Source: a virus. From it: a stretch of 64,000 nucleotides of DNA. Shown in pieces: positions 1-64,000 of the stretch; position 1 is the stretch's first letter; every line of letters starts with the position of its first letter. The stretch covers positions 55,920 to 119,919 of the IMG/VR virus record IMGVR_UViG_3300012953_000017; one strand, given 5' to 3'. The notes under the pieces were generated by a model. The model saw nothing but the letters and a program-made list of their open reading frames with translations, searched no databases and was not told the origin of the DNA. Position numbers and translations under genes: made by a program.

Positions 1-152
1 CAAGCAACGTTTCTGGCCTGCTCAGTAGAAGGTGCATCTACCAATTCTACCTTTAAAGCTTCTAGGTTATTTTCGAACTTGGTCGTAGGTTCCTGACCAA
101 ACTTGAGATCCATGGGGAGAACGATAGGTTCTAGATCTGTATTTTGTGGCAT
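1..152 (-). CDS. 5' part of a gene running off the left edge (MPQNTDLEPIVLPMDLKFGQEPTTKFENNLEALKVELVDAPSTEQARNVA...); possibly ThyX-like
   Basis: ATG at 152 preceded by strong SD AGGAGG; frame open to window edge. LKVELVD resembles the first strand of ThyX-fold proteins (weak). Confidence 0.6.
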   Translation of the reverse strand, partial: MPQNTDLEPIVLPMDLKFGQEPTTKFENNLEALKVELVDAPSTEQARNVA

Positions 153-182
153 TGCTTTCCTCCTTTGTGCCAGGTCAATGCA

Positions 183-479
183 CTAAAAATACCACGATTC
201 ATCCCAGTGTTCAACACTAGATGTCTTATTTTTGTCATCTTTTTTGCCTATAATTTCATTCCAAAAGATCGACAATGAATTGGTATATCCTGATCGATTG
301 AGCGCGGTGTCACCCATATGCAACCAAAGATTCATGCACACATCATGGTAAGCTTCATCTATTTTATCTCGATTTGACTCAAGTTTCCACTCGTCCGGGA
401 CACAATCTTTAGGTGCAGTGCCTGAGTGGATTAAATCGATAGCACGGCGAACACTTTTATGAATTTTTAATAAGTTCAT
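183..479 (-). CDS. hypothetical protein
   Basis: ORF overlapping the upstream stop; AAGGA SD before ATG at 479. Confidence 0.55.
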   Translation of the reverse strand: MNLLKIHKSVRRAIDLIHSGTAPKDCVPDEWKLESNRDKIDEAYHDVCMNLWLHMGDTALNRSGYTNSLSIFWNEIIGKKDDKNKTSSVEHWDESWYF

Positions 480-1395
480 ACAGATCATCCTTATCAGAAA
501 ATAAAGTCACTAAATCAACGTTTTTAAGCTCTGTGTTGTAAGGCAAAGCGGGAGAGAAAACTTGCACACCATGCTTCGCGTATTCGGTTGAGTGCTTTGG
601 AGAATCATCAACTGCACAGATCACTTTCCCTTCTTTGTAGAACTCTTGATCGGATAACCACCTAAATTTTTCTCCGGAAAAGTCAAGTGCGTCAAATTGT
701 AACTCTGACTCTGAAAGCCACATGTAAGTATCGTGATAGCATTTAAGATTGTCAGAAGGGCGTGCTGTTAGTAGATGAATCCAGTAGCCTTCACTCTTGA
801 GCTTGTTGACGACACGTACCAGCTTTTCATTCTGCTCTAATATTAAAAACCCGCTCTCATTAATGAAATCTCTAAAAACTTGTTCCGGAGCTAGGCCGGC
901 ATTGAGAACGTCAGATACGTTATAGTATTCCGGGCAAGACACCGGAGTATCGACGCCCTTTGTCACTCTTAGCCAGTCAAAAAAAGACTTTCTAAAATGC
1001 GCTAAAACATCATCAATATCAAATATGACTACCGGTTGTCCTTGCCATGCATTCCTTTCTAGAGAATGTCTCATGTGAAGGAATACATCTTTTGACTCAC
1101 ACGCAGTTTCAAAATCTTCCGGTTTAATATCCCAGAGATTCAAGATAGCCAAAACATATCTGAAAGCATCGACAGACTTATATAAAATCTTGTGGTGGTC
1201 TACCTGATTTTTAACTTGTCTGTGGTCTTTAAAATTAATTGCTGAACCTATTCCGGAGGCTTCAGAATGAAGTGCGAGAACAAAAGTTTTTGTAATCTCT
1301 TCCTTTTCCTTTGTAGACAGTTTTTCACTATTAAAAAACAGACTTGAAAATTCTTTTTGTCTAATTAAAGACTTTGCCAGAGTTTCAAAATTCAA
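457..1395 (-). CDS. fusion: degenerate all-alpha NTP pyrophosphatase (MazG/dimeric dUTPase-like) domain plus HAD-family 5'(3')-deoxyribonucleotidase-like domain
   Basis: N-terminus aligns by eye to 3189..3575 (SVDAFRYVLAIL vs IVDAFNYFLSLL). C-terminus has HAD motifs FDIDDVL, LLTAR, K, VDDSP. Confidence 0.8.
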   Translation of the reverse strand: MNFETLAKSLIRQKEFSSLFFNSEKLSTKEKEEITKTFVLALHSEASGIGSAINFKDHRQVKNQVDHHKILYKSVDAFRYVLAILNLWDIKPEDFETACESKDVFLHMRHSLERNAWQGQPVVIFDIDDVLAHFRKSFFDWLRVTKGVDTPVSCPEYYNVSDVLNAGLAPEQVFRDFINESGFLILEQNEKLVRVVNKLKSEGYWIHLLTARPSDNLKCYHDTYMWLSESELQFDALDFSGEKFRWLSDQEFYKEGKVICAVDDSPKHSTEYAKHGVQVFSPALPYNTELKNVDLVTLFSDKDDLYELIKNS

Positions 1396-1406
1396 GAGAA
1401 TTCTCC

Positions 1407-1616
1407 TTATACAGACACATTATCTAGATCGACAGGGTCAACGTTGAACACAACTTCACCGTGCAAAAGCACTTCACATAAATTTTCGGAAGTGTAGTTG
1501 AGCATTATTCCTACAGCGTCCTCTTCTATAATTACTTGCTGAGAACCATACATGGACGCATAGTTTCCTACGCTGTGTGAATTGAACTTCACCAAAGTAC
1601 CTCTTTCGCTACACAT
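1407..1616 (-). CDS. small hypothetical protein
   Basis: ORF in operon orientation. Confidence 0.55.
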   Translation of the reverse strand: MCSERGTLVKFNSHSVGNYASMYGSQQVIIEEDAVGIMLNYTSENLCEVLLHGEVVFNVDPVDLDNVSV

Positions 1617-1750
1617 AAGTAAAATATAGCCGCCTTTAAAAAAAAGTACATTTAAACAGCATTGGGTAGTTTTTTTCCATAGTTATTAAATGTGCCTAAA
1701 GTCATAAAGATTATTGGCTCTCGTAAGGCAACAAATATTATTATGAGAAC

Positions 1751-2392
1751 TTGATAGTGCAAGAAAATCGTCCTGACAACGAAGAAGTCTTTAACGCTCT
1801 GACACATGGGGTTGGCGCGATTTTGGCTTTGGTTGGCGGAGTTTTTTTAATTGGACAATCTTGGGAAATAGGGCCCTGGCACTTTGCTGGGGCTTTTTTG
1901 TATTCAGTTTCTCTTTTTTCAACTTTTTGTGCGTCAGCTTTTTACCATATCTCAACAGATCCTTTAATAAAGCATAGGTACAGAGTTCTGGACCATTCAT
2001 CCATTTACTTGGCAATAGCAGGGAGTTACTCTCCTATACTTCTAGTAAGTCTAATGGACAATTGGGGACTGCTATATTGTGTTGTAGTGTGGGTGTTGGC
2101 AATTGCAGGAATTCTGTACAAGTCTAAATACACAGGAAAGCATGAGGAATATTCACTCGGAACTTATCTAATGATGGGGTGGATAGGGCTCTTGATTGTG
2201 CATGACATTATAGAAACAATACCTAGCGCAGGATTATATTGGCTTTTAGCAGGCGGCATTATCTACACATCCGGGGCTTATTTTTATTACAAAGACGATA
2301 AAAGATGGTACCACACCATATGGCATTTTTTTGTACTAGGCGGCAGTATGTGTCACTATATTTTGGTCTCTAAGTACATTATACAACCTTAG
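1751..2392 (+). CDS. hemolysin III / PAQR (TrhA/YqfA-like) membrane protein
   Basis: EEVFNALTH, SAFYH, LDHSSIYLAIAGSYSP and HTIWHFFV motifs; about 7 hydrophobic segments. Confidence 0.92.
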   Translation: MIVQENRPDNEEVFNALTHGVGAILALVGGVFLIGQSWEIGPWHFAGAFLYSVSLFSTFCASAFYHISTDPLIKHRYRVLDHSSIYLAIAGSYSPILLVSLMDNWGLLYCVVVWVLAIAGILYKSKYTGKHEEYSLGTYLMMGWIGLLIVHDIIETIPSAGLYWLLAGGIIYTSGAYFYYKDDKRWYHTIWHFFVLGGSMCHYILVSKYIIQP

Positions 2393-3170
2393 TCAGTCCC
2401 ATTTTTTCAATGTATCTGGAAGTGTGAGAATCCATCATTCTCGACTTATACACACCTAATTCCTCTTCAGTAGCGTCTAAGGCGTTCCTGGCAAGATATT
2501 TTTCAACATAAACAGAAAGTGTATTTATAAATTTTTCCAGATTGTCTTCATTAACATTGTCTTCGAGGTATGCGATATTTTCTTCCACTCGAGCGTCTAT
2601 TTCCATTGGACTACTCATGTGTGTATAAAGATCCGCATTAGTCACATCATCAAGTGGGTACCCGTATATCACACGCTGAATAGAATGTTGCATTTCATGA
2701 GCTAGTGCTGCTCTTATCTCCATGGGGAGTGTCGTCAAAAACGGCTTAAGATCTCTTAAATCTTTCGGCATATGCAGAATTATTTCTATTATTCCCTCAT
2801 CTTCAAAATCATCGCTGTGAAGATATCCTGCATCAACGTCAGAATGATCAGCACTTTTGATTAAAAAATGAAACTCTACGTCTGGTAGAGCGTCAAAGTA
2901 CTCGCCTTTGGGCTCCGGTAATTTTTGATTATTTTCTGAAGAAATTAAGTCTGTATAGATAAAATCAATTGTGTCATAAACAGCTTGTGAGTCAATTGAG
3001 CCTTTATTTAAATTAATCGAATTAACAATGGCACTCACAATGGGGTATGCGATTTGAGATGCTGCAGACCTCAGATCAAATCTTTGCTGAATCTGACTAG
3101 AAGAAGACTCATAAATTAGCCTTTCTTCTGTTTGATCGCTGTCGTTACTGTTTAAAATTGTGTCATTCAT
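2379..3170 (-). CDS. putative zincin metallopeptidase-like protein
   Basis: AHEMQH (HExxH) plus downstream PMEIDA glutamate motif. Confidence 0.55.
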   Translation of the reverse strand: MNDTILNSNDSDQTEERLIYESSSSQIQQRFDLRSAASQIAYPIVSAIVNSINLNKGSIDSQAVYDTIDFIYTDLISSENNQKLPEPKGEYFDALPDVEFHFLIKSADHSDVDAGYLHSDDFEDEGIIEIILHMPKDLRDLKPFLTTLPMEIRAALAHEMQHSIQRVIYGYPLDDVTNADLYTHMSSPMEIDARVEENIAYLEDNVNEDNLEKFINTLSVYVEKYLARNALDATEEELGVYKSRMMDSHTSRYIEKMGLTKVV

Positions 3171-3188
3171 AACACATATAAATATGCG

Positions 3189-3575
3189 CTAGTAGCCTGT
3201 GTTAAGACGGTCGTGAATAACTTCATCCTTTTTGCGATATGCGTCAAAAAGCTCATCAGCTGTAACGCCAGTAAGAACTAATAAGGACAAAAAATAGTTA
3301 AAAGCGTCAACAATTTCTTCTAGAAACTCTTCTCTATCAAATTCGTCTACTTCGGTCTTCTTGTGGGGTTTCCAGTTTTTTAAATGCTGAAGTGCTTCAA
3401 ACATTTCTTCGACACCTTTCAAAGCAGTATCTCTTAACACTTGCTGAGACTTCTTTTGTGTCAAAGAGACAGGCCATTCTGGGTATATGTCTGGGTTTGC
3501 CTTACTAATTTCTACCATAAATGATTCACGCAGGCGAAACATTTCAGACAGCTTATCTTTATTACTCAGACTCAT
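3189..3575 (-). CDS. all-alpha NTP pyrophosphatase (dimeric dUTPase / T4 gp56 dCTPase / MazG superfamily)
   Basis: VEEMFEA...WKPHK...LEEIVDAFNY metal-binding motifs; GAGGAG SD before ATG 3575. Confidence 0.85.
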   Translation of the reverse strand: MSLSNKDKLSEMFRLRESFMVEISKANPDIYPEWPVSLTQKKSQQVLRDTALKGVEEMFEALQHLKNWKPHKKTEVDEFDREEFLEEIVDAFNYFLSLLVLTGVTADELFDAYRKKDEVIHDRLNTGY

Positions 3576-3795
3576 TTGTCTCCTCAACAAGTTCTTGTAC
3601 CTCAGAAATCATAGCTTCTAAATTGTTATTAAAAGTCTTTTCATACTCTGATTCTAGGTCAAGAACACCTTCATTACTTACAAACTTAATAAGTCGTAAG
3701 TTATCAGTGATGTCTGTCCCAGTTAATATTGCAACTTGTAATACTTTGGCAATTTGTGCAATTGCAGAATCTGATAGCTTGTAGCAGTCAAACAT
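3562..3795 (-). CDS. hypothetical protein
   Basis: AAGGAG SD before ATG 3795; coupled to neighbours. Confidence 0.7.
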   Translation of the reverse strand: MFDCYKLSDSAIAQIAKVLQVAILTGTDITDNLRLIKFVSNEGVLDLESEYEKTFNNNLEAMISEVQELVEETNESE

Positions 3796-3812
3796 ATTAT
3801 TCTCCTTTTTTT

Positions 3813-4619
3813 TTATTTCTGAATTTTTGGTACCCAATGTGTTGTCCTTCCATCAGGTGTCTTTTCTTTAACAACCTCATTACCTTCAGGGTCGTTCTTT
3901 TGATTATATACCAGGAACCTCTGTGCGTATTGGCCCAATGTTCCGTTAAAATTTTCGTATGTTCTTATTGTAGCACCGCCTGACCGAAAGCTTTCTCTCA
4001 ATATTTTTTTAATTGCTGAGTTAAGTGATGACAAATCTTTGTCAGAAAGAGAGTCAACTGTCCTGTGTGGTGATATCTTGGACAGCCACAAAGAGTCTGC
4101 TTTTACATAGTTTCCGACGCCAGCCACCACTGACTGGTTCATTATAGCTTTAGTGATAGGCCACTTAGACTTCTTTCTAATGGCTTGAAAAAACACTTCA
4201 TCTTTTACATCAGTGGCTAGCATATCCGGCCCTAATGCCTTGAGTTTTTCTAACAAATAATGTTTTCCTCTGACTATTTTAACAGTGCCAAAATTTCTTT
4301 GATCGTTGAAGTACACCTTACTTTTATCGTCAAAACAAAACTCGACTCTAGAATGCTTTTTTTTATTAGGTGACCAATGGCCGGTCATTCCTAGCGTGTT
4401 CCAAATATAGTGATCATTTTTTAGCATCCAGTATAAAAACTTGCCATGCACACCTACACCGGTGACTTTTGCCGGCAGCGTACCTACAGATTCTAGAAGT
4501 CCTGGAATTGGCTTTTTCGTATATCTGCCGCTTAGCACATTTATGCTTTTTAAAGTCTTTGCGGAGACAAATTCAGACAAGTCTAATCCGTATCTTCTTA
4601 CTTCAGGTCCTTCAGGCAC
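3813..4619 (-). CDS. mutM: Fpg/Nei family DNA glycosylase/AP lyase (zincless-finger type)
   Basis: N-terminal PEGPEV, HGKFL, LGMTG, DQRNFG, LGPD, H2TH motif AGVGNYV; C-terminal GRTTHW without Cys zinc ligands. Confidence 0.93.
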   Translation of the reverse strand: MPEGPEVRRYGLDLSEFVSAKTLKSINVLSGRYTKKPIPGLLESVGTLPAKVTGVGVHGKFLYWMLKNDHYIWNTLGMTGHWSPNKKKHSRVEFCFDDKSKVYFNDQRNFGTVKIVRGKHYLLEKLKALGPDMLATDVKDEVFFQAIRKKSKWPITKAIMNQSVVAGVGNYVKADSLWLSKISPHRTVDSLSDKDLSSLNSAIKKILRESFRSGGATIRTYENFNGTLGQYAQRFLVYNQKNDPEGNEVVKEKTPDGRTTHWVPKIQK

Positions 4620-5031
4620 AGTTTTCCTCCAGCCAGTCTCGATATTTATTCAAGGCATGATCGTTAGGGCGTACATTTTTCCAGTCACCTACACAGAAAA
4701 CTCTCCACGCATCCTCAGCGTACTTTCCGCATCCGTAAAGCTCTTTAGGCGATGACCACTCCTTCTCAACGTATTCTCTAGAGAATCTCCGAAGGGTCTC
4801 TGTACGTCTCTTCCACATTCCTAATGGTTTTATAAGGCTTTGCAAATCGTTAACATCTGCGTCCTTCATAGAATCTGCTGTGGGATACTTACGAAAAAGC
4901 TTCTCGTACACTTTGTCAACTTGTTTTCTAGAAGTTTGATTATGAAGAAGACACGCCACTAGTATTTTCCACTCATTAGGCCACAAATCTTCTTGCAGCA
5001 TTCCGACTGGTGATCGAGGTGGTCTCCACAT
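4612..5031 (-). CDS. MBD4-like HhH-GPD mismatch DNA glycosylase (T:G/U:G), stand-alone catalytic domain
   Basis: WRPPRSP...LQE...WKILVAC..N.TS...KYP...IKPLG...ELYGCGKYAEDAWRVFC...P.DH.LNKY.DWL follows the MBD4 glycosylase domain end to end. Confidence 0.88.
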   Translation of the reverse strand: MWRPPRSPVGMLQEDLWPNEWKILVACLLHNQTSRKQVDKVYEKLFRKYPTADSMKDADVNDLQSLIKPLGMWKRRTETLRRFSREYVEKEWSSPKELYGCGKYAEDAWRVFCVGDWKNVRPNDHALNKYRDWLEENCA

Positions 5032-5085
5032 GCAGAGTCTCCTTTTATAAACTTGTTATATTATAAAAAGAGATCTTAAGATGTA

Positions 5086-5388
5086 TTACTTGAAAACTCG
5101 CTCTTTGGCAGTGTCAAAAAGCTCTTTCATAAAAGATTTCTTTAGTTTGAGTAACCTATCAAATTTGACTTTATTTCTAGCGTCTGTGTAGAGTGCAGTG
5201 GGCTTTTTAATCTGGCCATCAATAAGCTGATCGCTAAAGTCATAAAATTTAGACTTAGGGCTTCGAGGTGGCTTAGCTTCGGCATCTGTTGGTGCCGCAC
5301 ACATTCCTATGCAAAATGCTATAATGCACGACATTATCATGGTCATGATTGATGAGTGTCTTATAAATCTTCTTACACCAGGAAGCAT
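5086..5388 (-). CDS. secreted GltF/CglF-like (adventurous gliding motility) protein
   Basis: Signal peptide ending AEA; YDFSDQLIDGQIKKP...YTDAR.KVKF..L...KSF resembles the CglF/GltF core pattern DFxDxxIxGxxxKP...AR (recalled, not searched). Confidence 0.65.
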   Translation of the reverse strand: MLPGVRRFIRHSSIMTMIMSCIIAFCIGMCAAPTDAEAKPPRSPKSKFYDFSDQLIDGQIKKPTALYTDARNKVKFDRLLKLKKSFMKELFDTAKERVFK

Positions 5389-5404
5389 ACTGTCTAAGTA
5401 TGCA

Positions 5405-5707
5405 CTAAGCTTGTCCTGGTTTCATCGCGGCAAGAATTTTAATCTCAGCCAGTTTCCTGTCCATCATTTGACGAAACTCTTCAGAATGATTTGCAATTTC
5501 AGCTGATCGAATTTCTTCAATCATGTCCCAAACAGAATCGTTTTCATCTGTTAGTTCTCTTATTTCTTTTATGCAAAACTTTAATGATTCTTCAAGCATA
5601 GCCAATCGAAAGTTAGCATCGTGCTCTGGCGAAGGTTTTTCTAAGACTGACTCTATTAGAACAAGTTGCTCTTCTACAAGTTGTGATCTAGTAAGTTTTT
5701 TTGTCAT
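5405..5707 (-). CDS. hypothetical coiled-coil protein
   Basis: ORF abutting upstream stop; helical composition. Confidence 0.65.
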   Translation of the reverse strand: MTKKLTRSQLVEEQLVLIESVLEKPSPEHDANFRLAMLEESLKFCIKEIRELTDENDSVWDMIEEIRSAEIANHSEEFRQMMDRKLAEIKILAAMKPGQA

Positions 5708-5708
5708 G

Positions 5709-6518
5709 TTATTTATTATATTCGACGACACGAACTCTTATAACTGGAATATGATCATCAGGCGTCTTATCCATAACGCCGACAAATTTGCATTCTTCAG
5801 GAACTACATACACTACAAACTCTAGATCGTCTAAATGCATTAAGCACTGAGAAGTTGAACGCATATTGTCTGTTGTGCGCATCATGTTGTAGTTGCTTCC
5901 TTTATCAAAATTTTGCTTTGTTAAAGTTGGCATTATTTTGTTATGGTCATCAATATCAGAAAGCTCCATTTCTGCTGTAGCTTTTCTTATTTTTGATGAT
6001 AGGTAATCATCAGGTTTTCTGTCTGGAGTATAACCCGCACCATCATGGTCTTGACCATGATTTGTCCTTACATCAAACCCTGTAGAAGGGTCTAGCTTTT
6101 TTATAATTGGGTTGTGTTTACTAGTCATCTCAATGCTGTACATTGACTTATTGTTTCCCGCGAAGGTGTGCCCTTTAATTCCATCTCTATAGGAAACTAA
6201 TGATTTTATACAGTCTGAAAGTGTTTCTTGTTCGAGTGCATGAATCATTCTAGGACCATCGTCTGACTGAAGCTTTCCTTTTACAGCCTTTTCGTCTTCA
6301 CCCACGAGTAATGCAGCGTTTATCACTCCAATTCCCTTCTCGTTCATGCCTTCCATGTAGTTAGTATACAGATCGTGTAGGTATACAACTTCCATTCCAT
6401 TTCTTATCTCTCTTACTAGTCTGAGCTTTGGAACATAGTTTCTGTCTCTAGTTTTACCTAGAACATTGCCTCCTGAAATTTGGCCACCTACAATTATACA
6501 TTCGCGCAAAGGTTTCAA
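5709..6518 (-). CDS. Ntn-hydrolase family protein (Cys nucleophile; C45/C59-like)
   Basis: CIIVG near the N-terminus, GKTRD, EGMNEKGIGV and RTNH motifs typical of Cys-Ntn hydrolases; TTG start with GGAG SD. Confidence 0.75.
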   Translation of the reverse strand: MKPLRECIIVGGQISGGNVLGKTRDRNYVPKLRLVREIRNGMEVVYLHDLYTNYMEGMNEKGIGVINAALLVGEDEKAVKGKLQSDDGPRMIHALEQETLSDCIKSLVSYRDGIKGHTFAGNNKSMYSIEMTSKHNPIIKKLDPSTGFDVRTNHGQDHDGAGYTPDRKPDDYLSSKIRKATAEMELSDIDDHNKIMPTLTKQNFDKGSNYNMMRTTDNMRSTSQCLMHLDDLEFVVYVVPEECKFVGVMDKTPDDHIPVIRVRVVEYNK

Positions 6519-6530
6519 TTTTTTCTCCAG

Positions 6531-8486
6531 CTATGACATTAGGTAAATATAATTTTGATTTACGGTACACGCAACTCTAAAACCACAGATCATGTCATGA
6601 AACTCGACTAAAGCATTAATATCTCTTCTGGTTGGTTCATACATGTGATAAACGAGCGACTCGTTTTTAGAAAACTTCTTCTTAAACCACCCTACTAATT
6701 TTTTACCTGCATCAATTCCTTTTTCCCACACAGCTTTTATTCCGGTCCAGAAAAAGCCTAGTGCTTTTTTAGCCATAGTGCTTATTAGACCTACAGTGTA
6801 TTTAAAGAATTTGTCTTTTTGCTGTGCTTGCCACTCTTCATCCTTGTCTAAAAATTTAGAAGCGGCCCAAATACACCCTTTTGCTACACAATAGGCAACT
6901 ACTAAAGCTAACAGAACTTTACCTATGGCAAGCCACATACCTGCACTCACACCCATCAAAGTTCCGCCAGCCCAAGTGCTTTGGACGCCGGTTGCACTGG
7001 CCATCATGTGTGTCATGGCACCTCCGACGCCGCTGACAGAAGTTGAGGCAGGCATGCCCATTGTCGCGAGCAAAGAAGGTGTAGTTATCGTTGCAGATGC
7101 GCCGGCGCCGAACAAATGAGCATATGCTGCAGCCCCAAAAGAACCAATAGTTCCGGCTCCAACTGCAAACATGCCTATTGTTCTAGAAAGTCTATCCTTT
7201 ATGCTTCCTTTACCTCCAGAAAGATCTTCAATCGCAGCTTCTAGTTTATCTTGATCTGACTCCAGCTCGGCTATTTTTTCCTGATTTTCAGCTATTTCTT
7301 TAATAGCATCATCAAAATTATCTGCTTGTATGCCGATTCCTTTTAAGCCTGCCATAGCTGTTTCGGCGGCGCCGTCAGCATTGGAGACTTTGCCCTGTAT
7401 TTCTTCAGCGCCGCTTTTTATTTCGCCTTCAGCAGAGGCCATGCCTTCTTCTGTAGGCATGAATTCATCATCAAATATACTCTTGTCAGACTGCTGCGCG
7501 TCGATACCATCGCCTTCTAAAGTTTCAGTCTCTATGCCTACATCAGCAAGGTCAATCTGATTAGGCTTCTGATTACCACCTTTTTCTGATGCACCTTTTG
7601 CTGCTTTGCCAATGTCACCTTTTTGCTCACTAGAAGGAAGATAGCCTACATTTCCTGATTGTAGACTAAAACCGTTTTTTTGTGCGTATGCAGAGCAAAA
7701 GTCTAGAACCTGAGCCGGCTCTCCTTCTACACCTGCGTCAGATAATTTTTGTGCTATGGCAGACGCTAACTGCGCTACATCTCCTGGTGTGACTGGTTTT
7801 GCAGTGTTTTCTACGTCTTCGAACTCTGGAATGACATTCTTTAGGCTCATGGCAAAACCTTTCATCATCCCTACACCCTCGAGCGCAGAATTAACTTGAG
7901 GTTGATATTTTTCCATTTCTTCTGCCATAGCTTGTGTCGCTGCTGCATCTTTAGCAGCGGAGGCGTCTTCCATTAATAATTTCCACACTGCATCGGATTT
8001 GCATCGTTCATTTACATTTTTCTGTGACGGGAAAGCAGGCACGCCTTCAAGCTCTTGAATTTTAGCTGCAGCACCGGACAAAATTTCTTTGGAAGTTTTG
8101 ACAGCAACTTTCTTGACATATTCTCTGCCCTTATCAGTCTGTGGCTTTATTGCAGTCCATTTTATTTTTTCATCTTTGGTGTCTTTAGAAAGCCCTAGGT
8201 CTTTGCGAGAGACTTGCCCTCCAGATACGTCTCGCTCTACTTCATTTGAAATAAAATCAGTCGTTTGTGTTTCGTAAGTTTGTGTTGCGTTATCTAGTTC
8301 TACACCGAAGAGAGATAAAACTGAAGTGAAAAGACCTTTGATAAAATCAAGTATTCCTTCATCTACTTTTTTAATAGAGGATCGGGATCGAGCATTAAAG
8401 CTCGATTTTAGAATAGTCTCTATAATTACCTGTTCTTTTGAAAGGCCATAGACTGAATTAAATTTTCTCGTTCTTTGTTTTCTCAT
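6531..8486 (-). CDS. large hypothetical protein with C-terminal Gly/Ala-rich hydrophobic helices (candidate virion internal/ejection protein)
   Basis: 651-aa ORF; acidic coiled coil followed by hydrophobic segments; ATACTTA motif upstream at 8530-8536. Confidence 0.6.
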   Translation of the reverse strand: MRKQRTRKFNSVYGLSKEQVIIETILKSSFNARSRSSIKKVDEGILDFIKGLFTSVLSLFGVELDNATQTYETQTTDFISNEVERDVSGGQVSRKDLGLSKDTKDEKIKWTAIKPQTDKGREYVKKVAVKTSKEILSGAAAKIQELEGVPAFPSQKNVNERCKSDAVWKLLMEDASAAKDAAATQAMAEEMEKYQPQVNSALEGVGMMKGFAMSLKNVIPEFEDVENTAKPVTPGDVAQLASAIAQKLSDAGVEGEPAQVLDFCSAYAQKNGFSLQSGNVGYLPSSEQKGDIGKAAKGASEKGGNQKPNQIDLADVGIETETLEGDGIDAQQSDKSIFDDEFMPTEEGMASAEGEIKSGAEEIQGKVSNADGAAETAMAGLKGIGIQADNFDDAIKEIAENQEKIAELESDQDKLEAAIEDLSGGKGSIKDRLSRTIGMFAVGAGTIGSFGAAAYAHLFGAGASATITTPSLLATMGMPASTSVSGVGGAMTHMMASATGVQSTWAGGTLMGVSAGMWLAIGKVLLALVVAYCVAKGCIWAASKFLDKDEEWQAQQKDKFFKYTVGLISTMAKKALGFFWTGIKAVWEKGIDAGKKLVGWFKKKFSKNESLVYHMYEPTRRDINALVEFHDMICGFRVACTVNQNYIYLMS

Positions 8487-8503
8487 AAGTTTCTTTTACT
8501 TCT

Positions 8504-9328
8504 TTAAAGACTAGTCTTTATATGTATGTTAAGTATCTTCTTCGGAGTAGCAATGTACTCATTCCATAAACTAGTCTTTACACTTCCGTTACAAGACTCT
8601 AACTCATAACATATGTTTGAATTATCGCCGCCTGGGTAACCTAGTCTGTGTAAATTAAGTGCCCTTCTCTTGTTGTCGACTGCCATTGATTTTATATCGC
8701 TTCGAAAACCCGCTCGGACATTACCTAGAAGGTGCACTATAATATTAGATTCAGGCCTAAAAAAAGGCCTGACTGCTACAGTAAAAGTAGATATATCAAA
8801 AGGATTACCTGTTTCCATTGAAGCTTCGAGTCTATCTAAGCCTTCTTTCGACGTGTAATGAAGCAACTCTTTTGGATTATTTGTAGACCCATAAAGCTGT
8901 GTGGTAAATTCTTCGTCTATCAACACATACGGTTCCATGTCACCTCTGGAATAAAAATATGCAAATCTTAGACTTCGAATATCTGAAAAATAAGAAGCAA
9001 ACTGCCTCTCAAATGACCACAATCTGTGGTTTACGAAGTCTTCAATAAAGTCCAGAACATTCTTTCTAGTTAATAGATCCCACCTGTCAACTTCCGTGGA
9101 TAGCTGGTACCCAAAAAACTCAGAAAGCTGCCCAACAAATCTTTCAAAGTCTTCTATTCTGCAAAAAGACGTGTGCTTACAACTAATTTCTCCGCCACGG
9201 GTGTCCATTCCTATGGTCTGAAGGTCTAAGAGATAAGTTGCCATCTCTTCCCACTCATTAAGTGTTTTGAACGCAGACTCAGGCTTAATGTAGCCTCTTA
9301 CTTTTGGGTGATCAGTGAGATTTTTCAT
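8504..9328 (-). CDS. hypothetical protein, possible ADP-ribosyltransferase-fold C-terminal domain
   Basis: LLHYTS...DISTF...WNEYIA spacing resembles ART core strands. Confidence 0.45.
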   Translation of the reverse strand: MKNLTDHPKVRGYIKPESAFKTLNEWEEMATYLLDLQTIGMDTRGGEISCKHTSFCRIEDFERFVGQLSEFFGYQLSTEVDRWDLLTRKNVLDFIEDFVNHRLWSFERQFASYFSDIRSLRFAYFYSRGDMEPYVLIDEEFTTQLYGSTNNPKELLHYTSKEGLDRLEASMETGNPFDISTFTVAVRPFFRPESNIIVHLLGNVRAGFRSDIKSMAVDNKRRALNLHRLGYPGGDNSNICYELESCNGSVKTSLWNEYIATPKKILNIHIKTSL

Positions 9329-9583
9329 CTATATCGGCCCTAGTTGATCCATTGTCTTTGTAAGGACGTCACCAGGATCCCAAGTAGGGCCGTCATTTGT
9401 ACATTCATAACTTACAGACTTTCCCATATCTTTAGGTAAACTTTTAACCAGAACAACAACACCTTCGCTGCCATAATGTGTGCAGTTAGGGTTTGTATTC
9501 ACCACGCTGTCTCCGCTGACAGGTTCGTATGTGTGACTTACAAAACTCTCCAACAACACTCTTCTTACAAATTCTCTCAGCAT
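9329..9583 (-). CDS. hypothetical protein with N-terminal LREFVRRVLLE motif
   Basis: ORF abutting neighbours. Confidence 0.7.
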   Translation of the reverse strand: MLREFVRRVLLESFVSHTYEPVSGDSVVNTNPNCTHYGSEGVVVLVKSLPKDMGKSVSYECTNDGPTWDPGDVLTKTMDQLGPI

Positions 9584-9961
9584 TTATTTTCTCACGTAGT
9601 GGCGCCAATTATACCATGGGCGTATGCTTAAGTAATTAGGATACTTGTCATGTGTATACGCTTCTCGCTCAAAAGGATTTTCATAATACGCTTTTTTTCC
9701 GCTTCTGCATCTTATTAATCCTATTAACCAGAACACCCCGTAAAGAATCCATTGCCCTACAAAAAGAAGCTCAATTTGTTGTTGGTAATGAATTGTTTCG
9801 TGCCTTCTAGTTTTTTCGGACAGCTCTCCTCTACACCACACCCAAAATGCAAAACTTAAAGCCCAAATCTCTATTGGTGATATTTTTGAAAGCCACACTG
9901 GAATCTTGCTATTTTCAAACTCCCATGGCTTTCGAGACTTTAACCATTTAGAAACTCTCAT
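9584..9961 (-). CDS. small HExxH metallopeptidase-like protein
   Basis: RHETIH plus NPFEREAY motifs. Confidence 0.65.
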   Translation of the reverse strand: MRVSKWLKSRKPWEFENSKIPVWLSKISPIEIWALSFAFWVWCRGELSEKTRRHETIHYQQQIELLFVGQWILYGVFWLIGLIRCRSGKKAYYENPFEREAYTHDKYPNYLSIRPWYNWRHYVRK

Positions 9962-9962
9962 T

Positions 9963-10241
9963 TTACCTCCCGTACTTGGCTTCGTACCTCTCTCGACCTG
10001 CCTTTGAAAATGCCGGATTTACAAATACAGCATATATTCTCGGACTGCCAGGGAAAGTCGATACTATTTCTACTTTTCTCTCTACTTCCCAGCCGGCGGC
10101 TCTATATTTTTCAACTAGTGTTTTCATGTAAGGACCCCATGTTGGATCGATGTCAACTATTTTTCCATTTACACATTCATTGTCAGTCCATGTAGACTCC
10201 AAAATGTCATTGATTATATCAACAATATCTTTACGTTTCAA
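9963..10241 (-). CDS. hypothetical protein
   Basis: TTG start with GAGGA SD. Confidence 0.65.
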   Translation of the reverse strand: MKRKDIVDIINDILESTWTDNECVNGKIVDIDPTWGPYMKTLVEKYRAAGWEVERKVEIVSTFPGSPRIYAVFVNPAFSKAGRERYEAKYGR

Positions 10242-10954
10242 TTTAATTCCTCGCTGTCTTTATTAATTAGGTGCACTAACTCTTTCCAATGTGCTGGATT
10301 AATACCGGGTGGAGGACCACCAAGACTTAAAGTGTCTAGAGCATCCTTGTACTTCTGCTTTTGTTTTGGGCTAGGGGCACTTTGTAGATTATGCAACATA
10401 TCTGATAGTTTTATTTTTAGCACGTCTGGTTTGTTTGCTATTGATGCAACATAATCAGAATAATCAGTACCTTTGGTATGTGTAAGTGACCTTACAATAT
10501 CCAGTGCTCTTAAACCTATGTCCGGCTGTCCAAAAGATCCTGCGATCAAAGATTCCATTTCTTCGCTGGATTTAACATTTCCTTGCGAAAGTGCATCTTC
10601 TAGAGCATCATGGAGCAAAGCAGCTGCGCACAAAACAGGCTCATCAGGATAGTATGCGTAGACAATATTTGCCACTTCAACTGGATGCACAAGATACGGC
10701 TCGCCTGTTCTTCTTTTTTGTCCTAAGTGTGCCATTTGAGCAGTGGCCAGAGCGTCAGCTACATCGTCATTTACATCGCCACAGACTTCATTAATGTGTT
10801 GTAAAATTATGGATCTTACATAGTTTCTAAGGATGTTTTCAGATGTGCCTTGAGAATTCTTTAGTTTCTTAATTTGGCAAGAGATATCATTTTCTCGAAC
10901 TTGTCTTAACGAACCAGAAATATAATATCTTATGTATTCCTTGAGCACCTTCAT
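10238..10954 (-). CDS. HD-domain (p)ppGpp hydrolase-like protein (small alarmone hydrolase, SpoT/Mesh1 type) with N-terminal extension
   Basis: AHLGQKRRTGEPYLVHP, AALLHDALED and IKLSDMLHNL motifs; no synthetase domain. Confidence 0.88.
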   Translation of the reverse strand: MKVLKEYIRYYISGSLRQVRENDISCQIKKLKNSQGTSENILRNYVRSIILQHINEVCGDVNDDVADALATAQMAHLGQKRRTGEPYLVHPVEVANIVYAYYPDEPVLCAAALLHDALEDALSQGNVKSSEEMESLIAGSFGQPDIGLRALDIVRSLTHTKGTDYSDYVASIANKPDVLKIKLSDMLHNLQSAPSPKQKQKYKDALDTLSLGGPPPGINPAHWKELVHLINKDSEELN

Positions 10955-10993
10955 AGGGACAACACCACCCTATGTTAAGTATTTTCTAGTCGT

Positions 10994-11707
10994 CTAGAAA
11001 TCTTTGTTATCTCTAAACGCTTTAACTGTTATAGGCCAAACTTCTTCTGCTATCGTCAATAAAGCTTGAGCTACTTGTTGAATTTCCCACTGAGCGCCCT
11101 CGTGAATCCTAAGCTCTATGAATTTCATTAAGTTGCTAAGGTTGCAAGTACCATAGTACTCAGTGTAGAGGTTCTGGGGCAGGACTCCTCGAGCTTGCTC
11201 TCTGCAGACACCTGATTCTAATAGATTTTCATAAAGGTTTAGTGAAGATTTGTGGTGTGATCGAACAGCAGCGCTAGCGCTGAGAACGCCTCCATCTTCG
11301 TACCGGTACAAAACAGGATCATCGGTCTTGTTAGTGCTGGCCTGTCGATTTGATTGATGCTGAGATCTAAAAACACTTGGTTCATAGAATCTTAAGTCTA
11401 CTTCAGTGTATCTTCGACTTATCTCATTATAAGCCCAAGTTCTATGGCGATGGTGCTGACTACGAATGAAAAGAGGCACCACGAAACGACAAGTGAGAAC
11501 GTTGTGCTCCAAAGTGGAAGTGTGGCGATGCTTAATAAGATAATCAATAAGTCTTTCATCTTTGTCATCTAGAATATCCTTTTGCTTTCCAAAACTAACT
11601 CTGGCTGCATTAACAACAGTTAAGTCATGCCCCATATGACTAACATAATCAACGCGACCGATGCCGTCTGAATAGAGGTCTATAGACTTTATCTTAGTTT
11701 CTGTCAT
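10994..11707 (-). CDS. thyX: FAD-dependent thymidylate synthase
   Basis: VNAARVSF, HTSTLEH, RHRxxxxNExSRRY signature, REQARGVLP, AQWEI. Confidence 0.96.
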   Translation of the reverse strand: MTETKIKSIDLYSDGIGRVDYVSHMGHDLTVVNAARVSFGKQKDILDDKDERLIDYLIKHRHTSTLEHNVLTCRFVVPLFIRSQHHRHRTWAYNEISRRYTEVDLRFYEPSVFRSQHQSNRQASTNKTDDPVLYRYEDGGVLSASAAVRSHHKSSLNLYENLLESGVCREQARGVLPQNLYTEYYGTCNLSNLMKFIELRIHEGAQWEIQQVAQALLTIAEEVWPITVKAFRDNKDF

Positions 11708-12101
11708 CCTTTACACCCTTACCATACCACCGGGCGTTTCTTCCTCGCACATCGTAATGAGTAAATGTTGTGTAAAGCCCAACGCCGCCTTTCATCATCT
11801 TACCTTCTTTAATAAGATCAACAATAACAGCTTTTACTTCAGCAGGTGTCATTCCTTTGACTTTAATGTCGGCAGCATTTGCGGTCATATGCTGACTTCT
11901 TCTGGCACCTCCGATTCTGCGATTATACTTTGGGGAGCGGTATCCGCTAATGACTCTAATAGGTTTTCCTATTTCATCTCTTAGTACTTGAAGATTTTCG
12001 CATAGAAGAGATACGTTATCCATTAACTCTTCAGGAACGTCAGTACCGTCTTTACACCTGAACTCTGATAAAGAGAAGTTTTGTGTTATTTTATAACTCA
12101 T
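11694..12101 (-). CDS. peptidase M15A family (candidate endolysin)
   Basis: NFSLSEFRCK, SGYRSP..N..IGGA..SQH..ANAADI and FTHYDVR motifs. Confidence 0.88.
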   Translation of the reverse strand: MSYKITQNFSLSEFRCKDGTDVPEELMDNVSLLCENLQVLRDEIGKPIRVISGYRSPKYNRRIGGARRSQHMTANAADIKVKGMTPAEVKAVIVDLIKEGKMMKGGVGLYTTFTHYDVRGRNARWYGKGVKDDRN

Positions 12102-12363
12102 CTTTTGGCTCCGCTGGAGAGCTTTCTTCGTCAGACTGATTAACTACACCAAAAGAAATTGTTGCAAATCTTTCTGGGCTATCCCACTTATTAACATGCC
12201 AGTTAATCCACGCGACGGACTTTTGGTCTTTTAAAAGTTCGGATAATTTATCATCTTGGGACACAAAGCTAACTAGTGCCTCATTTACTTGCTTTTCAGT
12301 TAAGTTTGCAGTAGCCACTATTCTAGCTGTGCTTGATGATTTTTCTTGATTGCTTTCGCTCAT
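12091..12363 (-). CDS. hypothetical protein
   Basis: AGGAG SD; operonic. Confidence 0.65.
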   Translation of the reverse strand: MSESNQEKSSSTARIVATANLTEKQVNEALVSFVSQDDKLSELLKDQKSVAWINWHVNKWDSPERFATISFGVVNQSDEESSPAEPKDEL

Positions 12364-12387
12364 ATTTTTCTCCTATAATTTTATATT

Positions 12388-12990
12388 CTATTCAAAACCA
12401 ATACTAACATCTATATCAATCGTTAATTTTGGCACTCTTAAATGGTTTGCAAGATTGTGTTTTTTTGCATCTTCAGCATCCAAATACCAATCTGCATGCT
12501 TTTTCTTGTCCATTAACTTGATAAAATAATTATCAGCCTTGCCACAGTTTTGTGCCATCATCTTATAGACAATATCGTTAAGTCTTTCGGCTTCTTTCAC
12601 ATCTGCCTTTAGCTCTTCTATTTTACCGTGAGCCCAAGAAGATACATCATGAATCATAACTGTCGCATTAGGATCCATAAATCTTCTCCCTTCTTCTCCA
12701 AAAGAGAACAGTATAGCTCCGCAGGACATTGCCTTTCCCTCTACTATCGTCGCGACAGGAAGCTCGGACGATTTAATAGATGATATCATTGACATAAGTG
12801 AGTATACTTGCCCACCGTATGAATCAATTACTACAGGAATTACACTTTGACCTGTATTATGTGCTTGTGCGACAGAATCGTTGAATTTTTTTGCAGACTC
12901 TTCATCAAATTTATTAACCCTAACAATTACAGGATTTTTTCTAAGTTCGTACTCTTTTAATAGCGCTGAAGTTTTAACTGTCCATTTCAT
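12388..12990 (-). CDS. clpP: ClpP-like serine protease
   Basis: IDSYGG, GKAMSCGA (catalytic Ser), VMIHD, DWYLDAEDA. Confidence 0.88.
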   Translation of the reverse strand: MKWTVKTSALLKEYELRKNPVIVRVNKFDEESAKKFNDSVAQAHNTGQSVIPVVIDSYGGQVYSLMSMISSIKSSELPVATIVEGKAMSCGAILFSFGEEGRRFMDPNATVMIHDVSSWAHGKIEELKADVKEAERLNDIVYKMMAQNCGKADNYFIKLMDKKKHADWYLDAEDAKKHNLANHLRVPKLTIDIDVSIGFE

Positions 12991-13024
12991 TGACTTACCT
13001 CTTCCTTATTCCTTTTGTTTATTG

Positions 13025-15484
13025 TTAACCACATTTGCTGCTTCCACAAGCAGTACAAGTCACACAACCTTCCTGATATACAAGTGTATCTTCTGCACCA
13101 CAATTTTCACATGTAGTCTTTCCCGGTACTGTTCCATCCTTAATGTAGTACTTCAAAACTCTAGCAATGACTTTTGAAAATGAAAACATATCCATCTCTC
13201 TGTCTTTTTGAAGCTGCTCAACAACATAATTTATTTTTGCACCATGCCTAAGTGCCAATGATATCGTCCTAGTAAACCCTGCGTGATTAGGATTATCAAA
13301 CACATCAACAATATCTTTTATTAAAATAGAGTCACCGTTCTTACCAATCCTTAAGTCATATCTAGAGTTCTTGGTCTTGTAATGATGTTTAATGATTGTT
13401 CCTTTCTTGTATCTCTTAGGTATCTCTATGTACTTCTGAAGACCTCCCATTACCTCATAAGGTCTACCATCCATTAGACCTACAAGAATTGTCCAGGCTT
13501 CACCCTTGATGGTCGCATGATGAATGTGGCATTTAAGCTCAAATGGCCTGTCCGGGGCGTGATGTGTCTTAAACTTTATGTCCTCATTTTCCTTTGACAC
13601 GAGAACACCAGCTCTTGATCCATCTCTGTATACAGTTACACCTTTACATCCTGACTGCCACCCGGCCATGTAAACATCTTTAACAGTGTCAATAGAGACA
13701 TCTGAGGGCAAGTTTGTTGTGTTTGATATTGCGTGGCACACCCATTTTTGAGCTGCAGCTTGCATTTTAACTTTTGAAACCCAGTCAATTTCAGTTGCAG
13801 TTGCTCCTGAATATGGGGAGTCTTTTACTTCTTCTAGGCCTGACGCCTCCATCCATTTCTTAAAACCTTGATGGTAAACTGGATATTCCTGCCATCTGTC
13901 TCCGGAGTCATCAACAAAGTCAACTCTTCCATCTAAATCATTTTCAGTCAACTTCTTTCGTCGTGTATAAGAGAGCATGTAAGCCGGCTCAATTCCTGAA
14001 GTTGTCTGTGTTAATACACTTACTGATCCTGCAGGGGCTGTTGTCACGAGAGCAATATTTCTTCTACCAAATTTTTGTGACATTTCTCGAACTTCAGGTG
14101 CCTCTTTCCAAATTCTCTCTAAAAATTCATTTCCTCGTTCTAGATCATGATTGTGTATAGGAAACGCGCCTCGCTCTTTAGCCAAGAAACAAGAAGACTT
14201 ATATGCGTTAACAGTTAGAGTCTTGTAGAGGCTTTCCACAATTTCAATGGACTTGTCAGAGCCGTATCTAACACCTAGCGCTGCCACTGTATCGCCAACT
14301 GCAGTAACGCCTAATCCTGTGCGTCGGCCTTGAAGCGCTTGATTACGAATTTTTGTCCAAAGATTTTTTTCTATTTGTTTGACTTCAGGTGGCTCTGGGT
14401 CTTGTTTAATTTTTGCAAGAATTTTGTCTACCTGCTCTATCTCTAAGTCGATCATATCATCCATAAGTCTCTGTGCTTTTTGAACCACAGAAGATAACTC
14501 TTCATAATCGAGGTAGGCTTCTTCTGAAAAAGCATTTTTGACAAAAGAAGAAAGATTTACAAGCATAAGGCGGCAACTATCATAAGGGCTTAATATTATC
14601 TCGCCGCATGGATTAGTTGAAGTCGATCCAAAGCCCTGGTCTGAATAAACGTCGGCAGGAGTTAATTTCTTAGCAGTGTCCCAAAACAGTAACCCGGGTT
14701 CGGCTGCAGCGTGTGCGCTTTCGATAATTTCGTCCCAAAGATTTTTGGCATCCACAAGTTGAGAAACTTTTCTCTTTTTATTTTTTTCAACTGGAAACCT
14801 TAGTTCGAAGTCTTTCTCTTCTCGGACTGCCTGTAAAAATTCATCAGACAATCTCACAGAAATATTTGCGCCGGTTACTCTTGTTAAGTCTCGTTTAATT
14901 TTTATAAAGTCACGGACTTGTGGGTGATGCACAGAGATTGTCAACATTAGGGCACCTCTTCGGCCTCCTTGTGCTACTTCACGGCAAGAGTTACTAAACC
15001 TGTCCATAAAAACTTCAATTCCGTCCGTTGTTCTGGCGCAGTTTCCAGTAGATAAGCCTTTTGGGCGAATTGAAGATATGTCAAATCCGACTCCGCCGCG
15101 GCGCTTCGCGATCTGCACTAACTCTTGATCTGTCTTAAGGATACCTCCGTAAGAGTCATGAGGTGATTCAATAACAAAACAGTTCGAAAGTGACTGTATT
15201 TGATATGGATTGCCGATACCAGACATTGGTGAACCTTGTGGGACAATATACTTAAAGTCTTTTAAAAGGCCGTATATCTCTTCTTCTGACATGGAATTAG
15301 GATATTTTTCTTCTATTCGTGAAAACTCCTTCGACATTCTTCGATGCATGTCGTCTGGTGTCATTTCATGAATATTGCCTTCTTTGTCTGTCAGGGCATA
15401 TTTTGTAATAAATACATTGGCAGCTAGCTCATCGCCATCGAAGTACGCTAAGCTCTGTTGATACGCTTCATTATAATTCGCCAT
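13025..15484 (-). CDS. nrdJ: class II (adenosylcobalamin-dependent) ribonucleotide reductase
   Basis: SNCFV, GGRRGA, TNPCGE, APAGS, GCKGVTVYRDGSR, C-terminal Cys-rich tail; no nrdB adjacent. Confidence 0.92.
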   Translation of the reverse strand: MANYNEAYQQSLAYFDGDELAANVFITKYALTDKEGNIHEMTPDDMHRRMSKEFSRIEEKYPNSMSEEEIYGLLKDFKYIVPQGSPMSGIGNPYQIQSLSNCFVIESPHDSYGGILKTDQELVQIAKRRGGVGFDISSIRPKGLSTGNCARTTDGIEVFMDRFSNSCREVAQGGRRGALMLTISVHHPQVRDFIKIKRDLTRVTGANISVRLSDEFLQAVREEKDFELRFPVEKNKKRKVSQLVDAKNLWDEIIESAHAAAEPGLLFWDTAKKLTPADVYSDQGFGSTSTNPCGEIILSPYDSCRLMLVNLSSFVKNAFSEEAYLDYEELSSVVQKAQRLMDDMIDLEIEQVDKILAKIKQDPEPPEVKQIEKNLWTKIRNQALQGRRTGLGVTAVGDTVAALGVRYGSDKSIEIVESLYKTLTVNAYKSSCFLAKERGAFPIHNHDLERGNEFLERIWKEAPEVREMSQKFGRRNIALVTTAPAGSVSVLTQTTSGIEPAYMLSYTRRKKLTENDLDGRVDFVDDSGDRWQEYPVYHQGFKKWMEASGLEEVKDSPYSGATATEIDWVSKVKMQAAAQKWVCHAISNTTNLPSDVSIDTVKDVYMAGWQSGCKGVTVYRDGSRAGVLVSKENEDIKFKTHHAPDRPFELKCHIHHATIKGEAWTILVGLMDGRPYEVMGGLQKYIEIPKRYKKGTIIKHHYKTKNSRYDLRIGKNGDSILIKDIVDVFDNPNHAGFTRTISLALRHGAKINYVVEQLQKDREMDMFSFSKVIARVLKYYIKDGTVPGKTTCENCGAEDTLVYQEGCVTCTACGSSKCG

Positions 15485-15509
15485 TAATTCTTTACCTCAA
15501 CAATTTCAT

Positions 15510-16913
15510 CTAGTCTTCGTGATTGCTGACTTCTCGCCACTTTTTCTTGAGAAGATCTTTCATAGAATTTTCATCTTGTTTGACAGCTTCATCTAGAGTT
15601 AACTGATTTTCATCTAGTATTGTAATCTTAGACATTGCTGTGTCAATGTGAATAGGAAATACCAGACCATCCTTTCCGGCTCTATTTTTTGCAACAAAAA
15701 GCCTCCCAGATCCGGTAGACTTTTCCATTGCCTTCCTGGAAAGAGAAATAACCACGTCTGCAACCATGGCTTTTCCATAAGCTTCTGACATATTCTCCAA
15801 GCCTACAATATCTGATTTAGCAGAATCTCTATTAGCCTGCGACGCTGTCCATATAGGCACGTTCATGTCCATAGAAAGATTTCTTAGCTCCTCGTATATT
15901 AGTTTAAGCTCATGACGCAAAGAGTCATAGGCTCTTGTCGAACGCATAATATCTGCGTAATCAATAATAATGAGGCTCGGGATAAAACCTTTCAACATTA
16001 ACTTTTCAATATGATTTCTAATAGTAATAACTGAAGCAGATCCAGTTGGATACTCTTTAATGATAAGCCTTCCTAACTCTCCATCTTTGTACCTCTCCAA
16101 GACCTTCTTTTTGTTATCTTGGACATCGTTACTGGCAATGTCACATAAATTTGAGTCGTATCTAAGACCTACAGCATGCTCGGAAAGCTCAAATGTGTAA
16201 TGAATTACGTTTTTTCCGGCCTTCATCGCATTGGCGCCCATTTGTACCAAATAATGACTCTTTCCTACACCTGTATTTGCTGTAACAACACCAATTTCTC
16301 CTCTTCCGAGCCCTCCTCGCAAGATGTCTTTTTCATCTAGGCGAGGAATTCCTGTAGGGCATGCAACCCTGGAGACTTTGACAAAGCGAGCGTCAGCATC
16401 TTCAAAAAAGTCGTGTCCTGTTGAGTTAGGCATGCCTACTGCTACAGCCTGCTTCATAAGCGTCACAACACTTTCAAATTTGTCTGTTTGAATTAAGTCT
16501 ACAGCACTCTCTAGTGCTTCTTTAAATGCTTGACGTTTACAAAAATCAAGTGACTTGTCTTTGACATAGTTGATGTCGCCCATATTAGGGTTTGATTTGA
16601 CTCGATGCAAAAATTCAACGATCTGATCTCTAAGAATTATGTCGTTGCCTTCAGAAAGGTCATCCTTAATAATTGAGACAAGCAAAGGTAGCGTGGGGAA
16701 ACATTTGTATTTCTTAAAATAGTTAAAATATTTTTCAGACAAATAAGACAAATACCTTACATCAAAAAATGTAGGATCCATTACTTCAATCATCTGTGAT
16801 CCCCAGTCGTGGTCTGTCAACAGTCCTTGAAATATCTTTTCCTGAAACGTCTTTCCATATTTCCGGAAGTGTGCGTCTCCGACGGAGGGCGCAAATTTAA
16901 TATCGTCTGGCAC
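15510..16913 (-). CDS. DnaB-like replicative helicase (T4 gp41-like)
   Basis: Walker A ANTGVGKS, IIKEYPT, IIDYAD, TASQANR, AKNRAG; GTG start with AGGAG SD. Confidence 0.93.
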   Translation of the reverse strand: MPDDIKFAPSVGDAHFRKYGKTFQEKIFQGLLTDHDWGSQMIEVMDPTFFDVRYLSYLSEKYFNYFKKYKCFPTLPLLVSIIKDDLSEGNDIILRDQIVEFLHRVKSNPNMGDINYVKDKSLDFCKRQAFKEALESAVDLIQTDKFESVVTLMKQAVAVGMPNSTGHDFFEDADARFVKVSRVACPTGIPRLDEKDILRGGLGRGEIGVVTANTGVGKSHYLVQMGANAMKAGKNVIHYTFELSEHAVGLRYDSNLCDIASNDVQDNKKKVLERYKDGELGRLIIKEYPTGSASVITIRNHIEKLMLKGFIPSLIIIDYADIMRSTRAYDSLRHELKLIYEELRNLSMDMNVPIWTASQANRDSAKSDIVGLENMSEAYGKAMVADVVISLSRKAMEKSTGSGRLFVAKNRAGKDGLVFPIHIDTAMSKITILDENQLTLDEAVKQDENSMKDLLKKKWREVSNHED

Positions 16914-16924
16914 TCTATTTACTC

Positions 16925-17878
16925 CTAACACTTAATTGTGCACATTGACATAAAAAATGAATCAACATCAAAGTTTTTTACACCTTCACGGTGTAACACT
17001 CTCATTAATGCTATTTTATTACGTGTAGGCTCAAAAGTATTGACCCCACCTATGATTTTTTTAATTTGACTCGCAGACAAAACAGAAAGTCCTAAATTCA
17101 TAACCTTCCAATTTATTCTTGCACGTTCTGCGGACTCGATTATATTAGAATAGACTTTTACTTTTGACTGACTTGCCATTTTTAAAGATGTCTCAATAAT
17201 ATCTTCAACTGTTATTTCTTCGTCCGAAGCTAGCGAAGGAAACCTTTTAGACATTGTTTTAAAACCTGCACCCTTAATTCCCGGAAGCCCATCAGAAGGG
17301 TCACCAGTAAAACATCTTGTTACGCAAAAATTATGACACTTTACACCAAATTTTCTCATTACATGCTCTTTATTAACAAAAGCTTTTTGGCCAGGGGACC
17401 ACTGTATTACTTTGTCAGACAAAAGCTGATATAAGTCTTTATCTGAAGAGACTATTACACACCTTTCCTTTTCGTAAACGTACTTGCAAAGATATGCTAT
17501 TACATCATCCGCTTCGCAGTCGGACACGTAGATTTGATTGACAGGCACTTGCTTTAAGCATTCTATTAAAAGAGAAAGCTGAACGTCTCTGTTTTCAACA
17601 GTGTCAGGAATTTCATCTGCATAGAATCTATTTAGCCTTTGAGGTCTCCTACCTTGCTTATATTCCGGAAAGATTGCTCTCCTTCTAGAAGAACCTCCTC
17701 CTTCCCATGCGACGACTACGTGTTTAGGTTGAATTCTCTCACACAGAAGTCGGACACCTTTTAGAAAGCCTACAAGGCCGCCTACGTGATCGCCAGACTC
17801 ATTCATTGTAGGATTAACAACGAAGTGACGCATAAACAAATTTAACCCATCAATTAAGAGTATGGGTCGCTCTTTCAT
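16925..17878 (-). CDS. 5'-3' exonuclease / flap endonuclease (T4 RNase H / PolI N-terminal type)
   Basis: LLIDG.N, YKQGR, EADDVIA, SSDKDLYQL, GDPSDGLPGIKG. Confidence 0.93.
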   Translation of the reverse strand: MKERPILLIDGLNLFMRHFVVNPTMNESGDHVGGLVGFLKGVRLLCERIQPKHVVVAWEGGGSSRRRAIFPEYKQGRRPQRLNRFYADEIPDTVENRDVQLSLLIECLKQVPVNQIYVSDCEADDVIAYLCKYVYEKERCVIVSSDKDLYQLLSDKVIQWSPGQKAFVNKEHVMRKFGVKCHNFCVTRCFTGDPSDGLPGIKGAGFKTMSKRFPSLASDEEITVEDIIETSLKMASQSKVKVYSNIIESAERARINWKVMNLGLSVLSASQIKKIIGGVNTFEPTRNKIALMRVLHREGVKNFDVDSFFMSMCTIKC

Positions 17879-17879
17879 T

Positions 17880-19067
17880 TTATGCCTCCGGGTCGATCAC
17901 TAGGTCTTCTTCAATCTCCATTGCGACAGATCTTACTTCTTCATAAGAGTCTGTGTCGATGTCCATTCCTTCTGCTGAAGACATCTTTCTAACGAGTGCT
18001 CTTTCTAAAAGATCTGAAATATAGTCAGAGTACTCTGGGTTGGCGATAACTTCATTAAATTCTGCTTTGTAGAATTTTTTCTCTGCAAACACCTCACCGG
18101 TTTTTCCATCCGAAACTGTGAGTGTCTTCCAAGAACCCGACCCTGCTACTTCGACCTGCTTGCCGCCAATCACTTCAGGTCCGTGTTTTCTAAGAAGGTC
18201 AAATATTTGCTCGTGTTCTACAATTCCTTTGCCGAAATGAATTTCAAAATTACAAGATCTGAAAGGAGGCGCTACTTTGCACTTTACTGTCTTGGCGGAA
18301 ACATTAATGCCCACCACTTCCTTTTCTTTGTTTGTGATTTTTTGTCCTGCTCCCAGCTTGATTCGTACAGATGAGTGAAAAGGGATTGCCTTACCGCCGG
18401 GAGTAGTATCAGGATCTCCATACATGACTCCAATTTTTGTTCTAATCTGGTTAAGTATTACAAACAGAACGTTCTGTTCGCCTATTACTCCTGTTATCTT
18501 GCGCATGCCTTTTGAGATAGCGCGGGCTTGAAGACCAATAGAGTCTTTGTCGTAGTCTCCTATGAGTTCTGCTTTTGGAGAAGATGCTGCGACAGAGTCC
18601 CACACAATCGTAATTGGGACATCTTTATCCATTGCTTTGGCTTTCATAATAGTAGCTTCTGCAATAGAAAGCACTTCTTCTGTACAGTGTGTATCAACGT
18701 ACACAAACCGCTTCTCAATGTCAACACCTAGCAAACCTAAATTTTCAACAGAAGTTGCGTTTTCAGTATCAATATAGACTACAATTCCGCCTAGCTGCTG
18801 AGTAGAGCGGGCGATTTGAATAGCAATATGAGACTTTCCAATAGAGGGTGGCCCAAAGATTTCTATGATTCTTCCTTCTGGCAATCCACCGTCTCGTCGA
18901 TTTGAAATAATATAATCAAGTTGCTTAGACCCTGTAGAGATCCATCGCTTTACATGTGTTGGTGCGGTATCGTACGCAAGGTTGTAAGCTACCCTGCTTC
19001 CGTGTTCTTTGTTGAGTGATTTAATCAAGTCATTTGTAAAATCGCTCGGCGCTTTTGTTCGAGACAC
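17880..19067 (-). CDS. recA: RecA/UvsX recombinase
   Basis: ISTGS, GRIIEIFGPPSIGKS, DSVAA, GLQAR, NQIR, TPGGKA; GTG start with AGGAGG SD. Confidence 0.95.
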   Translation of the reverse strand: MSRTKAPSDFTNDLIKSLNKEHGSRVAYNLAYDTAPTHVKRWISTGSKQLDYIISNRRDGGLPEGRIIEIFGPPSIGKSHIAIQIARSTQQLGGIVVYIDTENATSVENLGLLGVDIEKRFVYVDTHCTEEVLSIAEATIMKAKAMDKDVPITIVWDSVAASSPKAELIGDYDKDSIGLQARAISKGMRKITGVIGEQNVLFVILNQIRTKIGVMYGDPDTTPGGKAIPFHSSVRIKLGAGQKITNKEKEVVGINVSAKTVKCKVAPPFRSCNFEIHFGKGIVEHEQIFDLLRKHGPEVIGGKQVEVAGSGSWKTLTVSDGKTGEVFAEKKFYKAEFNEVIANPEYSDYISDLLERALVRKMSSAEGMDIDTDSYEEVRSVAMEIEEDLVIDPEA

Positions 19068-19104
19068 TCTAGACCTCCTGGGACTGGATAGTAATATAAT
19101 AAAG

Positions 19105-19140
19105 AGGTTTGCTCAGGAAGTACAATTCCTGAGCAAACCT
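19105..19140 (-). terminator. 15-bp perfect inverted repeat after ssb; probable terminator overlapping a putative recA promoter
   Basis: AGGTTTGCTCAGGAA-gtacaa-TTCCTGAGCAAACCT, followed by a weak T-rich tail on the minus strand. Confidence 0.6.
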
Positions 19141-19151
19141 TATTTAGAGGC

Positions 19152-19958
19152 TTATAGATCTTCTAGATCTGCAAAAGCGGCATCCAAACTCTTGTACTTG
19201 GTGCTTTCACTCGACTTACTTTTTCCTGCGGAAGTCTCTTCGGAAAGAGAATCGGCAGGAGAATCGAACTTTGCGCCGCCTCGAGGACTATCGTCGGTCT
19301 CTTCATCTGATGTTAGCCAATCATTTACGATTTTTTCAAGCTCTTCATACGTCTTGAGTGTGTATAGATCATCTAAGTCAGGAATGCTATCAGACCACTG
19401 CTGTGACTGGTCTTCAGTCTTAGCAAGAGATGTACTTTTTCCTCGCGGGCGGACCTCTGTGGTTGCCCACATTCGACCAGGCGCCTTGGTGCAAACCACT
19501 TTGACATCTCGACCGTCTTCTGGATCAGTGATATCTCCGTAATCTTCGTCGAGCATAATATTAAGCAAAGACTGGTATACTGTCTTACCAAATGCCCAAA
19601 TTCTTACACCCTTGTCTTCTTCTCCACGAACTACAACAGGAGCATAGCTTCTCATCTTAGGGTAAAGCTTCTTAGCGAGCTCGTATGACTCTTTAGAGCC
19701 ATCGTCGCGGAGCTTGTTAATTAATTCTTGAATAGGATCAGGCTTCCCGAACTGATATGGGGCTAACAAGCCCGGGTTGTTTCCTACGTTATAATAAAAC
19801 CAGCGCTCCTTAAAAGGCTGGCCGTCGTTGTCTGGAAATGAAAGAAGGCGAACAGTGTGCTCTTCTCCTTCTTGTGGGCGCCACGTAACATTTCGGCGGC
19901 TATTATTGCCAGAAAGTTGTCCTAGCTTCTTTCGAATTGCGTCAAAGTCAATTGCCAT
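19152..19958 (-). CDS. single-stranded DNA-binding protein (T4 gp32-like)
   Basis: W.P..GE..VRLL, VRIWAFGKTVY, DYGDITD...GRD, acidic tail ending AFADLEDL. Confidence 0.85.
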   Translation of the reverse strand: MAIDFDAIRKKLGQLSGNNSRRNVTWRPQEGEEHTVRLLSFPDNDGQPFKERWFYYNVGNNPGLLAPYQFGKPDPIQELINKLRDDGSKESYELAKKLYPKMRSYAPVVVRGEEDKGVRIWAFGKTVYQSLLNIMLDEDYGDITDPEDGRDVKVVCTKAPGRMWATTEVRPRGKSTSLAKTEDQSQQWSDSIPDLDDLYTLKTYEELEKIVNDWLTSDEETDDSPRGGAKFDSPADSLSEETSAGKSKSSESTKYKSLDAAFADLEDL

Positions 19959-19977
19959 TTTTTAACTCCTTAATTTT

Positions 19978-20052
19978 TAATGGTCAAATGTGATCTTTAA
20001 TATAAAGTCAACATGTAAGTCTAAATTTAAATGTTCAAATGTTCAAATGTAT
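19978..20052. repeat. 8-bp imperfect repeats (AAATGTTC family) in the ssb leader
   Basis: TAATGGTC 19978, AAATGTGA 19986, AAATGTTC 20029 and 20037, AAATGTAT 20045. Confidence 0.5.
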
Positions 20053-20063
20053 GTGTGTATCAG

Positions 20064-20366
20064 CTATTTTTTTGGAAGGTACCAGCTGGCACCGCCAGAA
20101 GGGGCTGAAGCCTTTCTTTTCTTTTTTCTCTTCTTTGCTGGGTAGGTTGCGTCTCGTCCTAAAGGTGCTGTAGAGCCGGCTAGCTTTCCGGAAGGAGCTC
20201 CAGCAGCTCCTATAGCAGAAGCTTCTTTCTGGTCTTCTTCTTCGTTAGGCATGTCAGGCTCGATTAACAAGTTCTCAGGAGGCTGCTCTTTTTTGTCTTC
20301 AGGGTCATCAATTTGGTCAACCTCTTCTAGAAGAACAGCTCTAATATATTTTCTTAAAAACTTCAT
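20064..20366 (-). CDS. hypothetical protein with N-terminal FLRKYIRAVLLEE motif
   Basis: SD AGGAG; ATATTTA motif at 20382-20388. Confidence 0.7.
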   Translation of the reverse strand: MKFLRKYIRAVLLEEVDQIDDPEDKKEQPPENLLIEPDMPNEEEDQKEASAIGAAGAPSGKLAGSTAPLGRDATYPAKKRKKKRKASAPSGGASWYLPKK

Positions 20367-20406
20367 AAAATCTCCTACCTTTAAATATGTCTAGAGAAGG
20401 AGATTG

Positions 20407-20994
20407 TTAGACGTCTAATTTATCCTTATGATGGACCATTTGTTTTGCTTGCTGTAAAATCAGTGCTAGCGTAGGCTCTGACCCTACATAGAACCTATTT
20501 TCTTCAAAATGGCTTCCTTGGGCTAGCTGTACAGCAACCCATTCTTCTTGTGTTAAGCTCACTCCAAAGTGCTGCAGTAGAAAAAGAGTCCTGTGTGACA
20601 CTGACATCTTTTCTAGACTCTCGTTGTACTTATACATCTGGCCTAGCTTTTCTCGGTGCCACTCAGAGTCTTGTTCGACAAACAAGTCATTCTCTAGGTC
20701 ACCTACTTTTCCTATATCGTGAAGCAGGCCTACCTTTAAAATAGAAGTTACCGGGACTTTTAAGTTTTGAGACTTGTTGATGGTACGCATACAAGCTGTT
20801 ACAGCAAGCGCGTGTTCGACCATACCACCAGGATAGGCTCCGCTTTGATCTAGTTTTGGAGCAGAAGGTGTCATCACTAGTCTTTCTCCTAGTGATTCTA
20901 ACAGATCTCCAACACCATACTTGGCAGCCTTATTACACAAGTTTTCATAAGTCTCCCAATTAGACTTTACTTTTTCAAAATCAACAGATGACAA
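20407..20994 (-). CDS. HD-domain phosphohydrolase (YhaM-like)
   Basis: AYPGGMVEH and LLHDIGK motifs. Confidence 0.8.
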   Translation of the reverse strand: MSSVDFEKVKSNWETYENLCNKAAKYGVGDLLESLGERLVMTPSAPKLDQSGAYPGGMVEHALAVTACMRTINKSQNLKVPVTSILKVGLLHDIGKVGDLENDLFVEQDSEWHREKLGQMYKYNESLEKMSVSHRTLFLLQHFGVSLTQEEWVAVQLAQGSHFEENRFYVGSEPTLALILQQAKQMVHHKDKLDV

Positions 20995-20997
20995 TTT

Positions 20998-21432
20998 CTA
21001 CTCCTGTGGTTTATCTTCTTTCTTTGGTGGTGGCACCTCAGATAATTCATAAAATGCAGCATGCAAATCGTTTGCAGCATTAGAACTGTACTTTATAAAA
21101 GTCGTTCTAATGTCATGATCATTATTATCATTCTCGGATTTTACGTATAAGATCGTCAAGACCTTTGCAATTGATTGTTCTAGCTCCGTATTCTCTCCAG
21201 GCCAGGCAACAAACCACATGTCATTGACTCCTGCGCAGTTTTTTGTGCGTGAAGGCATCGCGTACATGCCAAAAACTGGGAAAGAATATTGCTCGTCAGG
21301 TACGCAGTTAGCTTTTACAAAATCTACGTTGACATTTAAGTAAGGATCTACGGGGATGTTTGATGTCTGTGTTTTACACCCTGAAACTGTGAACAACACT
21401 GCTGCAAAAAGAATTACTTTAATATACTTCAT
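20998..21432 (-). CDS. putative lipoprotein
   Basis: MKYIKVILFAAVLFTVSGC lipobox; GGAGG SD. Confidence 0.7.
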   Translation of the reverse strand: MKYIKVILFAAVLFTVSGCKTQTSNIPVDPYLNVNVDFVKANCVPDEQYSFPVFGMYAMPSRTKNCAGVNDMWFVAWPGENTELEQSIAKVLTILYVKSENDNNDHDIRTTFIKYSSNAANDLHAAFYELSEVPPPKKEDKPQE

Positions 21433-21447
21433 GAAACCTCCAGTACA

Positions 21448-21476
21448 AGTATACCTTATTGAGGTTGCCATGTACA
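21448..21476 (-). promoter_or_regulatory. putative sigma70-like early/middle promoter TGTACA-N17-TATACT
   Basis: Same TGTAC(A/T)-N16/17-TAtnnT layout upstream of 1616, 19067, 21432 and 23233. Confidence 0.5.
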
Positions 21477-21480
21477 CTAA

Positions 21481-21990
21481 TTAACCGAACCTTATTGACA
21501 GGCCTCCGCCTCCGGTTTCTAGAGTTACATCTTGTGTCAAATCTGAAAGCTTTCCAGTGTTTTGTGCAGCCACCAAAACATGTTCCATAAAGTATACACC
21601 GTCTCTTGGTTTAAGTGCCTTAACTGATATGTTTATTTGTTTTGATCCGTCCTGTCGTGTTATTAAACTAGCACCTACATAAGCAGCTGCCATCACATCA
21701 GTTCCGTATATCGCGCTTCTAACAAGACCTAGAATTTTTTCGACATCTGTATCTGCATCAGGTACTTCAGCACCGAGATCACCTAATAGGCCTCCTGGAT
21801 CGGATTCTACTCGGGCTTTCGATCCCGCGATAGCTGCACTGTGTCGTCCTTTTCCGTACTTTGCGATGACTTTGCCTGATATCTTTTTCTTTTTTGGCTT
21901 CTGTTGAGTTTTTGAGGCGGGCTTTTCAGAGCTCTCCCCTTCAAAAAGAATTCTTTGAATTTGCTTTCTTATATAATTTTCAGCATTCAT
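21481..21990 (-). CDS. hypothetical protein with N-terminal YIRKQIQRILFE motif
   Basis: GGAG SD; ATATTTA motif at 22008-22014. Confidence 0.7.
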   Translation of the reverse strand: MNAENYIRKQIQRILFEGESSEKPASKTQQKPKKKKISGKVIAKYGKGRHSAAIAGSKARVESDPGGLLGDLGAEVPDADTDVEKILGLVRSAIYGTDVMAAAYVGASLITRQDGSKQINISVKALKPRDGVYFMEHVLVAAQNTGKLSDLTQDVTLETGGGGLSIRFG

Positions 21991-22006
21991 TAAGCTCTCC
22001 ATACAA

Positions 22007-23233
22007 TTAAATATTATCTTGAGAAGAGATGATCTCTAGAGATGTTGGAAAATGACCCATATCTAAGTCGATGCCTTGTTCTGCAACATTTTTTATGTAT
22101 TCAAAACCTTCTGCATCTACATCAAAAATAATTGCATCATGTATTAGAAACAAGGGTTTAATATTTTTTGTCCTGGTTTTACTAATGATAACTTCAAAAC
22201 CTGACATTGCAACATCAACCGAGGTACTCTGTATAAAATGACTTACTAGGACATGTGATTCAAAAGCATCGGTTTGTAATGGTCTTCCAAAATAATTTGA
22301 TATTTTTTTATGAGTCAACAGCTGCCCTTTTAAGTTTCTTTCCAACTCAGCAACAGAAAAGTATTTTCTAACTTCTCTGACAATTCTTCTAGATTCAGAC
22401 TCACTACCTAAAAGATTAGCTAGACGCTTAATAGAAACTCCGTAAATAGCGCAGAGAACAGCCAGCTTTACAGTTTTTCTTTCTTGTTCTCCGGAAAAAA
22501 TAAAATTTGCGACATCATTATAAATGTCACTTTTGGCTGTGCCTCCTGCGACAAATCTACAAACTCTAGGCTCCAATGAGACAAAGTCTACTTGAACTAT
22601 TTTTCCATCTTGGTAACGAGACTTTAAAATATCTCTATATTTTGAAGACAGAGTTAAAATACTAGGGCCTGTATCTACGATCATCCTTCCAGTAACCGTT
22701 TTAGAAAGAGAATATTTTGCTAGTTTGCAAAAGCCATCTTTTTCTGGGATAAAAGATTTTAGTGCAGAAACTACAGAAGGGCCTGAGCTTGACTCTTGAA
22801 TGTATCTCTTAATTTTATTTTCATCTACGATACTTCTTGTTAACGCTAGAAGGACTTTCTGATTTGCCATTAGGGTTTGTATATAGCCTGTGCTTTCTAA
22901 TGATTCTAGAGCACTCTGGGACCTTCTAAGAAACTCCTGTATAGAAGATTTAAAAACATGTGTGGGCATACACATGTGCATGGGTATTAACAGATCTTTT
23001 GTATCTATTTGTAATTCACTAAAAGACACGGCAAATCGATCGGGAAATATTTCTTTAATATCATCGCCTGATATTCTTAAGGCTTCTTTAATCGAAGAAG
23101 CTCTTTCGGACGAAAATACCCATGCATTTAATGGGATTTCATCGCTCCAGGATAGGCCACTAGTGTCAGTACAATATACTAGGTGCTTTTTGGTTCCTGT
23201 CGCTCGTTTGTCGATGCATATAAACACGTACAA
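22007..23233 (-). CDS. polA: compact family A DNA polymerase
   Basis: TVTGR, motif A DFVSLEPR, motif B RKTVKLAVLCAIYG, NYFGR, IQST, motif C IHDA. Confidence 0.82.
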   Translation of the reverse strand: MYVFICIDKRATGTKKHLVYCTDTSGLSWSDEIPLNAWVFSSERASSIKEALRISGDDIKEIFPDRFAVSFSELQIDTKDLLIPMHMCMPTHVFKSSIQEFLRRSQSALESLESTGYIQTLMANQKVLLALTRSIVDENKIKRYIQESSSGPSVVSALKSFIPEKDGFCKLAKYSLSKTVTGRMIVDTGPSILTLSSKYRDILKSRYQDGKIVQVDFVSLEPRVCRFVAGGTAKSDIYNDVANFIFSGEQERKTVKLAVLCAIYGVSIKRLANLLGSESESRRIVREVRKYFSVAELERNLKGQLLTHKKISNYFGRPLQTDAFESHVLVSHFIQSTSVDVAMSGFEVIISKTRTKNIKPLFLIHDAIIFDVDAEGFEYIKNVAEQGIDLDMGHFPTSLEIISSQDNI

Positions 23234-23260
23234 TCATATACTAACATGAATTTGTGTACA

Positions 23261-26200
23261 TTATTCTTGTGATCCTGCATCATGATCAGCGATGACCGTA
23301 AGAGCTTTCTGCACGTTGCCTATTAACCCTTCGTACTTACCGTACGTGTCTAACTGAATCATTTTTACATTTGTAGTAAATGTTCCTTGCCCTATGGAGT
23401 GATCTATACCTGTCACTGCGTATACGTTGTCAGCACTAGTTCCTGTTCCAAAATCAACAAAAAATTGTTGTCCAAAGTTAAATAGTGGACACCCAAATGT
23501 CTCCAGGGTCATTTCTGTCGGTGATATTCTCATTGGTACGCCTGCATCTCTAGAGCCTTGTGGATCTTGCGGGCTTCCAAAACCTTGACGCTGCATATTA
23601 ATTGTTGCCAACTGAGGATTGTTTATAGATTGAACAGAAGCTTTAATAACACCTGAAGCAGAGCCTCCGTATATTATTGTTGGCATTGTTGTAGAAACCC
23701 ATTTTTTAAGTGCCGGGAACCCTCCTTTTATGCGAAAGTTAGGTTGTGGGAACTCTTCTACAGACAATTCATTTGCAGTTGCACCGGTATTTATCGGCAG
23801 TGCCTCTAAAAGACCATCGGAAACTGCAGACTTTAGATGTTCTTTAAACATTTTTTGATGCTCAGAGTTTGCTGAGCCTTCTCTTGCTACTTTGGCTGCA
23901 TCCTTTGATATTACACCAATAGAATCTTTTGTAGCAGCTTCGAGCATCTGGCCTACGGTCTCATACGACGTTGCTTGACTGTCATATATGTGCATTCTTA
24001 AAATGGATCTCTCTCCTCCTGATGGTTGTGAGCCCGGGTCACCTTGGTCTCCAGATTCAGCCTGTGTTGGGTCTGGCCTTTGAGGAACACATTCCACCCT
24101 AACTTGAATTTGAGGTTTTTTAAACTGCTGAGTTCCAGCCTCACCGTAAGCATGCGCCAAAATTTCTTGCTTCTTGTTAAAAAGCTTAGTTTCGTCTTCA
24201 AACTTTTTTGAGACTTTTGCTTTCTTTAAATCTTCCTTATCTCTTTTGGAGTAGATTTTAGTCATTCCGTAGCCCGGGGCACCAGGATAGCTTAAAAAAG
24301 CAGAATTCATAAAACTCATAAACTTTCTAATGGGTAAGTTCGCTGTCGTTTTAGTTTCTTCTTTAAACATAGTTTCAAAGTCGTCAATAGCAATTGGAAA
24401 CTGTGCGATATTATAGTCTTTCATATAAGAAGCTTTGGCATTAAAGCAATAGAAAATAAATTGCATTTCATCATACTTTCCAGTAGAAGATATTGGGAGA
24501 CCTAAAAACACAGAGAAAATTTTTCCTAAGGACACGTATTTTCTTTTCTTTTTTTCCTTGTCAATTTTTAAATCTTTTGTGTCCAAATTACAAAGCCACG
24601 GGTCTTCAGTTTCTTTTAGCAACTTCATCTTACGTTGAACTTCTTGCTGAATAGTGTCTTTAAGTGATGCCATAGCACCACCTTTGCCGTCGGCTTTAGG
24701 ACCATAAAGAGTTGTCAAGCTATCTCTAAGCTGGCCCATATCAGAACCTGAATCCTTTCCTCTATTTGTTTGTATAAATTTTTTAATTTTTTTCATCGTC
24801 TCCTTGTCTAAAGAGACTGCTCTAGAAGTTGAAGAAGCTGCTCCTAAAAAGTCAAATCCTTTAGTTTGAGCAGATCCACCTCCAGCTCCTGAAACTTTTC
24901 TTCTAAGTAGAGATATCGCACTTGTTAGCTTGTTAATGACATCGACTTGCTCTTCAACTTTGCCGCCGCGGCCTATGTTGACAGTATGCATGTCATTTCC
25001 GCCCATCATTGCAAGCTTTAAATCTATTTCTACTTGTCCTTCCTCTGTAAAAGAAAAAGAAGAATTTACAACTTGATACTTTTCTTTGCACCTTAAGTTT
25101 CCTAGGAACCATCCGAACGGGCTTCCGTGTATTCGAATGCCTTCTGCGTGTATTGCATTATCAGGATGAGACCACCCGTACTCTATCAGTAACTGGACCA
25201 TACCAAACATGTCAGGTTTTACCAAGGGAGCAATCTCAGCAAGTCTAGACCTATCATGTAAGGTTATTTTAAGACTGGCAGATTTATATGCCATCATTCC
25301 TGTAGAAGGTGCAACATTAATCGAGAGATCACCTAGTGTCATAAAAGGACGAAACCTATCAACAATTGGTGCTGCTCTTTTTCCTCCTGAAGTTAGCTTT
25401 AGGCCGTCATCAGGTTCTCCTTCAATCTTTGTATTGACATCCTGCCAAGCTGGGTCATCGTACTCATAGTGTATTTCATCGCCCGGGACAAGAGTCTGGG
25501 GCGAAGTAAACAATTCCATTCCAGCACTAGCAATTCCTGGAGCAACAGCTTTGGCCTTTGCATCCGCATTTTGTGCGTCAGTTGCAGACGGATCAGCCTG
25601 AGCCTGCCCACTTTGATAGTCTTTTAAAATTTCTGAATCTACTGCGCCGGCGAGAGTGTAATTTGCAGACCCCATCTTCACAGCTGCATTTCCTAAAATA
25701 AACTGCCCTAGAGACAAAGCTTGAATTCTTCCGTATTTATTTTCTGCATCTGCTGCCAGAGGTGCTACTTTACTTATGACACTTATATCAATGACAGGAA
25801 CACATCTAGACATCTCTATAGACGGAATGCAATTTAAAAATAAAGTTATCGCTCCAGTGTCCCTAGACGATATATTGAAATTCACAGGAAAAACCTGATA
25901 GCAAGAGATTGCAGGTGCATGAGGTGCCCTAGGACTCGTAGGTTTTGAGTTAACGGGTGCTTCGTTGTCTTCAGAAGCATCCGGGGATGCGATGCCTAAC
26001 ATCCTGTTCATTGAATATACATTCTGACCTTCAGGAAGACCTGTGCCTTGATCGTCCATTTTTGACTTATCGTGAATAATAGGCGCCTTGTCATCAGAAG
26101 AGAAGTCGTCATGGCCGTCGTATACGACTCGCAACATTTTTCTTGCGTCTTCCGCAGTCATTCCATCATCTGTTTCTTGGCCTGATGCCCAAGTCTCATA

Positions 26201-26425
26201 TTGCCGTATAAGATCACAGGTTAAAGTGCCGCCTTCAGTTATTTCCATTAAAGATTGAACAACTGGATTTTTTTCATGAAAAGTTAAAGGAATATTTTTT
26301 GCAGCAACAGGCAGACCTTCAAATTGCTTTTGAGCTAACATTGCGGCTGCATTTGCTGTAGATGAGACTGCTCCGAAGAATCTTCCTAGTTGTTCTGTAG
26401 CTTCTTCCAATTTTGTCTTAATCAT
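23261..26425 (-). CDS. baseplate hub / tail protein
   Basis: Position after tape measure and LysM-like gene; LLIEYGWS and YAVTGIDHSI..G.FTT motifs of gp27/VgrG-like hubs. Confidence 0.65.
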   Translation of the reverse strand: MIKTKLEEATEQLGRFFGAVSSTANAAAMLAQKQFEGLPVAAKNIPLTFHEKNPVVQSLMEITEGGTLTCDLIRQYETWASGQETDDGMTAEDARKMLRVVYDGHDDFSSDDKAPIIHDKSKMDDQGTGLPEGQNVYSMNRMLGIASPDASEDNEAPVNSKPTSPRAPHAPAISCYQVFPVNFNISSRDTGAITLFLNCIPSIEMSRCVPVIDISVISKVAPLAADAENKYGRIQALSLGQFILGNAAVKMGSANYTLAGAVDSEILKDYQSGQAQADPSATDAQNADAKAKAVAPGIASAGMELFTSPQTLVPGDEIHYEYDDPAWQDVNTKIEGEPDDGLKLTSGGKRAAPIVDRFRPFMTLGDLSINVAPSTGMMAYKSASLKITLHDRSRLAEIAPLVKPDMFGMVQLLIEYGWSHPDNAIHAEGIRIHGSPFGWFLGNLRCKEKYQVVNSSFSFTEEGQVEIDLKLAMMGGNDMHTVNIGRGGKVEEQVDVINKLTSAISLLRRKVSGAGGGSAQTKGFDFLGAASSTSRAVSLDKETMKKIKKFIQTNRGKDSGSDMGQLRDSLTTLYGPKADGKGGAMASLKDTIQQEVQRKMKLLKETEDPWLCNLDTKDLKIDKEKKKRKYVSLGKIFSVFLGLPISSTGKYDEMQFIFYCFNAKASYMKDYNIAQFPIAIDDFETMFKEETKTTANLPIRKFMSFMNSAFLSYPGAPGYGMTKIYSKRDKEDLKKAKVSKKFEDETKLFNKKQEILAHAYGEAGTQQFKKPQIQVRVECVPQRPDPTQAESGDQGDPGSQPSGGERSILRMHIYDSQATSYETVGQMLEAATKDSIGVISKDAAKVAREGSANSEHQKMFKEHLKSAVSDGLLEALPINTGATANELSVEEFPQPNFRIKGGFPALKKWVSTTMPTIIYGGSASGVIKASVQSINNPQLATINMQRQGFGSPQDPQGSRDAGVPMRISPTEMTLETFGCPLFNFGQQFFVDFGTGTSADNVYAVTGIDHSIGQGTFTTNVKMIQLDTYGKYEGLIGNVQKALTVIADHDAGSQE

Positions 26426-26724
26426 TATCCCACCAGTGCTTCTATTTGTCCTATATGCGTAGGAATCTTAACTAATGTGCCGGGAGGAGACTGAAGAGCC
26501 CAGCCGATTCCGCTGGCAGCTGCAATAACCCACCACAATTCTGCACTTCCTAAAAATTTTCCAGCTAACACATCTAACCGCTCGCCTTCTTTTAATACGT
26601 GCTCTCTGTAAGAAATTCTATTAAGCTGAATGGCTCTGCGAATTGCATAGCACACACGTGAAGTTCCAATTTTTCTTCCTCCTGCAATAAGAGGAACTCT
26701 TCTATACCTGTCTATTCTTGACAT
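26425..26724 (-). CDS. LysM-like baseplate wedge protein (gp53/tail X type)
   Basis: GERLDVLAGKFLGSAELWWVIAAA...PPG..VKIP. Confidence 0.8.
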   Translation of the reverse strand: MSRIDRYRRVPLIAGGRKIGTSRVCYAIRRAIQLNRISYREHVLKEGERLDVLAGKFLGSAELWWVIAAASGIGWALQSPPGTLVKIPTHIGQIEALVG

Positions 26725-26730
26725 AATGTA

Positions 26731-29700
26731 TTATCCTAACCCTGGTATGTTTACTCCGCCACTTGATCCTTTGTCTTCTGTTTCTGGTTCGATTGAAGGA
26801 TCTTTTGTCTTCTTGTCTTCGCTAGCAAAGTATGTGTTGTGTCTTGCAGATTCGTTTCTAGCATTATCGTGATAAGGATCTCCTCCAATCTCTTCAACAA
26901 TCCTTCCAACATTATACGCCGGTGCGCGCATGGCCCCTTGGTGGTCTAGGCCTAGTGGTATATCGTGTATTGGGTCAAAGCTAATTGAAACTTTGCACCA
27001 CTGAGGTGCTCTTCTTCCTTGTTCTATATCCCATGTAGATTCTCCCCAGTCAAAAGAAAGTGCAGTTATTACACCTGCCATTCCTCTTCCTCTTGTAGAC
27101 TCAAATGCTTTGACTATAAAGTTTTCCTTAGGAGTAAAAAAATTATTTGTCTTGTTAATGGTGTCATTATCGCTAGGGTCAGCTGAGCCTGCTCCGGTCG
27201 GAGGTCCTCCTGGCTCTTGCCCGGCCGATTGCATCTCGTTGGACCAAGTCTTGTTCATTGTTTCTTTATGCAATGTCTCTATTTGATCATGATATAAAAC
27301 GAGATGCTTGTATTTCTTCGTGTATTTATCAGGCAACCACTTTGTTGCTTCAGGGTCAGTTAGCTCGCATATATATTTTACCTTTCTTCTTTTTTTGGAA
27401 GTTGGCTCCCCCTTATTAGATAAGGCAAATTTTTGCTTTTCAGATTTTGATATTCTAACTTTTTTATCATGCCACAAAAACCCGGTTACTTTAAGCTTTA
27501 GGAGTGTGGTTTTTAGACTCTTTTTCCATGGAGTTTTTTTAACTCTAGTTCCGTCGGAATCTCTTACTTTAACTTTTATTCCTGGCTTGCTGACAACTAT
27601 ATCTCCTTTTTGATAGCCGATTTCCGGAAAAGAAGAGTTGCCTTCAAAGCCCATCCCAAATGCGTCGCCGACGTTGAAGCCTATGCCTCCTGTATTTCCT
27701 CCTGCGTCAGGATCAAGAGGTTCTGTATTTGCTCTTTTTGTATAGTCCTGCATTATTTTTTTTGATTTGTTAGAAGCCTTAAGCCATGCGGCAACATTCT
27801 CTGATGTTTTGTCGTCAGCAGCTACTTTAAAAGCCTCAGTACCTACACCAAAAAGTCTTGCAAGAGAAAACTTAGAGTAATTCGATTTAATTAAGTCACC
27901 AAATCGAAGTCGTATTAAAGGTGAGGCAGTAGGTATTTGCGAAAACGGTTGTATAAAACCTGAGTCACCTTGAGTCCTCATTTTGCCTCTAGACCACTGT
28001 GGATATACCATTGTTACTAGCTTATTAATGTCCCACCACATTCTATCAAAATCTTCTGAAGAAGTTGCAACCACAGTAAAGTCAATCCCTATGGACCTTT
28101 CAGTTTTGTTGTAAATCTTAACACTATCCATTCTTCCATAACCGCTTACTTTTGTGTATTCCGGAGAAAAAGAATCAGATAGAGAGTTTAAGAAAGCATG
28201 AAAAGAAATAATTTCATTTGTTCTTAAATCATGAAAATAAAAAGGCATATATTCTGCCTCTAGAGCGTCTTCTATATACTCAACGTACTCGTTAGAAAGG
28301 CGAGAAGGCATCGCTTTTTCGGTGTCTGCTTTATCAAACTTCATGTGGACATCACCTTGTCCATCTTTGTCAAGCTCAACATGCTTTCCGTCACCTTGAG
28401 CTACTTTGCCAGCCATATGAGCTGTCAACAAAGCACTAGCTGGTGCTCTTCCGGTGGCGTAGTAAGCTGCGTCAAGAGACGCAGGTAATATATACCTACT
28501 TACATTTGATCGATGATTCCACGCTAAGCTATTTGCCCTTAGATAATTTGATTCGTTGGCACCACCAGCAATCCTACTTTTCATTGCTCTAGTTCTAGGA
28601 CTCACAGGCAGTTCGTCCACATCAATGTCTTCTAATCTTGGGTGGCCATGGCGAGCATTTAACACAACATTTCCTATTTTTACCATGGTCATTAAGAATG
28701 TCCATGTCGCAGAAGTAGTTATTGCTTCTACTATTACAAATATTTGTTGTATGCCACCAGTAATTCCTAAAGTAGGTAGCTTAGTAATCAAGTCTGACAC
28801 AGCTTTTGTTATCTGCTCGATATCACGTATCACCTGTCTAAAGATTATTGCGTAATATCCGGGGGCCATGGCTAAATTTAAAGCAGAATCAAGAATTTTC
28901 TGTGGCATGGCAGTTGTCGGATCAAAATTAAAACCACAAAAGCTCATAATTCCATACAACATGCAATTTGAAAAATGGTGATCTATTCTAGGGATTCCAA
29001 ATAGCTCTGCCATGTCTCCGCCGAAATCATCTTTTCTATGAAATCCTTTTGAAAGATTGTTAGGATCGACAGGCTCTTCTTCGTCAGTACCGCTCCAGAA
29101 GCCAGCTGTAATTAAATTGACTAGTGATGAAAACACTAGTAGACCTATTATTCCTGCAACAGCTTGCGTTAACATACCCATAGGCATGGGCCCATTAAAA
29201 GGTTCAAGATAAGAGTTTAAATTTCCGTAAGAAGTAGTAGATAAACCGCCTGAGCCCATAATGCCATGCTCTACTTCATCTAACTCAGAAAGCAATTCTG
29301 CTCTTACTTTAGTTATTTTTTCTGCACCATACGCGTTTTGAGCCCTCATCTCAACAACGCTTTGTTTTACAGCTCCGAGCTGCAGTGTGCTTGGAAGCAC
29401 TACCTGATCAACAGACACACTATCTGGGTTGTCCGATTCAAACCCCAAGCCTATCCCTCCACCGTGACCGGTGGCTCTTATCATTAGAGAAGCCGCTATC
29501 TTTCTAAGGTCGCTCATGTGGACGTCTGGAGCTGTGGGTGAATATTTTCCCATGTCTTTCTGCACAGAATAACCAAACCTGCCGCCTGTTTTTTCAAAAT
29601 TTGTTAAATACGGACTTGACCCTTGCTTAGGGTTGAATCTGTTATTTAGCAGGACATTTGAAATTCTTTTTTGAATTGACGGAGCATTTTTTGGAAGATC

Positions 29701-30291
29701 GTCAACTTTGGCATTGCCGACTTCTTTTGTTGACCCTACTGGTTTTACATTAGGGAGAAGTGTGTGTCCTTTTTTTCTTTCGTTTGCTTTATAAAGCACC
29801 TCACCGGACTCGTCTAAATCATGAAACGGATTTTCTGATGATCCATACTCTCCTTTGCTTGTTACCTTAAATTTAGCTGCGGCGTCGGTGTCATATCCTT
29901 CTACAAGGTCCAAAAAAGCGCCTAGTGTGGTTCCGGCACTCTCAAATTGTTTTACAGCAGCGGATGGTGCAGACTTTCCAGCCACTACCAGTTCTGTAGG
30001 TACACCTGTCTGTCTATTGTATAGCTGCATCTCAGAAGAGTCACCTTCTAAGGAGAAAGCATTAGCAGAAGGCGAGTTTGGAAGATTTCCTTTACTCATT
30101 TCAGACAGAAAGTTTCCTAAGGTTTTACGTGCTTCTAGGGAAAGATCTCTACTGTTCTGGACCAAAAGATATTCATCGCGAGGGCCTTCTTTGTCACCTG
30201 GTGGAAACCCGGGCACATAACTAGTCTTTGGTTCAAACCCTAGTTTAGATTCCTGAGTTGTTCCTGCACCTTTTCCGTTTTCAGAGGCCAT
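26731..30291 (-). CDS. large baseplate / tube-initiator protein
   Basis: AFLNSLSDSFSPE...YGRMD...YNKTERSIGIDF tube-initiator-like domain; PLIRLRFGDL; synteny. Confidence 0.65.
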   Translation of the reverse strand: MASENGKGAGTTQESKLGFEPKTSYVPGFPPGDKEGPRDEYLLVQNSRDLSLEARKTLGNFLSEMSKGNLPNSPSANAFSLEGDSSEMQLYNRQTGVPTELVVAGKSAPSAAVKQFESAGTTLGAFLDLVEGYDTDAAAKFKVTSKGEYGSSENPFHDLDESGEVLYKANERKKGHTLLPNVKPVGSTKEVGNAKVDDLPKNAPSIQKRISNVLLNNRFNPKQGSSPYLTNFEKTGGRFGYSVQKDMGKYSPTAPDVHMSDLRKIAASLMIRATGHGGGIGLGFESDNPDSVSVDQVVLPSTLQLGAVKQSVVEMRAQNAYGAEKITKVRAELLSELDEVEHGIMGSGGLSTTSYGNLNSYLEPFNGPMPMGMLTQAVAGIIGLLVFSSLVNLITAGFWSGTDEEEPVDPNNLSKGFHRKDDFGGDMAELFGIPRIDHHFSNCMLYGIMSFCGFNFDPTTAMPQKILDSALNLAMAPGYYAIIFRQVIRDIEQITKAVSDLITKLPTLGITGGIQQIFVIVEAITTSATWTFLMTMVKIGNVVLNARHGHPRLEDIDVDELPVSPRTRAMKSRIAGGANESNYLRANSLAWNHRSNVSRYILPASLDAAYYATGRAPASALLTAHMAGKVAQGDGKHVELDKDGQGDVHMKFDKADTEKAMPSRLSNEYVEYIEDALEAEYMPFYFHDLRTNEIISFHAFLNSLSDSFSPEYTKVSGYGRMDSVKIYNKTERSIGIDFTVVATSSEDFDRMWWDINKLVTMVYPQWSRGKMRTQGDSGFIQPFSQIPTASPLIRLRFGDLIKSNYSKFSLARLFGVGTEAFKVAADDKTSENVAAWLKASNKSKKIMQDYTKRANTEPLDPDAGGNTGGIGFNVGDAFGMGFEGNSSFPEIGYQKGDIVVSKPGIKVKVRDSDGTRVKKTPWKKSLKTTLLKLKVTGFLWHDKKVRISKSEKQKFALSNKGEPTSKKRRKVKYICELTDPEATKWLPDKYTKKYKHLVLYHDQIETLHKETMNKTWSNEMQSAGQEPGGPPTGAGSADPSDNDTINKTNNFFTPKENFIVKAFESTRGRGMAGVITALSFDWGESTWDIEQGRRAPQWCKVSISFDPIHDIPLGLDHQGAMRAPAYNVGRIVEEIGGDPYHDNARNESARHNTYFASEDKKTKDPSIEPETEDKGSSGGVNIPGLG

Positions 30292-30304
30292 ATCTTCTCC
30301 TTAG

Positions 30305-30637
30305 CTATTCTGTTGCTAAACCAGCTTTTTGAAGTCTTTTGTTAAGCTCATTTTTAACTGCTGACGCTGCTTCTTTGTCTGTTTCGGCCATTTTTAGCAT
30401 ATGTGATACTAAGTCTGCAGGAGCTAAAGTCTTGGATATTAAATCTTCAGCTTCTTCTTTTTGATCTTCTTTAAAATTTGACATTAGCTGATACACAAGA
30501 AAAGCAGGCGTCCCAGGAGTCAATTTTTCAGAAACAAAACTTTTGTATGTTTTACCTAGGTCAGGTGACAAACATTCTTGGTCAGATTTCTCAGAGTCTT
30601 TATTAAGCTCATTTAGTGTTTTATTGTTATTTTCCAT
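30305..30637 (-). CDS. hypothetical protein
   Basis: ORF between tape measure and baseplate genes. Confidence 0.65.
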   Translation of the reverse strand: MENNNKTLNELNKDSEKSDQECLSPDLGKTYKSFVSEKLTPGTPAFLVYQLMSNFKEDQKEEAEDLISKTLAPADLVSHMLKMAETDKEAASAVKNELNKRLQKAGLATE

Positions 30638-30647
30638 TTATAAATAC

Positions 30648-33600
30648 CTATGTGCTAACAACCAGCTTACCTGTTTTAGCTAGTTTTGTAGCTAGTTGAT
30701 CTGCATTTAACTTCACATCAATATGAAGCTCAATTTTGTCAGGAATTCCTGTAACCTTTACAGTTCCGGCCTTTCCAATTTTGTCTACAACTTGCACAGC
30801 GCTAGACAAAGTTCTTGAATTACCTACACCCTTTAAAGTGTCTTTAAGTTTATCAAAGTCTGCCTGTAATGTCGCTAGCTTTGACTCGACCATGTCAGGC
30901 ATACTGTTAAGTGCCATAATAAATGGTGTCAACCCTTGATTGATAAAGTCGCCAAAGTTCTTAAACGCATCTTTAGGAAATTTACCTCTAGACTTAAGTC
31001 CACCAAAGTCTGTGACTATTGACTGAATCTTTTCTTTGTTGTTTGTAATGATTCCCGATATTCTTTCCAGAAGCGGTCCTACTCCGCCGGCGGCGCCTGC
31101 TGAAGCCTCAAAACTTTTTAGCTTTTTCATTGCTTCAACAAAGTGTCCTACTGACTCAAAAACACCTGATAAAGCTTTGATGTCTCTACGATATTTGCCT
31201 ATCCCTCTTAAGTCTCCGCCACGCTTAAACATTCCGACAATGGCTCCAGCCAGAGCGGGCAAGAAAATTGCAATTGGAACTACTAGGTCTGCGATAGTCC
31301 CGAACACATCGGGTTTTACATCTGGTGCAGTTTTCGGCATTATTCCTTGAATAGAAGCAAGCGCTGAGGCGAAAGAAGCAACAGCCTCCATTACTTTTCC
31401 TACAACTTCCATCTTTCTGCCTGCGTTTTTTGGATTTTTTATCTCTATAGCTAAAATTTTATTGACTAGCATTGGAAGTTTATCAGCTACAGCATTTGCA
31501 ATTCTCTGAACAGAAGCTATTATCGAAGACAACCGACTTTCGGAAACATATTCAGCGTCTTTGGCAGCAGGCGAAAGGTTCATAATGCTTCCGATAGCAG
31601 TTGCAAAGTCTGCGACTGCACCCATTGCCAGAGAGACTATCTTCATCTGTGCTTCAGCTTGCGCTGGATTGGATATCTTCTTAGCACCTTCTACGATTGC
31701 TGCTACCAGATCAGGTATTCCATATTTTCCGCCGCCGCCCATAAGCCTCTCGATTATAAGATACATCACGCCGCCGCCGCCGAACATTGTTTCTGCGTTT
31801 TTCTTGACTTCTGCCATGTCGTTAGCTTTTGGCATTAAACTCATCATATCTTTGATTGCCTTGCTAAAGTCACCAATAACTTTCATGACTGTAGATATCA
31901 CTTTGAGCCGGGCCTCAGTCGACTGGGGGTCTCCTACATCAATGTTTATAATTGAGCTAACTAGATAAGGTATTGCGGCGCCTATCACTAAGGTCAAAGA
32001 AACAATTACGTCGAGGATTTCACCTAGCCTCTTTGTCATGTTTGTTGCTTGAGAGGGTTCTGGCATCATTCCCATAATGTCAGTCATTGCCTTGACAAAG
32101 TCACCAGCTATTTTAATGGCCATGGACGCAACTTTCATCTTAGGTCCTAGACCTTTCGGATCTGGTATTTTATTTAGCTCAGTTATGATTGCAACTATGC
32201 CTTTTCCTATACCTTCTGCTATAGCGTACACCACAGCTCGATCCATCCATGGACCTCCGTCAACAAATAACCATTGGATGTTTTCGGTCAAGGACTCGCC
32301 AGACTTTTGATATTTTTCAACCATTTCCATAGCATCAGATATGGCCTTTAGTGAGTCGCCTACAACTTGTATGACTTTTGCGACCACATTCATCTTTTTG
32401 CCAAAAGCAGCTGGATCTTTAACAGCAGAATCGACAGCCGTAATCATAGCCTTGACAATTTTAGGTACGGCAGTAGACAAGGCAGTTCCAAGCATGTCCA
32501 TGACATCACCCATTTGGTTCATGACAGTATTAAAATCTGCACCGCCTTTTCCTCTTAATTTGTCCCAGAAGCTTCTGTTCTCTTCTTGAGCAGCCATAGA
32601 CTCAACTATCTTCTTAACCATATCTCCGGCTATTTTTGAGAACACTGCCATCGCATCCATGACTGCTTTAATAACTTTTACTTTTCCTAGCAAGGCGCTT
32701 GTAGCGCCCTCCGGAATCGGTGTGCTGAGAATGGCTGTAACAATCTTAGTGATGCTTCCGGACATGGCAGTCATCACAGCGGTTATAAATTCAGACACTG
32801 CTTTCATTGTCTGCCCGAAGCCTTTGTTGTCCATGTTCGAGAACCAGCTAGACGACCCATTTGCCTCCATTGCCATTTCAACAACACCTACTAAAGGCTC
32901 CATAATGTTGCCAATTAACGTTCCGATCGCTGAAAGGACATCAGCTATTGCAGAAGCAACCTTAGCTTGTTTTGGATCTATTGTCTTCATGGCGCCAATA
33001 ATGACGTCGACTAGGCCACCAATATGTGTGAACAACACGTTCATAAATTCTGACACTGGGCCTAAGACAGAGGCATTTGCTCCGGCTTCTTCGATGGCAC
33101 CTAGTTCAACTTCTGCGAGGTCGGCAGCAACTTGACCTATGGTTCCTACTGTCTCCATTAGGCCTGCGAGGCCTTCCATCGTCGCCTTGAAAGCCTTCGG
33201 GTCAGCTACTTTCATTTGAGCAAATTTTTCAGCTTCAGGTATTATGTGTTCTGCCATCATCGACAAGAACTTTGCAACAAGCTTTATACCTTTTTTCATA
33301 AGCCAACCGCCAATAAACGGTAAAGCAAACGGGAGCATTAATATCGCCGCAAGAGCAACTTGACCCATCACTCTCATGATCACACCCAAAGCTTCAAACC
33401 CAGCTTTTGCAGGGGCTAGGGATGAAAATCCTTCCGCACTAACAAATTCTGAGATTTTAGGAAGAAGATGTTCTGCTATCATTCCTACAAAGGCAGCTGC
33501 AGGATACATCCCGATCATACCCAAGACAGCCAACATACCTGCCACAGCAATAAGAGGCGCTGCAATCATTATGCCTATAGCTATTGGTATTAAGGCTAAG

Positions 33601-36600
33601 AATGCGAGACCTAGTGCCTTCCATGGAATGTCTATGCCGGCGACTTCCTGAAGTGCTGGAAGAAACACATGTGCCATCACCAAGACAAAACCTGCTGCTA
33701 GAACCATTCCTATCATTGCAGGAACCACTACACCCATTAGCGAAGCAGCCGAAGTTGCAATGATAAACATCGACGCTGCAACTGTTGCCATCATCAGGAA
33801 GGCCATTGCAATTTTTTTGAATCCAATGCCTTCCATTACAGCACCAACGGCACCTAATGCTAGTGTAAATGCTATTCCACCCACTGTTATGAGAAGTGCT
33901 GCACCTAGTAAGCCTAACATTGCAGGAACTAATATACCTGGTTGGAGCGGCAGAGTCGCAGCGATCATTACTAGTAAGGCAACTGAAATGATGGCCATGG
34001 CAATAAATGCCAGTGATATCCCTAGGGCATCGGAAGGAGACATCTCTGATGCCAGCGGAGACACCAACAACAGAGCTAACAACATTGGAATAGATGCTAG
34101 GATAAGTGCTGCTGCAGCCACAAGACCCACAGCAGCTTTTATAGCAGCAGATGGGTCAATTTGTTGAGCTGCTTTGGCCATTATTGCCGCAGAAACAGCC
34201 GCTAGTGCCATGGAAGCTAGGCCAACTATAACATCTTTAACGCTTAAGCCTGACATTGAGCTCGCAGCTAGCTTAAGTGCTGTGGAGAATGCAACTATGC
34301 CTACGCCTACCATCAATGCCATGGCTACCATCTTTGGAATGGCTTTTAAGATGCCACCTATAGTGATATATTGCATGGCTTCAACGAAGAACCTTATTGC
34401 ACTTAAACCTGTGGCCATGCCGTACATGTATCCCACAAACTTAAGCACATTGACGCCAGAAAGGGCTTTATACACGCCTAGCAACACAACTTGGACAAAC
34501 ATGATGAATGCAGGTGCAAACAGTGCATTCATTAGCATAAGTTTACCAGCTGCTTTTGCAATGTCACCTGCAGGGAGTGCACCCAACCCCTTAAAGAATC
34601 CGCCTAAAGATTTTGTAAGTCCAGGCCCAGGGAGTTTTGGAGATTTAAGAGCAGCACCTTTAAAGACTGTCCCGAAAAATCCCGCCACTGCTTTAATAAG
34701 AAGTGTTACTAAGCCACCTTTGAGCGCGCTCATAAACGCTGTGATTAATAGCTTAGTAAGCATTACCTTTAATATGACTTTACTTACTTTTGTAACAATA
34801 GGTTTTGCTTTTTCCCATACTGCTGTAAAGAAAGTTTTTAGTGCTTCAATTACAGGCGGCAGTACTTTTTCTTTAAGTACCGTGAATAGCTCAATGAAGG
34901 CTGCTTTTAGTTTATCACGGGCGTCTTTCATACCCTGGGACATCTCAGGAGGATTTCTAATTTTTTCAGCGATCTTTTTAAAGAGCTTGGCGAAACCCTT
35001 AACAGCCATCATGCCTATGACTTTGAGTACGGCTCCCATTGTCTTAAGAAATGTGCCTAAGCCTTTCTTGAACTCACCTGCTGCACCTTTTCTGTCGCTA
35101 AAGAACTCTCCGAACGCTTTCTTGAGCCCTTCTATGAACTTTTCTGTGCCGGCCTTAGGGTCAGTCTTAATATCAGTAAAGAATTGCTTAAACAGATCCT
35201 TGACTTTACCCATCAGCTTCTTAAAGTGCTTAGGATCGAACAGGCCTTGAAGGCCTTTCATCATCTGCTTCACACCCGGAAACATCTCAACAAACATTTT
35301 ACCAATCTCTTTACCTGCCTTGTAGACAACTTTAAGAGATTTTCGAATGTTTCTCATGACCTTTCGGAAATCTTTTGACTTTTTAATTCCTTTGGTGAAG
35401 CCTTGCACAAATGCATCAAAAAAGCTTTTGAAAGTTTTTCCGCCGCCGCCGCCGCCGAAAGTCTTAGCAATATTATCAGAAAGCTCTTTCATGGCTTCAG
35501 CTTGAGTTAGCTGTTTTTCTTCATTTTCTCCAGCTGCTGCTGAAAGTTCTTCATAAGATAGGCCTTGCTTATCTGCAGCGAAAGCGGCATCGAGAGCTGC
35601 ACCGTTGAGGCCGGTTTGAGTTTCAAGAAGTTTTCTCTCAGCGGCGGACATATCCTTAATTGATTTGCCCGCGTTGTGGAATCCTTTTCTTAACTCATCA
35701 ATTGCTGAAGCTCCTCCCTTCATGAGTTCCATGGAGTCGACGGTCATTCCGAACGCTTGCTGTAGCTGTGCAGCACCTTGGGCGGCGTCTTCGAAGTTTA
35801 AGAATTTATCTGTTACAGCACCTAGATCTTTAATTTCAATGCCGAGCTTGGCAGCATATGTTGCTGTGGCTGCCAGTTCCTTCTTGGAAAGGTGACCAAA
35901 CTGAGATACAGCTTTCACCATCTCAGACATGTTCTTGCCGATAACCTTAGAAGACACTCCGAATTGCTTGCCCATCAATACAGCTTGTGACGCCATTGCG
36001 TCCATGGCTTTGACTGGGTCATCTCCCATCGCCTTGAAGTGTTTCATCATGGCGGCAGTACCCTCAGCAGAACCTGTGAGGCCTTTGGTGTACATTGCTA
36101 GTGCAACAGCATTTTCTTTAAAGGCGCCGGTCATGCTATTAAGCGCCGGACCGAGAGCTGTGGCTACTTCATGGACAGCTTTCATCGCTTCAGCGACTCC
36201 GCCCTTTCCTGCACCAAAGACCTGCCGAACTGAAAGGCCTGTACCGGCAAGATCTTTCATCTGGCCTTTGATCTGCCCTAAAGAAGATGCTACTGCCTGT
36301 CCTTCATTTGACGCTAACGAGCCGAACTCGCCTCTGATGGCTTCTAACTCGACTTTAATGGGACTAGGCCCACCACCGCCGCCGGATTGTGCCATTCCTA
36401 TCAGGCCACTCATCATCTTAAATGGGATTGAAACAACAGCTTTACCTACATTGAAAAGAGACTTTGTCACATTTCCAATGCTTTTTGCTAAACCTTTTAT
36501 TTGTTTGACTGCGCTTCTAACGCCTGAAACGATACCTACGCCAAAACCTACAGCGGCTACCTTTGCAGCATTTAAGCCGTCTACGACACCTTTTTGTACT

Positions 36601-36896
36601 GACTTACCTGCTTTTTCAGCTTCTTTGGCGCCTTTAGCCATCCCGTCACTTGTTGAAGTTCCGGCTTTGTCTGCTTCGTCAGCAACTTGTGAGAGACTTT
36701 GCTGTATCTCTCCTAGGCGATCATTCATACCTTCGAGTTCATTACACTCTAATGCATTACACAGCTCAGCTGCTAGCTGGATCTGTGCGCTTATCTCTTT
36801 TGTGTTTTTAGATAACAGACCCGCGCGCTGCTGCAGGGCTTTATTAATGTCCTGCTGCATTTTTAATTGTGCGCCTAGATCTTCATTTGTCGCCAT
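30648..36896 (-). CDS. tail tape measure protein
   Basis: 2082 aa, Ala/Gly/Lys-rich helical with a long hydrophobic central region; downstream of tube and chaperone genes. Confidence 0.9.
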   Translation of the reverse strand: MATNEDLGAQLKMQQDINKALQQRAGLLSKNTKEISAQIQLAAELCNALECNELEGMNDRLGEIQQSLSQVADEADKAGTSTSDGMAKGAKEAEKAGKSVQKGVVDGLNAAKVAAVGFGVGIVSGVRSAVKQIKGLAKSIGNVTKSLFNVGKAVVSIPFKMMSGLIGMAQSGGGGGPSPIKVELEAIRGEFGSLASNEGQAVASSLGQIKGQMKDLAGTGLSVRQVFGAGKGGVAEAMKAVHEVATALGPALNSMTGAFKENAVALAMYTKGLTGSAEGTAAMMKHFKAMGDDPVKAMDAMASQAVLMGKQFGVSSKVIGKNMSEMVKAVSQFGHLSKKELAATATYAAKLGIEIKDLGAVTDKFLNFEDAAQGAAQLQQAFGMTVDSMELMKGGASAIDELRKGFHNAGKSIKDMSAAERKLLETQTGLNGAALDAAFAADKQGLSYEELSAAAGENEEKQLTQAEAMKELSDNIAKTFGGGGGGKTFKSFFDAFVQGFTKGIKKSKDFRKVMRNIRKSLKVVYKAGKEIGKMFVEMFPGVKQMMKGLQGLFDPKHFKKLMGKVKDLFKQFFTDIKTDPKAGTEKFIEGLKKAFGEFFSDRKGAAGEFKKGLGTFLKTMGAVLKVIGMMAVKGFAKLFKKIAEKIRNPPEMSQGMKDARDKLKAAFIELFTVLKEKVLPPVIEALKTFFTAVWEKAKPIVTKVSKVILKVMLTKLLITAFMSALKGGLVTLLIKAVAGFFGTVFKGAALKSPKLPGPGLTKSLGGFFKGLGALPAGDIAKAAGKLMLMNALFAPAFIMFVQVVLLGVYKALSGVNVLKFVGYMYGMATGLSAIRFFVEAMQYITIGGILKAIPKMVAMALMVGVGIVAFSTALKLAASSMSGLSVKDVIVGLASMALAAVSAAIMAKAAQQIDPSAAIKAAVGLVAAAALILASIPMLLALLLVSPLASEMSPSDALGISLAFIAMAIISVALLVMIAATLPLQPGILVPAMLGLLGAALLITVGGIAFTLALGAVGAVMEGIGFKKIAMAFLMMATVAASMFIIATSAASLMGVVVPAMIGMVLAAGFVLVMAHVFLPALQEVAGIDIPWKALGLAFLALIPIAIGIMIAAPLIAVAGMLAVLGMIGMYPAAAFVGMIAEHLLPKISEFVSAEGFSSLAPAKAGFEALGVIMRVMGQVALAAILMLPFALPFIGGWLMKKGIKLVAKFLSMMAEHIIPEAEKFAQMKVADPKAFKATMEGLAGLMETVGTIGQVAADLAEVELGAIEEAGANASVLGPVSEFMNVLFTHIGGLVDVIIGAMKTIDPKQAKVASAIADVLSAIGTLIGNIMEPLVGVVEMAMEANGSSSWFSNMDNKGFGQTMKAVSEFITAVMTAMSGSITKIVTAILSTPIPEGATSALLGKVKVIKAVMDAMAVFSKIAGDMVKKIVESMAAQEENRSFWDKLRGKGGADFNTVMNQMGDVMDMLGTALSTAVPKIVKAMITAVDSAVKDPAAFGKKMNVVAKVIQVVGDSLKAISDAMEMVEKYQKSGESLTENIQWLFVDGGPWMDRAVVYAIAEGIGKGIVAIITELNKIPDPKGLGPKMKVASMAIKIAGDFVKAMTDIMGMMPEPSQATNMTKRLGEILDVIVSLTLVIGAAIPYLVSSIINIDVGDPQSTEARLKVISTVMKVIGDFSKAIKDMMSLMPKANDMAEVKKNAETMFGGGGVMYLIIERLMGGGGKYGIPDLVAAIVEGAKKISNPAQAEAQMKIVSLAMGAVADFATAIGSIMNLSPAAKDAEYVSESRLSSIIASVQRIANAVADKLPMLVNKILAIEIKNPKNAGRKMEVVGKVMEAVASFASALASIQGIMPKTAPDVKPDVFGTIADLVVPIAIFLPALAGAIVGMFKRGGDLRGIGKYRRDIKALSGVFESVGHFVEAMKKLKSFEASAGAAGGVGPLLERISGIITNNKEKIQSIVTDFGGLKSRGKFPKDAFKNFGDFINQGLTPFIMALNSMPDMVESKLATLQADFDKLKDTLKGVGNSRTLSSAVQVVDKIGKAGTVKVTGIPDKIELHIDVKLNADQLATKLAKTGKLVVST

Positions 36897-36925
36897 GACT
36901 GTTACCTACACTTTTCTATATAACC

Positions 36926-36932
36926 TAAATAT
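36926..36932 (-). promoter_or_regulatory. putative late promoter motif ATATTTA (tape measure)
   Basis: Recurrent motif, intergenic. Confidence 0.6.
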
Positions 36933-36954
36933 GGCTATAATCAATTTTCGTAGG

Positions 36955-37218
36955 TTATATAGTCCAACGTAAACCGGTCTTGTTCTCAAATATTTCAGCC
37001 TTTGCCTTCTTTTCTTCAACTAGCCTAAAAATATTTTCTATTTGTGGTTTAGATAGGTTCAACTCTTCATAAAGTTTTTTTGAAGCGATGATAACATTTT
37101 TAGTAGCTGAAACTTTATCTGGGCTTCCGGTAATCTTGAGTCCGGTTGCTTCTCCCAAAATATGCTTTGCTATGGCTGACATTAATTGAGTTTGATTCTG
37201 TATAGAGATGTCGCTCAT
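36955..37218 (-). CDS. hypothetical protein
   Basis: CAGGAG SD before ATG 37218; ATATTTA motif at 37235-37241. Confidence 0.7.
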   Translation of the reverse strand: MSDISIQNQTQLMSAIAKHILGEATGLKITGSPDKVSATKNVIIASKKLYEELNLSKPQIENIFRLVEEKKAKAEIFENKTGLRWTI

Positions 37219-37256
37219 TATCTTCTCCTGACAATAAATATGCACTAAATGTACAT

Positions 37257-37515
37257 TTAAGTAAATCTTCTAAGTCTCGCTGGGACTTGTGATCTATGCT
37301 TATTCATTAGTGCTCTGGCATCTGGAGAATTGGCATGAGCTGCCCGAGACTGACCATCTGACTTTTTCATTTCTTTGTTTAGCCGCTCTATGAACCATAT
37401 GCGCTGCCAAACAGGAATGCTGTATGCTTCGTTATAAGTGAAACCCATGTAGTACATCAGTAAAAAGATGTGCTCCAGGTATATTGTCTTATCAGTCGGT
37501 GTCAGGCCAAAAAAA
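37257..37515 (-). CDS. tail assembly chaperone C-terminal extension, probably reached by frameshift (gp51/GT-like)
   Basis: No SD-supported start; frame overlaps the T7 run at the end of the upstream gene; IFLLMYY..FTY.E...PVWQR.WFI motif. Confidence 0.7.
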
Positions 37516-38367
37516 GCTGGCACCCATAGGGAGCCGTACCTCCGAATGTTCGAGGCAGTGTGGGCATGTCATCCAGGACTTCATGTCGACACCAGGTTCT
37601 GCTTTGTCAATGTGTCTCCGAAGCGCGAGTGAGTCTCTGGCAGGCATGCTTCTGATAAACATGTTAATTTTATTTCTGTCATTGACACCGTCAATTGCGA
37701 CAATTGAATGTTGGAGTCTGGATGTTACAAGGCTATCTGCTTGCATTCCTTGCTTCTTTCTACGCTCCATAGCCACAGTAATTTCTGCTTCATCAGCGCC
37801 TGTAAGAAACTTAAACCTTACTTTCTTCGCGGTCATCGGGAGTTTAAATTCAAATAAATTAGCACCTTGAGCGACAGGATTTGCATCAAGACGCTTAATT
37901 GGCAGGTCTGTCAAGCTAAACTCTTGCTTTGATCTTTCACCGCATGCAGGACAATCAACTTCCACAGTATACTCGGCACCATAGCCTGTAATACGAAGTG
38001 CAGTCATTATTGCATTTCTATCACCTACAAGCATTGAGTCAACATCGACCTGCTTATTTACCAAGCAGTTCTTAATGAGCTGAGTGATTACAGTCCCCTT
38101 TTTAATCAAAGCCTTAGAAGTTAGAATATCTTCATCCTTTGCGGTCATTGCTTTAATTTCAATAGTTTCTTGACCATAAAGTGGCCCGTCGACATCATAA
38201 ACTGTACCGCCGGAAGGCAGTGGAACATTTTCAACAGGTATTTCGTAACCAAAGTCATCTCGCATTACGTTGCTTACTTGATGACCGCCTGCTACTTGTT
38301 GAGCTGTTTTGGCTTGTGAGGCTGCAAAAACCTCGTTTTTTGCTTCTCTAGTTGTTTCTTCAGACAC
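37492..38367 (-). CDS. tail assembly chaperone / baseplate hub assembly protein (T4 gp26-like)
   Basis: VPLPSGG.VY, MTAKDEDIL, GDRNAI...R..GYG, two CxxC, ends FFWP. Confidence 0.8.
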   Translation of the reverse strand: MSEETTREAKNEVFAASQAKTAQQVAGGHQVSNVMRDDFGYEIPVENVPLPSGGTVYDVDGPLYGQETIEIKAMTAKDEDILTSKALIKKGTVITQLIKNCLVNKQVDVDSMLVGDRNAIMTALRITGYGAEYTVEVDCPACGERSKQEFSLTDLPIKRLDANPVAQGANLFEFKLPMTAKKVRFKFLTGADEAEITVAMERRKKQGMQADSLVTSRLQHSIVAIDGVNDRNKINMFIRSMPARDSLALRRHIDKAEPGVDMKSWMTCPHCLEHSEVRLPMGASFFWPDTD

Positions 38368-38550
38368 AGTTAAACTCCAGTACGATTGTCATGTAATGAT
38401 TCACTTATAAGTATTGCTAGATTGATTCTACCTGTAAACTTGTTTTTAAACGCATAGAACGTACTTTCTAGACATCTTTTACTTAATCATATAGGAAAAC
38501 TCATTATAGTAAAACAAGATCATCAGACAGTACTCGGTGATACTCTGGGA

Positions 38551-38587
38551 AATAAAAAAGGCACGTCACAGGTGTGACGTGCCTTTT
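38551..38587 (-). terminator. Rho-independent terminator after tail tube gene
   Basis: AAAAGGCACGTCACA-cc-TGTGACGTGCCTTTTTT on the minus strand. Confidence 0.85.
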
Positions 38588-38613
38588 AGATTAGTGAGAC
38601 AAAAATTTATAAA

Positions 38614-39102
38614 TTAGTACTGGAGTACGCAATTATCGAATCTAATCGTTAGGGCTACTTCAGCTGGATCTTCTGCACCGTAGTCCAAGTCGCCGAAAGC
38701 AGCTGACTCTAGAAAGCATCCTTTGAGATCCCAAAGCTCAACAACAGTTCCTACTGGATCAAGAAGTTTAAGCTGGCAGTCTCGCTTGTAAAAATCAGCA
38801 TATCCGGAACGACCTGAAACAGACTCAAAGTGTGTTCTTACCCACTCCATAACCTGCTGTGCTCCAGACGGAGCGATCGGATCATGAAGTGTACAACTAA
38901 TTGCATCAAACTTAGTTTTTCCTGCAATAAATCTTGTTGAATTCATGTAGGAAATTTCCTGTGCTGCAGTGTTGATTGTTGGTCTTGCAGCTGTCTTCAT
39001 TAAAAATGCATCTATTCCCTCTATGGCAAAAACCCATCTAAACTTTCTTTTGGGTTCAAACTTATTGGGAAGCATATCGGTTACTGAAAGTGTCTCAGCC
39101 AT
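38614..39102 (-). CDS. tail tube protein (gp19-like)
   Basis: FEPKRKFRW, DPIAPSGAQQVMEW, GYADFYK, WDLKG.F; follows the sheath genes. Confidence 0.9.
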   Translation of the reverse strand: MAETLSVTDMLPNKFEPKRKFRWVFAIEGIDAFLMKTAARPTINTAAQEISYMNSTRFIAGKTKFDAISCTLHDPIAPSGAQQVMEWVRTHFESVSGRSGYADFYKRDCQLKLLDPVGTVVELWDLKGCFLESAAFGDLDYGAEDPAEVALTIRFDNCVLQY

Positions 39103-39137
39103 TTTTTAAGTCTCCTAATTCGCTTATACGCGTTTCT

Positions 39138-39144
39138 TAAGTAT
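39138..39144 (-). promoter_or_regulatory. putative late promoter motif ATACTTA (tail tube)
   Basis: Recurrent motif, intergenic. Confidence 0.6.
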
Positions 39145-39160
39145 TATCGTCAAAGAGTTT

Positions 39161-42100
39161 TTATATCTCTGTACCTTGATTAGTAACAACAAAGTCTAGG
39201 GAAACAAATTCCACAGACCTTGTTGGTTGGAGGAATATTTTTCCTCTAATCGTGTTGTTCTCAACATCAGCTTGAGTTGTAGTTGTTGTGTCGATCTGAA
39301 CTCTAAATCTATCAAGGCCCTGCTGTTGCTGAATTCTCTGAAGTACTGGATTGACTTCAGCTGAGAATCTTGAAAGAGTTTCTTCTCTGTTCGGCTCAAA
39401 AAGTAGATTTTCACCTATTCTTCTAACTCTTCTTCTAATTTCAATTAATAGACGCCTTACGTTCACACGGTCAAGAGCACTTTGTGCAGCCTGGAGTGTC
39501 TTCTGTCCGAAAACAACGACGCCGGGTGTGTGAGCGAAAGCAGTCAAAGGGTTAATGTCAGCGTCATAAAGCGCGTCTAGATTATCTCTGTTAAGCTTAA
39601 CTTGAGATTCTACGACAGTGCTTAGTGCACCTCGAGTAAATCCGGCAGGTGCAAACCACGGATGAGCCACTGCATCGTTTAGAGAAAAAGCACCAATCAC
39701 AGCGACTGAAGGTGGGCACTGAACATTTGTGTTCGTTGCCGGGTCTGTTATTACAACATCAGGAAAATAGGCAGCGGCAAAAGAAGTATCTAGATTTCGG
39801 CCTTCGAATGAACTTACTGTGTTTGCAACATGTATCCTAGAATCAGAACCTGTAACAACAGTATTTAATTCATCACGCTCCTCGATGTCCATAACATACA
39901 ACGCATCAAATCTATCTTCCACAGCCTCTATACCGTAGTCTGTAATTGTGCTATGACGCAGTCCTGGTATGCATAACAGCTGTATGTTAGAGTCAGATCT
40001 TTCCTTGAGCACATCAATTGCCTTTCTATAAGAAGCAATTGTTGGCCCTTTAACCCCGCCCTGATTAGAACTGTCATCATATTCTCTTTTAGCTGCATTA
40101 TTTATCATCTTGGCTTTGTCTTCATCAAATATGTTGACGCCATCGAATCCACCTTGCAAGAAGAAAGAGAACTTGAGATACTTTCTAGAAGGAAGATGAT
40201 TAAAGTCTTTTGAGGCATCGAGGAACCTGGTAACATCTTCTGTGTATGTTGTCGTTCCGTCGTTGTCTGTTAAAGTTCCGCCCATCTTTCCGTCTCTTCG
40301 ATATCGAGCAGCTCCCCATCTATCTGGAATAGGCTTGTCATTTGATCCTGTCGAGACCTGAATTCTTTCTAAACTGAACATGTTGTTGTTGAATTTATCA
40401 GAATCCAAAACACCATTTGCCGCGGTATTAGCGTCTCCTGCATTGTCTCCTATCATTACTTTTTGAGTTGATAACTCAGATTCATACGGGAAGAACTTAG
40501 TTAAATTTGACAATGTTGGATCAATTAGTTCATTTTTGTTTGGTTCAGACTTGCTGTCATTAATTTCAAATTGAACTCCCCATGTCAAAGAAGAATTAAT
40601 TCTCTTCTTATCTCCGCCGCCTATTTGCAAGTGTCCACGGAAAGGAACAGGTACCTGCGTTAATCTTTGTAGCTCGTCAGCCGAGAGGCCTGTGCTGTTA
40701 GGTCCTGCGCCATCGCCTAGACCGTAAGTAGCAATTGGTGCTGTACCACTTGTCACAAGGTGGTGGTGGCCACGGAAACCTACTGGGAGTATTGCATCAT
40801 CTAGAATACCGTCTGTAACGTCCTCGTGCATTTCAATTCTTATATAAGATGACTTATTAGGGTGCGTTCCGTCAATAACAATCTTCTGAGAGCCTGGATT
40901 TTGATCAAAGTCGTAATGTATGTGTTGATCACCTATCACTCTTGCAATATATCTATCAGACGATGGATTTAAGTCAATGCCTCTATAAGATTCAAACACC
41001 ACAGGATTATTATCGTTGTCGTAAAAATCTCTTATTAGTAAATCAAATCTTGCGTATGGATTGTTTGTATTGTTCGATGCTTGTATATTCTCAACTGTTA
41101 TCTTGAACAGATCGTTTGCAAATGCTCCATCGTCTAGAGCATGTACTTTGAATAAATTCTTATTGTCGTTACCAAATTTTTGAGATATTACATAGGGCGA
41201 GAATGCAGTTCGATATCTGTCTCGGAAATTTTCAAAATTTGGTGCTGTCGTTGTTCCGCTGTCTCTGTTTTCAGACCCTGTGACTAAGAAAGCTACTGGC
41301 TCGTGAGACTCAACGCCTTCGCCGAAGTAGATTCCCGATCCTGTAATCACGGCGTGTGCAGGATAGACATCGTATCTTGTGTATAGATAATGTCCTTTTT
41401 CTTCTGTCTTGGTAGGATCTACATTAAGAACCTTAGCAAAATAGTTTGCTGCTGCCGGATCAAAAGAAGCAGTTATTACAGAAGGATATGCGACTGTGTT
41501 TGTAAAACCATTCAGAAGCATTGTAAATTCTTGCTTAGATGATCCTAGCTGGACACTACCTGTCATTGCGCCGCCATCTTTTGCAGATTCAAAACTTCCA
41601 TATGCTATAGACGACGCAGAGTTTCCGCCGGCAGCTCCATCACTGCTGGAAAGCGAAAGAAGAACACCAGATGGTGCCATGATAACACCTCTAACAATGG
41701 GTGCAGCAATATTCTGTCCGCTTGTTTGTATTCCTGCCTTAGAGAAGACTGTTGAGTCTAAAGACTCAGACATGAATGCCCCTAAGAAATAGGTTCTACC
41801 CTTAACTTCTCCGATTGCATTAGGGCCGTCAGCTGCATTAGGGTTTTTAGCTACAACTCCATTTGCCTGAACTTGCTGCTCACCTACTACAAACCCAGAA
41901 TTTGTCACAGAGCCGTCTGTATTTCTTTTCTTGCCATCGCCTACGCCCAGCACCTTTACATAGGTTCCGGATCTTGCATTTCTCATCCACTCGGCCATGG
42001 CCAGCGGGCCAAATTTCTCTCCATCAGAAGCGCCAAACTCTGCTACAAAATCTTGGTAGGTCGCTACTGTAATGGGGACGAAGGCTCTGCCTTTTAATGA

Positions 42101-42208
42101 AGTGCCAATTATTCCTGCGGGTATGCCTTGAGGAGAGACTCTAGAAGGTCCACTTAAGTCTATTTCTCTAGTGCTAACCCCGGGACTTTTAAAAGTTAGT
42201 TCAGCCAT
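39161..42208 (-). CDS. tail sheath protein (paralog C)
   Basis: FKSPGVSTREID N-terminus; PWFAPAGFTRG, GQKTLQ, ALDRVNVRRLL, LFEPN, EFVSLDF. Confidence 0.93.
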   Translation of the reverse strand: MAELTFKSPGVSTREIDLSGPSRVSPQGIPAGIIGTSLKGRAFVPITVATYQDFVAEFGASDGEKFGPLAMAEWMRNARSGTYVKVLGVGDGKKRNTDGSVTNSGFVVGEQQVQANGVVAKNPNAADGPNAIGEVKGRTYFLGAFMSESLDSTVFSKAGIQTSGQNIAAPIVRGVIMAPSGVLLSLSSSDGAAGGNSASSIAYGSFESAKDGGAMTGSVQLGSSKQEFTMLLNGFTNTVAYPSVITASFDPAAANYFAKVLNVDPTKTEEKGHYLYTRYDVYPAHAVITGSGIYFGEGVESHEPVAFLVTGSENRDSGTTTAPNFENFRDRYRTAFSPYVISQKFGNDNKNLFKVHALDDGAFANDLFKITVENIQASNNTNNPYARFDLLIRDFYDNDNNPVVFESYRGIDLNPSSDRYIARVIGDQHIHYDFDQNPGSQKIVIDGTHPNKSSYIRIEMHEDVTDGILDDAILPVGFRGHHHLVTSGTAPIATYGLGDGAGPNSTGLSADELQRLTQVPVPFRGHLQIGGGDKKRINSSLTWGVQFEINDSKSEPNKNELIDPTLSNLTKFFPYESELSTQKVMIGDNAGDANTAANGVLDSDKFNNNMFSLERIQVSTGSNDKPIPDRWGAARYRRDGKMGGTLTDNDGTTTYTEDVTRFLDASKDFNHLPSRKYLKFSFFLQGGFDGVNIFDEDKAKMINNAAKREYDDSSNQGGVKGPTIASYRKAIDVLKERSDSNIQLLCIPGLRHSTITDYGIEAVEDRFDALYVMDIEERDELNTVVTGSDSRIHVANTVSSFEGRNLDTSFAAAYFPDVVITDPATNTNVQCPPSVAVIGAFSLNDAVAHPWFAPAGFTRGALSTVVESQVKLNRDNLDALYDADINPLTAFAHTPGVVVFGQKTLQAAQSALDRVNVRRLLIEIRRRVRRIGENLLFEPNREETLSRFSAEVNPVLQRIQQQQGLDRFRVQIDTTTTTQADVENNTIRGKIFLQPTRSVEFVSLDFVVTNQGTEI

Positions 42209-42236
42209 TATCTATTTGCTCCTGATTTACACACTC

Positions 42237-42243
42237 TAAATAT
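42237..42243 (-). promoter_or_regulatory. putative late promoter motif ATATTTA (sheath C)
   Basis: Recurrent motif, intergenic. Confidence 0.6.
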
Positions 42244-42259
42244 CATCCCTTTTAGATTT

Positions 42260-45200
42260 CTATACCACAGTTCCAGCATTAGTAACAACAAAATCTAGAG
42301 AGACAAACTCAACAGTCTTGGTGGGCTGCAAGAATATCTTTCCTCTGATAGTATTATTTTCAATGTCGTGCTGTGTAGTAGTGGTTGTGTCAATTTGTAC
42401 TTTAAATTTACTTAACCCTTGTTGCTGTTGAATATTTTGCAATACAGGGCCTACAGCTGCAGAAAATCTGCTTAGGGTGTCTTCTCTATTAGGTTCAAAG
42501 AGTACTCTCTCGCCTATCTTTCGAACTTTTCTTCTGATGTCTATTAGTAGACGTCTTACGTTCACTCTGTCTAGAGCACTTTCAGAAGCTTTTAATGTTT
42601 TTTGGCCAAAGACCACAACACCCGGTGTGTGGCCAAACTCGTTTAGCGGATTAATATCAGCATCATATAATGCATCCATATTCTTTCTAGAAAGTTTTAC
42701 CTTTGTCTCTAGAACAGAGTCTAAAGCGCCTCTTGTAAAACCAGCAGGTGCAAACCACGGATGCGCTTTAGAGTCATTTAAAGAAAAAGCGCCTAAAACA
42801 GCAACTGAGGGTGGACATTGAACATTTGTGTTCGTTGCTGGGTCTGTTATAATTACATCCGGAAAATAAGCCGCTGTAAAAGAAGAATCTAAGTCTCTTT
42901 CTTCAAACTTATTCACTGTGTGTCTGACGTGAACTCTATCCCCTGAGCCTGTAACCACTGTGTTTAACTCATCTCGAGATTCGATGTCCATAATGTAAAG
43001 TGCATCAAATCTTTCTTCTATTGCGTCGATGGCATAATCTGTGACTGATTTATGACGAACGCCGGGAATTGCTAGGAGTTGAATGTCAGAATTAGATCGT
43101 TCTTTAAGAATGTCGATTGACTTTCTATAAGTGTTAACAGTAGGGCCTGATTTGATCCCACCCTGATTTGATTCATCGTCTACTTCTCTCTTAATAGCAG
43201 TATTCGTTAGTTTTGCTTTTTCTTCATCAAAGATATCAACGCCATCAAAGCCGCCATGGAGATGGAATGTAAATTTTAAAAATTCTCTAGTGGGTAAGTG
43301 ATTAAAGTCCTTTTGCACATCTAGAAATCTTGTGTCAGATGCAGCGTGGGTATTACCATCTGCGCCTGATAAATCAACTTTCTTGCCGTCTCTTCTATAG
43401 ACAGCTGCTGTCCACTGATCAAACACTGGTTTATCATTTGATCCTGTTACAACCTGGACTCTCTCTAGAGTAAATTTATTGTTATTAAATCTGTCTGCGT
43501 CTAGAATAGTTCCGGCTTGGTCTTGGGTCCCTGCATTGTCTCCCACTACAACATTTTGAAAATCAGTGTGGAATCTTGGGAAATACTTTGTCCAGGACTT
43601 CATATCTGTTCTTATCAGTTCACTCTTATTAGGTTCTGTCCTACTATCGTTTACTTCAAACTGGACACCCCAAGTCAACTTATTATTAACTCGCTTCTTA
43701 TCACCGGTTCTGACAGCGATATTTTCTCTAAAAGGTACGGGAGGTTGAACCGCATTTCTTAAATCTTTAATAGTTGCGCCGGCTGTGCTTGGACAGCCTT
43801 CCATAATACCCGATCCGCTCGTCACTAGGTGCCAATGTCCTCGGAACCCTACGGGAAGTGCATTCGGTTCTACCTCTTTTTCTTTCACTATGTCATCAAC
43901 TTCAACTCGAATGTAAGCAGACTTATTAGCAAAACCTCCGTCTAAAACTACTTTTTGCGCGTTCTTGTTTTGATCAAAATCAAAGTATACGTGTTGGTTT
44001 CCAATAACTTTTTCGATGTAACGATCAGAGTCAGGATTTAAAGAAAGTTTTCTCCATGTCTCAAAAACTCTTGGGTTGTTGTCGTTGTCATAGAAATCTC
44101 TCACTAAGAGATCGAATGACCCATATTGTTCGTTCTTATTGTTTGATGATTGTATGTTCTCAATCGTTACCTTGAACAGGTCGTTTGCAAATGATCCATC
44201 GTCTAGAGCGTGTATTCTAAATAAATTTTTATTTTTTCCACCAAACTCTTGTGATATAATAAAGGGAGAGAAAGCTGTTCTAAATCTGTCCTCAAAATTC
44301 TCAAAGTTTGGTATACCTGCTGTGGTTCCTGCTGTGAGAGCTAATCCGGTGTTGTGTGCCTTTGATCCTGTCAAGAGGAATGCTACATCATGTAATATCT
44401 TGCCACTAGGGTTAGTAACTTCAGACCCTGCAGTCATAACCCCTGATCCTGTCACATCAGCATGTGAAGGGTAAACATCATAGTATGTATAGAGATAATG
44501 ACCTCTGGTTTCTAACAAAGTAGGGTCTGTATTTAGTATCTTTGGAAAATACGATGGTGAATCTGGGTTGAAAGAGGCAGTCAAGACATTTGAGTACTCT
44601 GAAATGTTCGAAAATCCGTTAAGCAGCATCACAAATTGATTGTCATTTCCGGAAACATTGACTGAACCTACACTGCTACCTGCGTCGCCGTCGCCTATAG
44701 AGCTCGTGTATACCCCAGCAGGTGGTACATTTGTTCGAATATCGTTGTCAGAAGCATAAGTGCTGGAAAGAGAAAGAAGAACACCCGATGGTGCCATTAA
44801 GACACCTCGAATAATTGGATGCGACTTGACCCTAGCCAAAGCCTTATTAGACCCATTCATGCCGATCTGTGCATCAGTAAAAATTGTACTGTATTCATTA
44901 ACAGTTGTACCATCATCTGATGTGTGAGCTTCTGCCATGAATGATCCTAGGAAGTAGGTGCGACCGCGGTGCCCCGTGTGTCCTTCTTCACCTCCGGAAG
45001 GAGATGCAGCAGCAACGATGCCCGCAAGACCTGAAACTCTAGCGGCAACCACTTTGTTTCCTTTGGCACCAGGCTGGGTTACTGTTATTGTTACCTTATT
45101 GGTATCAGTCACTTCGCCTGAGATACCGGCGATACCGACTCCCGTCTGACCATCACCGGCAGTGGCGAAGTCAATATTATCATCAGCCGTGCCTGCGATC

Positions 45201-45835
45201 GCCTTGACTATCAGCGCGGCGATTTGGGCGTCATTCTTATCGCCGGTACCGATCGCAATAATGCCGTCGCCTTCCCCCGCGGGGTCGGTTGTTTCACTAT
45301 CGTCCAAGATGATCTTTGTGGCAGTAGCAGCTCCTCCGGCATTTGCAGGAACAAATATTGTAAAAGCTGTGTCAGCAGATGTGGCTGTTTGACCATCGCA
45401 AGAAATAAGTTCTCCAGTTGCTTGGACGGCAGCTTCCTGCCCTGCATAAGCGTTTGGATTGTCTTCAACTTTTCCATTAGCTTGAACTCTCTGATTTCCT
45501 ACCACAAAGCCTGCGTTGTTCACGCGGCCCATGTTAGTTCCGTCATTAGTCCTCTTTTTTCCGTCCCCAGCGCCTAAGAGTTTAAGAAAAACACCTGCTT
45601 TAGCATTCTTCATCCACTCATTAATCGCAAGAGGGCCAAACTTTTCACCATCAGATGCGCCGAATTCGGCCACAAAGTCTTGATATGTGGGAAACAAAAT
45701 CGGAACAAAGGCACGACCCTTAAGAGATGTCCCTACAACACCAGCCGGGATTCCCCGAGGCTTGGCCTTTGTTGGGCCGGATAGATCAATCTCTCTAGAG
45801 CTTACCCCTGGACTCTTAAACGTCAATTCTGCCAT
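42260..45835 (-). CDS. tail sheath protein (paralog B, with an insertion domain of about 150 aa)
   Basis: Same sheath motifs; extra segment between NPNA and GRTYFLG. Confidence 0.93.
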   Translation of the reverse strand: MAELTFKSPGVSSREIDLSGPTKAKPRGIPAGVVGTSLKGRAFVPILFPTYQDFVAEFGASDGEKFGPLAINEWMKNAKAGVFLKLLGAGDGKKRTNDGTNMGRVNNAGFVVGNQRVQANGKVEDNPNAYAGQEAAVQATGELISCDGQTATSADTAFTIFVPANAGGAATATKIILDDSETTDPAGEGDGIIAIGTGDKNDAQIAALIVKAIAGTADDNIDFATAGDGQTGVGIAGISGEVTDTNKVTITVTQPGAKGNKVVAARVSGLAGIVAAASPSGGEEGHTGHRGRTYFLGSFMAEAHTSDDGTTVNEYSTIFTDAQIGMNGSNKALARVKSHPIIRGVLMAPSGVLLSLSSTYASDNDIRTNVPPAGVYTSSIGDGDAGSSVGSVNVSGNDNQFVMLLNGFSNISEYSNVLTASFNPDSPSYFPKILNTDPTLLETRGHYLYTYYDVYPSHADVTGSGVMTAGSEVTNPSGKILHDVAFLLTGSKAHNTGLALTAGTTAGIPNFENFEDRFRTAFSPFIISQEFGGKNKNLFRIHALDDGSFANDLFKVTIENIQSSNNKNEQYGSFDLLVRDFYDNDNNPRVFETWRKLSLNPDSDRYIEKVIGNQHVYFDFDQNKNAQKVVLDGGFANKSAYIRVEVDDIVKEKEVEPNALPVGFRGHWHLVTSGSGIMEGCPSTAGATIKDLRNAVQPPVPFRENIAVRTGDKKRVNNKLTWGVQFEVNDSRTEPNKSELIRTDMKSWTKYFPRFHTDFQNVVVGDNAGTQDQAGTILDADRFNNNKFTLERVQVVTGSNDKPVFDQWTAAVYRRDGKKVDLSGADGNTHAASDTRFLDVQKDFNHLPTREFLKFTFHLHGGFDGVDIFDEEKAKLTNTAIKREVDDESNQGGIKSGPTVNTYRKSIDILKERSNSDIQLLAIPGVRHKSVTDYAIDAIEERFDALYIMDIESRDELNTVVTGSGDRVHVRHTVNKFEERDLDSSFTAAYFPDVIITDPATNTNVQCPPSVAVLGAFSLNDSKAHPWFAPAGFTRGALDSVLETKVKLSRKNMDALYDADINPLNEFGHTPGVVVFGQKTLKASESALDRVNVRRLLIDIRRKVRKIGERVLFEPNREDTLSRFSAAVGPVLQNIQQQQGLSKFKVQIDTTTTTQHDIENNTIRGKIFLQPTKTVEFVSLDFVVTNAGTVV

Positions 45836-45877
45836 TATACACGTTCCTCATAATGCCTAGCGGATATGTCGCCTGAT

Positions 45878-48800
45878 TTACTCAAACGATACCCCACTGT
45901 TCGTAACAATAAAGTCAATCGCGATAAACTCAACAGCGCGTGTTGGTACCACAACTATTCGACCATTCATTTTGTTGGACTCGACATCCTCTTGAGAGTT
46001 GTTTGTGTCATCACAGATCACTCGGAACTGCTCGATTCCGGCCTGTGCCTGGACTAGAGCTAAGAGTGGTGTGACTTGAGCCACAAATCTGGCCCTCGTT
46101 GCAGGTGTGTTCTGCTCGAAGAGAAGTCTATTAGCAACGCCTACAATTAGTCTCTTTACTTCCAGTAACATTCGTCGAACGTTAACACGATCCAGAGCTG
46201 ACTTGGCCATCTGTAATGTTTTCTGTCCGAATATTACAAACCCTCCGTTCGGGAAGTTGGCAATTGGATTAATTCTTGCATCGTAGAGTGTATCTCTATC
46301 TTCTGCAGTAAGTCGAGTACCTGTATTTCTTACGAAATCTAGAGCACCTCGATTGAATCCTGCCGGAGCGAACCAAGGGAATGACACACGATCATTGTAT
46401 GCCAGCGCGCTAAGTCCTGCTACTGATCCCGGAACCTTTACGTTCCTATTATTTACAGGATCTTCTATAAACACATCCGGGAAGTAAGTTGCAGAGTAGT
46501 TGTTATCGATAGCTCTCGATTCAAACTGCTCAGATGTCTCTCTAACATTAGGTTTGAGCGACGAGTCTCCATAAAGACGCTCTGAAGAGCCTGCGGTGTT
46601 GACGCCGAAGTTTACTAGGTCCATCAAGTAGATTGCCATGCTGTAGTCTTTTACTCTGTCTAGAGCAAAGTCTGTCACAAAAGCATCTCTAATTCCTGGA
46701 ATTGCCAGTATGTTGATGTTTGATGATATCGGATCAGTTATGATTCTTGAAGCAACCCGGTATGCATTCACAACATTGTTTTTAACACCTGCACCTGATG
46801 GATTGTTTGTTCCGTCTCCAATTCCGATATTAGGATCACCATCAACAGCCAGTCCGCCTGTATCGGAAGACGCGGCTTTGTCGGTCATGTGATGGGAGTC
46901 TTTGTCCAATATGTTTAGACCGTCAAAACCTCCATGGAAGATAGTCGTAAACTTATTGTAATCCGTAAATCGGTTAAACACAGTTGACGCGGAATGCACA
47001 AGAGTCGCCATTGTAATTCTAGATCTGGTGGCATCTCCCGGATCTGTGATTGTGTACTTGCTGCTTTCAGGATTACCATTTCTAAGGTAACATGCTTCAA
47101 GCATATGCTCTTTTGCGGTACCTGAAACATTAGTTATGTGATCACTGACAAGCACGTTAGATAGCGCCACCCTTGCAAGAGTGAATTTGTTGTTATTGAA
47201 TACGTCTGCACCAGTACCTGTAACTAGAGTATCTAGCTTCTTGATGCCCTGGAACTTAGTGTAGGCCTTTACTAGAGGATTAACTGCAGTTCCCATGTTT
47301 GTATTTAAGATAGCGTTATCCAGTGTCCCCATTCCGGATGAAGACGACATTGCGGTTCTCTTAACTTTAACACCCCAGTAGAATCTTGAATCTACTCTCT
47401 CGTCGTCTCCAGGATGTCCCATTATTGTATTGGTCTTTGATACATCACCGCGGGTGACCTTAAATCTATACGGTAGCGGCGGAACAATAGAGCCGGTCAA
47501 AGCATTTCCGCTATATGCACTTAAAATAAGATTTGAACCAGAACCTATTAGGCGGCCAGTTGCGGGAGCATCGTCACCTAAAGCTGAGCCGTCTGGAGCT
47601 TTTAGCTGGGTAGACGTGTCTGTAAGAGTATTGCTTGTCTTAAGAATTTCGATTCCTCTAAAGCCGAATGGCAATGATTCTTCAGGAACTTCTTGATTTT
47701 CAACATCTCTGTTCATTTTGACGCGAACTCTGGCTGACATATTAGGATATTTTCCGGAAATTACCAGTCTTCTTTCTTCGGCATCATCAGCATCAAAATT
47801 GTAAGATACCTTTTTATCTCCAATGAGTCGTGCAACATATCTTTCACTCTTTGGATTCAGATTACAATCTGGGTATCTCTCAAGTATTTCTGTGTCTAGG
47901 TCACTGTCAGCAAATCTTCGGACCTGTACTTCAAAAGTTCCAAATTTATCATTTGGATCACTTGATTTTCTAATGTTTGCAATGGAGATCTTAAACTTGT
48001 CATTACCCCACTGGCCGTCGGATATCGTTTCAAAGTTAAAGAGATCATACTCTTTGGCACCAAAAGGCTGAGAAATGATGCTTGGAGTTTTAGGAGTCGT
48101 GTATCTGGTGTTAAATTTACCAAATAATTCTCTAAAGACAGTGGTCCCGTCTCCGCCGTCGGCTGTAATACCATCAGAACCGGAACAAATCATCACAGAA
48201 CCCACGCCGCCTGCGACGACTGGTGCTAATTCATGCTCAACAGCAAAGTCCAGATAAAGAAGGTGTTCTTCCTGTTGGAATTTATGTGGGTCTGTATTAA
48301 GAATCTTGCCGATGTACTGCTGATCGTTTGGATCAAGAGAGGCAGTGTAAATTCTTAGCCCTGCAAATTCATCATTAGAAAAGTCAGCACCGGAAGTCGA
48401 AGAAAGAATCAGCTTAAAGTGATTTCTTGCGTCTGCGCCACCAAGGCCTAGATCTCCTAATGTAGCAACATCGTCTTCATAAATATGAGCCTGGGATGGG
48501 TGTATGTCTTCGTAGTTCTGGTTAAAGTCCATCACAGCAAAGCGAGAACCAGTAGTGGTCATTAAAACGCCGCGAACAAGAGCTACGTCTTTACGACTAC
48601 CTCCTCGCTCTCCAAAGGAGTCATTATCATGGAAGATAGGGAATCCTCTGTCAGCATGTTCAGCAATAGAGTGCGATGCAACGAGAAACTGTACACAGCC
48701 TTTATGCTTTGTGAGACCATCGGTTCCTGCAACGCCTCCGGCATGGAAGGCCTTTGCGACGGGTGACAACTCGAAGCCGGCATTTTGAACCGTTCCTTCA

Positions 48801-49105
48801 GTCCTCGTGGTCTCAATGTGTGAAGTCGTTTCGTTGGTGCCTGCACCTAACGTTCTGACGTATGTTACTGCCGTACGGTTTTTTAGAAATTCTCTAACCG
48901 CGTACGGCCCAAATCTATCAGGATCCAAAGATCCAAATCTTGTTTCGAAGTCTGCCAGTGATCCTATTGTGATCGGCACAAAGGCCGGTCCTTTTATAGA
49001 TGTACCAACAATACCTGCAGGAACGCCTAGCGGGCTAGCCTGTCGTGCAGATAGGTCGATTTCTTTCTCAAAGAATCCTGGTGATCGGAAAGTCTGCTCA
49101 GCCAT
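45878..49105 (-). CDS. tail sheath protein (paralog A)
   Basis: FRSPGFFEKEID; PWFAPAGFNRG, ALDRVNVRR, EFIAIDF. Confidence 0.93.
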   Translation of the reverse strand: MAEQTFRSPGFFEKEIDLSARQASPLGVPAGIVGTSIKGPAFVPITIGSLADFETRFGSLDPDRFGPYAVREFLKNRTAVTYVRTLGAGTNETTSHIETTRTEGTVQNAGFELSPVAKAFHAGGVAGTDGLTKHKGCVQFLVASHSIAEHADRGFPIFHDNDSFGERGGSRKDVALVRGVLMTTTGSRFAVMDFNQNYEDIHPSQAHIYEDDVATLGDLGLGGADARNHFKLILSSTSGADFSNDEFAGLRIYTASLDPNDQQYIGKILNTDPHKFQQEEHLLYLDFAVEHELAPVVAGGVGSVMICSGSDGITADGGDGTTVFRELFGKFNTRYTTPKTPSIISQPFGAKEYDLFNFETISDGQWGNDKFKISIANIRKSSDPNDKFGTFEVQVRRFADSDLDTEILERYPDCNLNPKSERYVARLIGDKKVSYNFDADDAEERRLVISGKYPNMSARVRVKMNRDVENQEVPEESLPFGFRGIEILKTSNTLTDTSTQLKAPDGSALGDDAPATGRLIGSGSNLILSAYSGNALTGSIVPPLPYRFKVTRGDVSKTNTIMGHPGDDERVDSRFYWGVKVKRTAMSSSSGMGTLDNAILNTNMGTAVNPLVKAYTKFQGIKKLDTLVTGTGADVFNNNKFTLARVALSNVLVSDHITNVSGTAKEHMLEACYLRNGNPESSKYTITDPGDATRSRITMATLVHSASTVFNRFTDYNKFTTIFHGGFDGLNILDKDSHHMTDKAASSDTGGLAVDGDPNIGIGDGTNNPSGAGVKNNVVNAYRVASRIITDPISSNINILAIPGIRDAFVTDFALDRVKDYSMAIYLMDLVNFGVNTAGSSERLYGDSSLKPNVRETSEQFESRAIDNNYSATYFPDVFIEDPVNNRNVKVPGSVAGLSALAYNDRVSFPWFAPAGFNRGALDFVRNTGTRLTAEDRDTLYDARINPIANFPNGGFVIFGQKTLQMAKSALDRVNVRRMLLEVKRLIVGVANRLLFEQNTPATRARFVAQVTPLLALVQAQAGIEQFRVICDDTNNSQEDVESNKMNGRIVVVPTRAVEFIAIDFIVTNSGVSFE

Positions 49106-49139
49106 TCAAGTATCTCCTTAGACTCATGTCTTCCTATGA

Positions 49140-49146
49140 TAAGTAT
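49140..49146 (-). promoter_or_regulatory. putative late promoter motif ATACTTA (sheath A)
   Basis: Recurrent motif, intergenic. Confidence 0.6.
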
Positions 49147-49180
49147 CGCGATGGGGGACAAAATTCCTCACTACGATTTA

Positions 49181-50500
49181 TTAGCTTGTTAGGTCCAGCT
49201 CAATGGTCGACTGTTCCCTGTAAACTGTCTCACCTTTTCGCTGATTTCTTGTTTTTATTTTTAAAATTTGTGAAACCTTTTTACCTGTTAAAGGATCACT
49301 AGTAGTTCTTACAAAGACAGTCCCAGATGAGCCGTCTTTAAAACCTCCAATAGTTGCTGATGTATTGTTTGACGCAGCAGTGATATCACGTGCGTCCCTA
49401 GGATCAGCTATTGTCCTAGGGCCATCTAATCTTCCTCTTGATGCCACACCGGTGCCTGGAATAGGATCATCGTCAGTGGCGAGATCTTCTAGAACATATC
49501 GATGAGGGTCGCCGCTAGCAACATTTCCTACTAGTTCTCCAAGAGGCGCAGAATTAGTCTGTGTATTATCAAATGATATTTCAGGTGCAGAAACAAATTT
49601 TCTTAAGAAAGGCGGCGCACCAGGATATTCTCCACCGACTACATAACCTGGGACTGTCACCTCAAAACTATATCTTACTAGTCTTTCGCTGTCTGTGAAG
49701 TCGTCAAAATTATTTCCTGGACTTAATGCATCACCCACATATCCTACAAACCAGTACCCCTTTTCAGTTTCTAACCTAAATGTTCGCTTATGATTATTTT
49801 GATAGACACTCATCATGGACATTATCATATCGTTCATTTGCTGTGTGTACTGTGCCCAAAAAGTCACCTCGTAAGTCGAAGTATAAAATTTTACAGGTGG
49901 AATAGTAAGAACTTCGACAATGTTTTTGCTCACGCTTGGTGCTAGAAGTCTTCCGCTTCTGTAATCAAGAGAGGTCGTTGACGACGCTCTTCTTCGCGTG
50001 GCCACAGTTCCTGGCAGAGCGTTTGTATCTTGCACACCGTCTTCTGTTATTATTCTATGATTCGGAGAAGCGGCATCATCTTGATTAAGAAGACCGACTC
50101 TATTAATAAGACGTTGATATTCTCTATCGTTTTGACTTAGTCTCTTTCTAATGGTCATAGGAGCATTTTGTCCTGGTCCCATTTGAGCTTCTTGAGATAC
50201 TCCTGTTCTCATTATAGAGATTAACGGAAGTATTAAAGCACCATTTCTATCTCTTAAAGGCTTCTTTCTTCGAAGAACAGCAAACCTTTCACCTGTAGCG
50301 AAAATTACAGGAATCTTTTTTGTCACATTTTTATGCTTGTACAGAAAAGGAATTTCTTTGTCAAATAAGCTAAAGAGGGCTCTATCAACATCTTCGATTG
50401 TGCATGCTGGCATTTCAAAGTCGTCAGGAATATTATCGCCTTCATACCCTGTCGCTACTGAGCTTCCATCTGTCACATTTTTTGTTAGTCTAGTTGACAA
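49181..50500 (-). CDS. tail completion / sheath terminator protein (gp15-like)
   Basis: IPVIFATGER, LILPLISI, Y.VTFW..Y..QMN; synteny between neck and sheath genes. Confidence 0.65.
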   Translation of the reverse strand: MSTRLTKNVTDGSSVATGYEGDNIPDDFEMPACTIEDVDRALFSLFDKEIPFLYKHKNVTKKIPVIFATGERFAVLRRKKPLRDRNGALILPLISIMRTGVSQEAQMGPGQNAPMTIRKRLSQNDREYQRLINRVGLLNQDDAASPNHRIITEDGVQDTNALPGTVATRRRASSTTSLDYRSGRLLAPSVSKNIVEVLTIPPVKFYTSTYEVTFWAQYTQQMNDMIMSMMSVYQNNHKRTFRLETEKGYWFVGYVGDALSPGNNFDDFTDSERLVRYSFEVTVPGYVVGGEYPGAPPFLRKFVSAPEISFDNTQTNSAPLGELVGNVASGDPHRYVLEDLATDDDPIPGTGVASRGRLDGPRTIADPRDARDITAASNNTSATIGGFKDGSSGTVFVRTTSDPLTGKKVSQILKIKTRNQRKGETVYREQSTIELDLTS

Positions 50501-50510
50501 TTATTTTCTC

Positions 50511-51158
50511 CTAATCAGCATAGAATGAAGAGCTTATTCCATCTTCTCTTATTTCTGCAGTTTCGAGAGGTCCTTCTAACTTTTTATTCTTTTGGAGCTC
50601 TCTTACGTCACCTGTATCGCCTAGACGATTTCTTTCAAGTCCTCGCTGCTGAACAAATTCTTTCTGCACAGCGTCTTCTTCGTCAATGTTTTCTGACAAA
50701 GGTCCTAGCGGACGTAAATTAATCTGTCCTTCTCTTGCTTGCTTTCCTGTTACTTTATATCCTACAGTATGTTCCACTTGTCCAAAGACATTTTTATCTG
50801 CGATAACAGAGGTCATCTCAAAAAACATCTCTCCATAACTAAAATAGTCTCCTTCTTCAACAACAATATCCTTATCTAAGAGATCTCTAGAGTGCAAATA
50901 AATTGAAATAGTCGATATCTCCTCACTTCCGAAACGGTTTGTAGCGATTTCTTCTGGCTGCCATTCTATTAGGGCTTCTATTTCAATTGGAGGATCAAAT
51001 ATTTTTTCTGGTGCCTCTTCATATACAGTGTGTACATTTGTCAGATCTTCTCTTATTTTGTAATAAAATATCCTCTGACCTATCACATCTTTAGTGACTT
51101 CTTTTGTCAAATCACTTATAAAGTCTATTTCACGAGGTGTTATGAAAAGTCTTGCCAT
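50511..51158 (-). CDS. neck protein (gp14-like)
   Basis: VIGQ.I.YY, VYEEA..K.F..P, EGDY; synteny. Confidence 0.7.
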   Translation of the reverse strand: MARLFITPREIDFISDLTKEVTKDVIGQRIFYYKIREDLTNVHTVYEEAPEKIFDPPIEIEALIEWQPEEIATNRFGSEEISTISIYLHSRDLLDKDIVVEEGDYFSYGEMFFEMTSVIADKNVFGQVEHTVGYKVTGKQAREGQINLRPLGPLSENIDEEDAVQKEFVQQRGLERNRLGDTGDVRELQKNKKLEGPLETAEIREDGISSSFYAD

Positions 51159-51167
51159 TTTTTACTC

Positions 51168-52352
51168 CTATCCCATTATTATGGCTTTACCGCCTGGGAT
51201 GGGTATGTTTCTAAGAATTGTTGTTAAATTTTCAGACGCAGCAGCTTCATCTTCAAGCATTGCACTGTATGTCATCTCTGTCAGCATCTCGACTAGTTTT
51301 GTCTTTAGCTTTTCTTGGTCTTCTCTTCCTTGTGATACAAGTTCACCTCCGTTTAAAGAAAGTTCAGACCCAGGAATAGGAACAGAAGAAAATTTAGATC
51401 TTATGAGCCCTAAAAGTTCTTTACACAATGATAGTGTATACTGTCTTACCCACTGTCTTCCAATACTATTGACTCTAGAGTAAATTAAATTACCAAACGG
51501 GACATTTGACAAATTGCTCACCCCGTGTATTGACTCGTCATCGTAATCCGGGCCAAATGGATCAGGGTTAAACCCTACTCTTACCCAAAGCTTCTTTGGG
51601 TTTGGTTTTCCATTTTCATCCTGTCCTGTTGGCGTTGGATATATTCTTATTTTAGTTCCCATGACCTTGTAAGAATAATTACTTCTTCTTACGCGAGAAG
51701 ACATATCCATCATACCACCCCTTAAAACATCCTCATACATTGGGAGGACATAAAAAATTGTTTCCGGTGTAAAGGATTCAAAACTAAACTCGTTGTTAAG
51801 GTAGTTAATAGCACTAGTGGTATCAAAAAATCTGTAGGCTGCGTGTGGGTTTTGATGAAACACTTCTAAAATTTTTAATTTTGATTTTGAAGTTTGCGTT
51901 TCGAAGAGCGCGGTTCCATCTTCATTTTTTAACTCTGTGTATAAGTCATAATCTTGCTGGTTAGTGACAAGATCGATCGATCCTGAGGCTGTGTTGTAAG
52001 ATCCTCCCATTCCGGCGTCCATTGCATATGGCTCAGCTCTTCGTAACATAAACTCTAGATTTTCTCTTGGAAACTTCTGCTCAGATCCTGAAAGAACACT
52101 TCCTGTAGAGATTCCTAATAGATTAGCTAGCTGTGATTTTGCCTGATGTTCGTTTATAATGGCTCCGTACTCACAAAAAGACTCTTCAAAGCATGCCCAC
52201 ACTTGCTTCTTTGTAAGCTCCACACTTAGGATGTCATCACCTAATTTTCTTTTTACAAAAGTGACCATCGCATCAGCTTCAGATTGAAAATCTGAGTCCT
52301 GATCAAATATAGAAAAAGGTGTTGGGTTTAATGTGTTTGAAAATGTCGACAT
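51168..52352 (-). CDS. neck protein / head-tail adaptor (gp13-like)
   Basis: RKLG....VELT, WVRQYTL.L.KE.LG.IRSKF, LNG..L. Confidence 0.78.
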   Translation of the reverse strand: MSTFSNTLNPTPFSIFDQDSDFQSEADAMVTFVKRKLGDDILSVELTKKQVWACFEESFCEYGAIINEHQAKSQLANLLGISTGSVLSGSEQKFPRENLEFMLRRAEPYAMDAGMGGSYNTASGSIDLVTNQQDYDLYTELKNEDGTALFETQTSKSKLKILEVFHQNPHAAYRFFDTTSAINYLNNEFSFESFTPETIFYVLPMYEDVLRGGMMDMSSRVRRSNYSYKVMGTKIRIYPTPTGQDENGKPNPKKLWVRVGFNPDPFGPDYDDESIHGVSNLSNVPFGNLIYSRVNSIGRQWVRQYTLSLCKELLGLIRSKFSSVPIPGSELSLNGGELVSQGREDQEKLKTKLVEMLTEMTYSAMLEDEAAASENLTTILRNIPIPGGKAIIMG

Positions 52353-52457
52353 TAATCTCTCCCAATTGTAGATACAAAATCTTCTATACTAAATATGTAA
52401 TTGGAAGAGCGATGTTTGACGACAGAGGAATATTTCTGGGGTAAAATGAATATTATT

Positions 52458-52784
52458 TTAAACAAATTTCATCGCCCAAGCGACAAAAGCCATTCCGAAC
52501 TGTACAACTGCAAAAATAGTTATTGCTTTTACTTTAAATGATTTTAAGGATTCTACTTCTAGCATTAACTCTTTAAATTGCGTAGGTGATGCTACTTCAT
52601 CTATTTTTTCTTTCCAGCTTTTAAGATCTTCGACTTTGTCTTCTCGGACCTGCATTTTTGCTAATTCCTGCTTTAGATCCTGAACTTCTCCGCGGAGACC
52701 ATCGATACCGTCTGCCAAGGTCTCTAATTCTTTTAGAACTAGCCTAGAATATTCGTTCCATCCGTTTTGGCTTTCACTAGGCAT
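52458..52784 (-). CDS. coiled-coil protein with a single C-terminal transmembrane helix (XhlA/holin-like)
   Basis: Heptad-rich body, C-terminal AITIFAVVQFGMAFVAWAM. Confidence 0.55.
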   Translation of the reverse strand: MPSESQNGWNEYSRLVLKELETLADGIDGLRGEVQDLKQELAKMQVREDKVEDLKSWKEKIDEVASPTQFKELMLEVESLKSFKVKAITIFAVVQFGMAFVAWAMKFV

Positions 52785-53337
52785 TAAAGGCCTCCTTGTC
52801 TTCCAGCATTTTTCTTAGTCGACTGGCTGAAAGACCTCTTTTGGCTGTTGGCATAATTTCTTTATGAGGTACATCGTTTTCAAGCATTACAATAATTTCT
52901 TCTAAACAGTGAATCATTATAGCATTGGTTGTTACGTCCCAGGAAATTCCTACCACCCCTACAATCTCGTCGCTCTCGTTTTTCCTAGGCACTAGTTTTG
53001 TCCAATAAACTCTGTCTTCGGCTTCAACAAAAAAAGATACGACATTTCCTACAAGCGCTTGCTCATGTTTTTCTATGGTTTGGTCTCTAAGCTGTGGGCA
53101 CTCAAACATGTCTTCAAGCGTCGTTGCCTTAGAACAGGTGTATCCCTCACCACGCACAGAGAGCACTCTGTGATCCTTTCCAATAGACCACATGGTAACA
53201 GGTAGGGGAAAGGTAGAAAAGAATCCCTCGAATAACTGCAGATCCTTCTTGAGCTGTTCATCTCGATCACTTAGTTGATCACACAATTCCTTTAGCCTGT
53301 TTAGACTCTTTCTTTCTTTTGTTTTTTGTGAAACCAT
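52777..53337 (-). CDS. stand-alone PAS-domain protein
   Basis: Coiled coil, then P..MWSIGKD..., HEQAL.G, P.....EIVGVVGISWDVT (PAS/PAC end); start taken at MVSQK. Confidence 0.75.
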   Translation of the reverse strand: MVSQKTKERKSLNRLKELCDQLSDRDEQLKKDLQLFEGFFSTFPLPVTMWSIGKDHRVLSVRGEGYTCSKATTLEDMFECPQLRDQTIEKHEQALVGNVVSFFVEAEDRVYWTKLVPRKNESDEIVGVVGISWDVTTNAIMIHCLEEIIVMLENDVPHKEIMPTAKRGLSASRLRKMLEDKEAFNA

Positions 53338-53362
53338 AGACTTAATTATGCTTTTGCAAAGC

Positions 53363-53391
53363 AAAAAAAAGGAGATCCCAAAGGATCTCCT
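53363..53391 (-). terminator. Rho-independent terminator
   Basis: GGAGATCC-tttg-GGATCTCC followed by T8 on the minus strand. Confidence 0.85.
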
Positions 53392-53418
53392 ATAAAACAA
53401 CAAGTTTTTGTGGGTCAA

Positions 53419-53982
53419 TTACGCAGCAGCAGCAACTATAATTGCCTTTGATGACGAACCTATATGCGCGGTTGTGACGTCAGATGGAGTCACGAAGCGC
53501 TTAACGTACCAATCAGCTCCATCGGAGTGAATACTAAGAAAAGTTCCACCTAATGTTTGACCGGCTGTTTCGCCGGCGTCGAAAGTTATTTTACTCCCGC
53601 CAATTGTGACTAAGTTCGTATTGCTGTCTTCACCGGCAATGATAGCTCCGATTATATCGATATCATCATCACCTGTTGTTATGCTCACATCAGCGCCTGC
53701 ATTACCTGCGTCTGCTGTAATGGCAAATTCAAACCAGCATCCTGCGCATTTTGTTGCAGCAGGAAGACCGACAGTGATAGTCGTTGCTGTGTTTGTTGAA
53801 GCGTTTAGCGTCACTAAAGAACCCGATTCTGTTGCTAATAGTGCTCGGACAGTAGTCGATGCGTTTGTTAAAGCAATGACTTTACGTCGAGTGCTGACAT
53901 CTGAAGATGTATCAGTCAGATCAACTCCAGTTCCGGCTGCTGTTACGAGGCCTTTCTTAGTTGTATATGTTAATTTTGGCAT
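53419..53982 (-). CDS. virion structural protein, putative head decoration (paralog 2)
   Basis: Starts MPKLTYTTKKGLV with AAGGAG SD; Thr/Ala-rich beta protein; SDGADWY. Confidence 0.7.
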   Translation of the reverse strand: MPKLTYTTKKGLVTAAGTGVDLTDTSSDVSTRRKVIALTNASTTVRALLATESGSLVTLNASTNTATTITVGLPAATKCAGCWFEFAITADAGNAGADVSITTGDDDIDIIGAIIAGEDSNTNLVTIGGSKITFDAGETAGQTLGGTFLSIHSDGADWYVKRFVTPSDVTTAHIGSSSKAIIVAAAA

Positions 53983-54004
53983 GATATTTCTCCTTGTTTC
54001 AAAA

Positions 54005-54556
54005 TTATACGTTAGCAGAAACTTTAAGGCCAGCGTTGCTACCTGCGTCATAGTCAGCGGGTGTTGTAAAGTGTGTCAGATACCAATTGCTTCCATCACA
54101 GACACAACCTAGTGTTGTTCCACCTAACTTCTTGCCGTCGGTGCCGTCTGGAATATTCTCGATCTTGCTGTGTGCTACAGTAAGAAGGTTAGCGTTCGAC
54201 GCCTCACCGCCAACGATTGATCCGATAAAGTCAACACTATTTCCTTCTGTTTTAAGAATAATATCAGCGTCATTGTGCTGAGCATCTTTTGGCAGAATAA
54301 AGTCAAACCACACACCTTTGGAGCTGGCTACTGCCGGCATTGTTACAGTGATAGTTGTGGCGGTGTTTGTGTTATTGTCCAATGATACTAGAGCGCCGGA
54401 TTCGGACGCTAAAAGTACTCTGGCAGTAGTCGCTGCGTTTGTTAAAGAAATGACTCTTCTTCGTGAGCAAACGTCTGAGTTAACTGCGGTTAGATCAACA
54501 CCTGTTCCAGGTGATTGGACTAGTCCTTTTTTTGGTGTATAAGTTAGCTTTGGCAT
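54005..54556 (-). CDS. virion structural protein, putative head decoration (paralog 1)
   Basis: Starts MPKLTYTPKKGLV; CDGSNWY; clear paralog of neighbour; downstream of the capsid gene. Confidence 0.7.
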   Translation of the reverse strand: MPKLTYTPKKGLVQSPGTGVDLTAVNSDVCSRRRVISLTNAATTARVLLASESGALVSLDNNTNTATTITVTMPAVASSKGVWFDFILPKDAQHNDADIILKTEGNSVDFIGSIVGGEASNANLLTVAHSKIENIPDGTDGKKLGGTTLGCVCDGSNWYLTHFTTPADYDAGSNAGLKVSANV

Positions 54557-54653
54557 AATCTTTCTCCTTGCTCCCGGTGCCTCATCCTCCCGCGGGTGTC
54601 GGGTGATTACATAGAATGAGCCTTGTGTTATTAAATAGGCTGATCAGATCGAA

Positions 54654-54881
54654 CTAGCTCAGCTCGTGATCAAAATATACTGCTCTAGAGCCGTCACTTA
54701 GTGATACTACTACTTTTGTGAGTAGAGGCTTTACTTTTATTTCTGCAATTACGCCTTTTCCAGAATCAGGTGTGTTTACTTCTACACCTACCTCTAGCGT
54801 AACTTTCTTGGCAGCAGCTTTTTTTACTGCCGGTGCTGCCTTCTTGCTCTTGGGTGATTTCTTAGTTGTTCCTAATGCCAT
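54654..54881 (-). CDS. small basic hypothetical protein
   Basis: AGGAGG SD; Lys/Ala-rich N-terminus; ATATTTA motif at 54910-54916. Confidence 0.7.
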   Translation of the reverse strand: MALGTTKKSPKSKKAAPAVKKAAAKKVTLEVGVEVNTPDSGKGVIAEIKVKPLLTKVVVSLSDGSRAVYFDHELS

Positions 54882-54933
54882 GATTTTTTCCTCCTATCAT
54901 GCGTAAATCTAAATATGTTGCATCTTTTAAAAT

Positions 54934-54966
54934 AAAAAAAGGGGCCACCTAAAAAGGTGGCCCCTT
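54934..54966 (-). terminator. Rho-independent terminator after major capsid gene
   Basis: AAGGGGCCACCT-tttt-AGGTGGCCCCTTTTTTT on the minus strand. Confidence 0.9.
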
Positions 54967-54991
54967 GACATTGTGTCAATGCTCAATGAGC

Positions 54992-56923
54992 TTAGATGAC
55001 GTTCATGTCTGCGCACGTTACGGTGCCGTAGAAGTCACTTCGGACCATCTTCTTACCGTAGCGAGTCATAACACCCTTACGCGGGGTGAAGTCCTCAGGA
55101 GCGAAGATAGTAGGTGTGACGATAAGCGGCACATACGGAGCGTAGACGTAGCCAGTCTCAAGGTAACTTCCGCCCTTGTAGCCGACAAGAACCTTATTCC
55201 GTGGGAAGTAAGGATCCTTGTAAACCGTGAAGCGGTTGCTGAGAGTACCAACTTTCTCCGCACCTAGTGTCATCGGAGCACCTACCTGCCCATCACCGTC
55301 AAGGGTGTAGGAAGGCTTGTACATAACAGACGACTCCAGAATGGTAGCCACATCAGGTCCAACAACGATAAAGTTGGCTGAACCGCGAAGGGTCTTGCGG
55401 TGAATCTGGTTAGCAACGTCGATGATTGTCTCAATGAGAGTCTCATACCACTCACGAACTGTTCCACTAAAGCTTGGCCCTGGAGAGAGCGTATCCGTTC
55501 TGGACACCTCAGCACCTGATTCCTTGTTAAGGAACTTGCCTGGAGCACGTGACCAGTAAAGATTAGCACCGGAAGCCTGTCGTAGAAGATCGTTAAGGAT
55601 CTCACGATCAAGCTCTAGAGCAATCTGCTCAGACAGGATCTGAGTTAACTCTACCTCAGCGTCGAGGCTGTGGTAAGCATTCAGGTCCTGAGCCAGTTCT
55701 GGCGACCAGCGAGCCTTGAGCTTTCTAGTTACCGCGGTCACAGCAACCGACTCAATCTTGATGTCGATTTCTGGAATGACCGGAGCGGTTGTCGGCTCGT
55801 TAGACGTGAAGGTCGACTCGAAGCTTGGTACCACGAGTGTATCGCCGTCTCCTGTGCTTAGAGCTAACTTCTCTGGGAAGTGCAGCTGGTAAGCTGAGTC
55901 GGAGTTCGTATCGTTACCTGCCTCTGTCGAAAGAATATGCGAACCAGTTAGAACCATTAGCACGTGTGCTTGAGCAGCACCCTGCGCGATGAGTGGATTA
56001 CTTCTAAAAGTAGATCCGTCCCAAGTACCTAGCTGATTAAGACGACGTAGGTTCCATGTGTTTCCACCCTGGAATGCCTCTGGCCACAAGTTGTGATTTC
56101 CTGCGGTTGTCGCCAGTGCACCTGTTGTAACGAGACCAATCTCCTGAACCATGGTTGTGTCCATGTTTGCAAAGTTAGTCGAATTCCATGGTACTACTAG
56201 GAAGAAGTACTGTCCTGTACCTTCTGTGTCCGGAGCGCCTTCCTCAATCTCTCTTATAAGCTGAGGATCGAATTGAAGAAGCTTAGCATCAGAACCTGTT
56301 GCATGTGCACGACCGAATCGAGCATCAGACGACTGGAAAGTTGGAGAGTCTGCACCCTGATAGCTGAAAACCTTCGCGGTTTCGTTCAAGTCAGCAGGAG
56401 TTACAGTAGCAAACTTTCTAGAATAACCTACACCTGCAAGATCGTACTGTCCGCCTGATCCTAGAGAACCAGAACGTACACCCTTACCTGTTGGGTTGTT
56501 GTAGATTGACTTGCCAGACTCATACTGGTTAAAACCAGCGCTAGCTCCTGAAGCACCCTTGTTAGTACCGTAGGCATAGTCAAGATAGAAGAGCAGTCCT
56601 GAAGGAAGACTCATCGGCTGGATGGATACTAGCTCATTGGCTACCAATCCACCGAAAACTCGACGTACGATTGGAAATGCAACGTTAGTAAAACCACGGA
56701 TATCTGCATTACCTGCAGTGCCGCCGCCTAGATCTGATGCCTCTTTCAGTACCTGGGATGCCTGATTCTCGAGCATGCGCGCCATATTTTCTCTGTGAAC
56801 ACCGTCCATGCCGCGGAGGAGTCCTGTTCGGGACCACTTCTCGACTAGTCGCTTGTTCTGCGCACCCAGATGACGCTTCCGGATGCCTTCTGTCAATTGA
56901 TTTAATGAAAATGACTTAGACAT
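54992..56923 (-). CDS. major capsid protein (T4 gp23-like)
   Basis: FPIVRRVF, VSIQPMSLPSGL.F, TRKLKARWS.ELAQDL.AYH.LDAE.EL, YAPYVPL, GVMTRY. Confidence 0.96.
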   Translation of the reverse strand: MSKSFSLNQLTEGIRKRHLGAQNKRLVEKWSRTGLLRGMDGVHRENMARMLENQASQVLKEASDLGGGTAGNADIRGFTNVAFPIVRRVFGGLVANELVSIQPMSLPSGLLFYLDYAYGTNKGASGASAGFNQYESGKSIYNNPTGKGVRSGSLGSGGQYDLAGVGYSRKFATVTPADLNETAKVFSYQGADSPTFQSSDARFGRAHATGSDAKLLQFDPQLIREIEEGAPDTEGTGQYFFLVVPWNSTNFANMDTTMVQEIGLVTTGALATTAGNHNLWPEAFQGGNTWNLRRLNQLGTWDGSTFRSNPLIAQGAAQAHVLMVLTGSHILSTEAGNDTNSDSAYQLHFPEKLALSTGDGDTLVVPSFESTFTSNEPTTAPVIPEIDIKIESVAVTAVTRKLKARWSPELAQDLNAYHSLDAEVELTQILSEQIALELDREILNDLLRQASGANLYWSRAPGKFLNKESGAEVSRTDTLSPGPSFSGTVREWYETLIETIIDVANQIHRKTLRGSANFIVVGPDVATILESSVMYKPSYTLDGDGQVGAPMTLGAEKVGTLSNRFTVYKDPYFPRNKVLVGYKGGSYLETGYVYAPYVPLIVTPTIFAPEDFTPRKGVMTRYGKKMVRSDFYGTVTCADMNVI

Positions 56924-56953
56924 TATAATTTATCTCCTTAAGTTAATAGATGG

Positions 56954-58561
56954 TTAGTCATTGCCTATACCGGCGAGGACTGCCCACCGATCAACACTAC
57001 CAGCACCCTCTGTTATCGGCTGTGCCGAACGTGCTGATTTCGAGGCTGATCCGAGCGTCCGTAGTGACCTGTTCTCGTTCAGAGAGCTACCTCGCTTTCT
57101 GAGAGAGCTGGTCAGGCTCTTATAAAGAAGCTTTGCTTCACGAAGGGTCTTGGCATTATCTAAGGCCTCAACAATGGCTCGCTGCTGCTTCGGGGTCAAA
57201 TTTCTATTCTGCATAAGCTTATTAGCATAAAGAAGCTTAGCATTGAAAAGATTCATCTCAGTTAGTTGTCCTTTAAGAGCACCAACGGCTTTCTTGTATT
57301 CAACTAGCTGTCCTTGGAGAGCACGATTCTTACGTGCCTCACTAATTCTTGTTCGATTGGTTCTGCGTGTCTCAGCAATGCGTTGACTTCGGCGCGATCT
57401 GCGACGTGACTCTGGAACAACGTCGCCGGCGCCTGGAGCAGTAGTTCCTGGAACTTCTGGCTCTGACACTGGGCCTAGCTCATCAGCTAAAGCGTTGAGA
57501 AGATCATCCTCGTCGACCTCAACCTCAAGATGACCAACAACTTCGCCGTCGTCGTCTCTAGCATGTGGGTCAGTGTCAACTGGGTCGCCTTCTTCATTAA
57601 GACGTCTGGAGCGCATATCTTGAAGAGCTCTTCTTAGAACAGACTCATCAATCTCATAAGTCTCTTCCATCTCTTCCATCTCGTCCATCTCACCTAGATC
57701 CAGCTCGCCTGCACCTTCGTCTTCCTCTTCTTCTCCGCCTTCTTCATCGACAGATACCTCCAAGCCTAGTGCGGTGCCTAGATCTTCTAGGGCAGTCGAA
57801 GCGGCATCGACATCCACCTCTTCCGCGGCTGGCTCTTCTGTTACTTCACCCTCGAATAAGAAATCGAAGATATCGTTATTGCTTCGCCTCGACATTTGAT
57901 TCATCTCCTTAATAATAGAATTAGTTCGTCTCGTTAGGACATTTTTATTTGTGTCCTGCTCTGTAAGTATGACCTGGCGCCTCAAAGTTACTGCCTCTCT
58001 CAACAGTGTTTCGAAAATCTTTGCTGCTGCCATCTTTTGTGATCGAGTTCCACTCTCTTGAATGTCCTCGATTACCGATGAGAGTTTTTTTACTCTTGCT
58101 TCTAGAATCTTTAATCTTCGGGATACTCTTTTTGGAGATTTTCCGTTTGTTCCGACGATCCGTGCTAGTGCTTCGGCAACTTCCTGATTCAGCATTAGAT
58201 CTTCATCTTCATCACCGGAACCAGAAGCCTCTATCTCAATTTCAACGCCGCCAACATTAAGATTAATCTCTCCGGTAGGATCGATTGAAATATTTGCTGC
58301 AGCCGAAGAATCTCCGGCAGGCTCTGCCATTGGCGGCATCATTCCGTCTAAGTCTAAAACAGCTGCATCAACTCCTTCTTCTGGGGGTAGATCTTCTGCG
58401 TCAGCATCGACTTCATGATCAACCTCTAAGAGTTGCTTTTCAATTATCTGTTTAATTTTGGGCGAAACGGCATCAATAATTTTGTTTTTAGCATTTTGCT
58501 CGGCCATTTCTCTTAGCTGTCTGGCTTCTGCAATTGCCTCATGATAAAGATTTTGTGACAT
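56954..58561 (-). CDS. prohead core / scaffold protein (gp22-like)
   Basis: EAIAEARQLRE.A..NAK, acidic linker, EMNLFNAKLLYANKL, RW..LAGI; directly upstream of the capsid gene. Confidence 0.8.
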   Translation of the reverse strand: MSQNLYHEAIAEARQLREMAEQNAKNKIIDAVSPKIKQIIEKQLLEVDHEVDADAEDLPPEEGVDAAVLDLDGMMPPMAEPAGDSSAAANISIDPTGEINLNVGGVEIEIEASGSGDEDEDLMLNQEVAEALARIVGTNGKSPKRVSRRLKILEARVKKLSSVIEDIQESGTRSQKMAAAKIFETLLREAVTLRRQVILTEQDTNKNVLTRRTNSIIKEMNQMSRRSNNDIFDFLFEGEVTEEPAAEEVDVDAASTALEDLGTALGLEVSVDEEGGEEEEDEGAGELDLGEMDEMEEMEETYEIDESVLRRALQDMRSRRLNEEGDPVDTDPHARDDDGEVVGHLEVEVDEDDLLNALADELGPVSEPEVPGTTAPGAGDVVPESRRRSRRSQRIAETRRTNRTRISEARKNRALQGQLVEYKKAVGALKGQLTEMNLFNAKLLYANKLMQNRNLTPKQQRAIVEALDNAKTLREAKLLYKSLTSSLRKRGSSLNENRSLRTLGSASKSARSAQPITEGAGSVDRWAVLAGIGND

Positions 58562-58591
58562 ATAACTCTCTCTACAAGTCGGTAGTAGAAC

Positions 58592-58598
58592 TAAATAT
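58592..58598 (-). promoter_or_regulatory. putative late promoter motif ATATTTA (scaffold/capsid operon)
   Basis: One of about 18 ATAYTTA-type copies lying just upstream of structural or cargo genes. Confidence 0.6.
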
Positions 58599-58633
58599 GA
58601 TCAGGCAAAGTGTTTTTACCTGTTCGTATTTTT

Positions 58634-58891
58634 CTATTTCTTTTTCCTTGTTTTAGTCTTTGATTTTGCATTTGTCTTGTTTGACTTTGCATCCTCTATT
58701 TTTTTTTGAGCGCGGCGTTTACCTTCACTCTTTTTTCTTCTCTTTTTTTGTCCTTTAGTTTCGTGCAAAAGTTTCTTCTTGTACTCTCTTACAATCCCTT
58801 CTTCCTTGCACTTTCTAATAAACTTTCTAATAAGTTGATCAGAATTTCTTATTCTTCCCCCAAGCTTTACAGAAACATTAACTGCCGACAC
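58634..58891 (-). CDS. rpsU: ribosomal protein bS21 homolog
   Basis: V.VK.....DQLIRKFIRKCKEEGIVREYKK...HE..GQKKRRKK matches the S21 pattern; GTG start at 58891 with AAGGA SD right after the upstream TAA. Confidence 0.8.
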   Translation of the reverse strand: MSAVNVSVKLGGRIRNSDQLIRKFIRKCKEEGIVREYKKKLLHETKGQKKRRKKSEGKRRAQKKIEDAKSNKTNAKSKTKTRKKK

Positions 58892-58892
58892 T

Positions 58893-59588
58893 TTAGACTT
58901 CCTTAACTTTTTGACTGAGCGCGCCGACATTCGCACGAACATCGAGCGGTTTTTTTAAAGCCAAAAGATCATCATCAAGAATATCAGTTAGCTTGAATGT
59001 GTTAATATTAGATATGTCGTCATCTAAGGTATCACTCATAATGTCAGGTATTTGCCCGGCGTAACCTTTTTTTGAGCCTGCGGGCTTGTAGCGAAAAACC
59101 CCGTGTTTGCCTCCGCTTGCCGATCGAAAGTGATCGTCTGTCTGATCGTCTGAGCCGCCTACAGTTCCTTTTTTAGAAAGTCTTGCTGACTGCCTCATGT
59201 AAGGCTTTTGCTTTAAAGCGGTGGCCATCGTCTCAACTTCTTTTAAGACATTATCAGGACGAAAAAAACAATCAGAAAGCTTAGTATTACCTGCGACAAA
59301 GTAAAAGGGGTCAGTTCCATACTTTGCACCAAAGTCTGACCTTGTTCTTCCTAAACCTGTTTTTGCAAGAAACTTGTCCACGTCTTTATCATCGATGACA
59401 TCTTCTTCCGGGAGGTCAACGTCATCATCTAGATACGGATAACTGGAAGATTGCTCAAATTCAATGTGATATTTTGGCTCTAGCGTTCCGTACCCTAAGT
59501 CAAGACGAGCATCTCGAGCGTGTGCGCGACCTATATGTGAGTGTCTATCACTTGCGCCAGGTTCCCTATTTACAAAAGCGTGTGCCAT
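58893..59588 (-). CDS. hypothetical protein (head module)
   Basis: ORF; ATATTTA motif at 59598-59604. Confidence 0.7.
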   Translation of the reverse strand: MAHAFVNREPGASDRHSHIGRAHARDARLDLGYGTLEPKYHIEFEQSSSYPYLDDDVDLPEEDVIDDKDVDKFLAKTGLGRTRSDFGAKYGTDPFYFVAGNTKLSDCFFRPDNVLKEVETMATALKQKPYMRQSARLSKKGTVGGSDDQTDDHFRSASGGKHGVFRYKPAGSKKGYAGQIPDIMSDTLDDDISNINTFKLTDILDDDLLALKKPLDVRANVGALSQKVKEV

Positions 59589-59612
59589 ATTGCTTATTAA
59601 ATATGCTCTATA

Positions 59613-60215
59613 TTAGCTTATAGGCTTAGGAGCAGGTCCAGTATTACTTCCCATGACACCAGCAGGAATATCCTGACTAAACATGTCTAGTGTTGTCGAT
59701 CTATGTATTTCAGATGTTGAAGAAGGCTGCGCGTCTTCAGAGTCAGCGTCTTTGCCTACAAAAGGTGCTCTAGACGTCTTATTTTCGGCGGGGTTTGCCA
59801 CTTCTTGCTGCCCCGTGCCTATTGACATTCCATCAGAATTTGAAGATACTCCGTTTGGAGTAAATGGACTTCCAGGACCTCCATTAGCAGAAGGCGCAAC
59901 TTCAAGCAAATTAGGAGCTGAATGATCACTTGACGCACCGTCAATAAAGTAGTCTCTTTTGTAGTCTGCGCTGAGGCCCCAGTGCCCTTTTCCTATTGAA
60001 GCAGAGTCTCCTACGGAGTCTTTTACTTCAGAGTCTAACACAAGCTCGAAGAATACCAATTTAGGATCATATTGATTATTTAAAATAGGCGATGCAGAAA
60101 AAGATTCTTTGAGCCTTGCAGGATCACTGGCAGCGTTAACTGTCCCCTTAAGAACAGAGGAATAGTTTTTAGACGAAACAATGTCAACAGTTTGAAAATG
60201 CATCTTTCCTGACAT
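59613..60215 (-). CDS. hypothetical virion-module protein (paralog of 60222..60707)
   Basis: Shares SPI, VLD.E..D, AP.L.EV, G.P.SP..PN and PF.G with its neighbour. Confidence 0.7.
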   Translation of the reverse strand: MSGKMHFQTVDIVSSKNYSSVLKGTVNAASDPARLKESFSASPILNNQYDPKLVFFELVLDSEVKDSVGDSASIGKGHWGLSADYKRDYFIDGASSDHSAPNLLEVAPSANGGPGSPFTPNGVSSNSDGMSIGTGQQEVANPAENKTSRAPFVGKDADSEDAQPSSTSEIHRSTTLDMFSQDIPAGVMGSNTGPAPKPIS

Positions 60216-60221
60216 TATATA

Positions 60222-60707
60222 TTACTCGTCAGACGCAGGGCTCTTTCCTAGAACATAGGCACCTAATGTAGTCCCTGATATCTTTTCAGAAGCCACTTTT
60301 GGTGAAAGCTGAGAGCCTACTCCTGAGAACGGAGGATTGCTTAATTGAGAATCAGCCCATCCGCCTGGTGCTTCTGGCATATCAGCCGGATTAGCACTAC
60401 CTTCTCCTGGAGACATTGGATTAGGCCCATATGGAGAAGCTGGAAGCCCTCCGTCGCCTGTTGGCACTTCAGATAAATCAGGAGCATCGACATATCCTGT
60501 TTTATAGGTTCCAAAAGTATGCCCACCGTCATTAATTTCTGCATCCAATACTTCGTTTTGGTACTGTTCTTTTACAGATGCTTCTGTTAACTCACCTGAA
60601 TGAATTGGTGAATTTCCAAATATGGTTGCAACAGCGTTTGTGCCAGTCTTCCCTAATGAAAACTCAGTTACTGATGATTTTACTGTTCCTTGATTGTGCG
60701 TAGGCAT
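60222..60707 (-). CDS. hypothetical virion-module protein (paralog of 59613..60215)
   Basis: Same shared motifs; AGGAG SD. Confidence 0.7.
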   Translation of the reverse strand: MPTHNQGTVKSSVTEFSLGKTGTNAVATIFGNSPIHSGELTEASVKEQYQNEVLDAEINDGGHTFGTYKTGYVDAPDLSEVPTGDGGLPASPYGPNPMSPGEGSANPADMPEAPGGWADSQLSNPPFSGVGSQLSPKVASEKISGTTLGAYVLGKSPASDE

Positions 60708-60728
60708 TTTTTTCTCCTAAATAAATGC

Positions 60729-61022
60729 TTATATATTTTTAACAATTCTTTTCTTTAAAGCTCTTTTAACCTCTTGGATTCTACGATAGTGACGACGAAT
60801 CTTGTCTTCTTCTATCTTTAGTGCTTTAATGTGATCTATGTCTTTTGCCAGTGTGTCTGCCTGGTCTTTAGCTTCAACTTCTTCAGCATCGACATCTTCA
60901 GGATCTTCAACACCAGCGTCAATAGGGTCAGAAGTTTCTCTCATTATTCTGGCTTTTTCTTCTAGAACCATTTTACGAAGCATGTTAGGGGTCAGCTTCT
61001 TGTTCTGTGATCTTCTTCTCAT
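60729..61022 (-). CDS. hypothetical prohead-associated protein
   Basis: KLTPNMLRKMVLEE motif; GAGGAG SD. Confidence 0.7.
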   Translation of the reverse strand: MRRRSQNKKLTPNMLRKMVLEEKARIMRETSDPIDAGVEDPEDVDAEEVEAKDQADTLAKDIDHIKALKIEEDKIRRHYRRIQEVKRALKKRIVKNI

Positions 61023-61116
61023 TTAAATGCTCCTCCTCAAAAAGGGTATGTCCTTGTTATACATATCATCTCCGAACAAAATCTTCTTCACAGAGTGAAG
61101 TCATTTTTTGAAGATT

Positions 61117-61521
61117 TTAATCAGAAAATGCTAGATCAGCCCAGTTTTGTGAGGCTTCTCCAAAAATATCGTCAGTTAGGCCAGCTAGAGGAACTCCTTC
61201 TTCTGATGCTGTCGGTGCAGAAGGTGTTTCTCCGGCAGTTAACTGCTCTTGAAGCGTAGTTGCAGCTGTGTCTGAAAGTATTGCTGACATTATAGGATCA
61301 TCTGTTACCTTACTCACTGTATTATTCACAGCTGTTTTAAAGGAAACTGTATCTACTGAGCTTCGATGAGAAGGCTTCGGTGCAGCTCTTCTTTTAGGTC
61401 TAGACTTTCTAGAAACAGACTCGTTTAGACCAGAAGATTCATTTCCAAGACCTTCAGACAATATTTCCATAAGACATTCTTTTACAATCCCTTTTAGTGC
61501 TGTTCTAGATAACTTAGCCAT
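61117..61521 (-). CDS. hypothetical prohead-associated protein
   Basis: KLSRTALKGIVKECLMEILSE motif; LNES. Confidence 0.7.
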   Translation of the reverse strand: MAKLSRTALKGIVKECLMEILSEGLGNESSGLNESVSRKSRPKRRAAPKPSHRSSVDTVSFKTAVNNTVSKVTDDPIMSAILSDTAATTLQEQLTAGETPSAPTASEEGVPLAGLTDDIFGEASQNWADLAFSD

Positions 61522-61524
61522 GGA

Positions 61525-61977
61525 TTAACCTACTCCCTCGAATCCAGCTGACCCAGTCAATGTTGGAAAGTCTCTGCTCTGAACATTGGTTAGGCTTGCG
61601 AGAACAACAAATCCTGCTTTTTGGTTGCTGTTGCTGGTCATGCCTGTGATCCATATTTCTTTACATCTTACATTTAGCTTCTGAGTTGGCTCAGTGTTTA
61701 CGGCGGCAGCCGAGGCAGAGGTAGATATCGACCCGGAAGATACAATAAAGTAGTTAGCAGTCTCCTTTGATAAGACGCCGTTTTCAGTAAACCCTACTTG
61801 CAAGCCTCCGTAGCCATAGGAAGCTACTTGCACCCACTGTGTCACATAAGGAAACTTCACACAAATCGCGGAGCCTTCTTCTACTTCATTGTATGCAGAT
61901 GCGGTTACAAATGGAATTCCTGATACTTGATATTCAGACACATGATTGTGGTGCGGCTTAGGATAGTTCATTCCCAT
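61525..61977 (-). CDS. hypothetical structural protein
   Basis: YQVSGIPFVT, FPYVT; beta-rich; in the head module. Confidence 0.65.
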   Translation of the reverse strand: MGMNYPKPHHNHVSEYQVSGIPFVTASAYNEVEEGSAICVKFPYVTQWVQVASYGYGGLQVGFTENGVLSKETANYFIVSSGSISTSASAAAVNTEPTQKLNVRCKEIWITGMTSNSNQKAGFVVLASLTNVQSRDFPTLTGSAGFEGVG

Positions 61978-62591
61978 TATTTTTTCTCCCAGTCTAGTAT
62001 ATCATTAAAGATTCTATCTATTCTGTCTGTTTTAGTAAAGTGTCTATTAAGGTCTTTCTTATTTACCTCTACGCCTTCACTCATCATAAAAGCCCCAGGA
62101 GTAGACGGCTCAGAAACAAAGTCCCAGCAAATTAGTTGGAAATCATCCTGCACAACTTGGTACTCACCGTCGGCTTTTGTAGAGCCTACTCCCCTAGAAG
62201 AAATTCCTAAAGTCACCCCGGACTCGACTAAACTTTGAAGAATCTTTCCGCTAGGTGTATCTAAAAGCTCGACTGTTCCGTAACATATGTCTCCGTCCAT
62301 ATGTGCTTCTCTTACTATATGCGAAGCATTTTTAAGCTCAACGACTGATGAATCTGGGTGGTCACACTCCCCTAAAGCTCGACTCTCTTTAATAAACTTT
62401 TGATAGTTACGTACTTCTCTTTCCAGAATAGCTTTTGGGTATATTCTTCCATTTTGATTTAGAGTTTCTGCCTTTTGAAGTATTCCTTTCATAATAATCT
62501 TTCCGCCGTTAAGATCTTTGGATTCTTTGATCATTTCTGAAGAGTACTCAAAAGGTGCCCACTCAGTAAGTAGTTTAAGCTTGTTAGACAT
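61977..62591 (-). CDS. prohead core protease (T4 gp21-like)
   Basis: NQNGRIYP, ALGECDHP, SHIV, LDTPSG, GISSRGVGS, DFVSEPST. Confidence 0.95.
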   Translation of the reverse strand: MSNKLKLLTEWAPFEYSSEMIKESKDLNGGKIIMKGILQKAETLNQNGRIYPKAILEREVRNYQKFIKESRALGECDHPDSSVVELKNASHIVREAHMDGDICYGTVELLDTPSGKILQSLVESGVTLGISSRGVGSTKADGEYQVVQDDFQLICWDFVSEPSTPGAFMMSEGVEVNKKDLNRHFTKTDRIDRIFNDILDWEKK

Positions 62592-63441
62592 TTTCTTTCT
62601 CCTCTAACTCACTGTTGAGTCGACTCAATAATAGAAATTTTGAGATTGAATCATCATTTATTTCTTTTGAGTCTAATGACTCGACCATTGTTTTAACACC
62701 AGTTATTTTTTCGTTAAGAATCTTATTAGAGCAGTTCTTAGAAAATTTATTTATATTTTTACGTGTCTTGCCTTGAACGCTGGAGAGCTTTTGTGTAAGA
62801 CTCACATGATTATTAGTGTTCGATGAAAATGCGTACTCACTTAAAATATCTTTCTGCTCTTTGCTTAACGAGTTCCCATATCTGTCATTAAACTTTTCCG
62901 TCATTATTTTAACAGTAAGCTTGTTAATGTCATCAGTTTTTTCACTTTCTAAATTAGCCTCTTGTTTTTCCAATAAAAGCCAGTCATGTATTTTTGTCTC
63001 ATATAGGGTTGTTCGGGCAAAGTCTTCAGAGGCTTTTGATCTCCAGTCATTAAGAAGTGTCTGAATAGTCGCATAAGTTCTGTAGTCTTGTATTTTTCTA
63101 GAATAAAGGCTGGAGCCCTCTGGCAGTGTGTGATTAATCTCTCTTATTAAGAGTGACTTTTCGGATCTTAATTTTTTCTCATCATGATCCTGTGCAGCTT
63201 TTTTGGCTTCTTGTAAAATTCTTGTTGCTAATGCAGAAGTTGGAACTGAAGTTTTTACCATTGCATTAAACAGCCTAAATTCCTTGTACAGCTCTGACCC
63301 TTTCTTAAAATTTCTTTTAATAATAGACATGGCATTTTCGGCATCATCTTTTCTTCCTTCAATCAATGATTGAGAAGTATAGTTGATAAGCTGTTCGTAG
63401 ATAATCCCCACATTCCGCTTTTTGTTGTGTGGCTTACTCAT
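62584..63441 (-). CDS. conserved head-module protein between portal and protease
   Basis: HNKKRNVG N-terminus; helical; synteny. Confidence 0.65.
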   Translation of the reverse strand: MSKPHNKKRNVGIIYEQLINYTSQSLIEGRKDDAENAMSIIKRNFKKGSELYKEFRLFNAMVKTSVPTSALATRILQEAKKAAQDHDEKKLRSEKSLLIREINHTLPEGSSLYSRKIQDYRTYATIQTLLNDWRSKASEDFARTTLYETKIHDWLLLEKQEANLESEKTDDINKLTVKIMTEKFNDRYGNSLSKEQKDILSEYAFSSNTNNHVSLTQKLSSVQGKTRKNINKFSKNCSNKILNEKITGVKTMVESLDSKEINDDSISKFLLLSRLNSELEEKENV

Positions 63442-64000
63442 TTTTGTTTGATTCTCCTAATTCTTCAAGGTCAATCTCTACAATTCCATCTTCATTGCTT
63501 GACTCTGTGAGAATAGACGCCCTAGATATATCTATTGAGTTGCTAAGGTTATTTAATATCCCTTCTATCTCCTTTGTCATTATTGCACGCTGAGATATCT
63601 TTTTGTCGATAAAAGAGTTCATTTCAGAGTTTCTTGGTAAAGAAGATTCAGCAAATGCATTAGTAACAAAATCATTATCATATGGCTTTCTTAAAGAATC
63701 TTGCGCTCGACCAGGCTTACCAGTTGAAGTCATTTTTAAGAAGTCAGGCATGTGTGTGGAGGCTGGTCCGTTTACAACTCTTCTATTTTTTTTAATAGGT
63801 TCATTAAAAGCATTTCTTATTTGATTTTGAGCTTTTGCAGGGGCTTCATCGTCCTTTATAGACATATAAGACACTTCATCTTCGTCATCTTCTTCTGAGC
63901 TGTCATCATCGGATCCATCTATTTCTGATAGCGCGGACAATATACTTCCAGAAGTTGTGTCGCCGGCGAAGAGACCTCCTCCTTCTTCTTCACCACCACC
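63434..64000 (-). CDS. 3' end of a gene entering from the right edge; probable portal (gp20-like) acidic tail
   Basis: Frame open to 64000 (GGGEEEGGGLFAGD...); position upstream of the protease; no diagnostic portal motif visible. Confidence 0.5.
   Translation of the reverse strand, partial: GGGEEEGGGLFAGDTTSGSILSALSEIDGSDDDSSEEDDEDEVSYMSIKDDEAPAKAQNQIRNAFNEPIKKNRRVVNGPASTHMPDFLKMTSTGKPGRAQDSLRKPYDNDFVTNAFAESSLPRNSEMNSFIDKKISQRAIMTKEIEGILNNLSNSIDISRASILTESSNEDGIVEIDLEELGESNKNE

Follow-up and report, generated by a model that had tools for sequence, protein, structure and literature searches.

Whether a phage that keeps a second ThyX-fold gene beside nucleotide pyrophosphatases and DNA glycosylases modifies the pyrimidines of its own DNA is the question raised by this locus. 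The window, meaning the whole stretch of 64,000 nt analysed here, covers positions 55920-119919 of contig IMGVR_UViG_3300012953_000017 (contig coordinate = window position + 55919), which derives from a large marine phage with complete relatives of 240-285 kb. A block of some 15 kb surrounds a DnaE polymerase and contains genes for nucleotide metabolism, replication and repair (Table 1); the first 5 kb of the window form its right half. The five genes named in an earlier sequence-only reading were confirmed in their positions, all on the minus strand. Of the remaining small genes, the 101-aa ORF matched neither Pfam nor PHROG, and family searches including both also gave no match for the 91-aa protein. 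We predict a pathway for C5-modified cytosine as the best reading of this block and give it about an even chance of being correct.

Table 1. Coordinates of the features discussed (window positions unless given as contig positions).
Feature	Position	Strand	Basis or remark
ThyX paralog, 323 aa, first 50 codons in the window	3-152 (part 1..152); full gene contig 55100-56071	-	leaves window leftwards
Unknown ORF, 101 aa, poorly conserved	183..488	-	homolog in 1/80 loci
MazG-like N-domain + 5'(3')-deoxyribonucleotidase-like HAD domain, 312 aa	457..1395	-	BLASTP, model, Foldseek
MazG-type all-alpha NTP pyrophosphatase, 133 aa	3189..3590; alternative ATG 3575	-	phrog_12184, dUTPase_2
Conserved 91-aa protein between MazG and Fpg genes, function unassigned	3562..3837	-	in 65/80 loci
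Fpg/Nei glycosylase/AP lyase, 268 aa	3813..4619	-	three Pfam domains
Stand-alone MBD4-type HhH-GPD glycosylase, 139 aa	4612..5031	-	PDB 3iho
Canonical ThyX, 237 aa	10994..11707	-	Thy1, TIGR02170
NDT-family gene	contig 54641-55087	-	PF05014 2.4e-12; PDB 6evs 4e-8
RmlD-type SDR	contig 53657-54628	-	Pfam
DnaE	contig 49944-53615	-	tblastn, best 1e-105
g78, putative kinase/mini-ThyA fusion	contig 48391-49299	-	profile vs PDB
Epimerase/4,6-dehydratase-family SDR	contig 47307-48335	-	Pfam
Thymidine kinase	contig 46760-47317	-	Pfam
DHH/DHHA1 phosphoesterase	contig 45916-46755	-	Pfam
dCMP deaminase	contig 45497-45919	-	Pfam

The clustering of these genes is not due to chance because the block recurs in 80 related marine contigs. 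Within 10 kb of the ThyX paralog, these contigs contain the NDT gene in 77 cases, the MazG gene in 74, the MazG-HAD fusion in 70, the 91-aa gene in 65, the Fpg gene in 49 and the MBD4-like gene in 20. The paralog, the NDT-like gene, the fusion and the MazG gene thus form a conserved block, newly described here, which is kept in 70-77 of the 80 contigs. In another 80 distant contigs, whose paralogs are only 19-34% identical, the fusion was found 26 times, MazG seven times and NDT five times. Within the block, the paralog shows the strongest conservation, with a median identity of 70% vs. 64.5% for DnaE.

The gene running off the left edge, of which only a weak resemblance to ThyX had been noted, proved to be ThyX-fold when analysed at full length. 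It matched Pfam Thy1 at 1.2e-18 (68 bits), and a Foldseek search with its AF2 model (pLDDT 95.9) yielded PolB as the best hit (PDB 4p5b; 7e-11, TMt 0.75), followed by ThyX structures. PolB, a ThyX-fold UMP/dUMP C5-methylase of polyoxin biosynthesis, illustrates that this fold is able to change its substrate, but it shares 17% identity with the paralog and belongs to Streptomyces secondary metabolism, and we saw no sign of its pathway partners in the phage. The canonical thyX gene claimed further to the right was also recovered, reaching 9.2e-48 with Thy1 and 165.8 bits with TIGR02170, while the paralog stayed below the ThyX equivalog cut-off of 87.9 with 41.9 bits. Aligned to Thermotoga maritima ThyX, the paralog carries Leu, Ala, Cys, Gly and Asp in place of His53, Glu86, Ser88, Arg90 and Tyr91, and its family signature SFSAQC(T/S)GD recurs in members of 23-86% identity. 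Four dUMP-loop residues are swapped throughout the family; according to the portion of PMC6514825 available, the Ser, Arg and Tyr lid of canonical ThyX contact dUMP. Judging from sequence and model, we predict that the paralog is a distinct enzyme rather than a second thymidylate synthase.

If the paralog were instead a thymidylate synthase that has diverged or serves as a back-up, the block might simply serve ordinary nucleotide salvage and base-excision repair in a phage with unmodified DNA. MazG would then be a dUTPase, salvage would be the task of the HAD and NDT proteins, and the glycosylases would counter the deamination and oxidation that come with a sunlit marine habitat. All of these genes are indeed annotated as ordinary enzymes in their sources, and the paralog is the sole Thy1 gene of the cultured Geobacillus phage GR1 and of one complete 70-kb genome, in both of which neither a canonical Thy1 nor a PF00303 match was found, which could mean that it synthesises dTMP there. 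We nevertheless regard this explanation as rather unlikely, given that all five large genomes of the lineage retain both ThyX-fold genes alongside each other and that the paralog combines the score below the equivalog cut-off with the family-wide replacement of the dUMP loop.

A distinct enzyme need not act on cytosine, however, since the paralog keeps an Arg that reads uracil. The equivalents of T. maritima R78, R80, R147 and R174 are present as R114, R116, R177 and R204 and are invariant or at least 90% conserved in the family. In canonical ThyX, R174 reads the N3/O4 edge of uracil (PMC12004180, from the part available), and its retained equivalent would match a uracil nucleotide better than cytosine. 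This opens the alternative of a uracil-derived (thymidine-type) hypermodification, in which the paralog would make 5-hydroxymethyl-dUMP or another 5-substituted dUMP from dUMP provided by the dCMP deaminase, with MazG and MazG-HAD biasing the nucleotide pool as dTTPase/dUTPase and dTMPase, leading to partial thymine replacement as hypothesised for Bacillus phage SP-15. The lost Tyr lid, which lies over C5 in canonical ThyX (PMC6514825, same portion), could admit water to the exocyclic methylene, although the water step itself is our extrapolation. SP-15, also a large phage, is reported to encode two Pfam Thy1 proteins, and hydroxymethyl-dUMP synthase was the role proposed for one of them, which would make it the source of a modified-pyrimidine precursor (PMC5977210, in the accessible text). 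That untested proposal concerns uracil and a gene described as lacking homologs. Among the BFVD structural neighbours of the paralog model, the SP-15 protein holds rank 15 (3.6e-6), but it is a weak neighbour (TMq 0.42), and SP-15 is absent from the 18 tblastn matches of the paralog. Because dTMP is already supplied by canonical ThyX and a thymidine kinase is present, and in view of the base specificity of the paralog's putative partner (see below), we consider the uracil route unlikely.

This partner is suggested by g78, a gene located 6.6 kb left of the window and unseen in the sequence-only reading, which is newly described here as a probable fusion of a P-loop kinase with a minimal ThyA/dCMP-hydroxymethylase-like domain of about 117 residues. 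Its profile matched YorR (1.1e-6) and, as the best ThyA-family structure, T4 dCMP hydroxymethylase (9.5e-4 over 67 residues) in the PDB; TIGR03283 was matched at 2.5e-4, and 29 of 30 ESM Atlas matches fell within one set of families. A PF00303 search of the contig returned nothing at E<=1, and the mini-ThyA assignment is marginal at the sequence level. The domain appears to keep the catalytic Cys and the Arg-Arg and Arg-Ser phosphate binders, with the Cys and Arg-Ser being invariant. It carries an Asp at the dCMP-specificity position, which is invariant in 23/23 g78 homologs and also present in all seven aligned stand-alone or fused mini-ThyA copies, so the uracil route would face a partner with Asp rather than Asn in every copy. 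The residue that supports the claimed cytosine link was therefore found, but in g78 and not in any of the genes on which the link had been based. The kinase/mini-ThyA gene occurs in all four large relatives. In eight of the 81 sources searched, GR1 among them, a stand-alone mini-ThyA gene directly follows the paralog; seven of these pairs abut or overlap, one has a kinase-like ORF in between, and PF00303 independently matches the small ORF adjoining the paralog in two of the records. This pairing in eight distant phages, also new here, ties a putative dCMP-type domain to the paralog and argues against a phage with unmodified DNA.

An exchange of Asn177 to Asp shifts the preference of ThyA enzymes from dUMP to dCMP, and the 5-hydroxy-dCMP synthases of phages RB69 and DLP3 are flavin-using ThyA homologs (PMC13326640, in the portion available). 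The same portion describes for these systems a ThyA-superfamily enzyme with the Asn177-to-Asp exchange that uses flavin instead of folate, accompanied by a kinase dedicated to dNMPs and by genes for sugar nucleotides, a combination resembling the one proposed here. The diagnostic Asp169-to-Asn exchange (PMC13326640) is present in 4/23 lineage homologs and in the copies of GR1 and two further sources (L107, L104), whereas the copy studied here retains Asp (D260). Further differences are the far smaller mini-ThyA domain and the ThyX-fold partner, as the terms ThyX and Thy1 have zero occurrences in the accessible text of PMC13326640.

The gene claimed as an intact all-alpha NTP pyrophosphatase held up in its family assignment (phrog_12184, 1.4e-19; Pfam dUTPase_2, 3.1e-5, 24.7 bits vs. 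cut-off 22.9) and contains the acidic motifs EExxE and ExxD, but we call it to 3590 instead of the ATG proposed before. Its homologs carry unassayed annotations as dUTPase, MazG-like or dCTP pyrophosphatase. Residues 54-109 of the MazG-HAD fusion resemble this protein (BLASTP 5e-6), and the fusion's model (pLDDT 96.0) consists of a four-helix N-domain and a HAD domain with Foldseek matches to 3bwv, 4l6a and 1q92 (TMt 0.74-0.81). The description of the N-domain as dead holds in part: this copy lacks two of four acidic positions (Gly for Glu 48, Lys for Glu 73), but the family keeps Glu at these in 28 and 35 of 52 members; the DxD of the fusion is invariant in 52/52 aligned members. For the HAD domain, the nearest match is mitochondrial 5'(3')-deoxyribonucleotidase, an enzyme preferring dUMP and dTMP, and both this similarity and the dCMP deaminase within the block favour the uracil route. 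A fusion degrading dNTP down to the nucleoside would be wasteful for plain salvage, yet it stands beside the paralog in 96/160 loci (70/80 close and 26/80 distant).

A close parallel for such a gene set is phage T4, which makes hydroxymethylcytosine with the gp56 dCTPase/dUTPase, the gp42 dCMP hydroxymethylase, the gp1 dNMP kinase, Cd, Td and Tk. The first three roles could be filled here by the pyrophosphatase, the Asp-bearing ThyA-family domain (best PDB match gp42) and the kinase, and a dCMP deaminase, a thymidylate synthase and a thymidine kinase are also present. Unlike in T4, the ThyA-like domain is minimal, kinase-fused and undetected by PF00303, the thymidylate synthase is ThyX instead of ThyA, and the ThyX paralog, the MazG-HAD fusion and the NDT protein have no T4 counterpart.

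The claimed coupling of an MBD4-like glycosylase with Fpg/Nei was corroborated. The former matches Pfam HhH-GPD (1.7e-12) and, over residues 2-137, the glycosylase domain of human MBD4 (PDB 3iho, E=2.6e-43), and an Asp aligns with the GND Asp of the human protein. The latter starts with Met-Pro-Glu, contains all three Pfam domains (7.3e-18, 1.7e-17 and 7e-10) and reaches 169 bits with TIGR00577, below the cut-off of 203.3. The two genes overlap by 8 nt, and they abut in eight of 14 related loci holding both. Phage XP12 is the classical 5-methylcytosine phage, carrying this base in its DNA. Its MBD4-type homolog is 37% identical (8e-25), and 11 of 18 records of isolated phages with such homologs are Xanthomonas or Stenotrophomonas phages of the XP12 group; this precedent, which does not involve hmU phages, speaks against the uracil route. 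In XP12, the stand-alone MBD4-type gene adjoins a MazG-like gene, a ThyA homolog with the same PYD (Asp) motif as the mini-ThyA domain, a dCMP deaminase and DHFR. The differences are a full-length ThyA homolog (PF00303, 3.2e-40) with DHFR and a PolA polymerase in XP12, and the absence of a Thy1 gene from the 18 kb of its sequence that were analysed. An XP12 protein annotated as HAD is actually MazG-like and has no similarity to the MazG-HAD fusion. The idea of T:G repair as part of the system thus gains a precedent, but the MBD4-like gene occurs in two of four large relatives, is absent from one complete genome and is an accessory gene missing from 60/80 loci, many of them truncated. Part of the lineage can do without these glycosylase genes, which would suit ordinary repair.

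In the proposed cytosine pathway, the phage would alter its cytosine before replication, like T4, XP12 and RB69. The MazG enzyme would convert dCTP (and dUTP) to the monophosphate, and the mini-ThyA domain would bind dCMP and activate C5 via its Cys. The ThyX paralog may serve as its flavoprotein partner, by a one-carbon relay or by supplying reduced flavin, so that both together would modify C5 with a hydroxymethyl, hydroxyl or methyl group, and the fused kinase would phosphorylate the product. The MazG-HAD fusion, the NDT protein and thymidine kinase may break down and recycle unwanted canonical deoxynucleotides, while dCMP deaminase and canonical ThyX would maintain the dTMP supply; plain dTMP supply would also explain these two and the thymidine kinase. 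Since deamination turns a 5-substituted cytosine into a thymine-like base opposite G, excision of this base would fall to the MBD4-type glycosylase and cleavage of the abasic site to the Fpg/Nei lyase. The earlier interpretation of a modified pyrimidine finds partial support in the ThyX-fold paralog, the co-occurrence and the XP12 parallel, but 5-methyl is not favoured over 5-hydroxymethyl or 5-hydroxy.

A purine (2-aminoadenine, dZ) genome, with MazG as MazZ, an HD protein as DatZ, NDT depleting dA and PurZ encoded elsewhere, is disfavoured and appears highly improbable. NDT is reported to be associated with dZ phage contigs (bioRxiv 10.1101/2025.10.22.683976, in the part available), and adenylosuccinate-synthetase genes occur in both complete relatives, but both are PurA-like: one keeps GDEGKG and lies beside a GMP-reductase/IMPDH-family gene, and the other is more similar to PurA structures (1e-58) than to PurZ (5e-20 to 2e-13). 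The HD protein belongs to the RelA/SpoT-type hydrolases and is not DatZ-like.

In 120 kb of contig (42% of a genome), we found neither a C5 DNA methyltransferase nor a convincing glycosyltransferase, including any counterpart of the T4 glucosyltransferase, and standard metagenome runs of at least three studies, the probable source among them, yield good assemblies of the phage; both observations favour unmodified DNA. The lack of avoidance of 4-bp and 6-bp palindromes (6-mer mean z +0.54; GATC observed/expected 1.03) weakly argues the other way. The two sugar-nucleotide SDR genes near the polymerase hint at later glycosylation, but they could also serve host surface chemistry. One member of the paralog family carries a fused region that matches GT2 weakly (1.6e-4, below cut-off), and in the GR1 module a glycosyltransferase is annotated along with a nitroreductase-family flavoprotein.

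The parent contig comprises 119,919 bp, was rated 42% complete by CheckV and carries its genes almost throughout on the minus strand. Related contigs are as long as 284 kb (rated 100% complete) or 239.5 kb (terminal repeats present), and the identical sequence turned up again in runs of marine metagenomes from several studies. Genes for a lysozyme, a ligase, a sigma factor, a chaperonin, a ClpP-type protease and a DnaE polymerase mark the contig as part of a large tailed phage. No isolate close to window positions 1-12000 was found by megablast against phages, and no phage homolog of g78, a kinase/mini-ThyA fusion gene left of the window, was found by tblastn. The same type of search with DnaE returned distant matches only, with at most 29% identity, and that phage collection therefore contains no close cultured relative of the lineage. 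All genes named in the sequence-only reading were recovered in their places by gene calls and by Pfam, PDB and structure matches, and they are listed together with their neighbours in the table.

Genes of the nucleotide-metabolism, replication and repair block around DnaE (contig position = window position + 55919)
Gene	Location	Strand	Remark	Match
dCMP deaminase	contig 45497-45919	-		
DHH/DHHA1 phosphoesterase	contig 45916-46755	-		
Thymidine kinase	contig 46760-47317	-		
Epimerase/4,6-dehydratase-family SDR	contig 47307-48335	-		
g78, putative kinase/mini-ThyA fusion	contig 48391-49299	-	302 aa; 6.6 kb left of window	
DnaE	contig 49944-53615	-		
RmlD-type SDR	contig 53657-54628	-		
NDT-family gene	contig 54641-55087	-		PF05014
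ThyX paralog	contig 55100-56071	-	window 1-152 holds its last 152 bases on the contig, window 3-152 its start	Thy1
ORF, no assigned function	window 183-488	-		
MazG-like/HAD fusion	window 457-1395	-		
Small ORF	window 1407-1616	-		
HlyIII-family gene	window 1751-2392	+		
ORF, no assigned function	window 2379-3170	-		
MazG	window 3189-3590	-		phrog_12184, dUTPase_2
91-aa ORF	window 3562-3837	-		
Fpg/Nei	window 3813-4619	-		three Pfam domains
MBD4-like	window 4612-5031	-		human MBD4 glycosylase domain
HD hydrolase	window 10238-10954	-		
Canonical ThyX	window 10994-11707	-		Thy1, TIGR02170

The only plus-strand gene of the block lies between the fusion and MazG genes and codes for a seven-helix membrane protein of the HlyIII/PAQR family (213 aa, Pfam 2.5e-37), with homologs in 7 of 80 related loci. 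Further right on the minus strand, an ORF of 269 aa without a Pfam match (window 5709-6518) adjoins one for a low-complexity protein of 651 aa with a hydrophobic C-terminal part (window 6531-8486). Host-like auxiliary genes left of the window, all on the minus strand, code for an Fe/Mn superoxide dismutase C-terminal domain (contig 42759-43454), a GroEL-type chaperonin (22364-23989), a peptide deformylase (19048-19731) and a sigma-70 factor (20676-21446). The same strand carries genes for a 206-aa protein with the N-terminal PP-loop domain of the tRNA lysidine synthetase TilS but without the rest of TilS (contig 8515-9135; NCBIfam 117.4 bits vs. a cut-off of 93.6) and for one of 704 aa containing three putative metal-binding motifs of the MopE type (contig 13130-15244; 5.4e-28).

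The gene running off the left edge of the window had been suspected to be ThyX-like from its start, and retrieval of the full gene bore this out. The 323-aa product matches the Pfam family Thy1 (1.2e-18, 68 bits vs. a cut-off of 24.8), and its structural model (pLDDT 95.9) adopts the ThyX fold, with Foldseek matches to ThyX and PolB between 7e-11 and 1.6e-8 and with PolB, a UMP/dUMP methylase, as best solved neighbour along with ThyX enzymes. It stays below the ThyX equivalog cut-off of NCBIfam TIGR02170 (41.9 vs. 87.9 bits), which is exceeded by the gene already named as canonical thyX (165.8 bits). ThyX enzymes carry the motif RHRxxSxxxxSxRY, of which the paralog retains the RHR and the first Ser and replaces the second Ser by Cys, the Arg by Gly and the Tyr by Asp. 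Aligned with ThyX of T. maritima, it keeps the equivalents of Arg147 and Arg174, and His53, Glu86, Ser88, Arg90 and Tyr91 are exchanged for Leu, Ala, Cys, Gly and Asp. In canonical ThyX, the available part of the source describes that Ser, Arg and Tyr as binding dUMP and forming a lid over C5 and the flavin N5 (PMC6514825). A signature near THxxRxRxxSFSAQC(T/S)GDxDxR runs through the representatives of the paralog family down to 23% identity, and the loop replacement is a family trait.

Judging from its equivalog score and these residues, the paralog does not appear to be a second ordinary ThyX. All five large genomes tested contain exactly two Thy1 matches, one paralog and one canonical ThyX. 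The paralog family is discrete, with 520 matches at E ≤ 0.001 and 45 at ≤ 1e-30 in a library of 1.84 billion representatives. In a collection of 5.8 billion clusters, 1010 proteins reach E ≤ 0.001 with the paralog, and among these the 120 listed are 82-100% identical, many of them from Tara and other marine sources; with more than 1000 matching protein clusters, the lineage is common in the sea. One metagenomic protein of the family (P0144, 551 aa) carries an N-terminal extension with a weak match to glycosyltransferase family 2 (1.6e-4, below cut-off). Beside the canonical ThyX gene lies that of an HD protein of the RelA/SpoT type (PDB Rel/SpoT entries 4e-13, TIGR00691 6e-20), a phage protein that may hydrolyse (p)ppGpp or (p)ppApp.

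A second thymidylate-synthase-like component may be contained in g78. The whole contig yields no match to PF00303 at E ≤ 1, and the C-terminal domain of g78 matches the archaeal thymidylate-synthase family TIGR03283 weakly (2.5e-4, 20.6 bits vs. a cut-off of 174.55). A profile of 23 g78 homologs searched against PDB led to the kinase-like protein YorR of SPbeta for the N-terminal part (1.1e-6) and to T4 dCMP hydroxymethylase for residues 233-299 (9.5e-4), followed by weaker recent entries named 'thymidylate synthase'. When residues 150-302 were compared in the ESM Atlas, one set of families accounted for 29 of the 30 feature neighbours (score 0.93); the clusters in its top rows are small, in several cases mainly viral, and carry PF00303 on 38-76% of their members. 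All 23 homologs share R228, R229, C237, R257, S258 and D268, and the invariants of the family correspond exactly to what a ThyA catalytic core should contain: the Arg-Arg and Arg-Ser phosphate binders, the catalytic Cys, an Asp and a His. With its marginal statistics, the assignment of this domain to the ThyA/dCMP hydroxymethylase superfamily is tentative. The gene is present in all four large relatives.

The conserved Asp of g78 aligns with Asp179 of T4 dCMP hydroxymethylase, the residue equivalent to Asn177 of E. coli ThyA, and the ThyA homolog of Xanthomonas phage XP12 has the same PYD motif as mini-ThyA. An Asp at this position confers dCMP preference according to a study which also describes ThyA homologs of RB69 and DLP3 (2026) that hydroxylate dCMP using flavin and are marked by an Asn at the Asp169 position (PMC13326640). 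The equivalent residue in g78 is Asp260, i.e., the marker Asn of 5-hydroxy-dCMP synthases is not present. Of the 23 lineage homologs, 17 have D at this position, four have N and two have E, and it is N in the mini-ThyA copies of the cultured Geobacillus phage GR1 and of two distant-phage records (L104 and L107).

To follow the block through related phages, we used 80 viral contigs with a paralog of 60-86% identity, which were searched by tblastn with the window proteins within 10 kb of the paralog. Because many of the loci end early, all counts are lower bounds. The NDT-family gene was detected in at least 77 of the 80 loci, the 91-aa ORF in 65, the RmlD-type SDR in 55, DnaE in 51, Fpg in 49, g78 in 27 and canonical ThyX in 19. 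Co-occurrence of the glycosylase, pyrophosphatase and ThyX-paralog genes had been proposed as a check of the pathway; MazG was detected beside the paralog in at least 74 of the 80 loci and the MBD4-like gene in at least 20. The MazG-HAD fusion was detected in at least 70. Gene order is kept among the related loci, and the paralog shows the highest median identity (70%), compared to 64.5% for DnaE and 42% for the fusion.

The association extends to a distant set of 80 further viral contigs, most below 100 kb and a few up to 209 kb, with members of the paralog family that are 19-34% identical to the paralog. Just upstream of the paralog, 26 of these contigs have a full-length MazG-HAD fusion homolog, and DnaE is near in 26. 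Stand-alone mini-ThyA copies of about 150-190 aa were identified with an iterated HMM in 8 of 81 sources, all of them among the closest distant paralog members. Every copy follows directly after the paralog, seven abutting or overlapping it and one with a kinase-like ORF in between. All seven aligned copies retain the Cys, Arg-Ser and Asp residues, and in two of the eight records the small ORF adjoining the paralog independently exceeds the PF00303 cut-off (25.2 and 27.2 bits). In GR1, whose paralog is 46% identical, the mini-ThyA gene comes next, annotated as 'hypothetical protein', and is accompanied by an NDT gene and genes for a P-loop kinase, a nitroreductase-family flavoprotein, an annotated glycosyltransferase, a dUTPase_2-type pyrophosphatase and a PHP/DnaE polymerase. 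Neither GR1 nor a complete 70-kb genome contains a further Thy1 gene or a PF00303 match. What is new here is the connection, by gene order in distant phages, of a ThyX-fold paralog with a much reduced ThyA-like domain and with nucleotide-clearing enzymes.

Among the latter, the pyrophosphatase described as intact is indeed of the all-alpha MazG type (phrog_12184, 1.4e-19; Pfam dUTPase_2, 24.7 bits vs. a cut-off of 22.9), with the EExxE and ExxD motifs in place, which we take to be the acidic metal-binding motifs of MazG/all-alpha NTP pyrophosphatases. The names of its homologs are mixed and not assay-based, and no T4-like record occurs among 90 MazG matches counted by organism. The proposed pyrophosphatase-HAD fusion was likewise recovered, with an N-domain resembling the MazG gene (5e-6) and a C-domain of HAD fold, for which no Pfam family scored above cut-off. 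In the structural model (pLDDT 96.0), the solved folds nearest to the C-domain are the 5'(3')-deoxyribonucleotidases 3bwv, 4l6a and 1q92 (TMt 0.74-0.81), and D126 and D128 of the HAD DxD nucleophile motif are invariant in 52 of 52 sequences. The NDT-family gene (PF05014, 47.4 bits vs. 28.8) has a Glu, presumably the catalytic one, aligned with the WELG stretch of 6evs; its product belongs to this family and may act either as a nucleoside 2-deoxyribosyltransferase or as a dNMP N-glycosidase. A gene of XP12 annotated as 'hydrolase (HAD superfamily)' (record 46207-46980; 9389-10162 of our stretch L005) matches MazG-like PRA-PH (6.6e-15) and not HAD; its annotation looks wrong, and we regard it as a candidate dCTP/dUTP pyrophosphatase.

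The two glycosylase genes were identified correctly as well. The MBD4-like ORF matches the glycosylase domain of human MBD4 over its whole length (2.6e-43) and 15 distinct MBD4 chain sequences in PDB (2.6e-43 to 1.3e-41), and the next families, MIG and endonuclease III, follow at 8e-4 or weaker. Its AED is aligned to the GND of the human sequence and thereby has an Asp at the position of the catalytic residue, presumably Asp560 of human MBD4 glycosylase. With 139 aa, it represents the glycosylase domain alone without the N-terminal methyl-CpG-binding domain, and its homologs, searched for as stand-alone forms, comprise 131-162 aa. The Fpg/Nei product contains the N-terminal catalytic, H2TH and C-terminal finger Pfam domains, each above cut-off, and begins with M-P-E, including the N-terminal Pro-Glu. 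Because it misses the Fpg equivalog cut-off (score 169 vs. 203.3), we assign it to Fpg/Nei without a subtype. The MBD4-like gene overlaps the start of the Fpg/Nei gene by 8 nt, and the two abut in 8 of 14 related loci holding both. The MBD4-like gene occurs in two of the four large relatives, is missing from one complete genome and is an accessory gene of the lineage. Homologs are found in 18 isolated-phage records, 11 of which belong to the XP12 group, where the gene adjoins those for a MazG-like protein, a ThyA homolog, dCMP deaminase and DHFR. The link of MBD4-type glycosylases to 5-substituted cytosine has a phage precedent in the XP12 group.

The gene set appears to fill every role of a T4-type cytosine-replacement scheme, to which the block adds a nucleotide-dismantling arm (MazG-HAD and NDT) and a matched repair arm (the MBD4-like glycosylase plus an AP lyase). 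We consider the chances about even that the block represents a modified-cytosine pathway. Plain salvage and repair without any DNA modification is a rather improbable alternative. It would agree with our finding no DNA-acting transferase or methylase in 120 kb, with the dispensability of the repair genes in part of the lineage and with the marginal statistics of the mini-ThyA assignment. Neither a C5 DNA methyltransferase nor a full ThyA was detected in the contig, which represents 42% of the genome. Palindromes are not generally avoided, and the observed/expected ratios are 0.77 for CpG and 1.09 for TpG and CpA; we consider both observations too weak to serve as evidence.

Returning to the modified-cytosine pathway, its entry step might be catalyzed by the paralog and mini-ThyA together, acting as a two-component flavin-dependent dCMP C5-modifying enzyme for cytosine hypermodification in a very abundant lineage of marine jumbo phages and in GR1-like smaller phages. 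We advance this proposal tentatively and hold it to be rather unlikely in this specific form; it is based on mini-ThyA lacking an obvious folate-binding half and being tied to a ThyX-fold flavoprotein. Such an enzyme would be a hybrid of two unrelated thymidylate-synthase folds, in which the ThyA remnant would hold the nucleotide and activate it via its Cys, and the ThyX-fold partner would supply a methylene carried on flavin or, for hydroxylation, reduced flavin. Readings other than those weighed here are together very improbable, and a modification derived from uracil instead is similarly doubtful to the two-component proposal. It would suit the retained Arg174 equivalent of the paralog, which fits a uracil ring, the M. 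tuberculosis counterpart Arg199 being assigned to N3-ionised uracil in the available part of PMC12004180. It would also follow the precedent of phage SP-15, for which the accessible text of PMC5977210 names a Thy1 paralog as hypothetical hydroxymethyl-dUMP synthase.

To our knowledge, where phages modify pyrimidines before replication, the modification has so far been attributed to full-length ThyA homologs, as in T4, SPO1-type phages and XP12. The flavin-using 5-hydroxy-dCMP synthases, as presented in the accessible part of their 2026 description, are an addition to these full-length homologs (PMC13326640). Within the accessible text of the literature on ThyX and phage modification, the SP-15 hypothesis excepted (PMC5977210), no modifying role is assigned to a ThyX paralog, and our literature search found no link of such a paralog to a ThyA remnant. 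A general remark attributes the production of thymidylate or of a modified pyrimidine to jumbo phages that have TS or ThyX (PMC7824862). If the modified-cytosine pathway is real, it would represent a new enzyme solution for modified DNA, account for a second ThyX gene routinely annotated as thymidylate synthase, and define a large group of marine phages whose DNA may be refractory to restriction enzymes and to some methods of sequencing or cloning. The MBD4-type glycosylase beside such pathways, in XP12 as well as here, would be a clear instance of a virus bringing along the repair enzyme suited to the mutations that its own base modification causes. With GR1 as a cultured member, the pathway is directly testable; the available text of the GR1 paper was found to contain neither a restriction nor a nucleoside analysis of its DNA.

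We also considered a genome containing 2-aminoadenine (dZ), with which NDT is associated in the accessible part of a 2025 preprint (bioRxiv 10.1101/2025.10.22.683976). This candidate was rejected, as the adenylosuccinate-synthetase genes of the relatives are PurA-like rather than PurZ-like and the HD protein is of the RelA/SpoT type rather than a DatZ-type HD dATPase; neither a PurZ-type synthetase nor a DatZ-type dATPase was found in the contig. The contig also carries a gene of the GMP-reductase/IMPDH family on the minus strand (contig 6774-7820, 1.9e-100). In a complete relative (L087, 1321-3587), its homolog abuts a PurA-like adenylosuccinate synthetase gene with the GDEGKG motif, and this pair resembles a phage pathway for converting guanine nucleotides into adenine nucleotides.

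Follow-up and report, generated by a model that had tools for sequence, protein, structure and literature searches.

The window analysed here, a 64,000-nt stretch (positions 55,920 to 119,919) of the IMG/VR virus record IMGVR_UViG_3300012953_000017, derives from an uncultured marine T4-like phage, and the same contig encodes a T4-type major head protein, a baseplate hub, DnaE, DnaB, and RecA. A megablast comparison of positions 3000-12000 with 50,697 phage records returned no match. The features discussed below all lie on the minus strand and are as follows (the basis of each assignment is given in brackets).

457..1395, minus strand: 312-aa protein, its C-terminal two thirds matching PHROGs for HAD-type "polynucleotide kinase" phosphatases (PHROG)
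3189..3590, minus strand: all-alpha MazG / dimeric-dUTPase-type NTP pyrophosphohydrolase, 133 aa (Pfam, PHROG)
3562..3837, minus strand: small conserved ORF that comes next after nei, listed at 91 aa, with residue 15 as the first of the Atlas record (tblastn)
3813..4619, minus strand: Fpg/Nei-family glycosylase / AP lyase, 268 aa, GTG start (Pfam, TIGR00577, PDB)
4612..4619, minus strand: 8-nt overlap GTGCCTGA, with the glycosylase stop inside the nei start (DNA read)
4612..5031, minus strand: stand-alone MBD4-type HhH-GPD DNA glycosylase, 139 aa (Pfam, phmmer, model, alignment)
5032..5085, minus strand: intergenic spacer upstream of the glycosylase gene, with the Shine-Dalgarno sequence AAGGAG at 5039-5044 (DNA read)

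The glycosylase ORF opens with an ATG that follows the AAGGAG by 7 nt, and its product runs from MWRPPRSP to ...DHALNKYRDWLEENCA. A previous sequence-only reading of this DNA had given the start (WRPPRSP after the Met) and the length of 139 aa correctly, and the C-terminus that it quoted falls two residues (CA) short. Scanning positions 2300-5500 for sigma-70 consensus promoters and terminators gave 12 promoter-like sites against 8.8 +/- 3.4 expected, i.e., no enrichment.

When the glycosylase was compared with all PDB chains using phmmer, 15 MBD4 sequences were recovered (E 2.6e-43 to 1.3e-41), each aligned as a single ungapped stretch over query residues 2-137 (136 residues, 47-48% identity), a degree of sequence similarity that far exceeds chance. 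The next PDB families were MIG (1kea, E 8.1e-4) and endonuclease III (E 2.1e-3). In addition, Pfam PF00730 matched at 1.7e-12. The AlphaFold (AF2) model has a pLDDT of 96.3, and the top 16 Foldseek matches to it were all MBD4 (TM 0.93-0.97, rmsd 0.9-1.1 A, 47-48% identity); MIG came next with a TM of 0.66, and MIG, Nth, and MutY reached at most 0.67. Judged by sequence and modelled fold, the 139-aa protein is a true MBD4-family glycosylase domain, clearly outside the MIG, Nth, and MutY branches. The PHROGs collection holds no family matching it at E <= 0.001, and NCBIfam yielded only an nth match far below threshold (50 bits vs a cut-off of 211.7). The methyl-CpG-binding domain and linker found N-terminally in animal MBD4 have no counterpart in the 139 aa, which comprise the catalytic domain alone, and the four scattered cysteines (C27, C101, C113, and C138) form no Fe-S motif. 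The sequence-only reading had therefore been right about the MBD4 resemblance (ungapped to human and mouse MBD4, E 2.6e-43, TM 0.96, 48% identity) and about the missing methyl-binding domain and Fe-S cluster; the search against MIG, MutY, and Nth that it had proposed placed MBD4 first, and neither phmmer nor Foldseek put the best matches within ordinary bacterial MutY/Nth.

Nor is the phage version singular. Our pattern scan uncovered 68 IMG/VR phage loci with an MBD4-type gene, many of them near-duplicates (43/67 were left after collapse at 80% identity), and 315 relatives were found among metagenomic proteins; the gene thus represents a large phage clade rather than an isolated oddity. All 120 listed close relatives are 131-162 aa long, and those at 58-94% identity are all stand-alone. 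A search for longer relatives returned one 288-aa protein, whose match ends before the catalytic Asp. This protein and the 204-aa P0195 were rejected as longer members, since similarity is lost before the catalytic Asp in both and they look frameshifted or chimeric. Two pattern scans of GTDB (185,579 prokaryote species genomes) gave 23 and 26 pattern matches and no confirmed relative, with motifs that describe the phage clade only, such that divergent bacterial members could escape them. In the literature searched, which leaves out most subscription journals, no account of an MBD4-type glycosylase from a phage or a prokaryote was found.

Residue roles in MBD4, including those of the catalytic Asp560, the base-reading Gln449 and Tyr540, and Arg468, which is inserted into the duplex, were taken from PMC3479182, and the ungapped alignment together with the residue numbers of that paper sets human numbering at query + 436. 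On this basis, the catalytic Asp is D124, within PNDHALNKY. The sequence-only reading had rightly stated that this residue is kept, yet had placed it in GKY..D; the Asp of GKYAED is D107, equivalent to human D543. Subclades that seemed to lack the catalytic Asp were likewise rejected, since D107 had been taken as catalytic and the D124 column is D throughout. Equivalents of D560 and Y540 are invariant in 347/347 aligned family sequences. Q13 and Y104 correspond to human Q449 and Y540, and the Q449 column holds Q in 201/206 phage or stand-alone sequences and in 101/138 long ones.

The Arg468 plug of human MBD4 is not kept: the query has Q32 there and an Arg (R35) three residues on, at the position of human G471. 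Across the 206 phage-clade sequences, the Arg468 column holds Q in 98, L in 80, and C in 15, and the Gly471 column holds R in 190; among the 138 eukaryotic-type sequences the Arg468 column holds K in 71, R in 42, and Q in 15, hence it is not invariant there either. Human Lys562 is replaced by Ala. Given these two replacements, DNA handling may differ from that of human MBD4. We take Tyr104 (GCGKY) to stand at the position of the lyase Lys of Nth, and with no Lys nucleophile in the HhH motif the enzyme is predicted to be monofunctional. MBD4, too, has a non-basic residue where the lyase Lys would stand in the HhH motif (PMC8307549). No contact is formed between MBD4 and the 5-substituent of hmU, so that C5-substituted uracils would fit, and the orphan G is read by main-chain carbonyls (PMC3479182).

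The overlap of the glycosylase gene with Fpg/Nei had been claimed correctly, and the nei gene starts within the 8 nt (4612-4619) that the two share; its GTG start is fixed by the Met-Pro-Glu N-terminus that is obligatory in the family, and such an overlap is an arrangement typical of translational coupling. The protein begins with MPEGPEV and carries an H2TH domain and a zincless finger, its last 50 residues being free of Cys. It matches PF01149, PF06831, and PF21025, as well as TIGR00577 at 1.3e-49, which is below the NCBIfam equivalog cut-off (169 vs 203.3 bits); scores under the equivalog cut-offs set it apart from typical Fpg and typical Nei alike. Its best PDB matches are 3a45, 3a42, 3vk7, and 4nrw (E 8e-45 to 6e-43), with bacterial Fpg at 2.6e-27. 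We presume these four entries to be Mimivirus Nei1, their PDB label being only "formamidopyrimidine-DNA glycosylase". Human NEIL1 is absent among the PDB matches at E <= 1e-5.

Nei lies downstream of the glycosylase on the same strand in 41 of the 68 related loci, within 2 kb in 38 and adjacent in 26, the adjacent pairs being separated by alignment gaps of 2-20 nt. PF01149 was found in 18 of the 33 large MBD4-bearing records, including all three that are at least 90% complete, and was missing from 15, including ones that are 75% and 59% complete. The pair is thus conserved and frequent, not obligatory. For the two-step excision unit suggested by the sequence-only reading, this means that the pairing stands, while the hand-off to Nei would follow from overlap and synteny.

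Further downstream, the ORF at 3562-3837 has tblastn matches in 38/68 loci; no Pfam or PHROG family matches it, and the Atlas gives phage hypothetical proteins only. The pyrophosphohydrolase (PF08761 at 3.1e-5, PF01503 at 8.9e-4, phrog_12184 at 1.4e-19) is present in the flank of 27/68 loci and is a candidate dCTPase/dUTPase; it shows weak similarity (E 0.009) to a PRA-PH-type pyrophosphatase beside the Xp12 homologue described below. The HAD protein (phrog_420 at 1.9e-12, phrog_415 at 1.2e-11, no Pfam match) lies 2.4 kb downstream of nei, occurs in 8/68 loci, and could possibly serve as a 3'-phosphatase for the Nei product. Its identification with an Xp12 neighbour was rejected (BLASTP E 1.2). 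The 120-kb fragment also encodes an ATP-dependent ligase, DnaE, and two FEN-type exonucleases, and no UDG, Xth-type, or Nfo-type gene was found in it. Canonical ThyX, dCMP deaminase, and thymidine kinase genes in the same genome constitute a normal dTTP supply.

Genes for cytosine-C5 modification accompany the family. Among the 33 large MBD4-bearing records, 31 encode either a cytosine-type TS homologue (27, scored as PF00303) or a kinase/mini-TS fusion (4). The fusion was found in 4 of the 6 records without PF00303 and in 0/27 with it, a distribution that shows the two as mutually exclusive alternatives beside the same glycosylase. The genome of the window has the fusion (hhalign probability 70.5%, E 3.9e-5, 65 columns, covering the Cys, RSSD, and PYD motifs) and no PF00303 gene, its cytosine-type enzyme being a partial mini-TS profile match only. 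An Asp in place of Asn distinguishes cytosine-type from thymidylate-type enzymes among TS homologues (T4 gp42 D179 / TS N177). The phage TS-family sequences carry Asp at the column of E. coli ThyA Asn177 in 21/21 cases and keep the catalytic Cys; as a control, E. coli ThyA has N177 and C146 in these columns. Among solved structures, the phage sequences come closest to CMP 5-hydroxymethylase (2e-40) and T4 dCMP hydroxymethylase (1.1e-21), the thymidylate synthases scoring worse (1.3e-23 and 1.3e-12).

We also scored 13 RecA-related control records for PF00303. Five large ones, all fragments of 26-67% completeness, have no detectable MBD4-type gene, and 3 of these 5 have PF00303; the glycosylase is therefore not discriminating within the lineage, and the association with TS homologues is, by gene content, at the lineage level only. 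It recurs beyond this lineage. Distant homologues in Xp12, AXL1, and Donnerlittchen lie directly upstream of genes for an NTP pyrophosphatase, a TS homologue (PYD), dCMP deaminase, and DHFR, and cyanophage S-TIM54 carries a further one, together with a TS homologue that has the Asp as well. Collectively, the MBD4-type family accompanies Asp-type (cytosine-type) TS homologues in the genomes of three phage lineages that are unrelated to one another.

Family membership, fold, the kept catalytic residues, conserved synteny with Nei, and the joint occurrence of the gene with cytosine-type TS homologues were all observed here, and the last of these points to the most likely biological purpose. We consider it probable, with some reserve, that the protein is a stand-alone, mismatch-specific, monofunctional pyrimidine glycosylase of the MBD4 family that works with Nei in repairing deaminated (probably modified) cytosine. 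T, U, or a 5-substituted uracil opposite G would be flipped out and held by Gln13 and Tyr104, and Asp124 would, by homology, catalyse hydrolysis of the glycosidic bond. The abasic site would then pass to the co-translated zincless Nei, whose AP-lyase activity would cut the strand, and the candidate HAD 3'-phosphatase, DnaE, the FEN-type exonucleases, and the ATP-dependent ligase could complete the repair. The system would guard phage DNA in which a C5-modified cytosine probably takes the place of cytosine; when such a base is deaminated, a T-like or hmU-like base would be left opposite G, beyond the reach of uracil glycosylases. The substrate range, the hand-off to Nei, and the presence of any DNA modification in this phage are steps that we infer.

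An alternative that we regard as unlikely, though far from negligible, is general deamination or mismatch repair, in which the enzyme removes U (and T) opposite G arising from ordinary cytosine deamination and stands in for UDG in a marine phage whose genome is large and replicates slowly. MBD4 removes U opposite G, and T and 5hmU likewise (PMC3458566), and this reading is in line with the lack of a UDG-family gene in the 120-kb fragment, the lack of a full-length PF00303 gene in this genome, and the failure of the TS-homologue association to discriminate within the lineage. However, the pairing with Asp-type TS homologues in three unrelated lineages, with the Xp12-group genes inside that very cluster, argues against it, and a relative is carried by only 17 of the 50,697 phage records, far too few for a generic function. 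A role in counter-defence, either undoing damage by host cytosine deaminases or competing with host defence glycosylases or nucleases for lesions, seems improbable: the substrate chemistry (U/T opposite G) fits in a general way, and host glycosylase-based defences against modified phage DNA have been published (PMC11078745), but the locus has no defence-related genes, its neighbours belonging to replication and nucleotide metabolism.

We give still less credence to quality control of the modification pathway, whereby wrongly incorporated pyrimidines would be excised so that the modified base alone persists. It would suit the clustering with an NTP pyrophosphatase, which would keep the nucleotide pool in check, and the gene block that the Xp12 relative shares with synthesis enzymes; against it, Gln13 and Tyr104 would read the Watson-Crick edge of a uracil-type base, and the MBD4 carbonyls read the orphan G (PMC3479182), which speaks for recognition of mismatches and not for discrimination between C and modified C. 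Equally hard to credit is a catalytically silent DNA-binding derivative that reads mismatches or modified bases, as the changes of Arg468 to Gln and Lys562 to Ala might suggest, because the catalytic Asp and both base-reading residues are (nearly) invariant across the 206 phage or stand-alone sequences, and Gln is what the phage clade most often has at the plug position and recurs in the eukaryotic-type set. The 47-48% identity to animal MBD4 could be taken to mean that this phage picked up a eukaryotic MBD4 exon recently, or that the contig is chimeric or contaminated with eukaryotic DNA; this is already contradicted by the conserved phage synteny, the phage genes of the contig named at the outset, the stand-alone form of all relatives at 58-94% identity, and the trees.

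In those trees, where the best 150 of 2,954 representative matches were available, a phage clan is separated (UFBoot 99 / SH-aLRT 92) from a pan-eukaryotic clan of animals, plants, green algae, a glaucophyte, a haptophyte, and an amoebozoan. This clean split rules out that one eukaryote recently supplied the gene. When the Xp12 type serves as outgroup, the eukaryotes nest in a phage grade; a tree that keeps the 36 phage-clan rows as one group is 14.1 lnL worse, a difference for which the AU test gives no rejection (p-AU 0.228), and we claim no direction of transfer. The sequence-only reading had stated that a phage version bears on the origin of the family, a point that the trees serve only weakly, through the separate clans and the excluded recent capture from a single eukaryote. 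Our data also allow an origin in phages: the eukaryotic clan is single and supported, three phage lineages carry the family, and the pattern scans of the 185,579 prokaryote species genomes gave no copy. One could speculate, though we think it doubtful, that MBD4-type glycosylases were in the main invented by phages, to serve genomes with 5-methyl- or 5-hydroxymethyl-cytosine, and that the eukaryotic domain, perhaps together with the zincless Nei of the NEIL1/Mimivirus type, was acquired once before the eukaryotes radiated. If so, phage DNA-modification biology would be the source of some of the tools with which eukaryotes repair deaminated 5mC.

MBD4 is treated in the literature, as far as its accessible text shows, as a eukaryotic enzyme tied to CpG methylation, and a large conserved phage clade of stand-alone MBD4-type enzymes, mostly beside cytosine-C5-modifying enzymes, may have broader significance. 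Phages and eukaryotes would share a problem, in that 5-substituted cytosines give rise to deaminated bases ignored by uracil glycosylase, and viruses would meet it with the same fold. An MBD4-type gene may thus mark phages that carry modified cytosine. The clade is also a source of small (about 140 aa), naturally MBD-free candidate T:G / hmU:G glycosylases, whose DNA-plug loop differs and which could be used in enzymology and in sequencing tools, and it allows ideas on how a eukaryotic epigenome-maintenance enzyme originated to be put to the test.

Several known systems resemble this one in part. Base excision repair has an AP-endonuclease-independent NEIL/PNKP branch, which the phage locus recalls in its zincless NEIL1-type Nei (Pro-Glu N-terminus, H2TH, Cys-free finger), its HAD phosphatase, and the lack of Xth/Nfo genes in the fragment; unlike in that branch, Nei would act as the lyase behind a monofunctional mismatch glycosylase, as gene overlap and synteny suggest. 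MIG (PDB 1kea), Nth, and MutY belong to the same HhH-GPD superfamily, and MIG also removes T and U opposite G. These enzymes are about 220 aa long and have an Fe-S cluster domain, and the match of MIG to the phage protein is only E 8e-4 and TM 0.66. The closest known counterpart is the glycosylase domain of mammalian MBD4/MED1 (PDB 3iho, 6vjw, 4dk9, 4e9e-h, 4evv, 4ew0, and 1ngn; 47-48% identity, model TM 0.96, rmsd 1.0 A), which shares the Gln/Tyr base-reading pair, the catalytic Asp, a Tyr at what we take to be the place of the Nth lyase Lys, and the absence of an Fe-S cluster; the phage protein differs in having no MBD or linker, in being phage-encoded and coupled to nei, in the clade-wide swap of Arg468 to Gln with Arg at the Gly471 position, and in the change of Lys562 to Ala. 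Arabidopsis MBD4L is likewise an MBD4-type catalytic domain without an MBD, whereas it has a long N-terminal extension and is nuclear (PMC9266487), and the sampled plant sequence (Genlisea) falls in the eukaryotic clan, apart from the phage clan.

Finally, Xp12 QNN97216.1, AXL1 gp65 ("ENDO3c domain"), and the Donnerlittchen "endonuclease III" are further members of this family, small HhH-GPD proteins that likewise stand alone (tblastn identity 32-38%, E 1e-15 to 3e-12), gp65 being given no function in the accessible part of the AXL1 paper. The catalytic Asp column is D in 3/3 aligned named-phage sequences (Xp12, Donnerlittchen, and S-TIM54). Like the protein of the window, the Xp12, AXL1, and Donnerlittchen proteins are phage-encoded and lie near an all-alpha NTP pyrophosphatase, whereas they are far more divergent, have no adjacent Nei, and sit inside a TS homologue / dCMP deaminase / DHFR block. 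The phages that carry them are siphoviruses known or suspected to contain 5mC, and Xp12 is a 5-methylcytosine phage.

The sequence-only reading had reported a gene with a 139-aa product overlapping an Fpg/Nei gene, and our analysis recovered both the frame and the overlap, the latter at 4612-4619, where the glycosylase stop lies inside the nei start (GTGCCTGA). The GTG was assigned as the nei start because the Met-Pro-Glu N-terminus is obligatory. The glycosylase ATG is preceded by AAGGAG 7 nt upstream. The features concerned are as follows:

4612-5031, minus strand: MBD4-type glycosylase, ATG start, 139 aa (MWRPPRSP...DHALNKYRDWLEENCA)
3813-4619, minus strand: Fpg/Nei, GTG start, 268 aa, N-terminus Met-Pro-Glu
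457-1395: HAD "polynucleotide-kinase"-type phosphatase, by PHROG match
48391-49299 of the whole 119,919-bp record, outside the window: kinase/mini-thymidylate-synthase (TS) fusion, by profile match of its last 65 residues

The likeness to MBD4 noticed in that reading proved real and specific. A phmmer search of all PDB chains matched 15 distinct MBD4 glycosylase-domain sequences (E 2.6e-43 to 1.3e-41), each in a single ungapped stretch over query residues 2-137, whereas the next matches, the thermostable T:G glycosylase 1kea (8.1e-4) and endonuclease III (2.1e-3), were far weaker, so that the best matches are MBD4 and not of the Nth/MutY type. Family databases were less informative: Pfam gave only HhH-GPD (1.7e-12), NCBIfam only an nth match far below threshold, and PHROGs no family. 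An AlphaFold2 model built from a 16-sequence alignment (mean pLDDT 96.3, pTM 0.91) had MBD4 as all of its top 16 Foldseek PDB matches (TM 0.93-0.97, rmsd 0.9-1.1 A, 47-48% identity), followed by MIG at TM 0.66. The gene almost certainly belongs to the MBD4 glycosylase-domain family, as an intact and stand-alone member of its phage clade, and our literature search found no published description of such a phage gene.

For human MBD4 on T- and 5hmU-containing DNA, PMC3479182 gives a base pocket of Val448, Gln449, Tyr540, and residues 560-562, with Asp560 as the catalytic residue, Arg468 filling the duplex gap, and the orphan guanine read by the carbonyls of Arg468 and Leu506. Only one offset (human = query + 436) fits these residue types on the ungapped phmmer alignment, and it equates Q13 with Q449, Y104 with Y540, and D124 with D560. 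The catalytic Asp is thus kept, as had been claimed, but it is D124 in PNDHALNKY; the Asp of GKY..D, where it had been placed, is D107, which corresponds to the non-catalytic human D543. We aligned 347 sequences (the query, 67 from IMG/VR, 3 from named phages, and two sets of 138 metagenomic or genomic proteins, one short and one long) and found the D560 and Y540 columns to be invariant. The DNA-insertion loop, in contrast, differs between the phage/stand-alone group and the long eukaryote-type group. The Arg468 column holds mainly Gln (98), Leu (80), or Cys (15) in the 206 sequences of the former, and Lys (71), Arg (42), or Gln (15) in the 138 of the latter, while the Gly471 column is Arg in 190/206 and Gly in 99/138, respectively. 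The query has Q32 and R35 at these two columns, and A126 where the human enzyme has K562. In Nth and MutY the equivalent plug is Gln, so this residue need not impair function here. This Gln/Arg arrangement is a signature of the clade.

A word-indexed search of 5.8 billion proteins returned 315 relatives at E <= 1e-5, and the 120 listed are 131-162 aa long and 57-94% identical to the query, many of them from marine surveys. An exhaustive HMM search of 1.84 billion representatives yielded 2,954 matches at E <= 1e-3 (159 at E <= 1e-30), the best 150 of which are mostly long proteins that carry the domain at their C-terminal end. We looked up 20 representatives, and the sources named for the long ones were a haptophyte, a fish, an amphioxus, two molluscs, an amoebozoan, and a filasterean-like opisthokont, as well as a glaucophyte, a prasinodermophyte, a chlorophyte, and a land plant. 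Among viruses, a pattern scan of IMG/VR confirmed 68 loci out of 100 pattern matches (a single-protein scan found 10), and these are not independent, since 43 of 67 remained after collapse at 80% identity. Only 17 of 50,697 deposited phage records contain relatives, namely the Xp12 group (13), cyanophage S-TIM54, two Aeropyrum virus records, and one fecal contig. No copy turned up in 185,579 prokaryotic species, each represented by one genome, in two scans that used motifs of the phage clade only. Two metagenomic proteins, P0290 and P0195, were rejected as longer family fusions: past residues 105 and 90, respectively, and thus short of the catalytic Asp, their sequences are unrelated to the family, so that frameshifts or chimerism in the gene calls are the probable cause.

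The window forms the latter half of a record whose completeness is rated at 42%, and almost all genes of that record lie on one strand. Besides SSB, the record encodes a baseplate hub and a major head protein of T4 type (phrog_138, 7e-75), and its nearest cultured capsids are those of Flavobacterium phage immuto and Microcystis phage Mel-JY01, with huge uncultured phages also near. Given this gene content, a eukaryotic or giant-virus contig was rejected, and the source is a tailed phage. Its replication and nucleotide genes comprise DnaE, DnaB, RecA, ClpP, an ATP-dependent ligase, ribonucleotide reductase, thymidine kinase, dCMP deaminase, a canonical ThyX and a second, divergent one, a nucleoside deoxyribosyltransferase-family protein, two NAD-epimerases, and a FEN-type exonuclease. 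A second FEN-type 5'-3' exonuclease paralogue lies at 25352-26173 of the record (Pfam, 1.1e-22); such a gene flanks the MBD4-type gene in 24/68 loci, upstream of it in L005-L008 and L010. The only sizeable plus-strand gene of the region (1751-2392) encodes a haemolysin-III/PAQR-family membrane protein (Pfam HlyIII, 2.5e-37) with a homologue in 4/68 related loci. In the 119,919-bp fragment, 42% complete, searches for UDG, for AP endonucleases of the Xth and Nfo types, and for a C5 DNA methyltransferase found none.

The split between phage and eukaryotic sequences rules out that the gene was captured recently from one particular eukaryote. A quick tree of 222 rows grouped 110 phage/stand-alone rows (SH-aLRT 80) above a polytomous backbone, and a more careful tree of 82 rows supported two clans (UFBoot 99, SH-aLRT 92). 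One clan holds 37 rows (25 IMG/VR, 9 short, 1 long, Xp12, and the query), and the other 45 (38 long, 5 short, 1 IMG/VR, and S-TIM54 on a very long branch). Rooting with Xp12 nests the eukaryotic clan in a phage grade with weak backbone support, and forcing 36 phage rows into one clade was not rejected (delta lnL 14.1, p-AU 0.228); the ancient transfer between phages and eukaryotes may have run in either direction. Two IMG/VR loci, L061 and L070, combine a Nei 54-56% identical to that of the window with an MBD4-type gene on a long stem. In the larger tree they branch from the unresolved backbone, outside the phage clade, and the 82-row split places L061 with the eukaryotic clan (L070 being collapsed out), which may reflect a divergent lineage or a long-branch artefact.

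A Nei homologue occurs within flanks of up to 8 kb in 41/68 loci and is downstream on the same strand in all 41, adjacent (<100 nt between alignments) in 26 and within 2 kb in 38. Among the 27 Nei-free loci, both flanks reach 3 kb or more in 20. Across whole records of at least 64 kb, PF01149 (Fpg/Nei) is present in 18/33, including 3/3 that are at least 90% complete, and is missing from MBD4-bearing records with completeness ratings of 75% and 59%. Glycosylase and Nei thus form a conserved unit that is frequent and co-directional, often overlapping, and not obligatory. The window Nei, which has a Cys-free (zincless) finger (PF21025), matches PDB 3a45, 3a42, 3vk7, and 4nrw, which we take to be Mimivirus Nei1, at 8e-45 to 6e-43, ~18 orders of magnitude better in E value than bacterial MutM (2.6e-27); human NEIL1 gave no match at 1e-5 in the PDB search. 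Judging from these PDB matches, both members of the pair have nearest solved relatives of eukaryote or giant-virus type. Since MBD4 lacks the lyase lysine, according to PMC8307549, a lyase in the same transcript is a natural next step. The Nei AP lyase would act after the glycosylase, and the HAD phosphatase could remove the 3'-phosphate left by beta,delta-elimination. The ORF at 3562-3837, directly after nei, is conserved in 38/68 loci (its Atlas record starts at residue 15) and received no function from Pfam, PHROG, or Atlas; it may belong to the same block as the glycosylase, Nei, and pyrophosphatase genes.

A probable link of the marine clade to modified cytosine comes from PF00303, the TS family, which occurs in 27/33 large MBD4-bearing records. 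In 25/68 loci a TS-family frame lies on the same strand in the 8-kb downstream flank, starting ~5 to 7.5 kb past the glycosylase gene start. Asp at the TS N177 site specifies cytosine nucleotides (D179 of T4 gp42 versus N177 of TS). All 21 TS-family sequences aligned (14 distinct marine-clade ones, Xp12, Donnerlittchen, S-TIM54, and four RecA-related records) have Asp where the E. coli ThyA control carries Asn177, and the catalytic Cys146 column is conserved. When two representatives were compared with solved structures, CMP 5-hydroxymethylase (2e-40) and T4 dCMP hydroxymethylase (1.1e-21) outscored every thymidylate synthase (1.3e-23 and 1.3e-12).

The window's own genome, which also encodes a normal dTMP route, has no PF00303. 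Its kinase/mini-TS fusion found no sequence match in Pfam or PDB, and the last 65 residues match the phage TS-homologue profile (70.5% probability, E 3.9e-5) across the Cys, RSSD, and P-Y-D motifs. Fusion homologues occur in exactly 4/33 records (G002, G004, G026, and G033), all among the 6 without PF00303. With 27 and 4 records that do not overlap and 2 that have neither, exactly one of the two enzymes is present in each of 31/33 records, as it is in the window's genome, which suggests two alternative routes to an identical or related modified cytosine nucleotide. Among 13 further RecA-related records (7 of at least 70 kb), the MBD4-type gene was found in 3 and PF00303 in 4, and 3/5 large MBD4-negative RecA-related fragments have PF00303. 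Since cytosine-type enzymes seem to be common to the entire lineage, and every record is a fragment, the MBD4-TS association holds at the lineage level only. With moderate confidence, we favor a role in which the glycosylase would repair deamination products of cytosine, or of a putative modified cytosine, opposite G.

Other phages offer comparisons. Fpg/Nei homologues are also found in Bacillus phages SP-15 and SP-10 (phages with hypermodified thymine) and their relatives (records H47-H55), and phage-encoded Fpg/Nei may generally accompany base modification. Cultured S-TIM54 encodes a distant member of the MBD4 family, which its annotation calls hypothetical, and has a TS-family gene (L169, OP053362.1 145421-146233) with Asp, in P-L-D, at the E. 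coli N177 column; it may carry modified cytosine. In Xp12, the distant homologue immediately precedes genes for a PRA-PH-type NTP pyrophosphatase, a "thymidylate synthase", dCMP deaminase, and DHFR, an order that recurs in Donnerlittchen and AXL1. According to the AXL1 paper, 5-methylcytosine replaces all cytosine in Xp12 DNA; its authors gave AXL1 gp65 as an unassigned "ENDO3c" protein. Recurrence in three unrelated phage groups is the independent support for the cytosine link.
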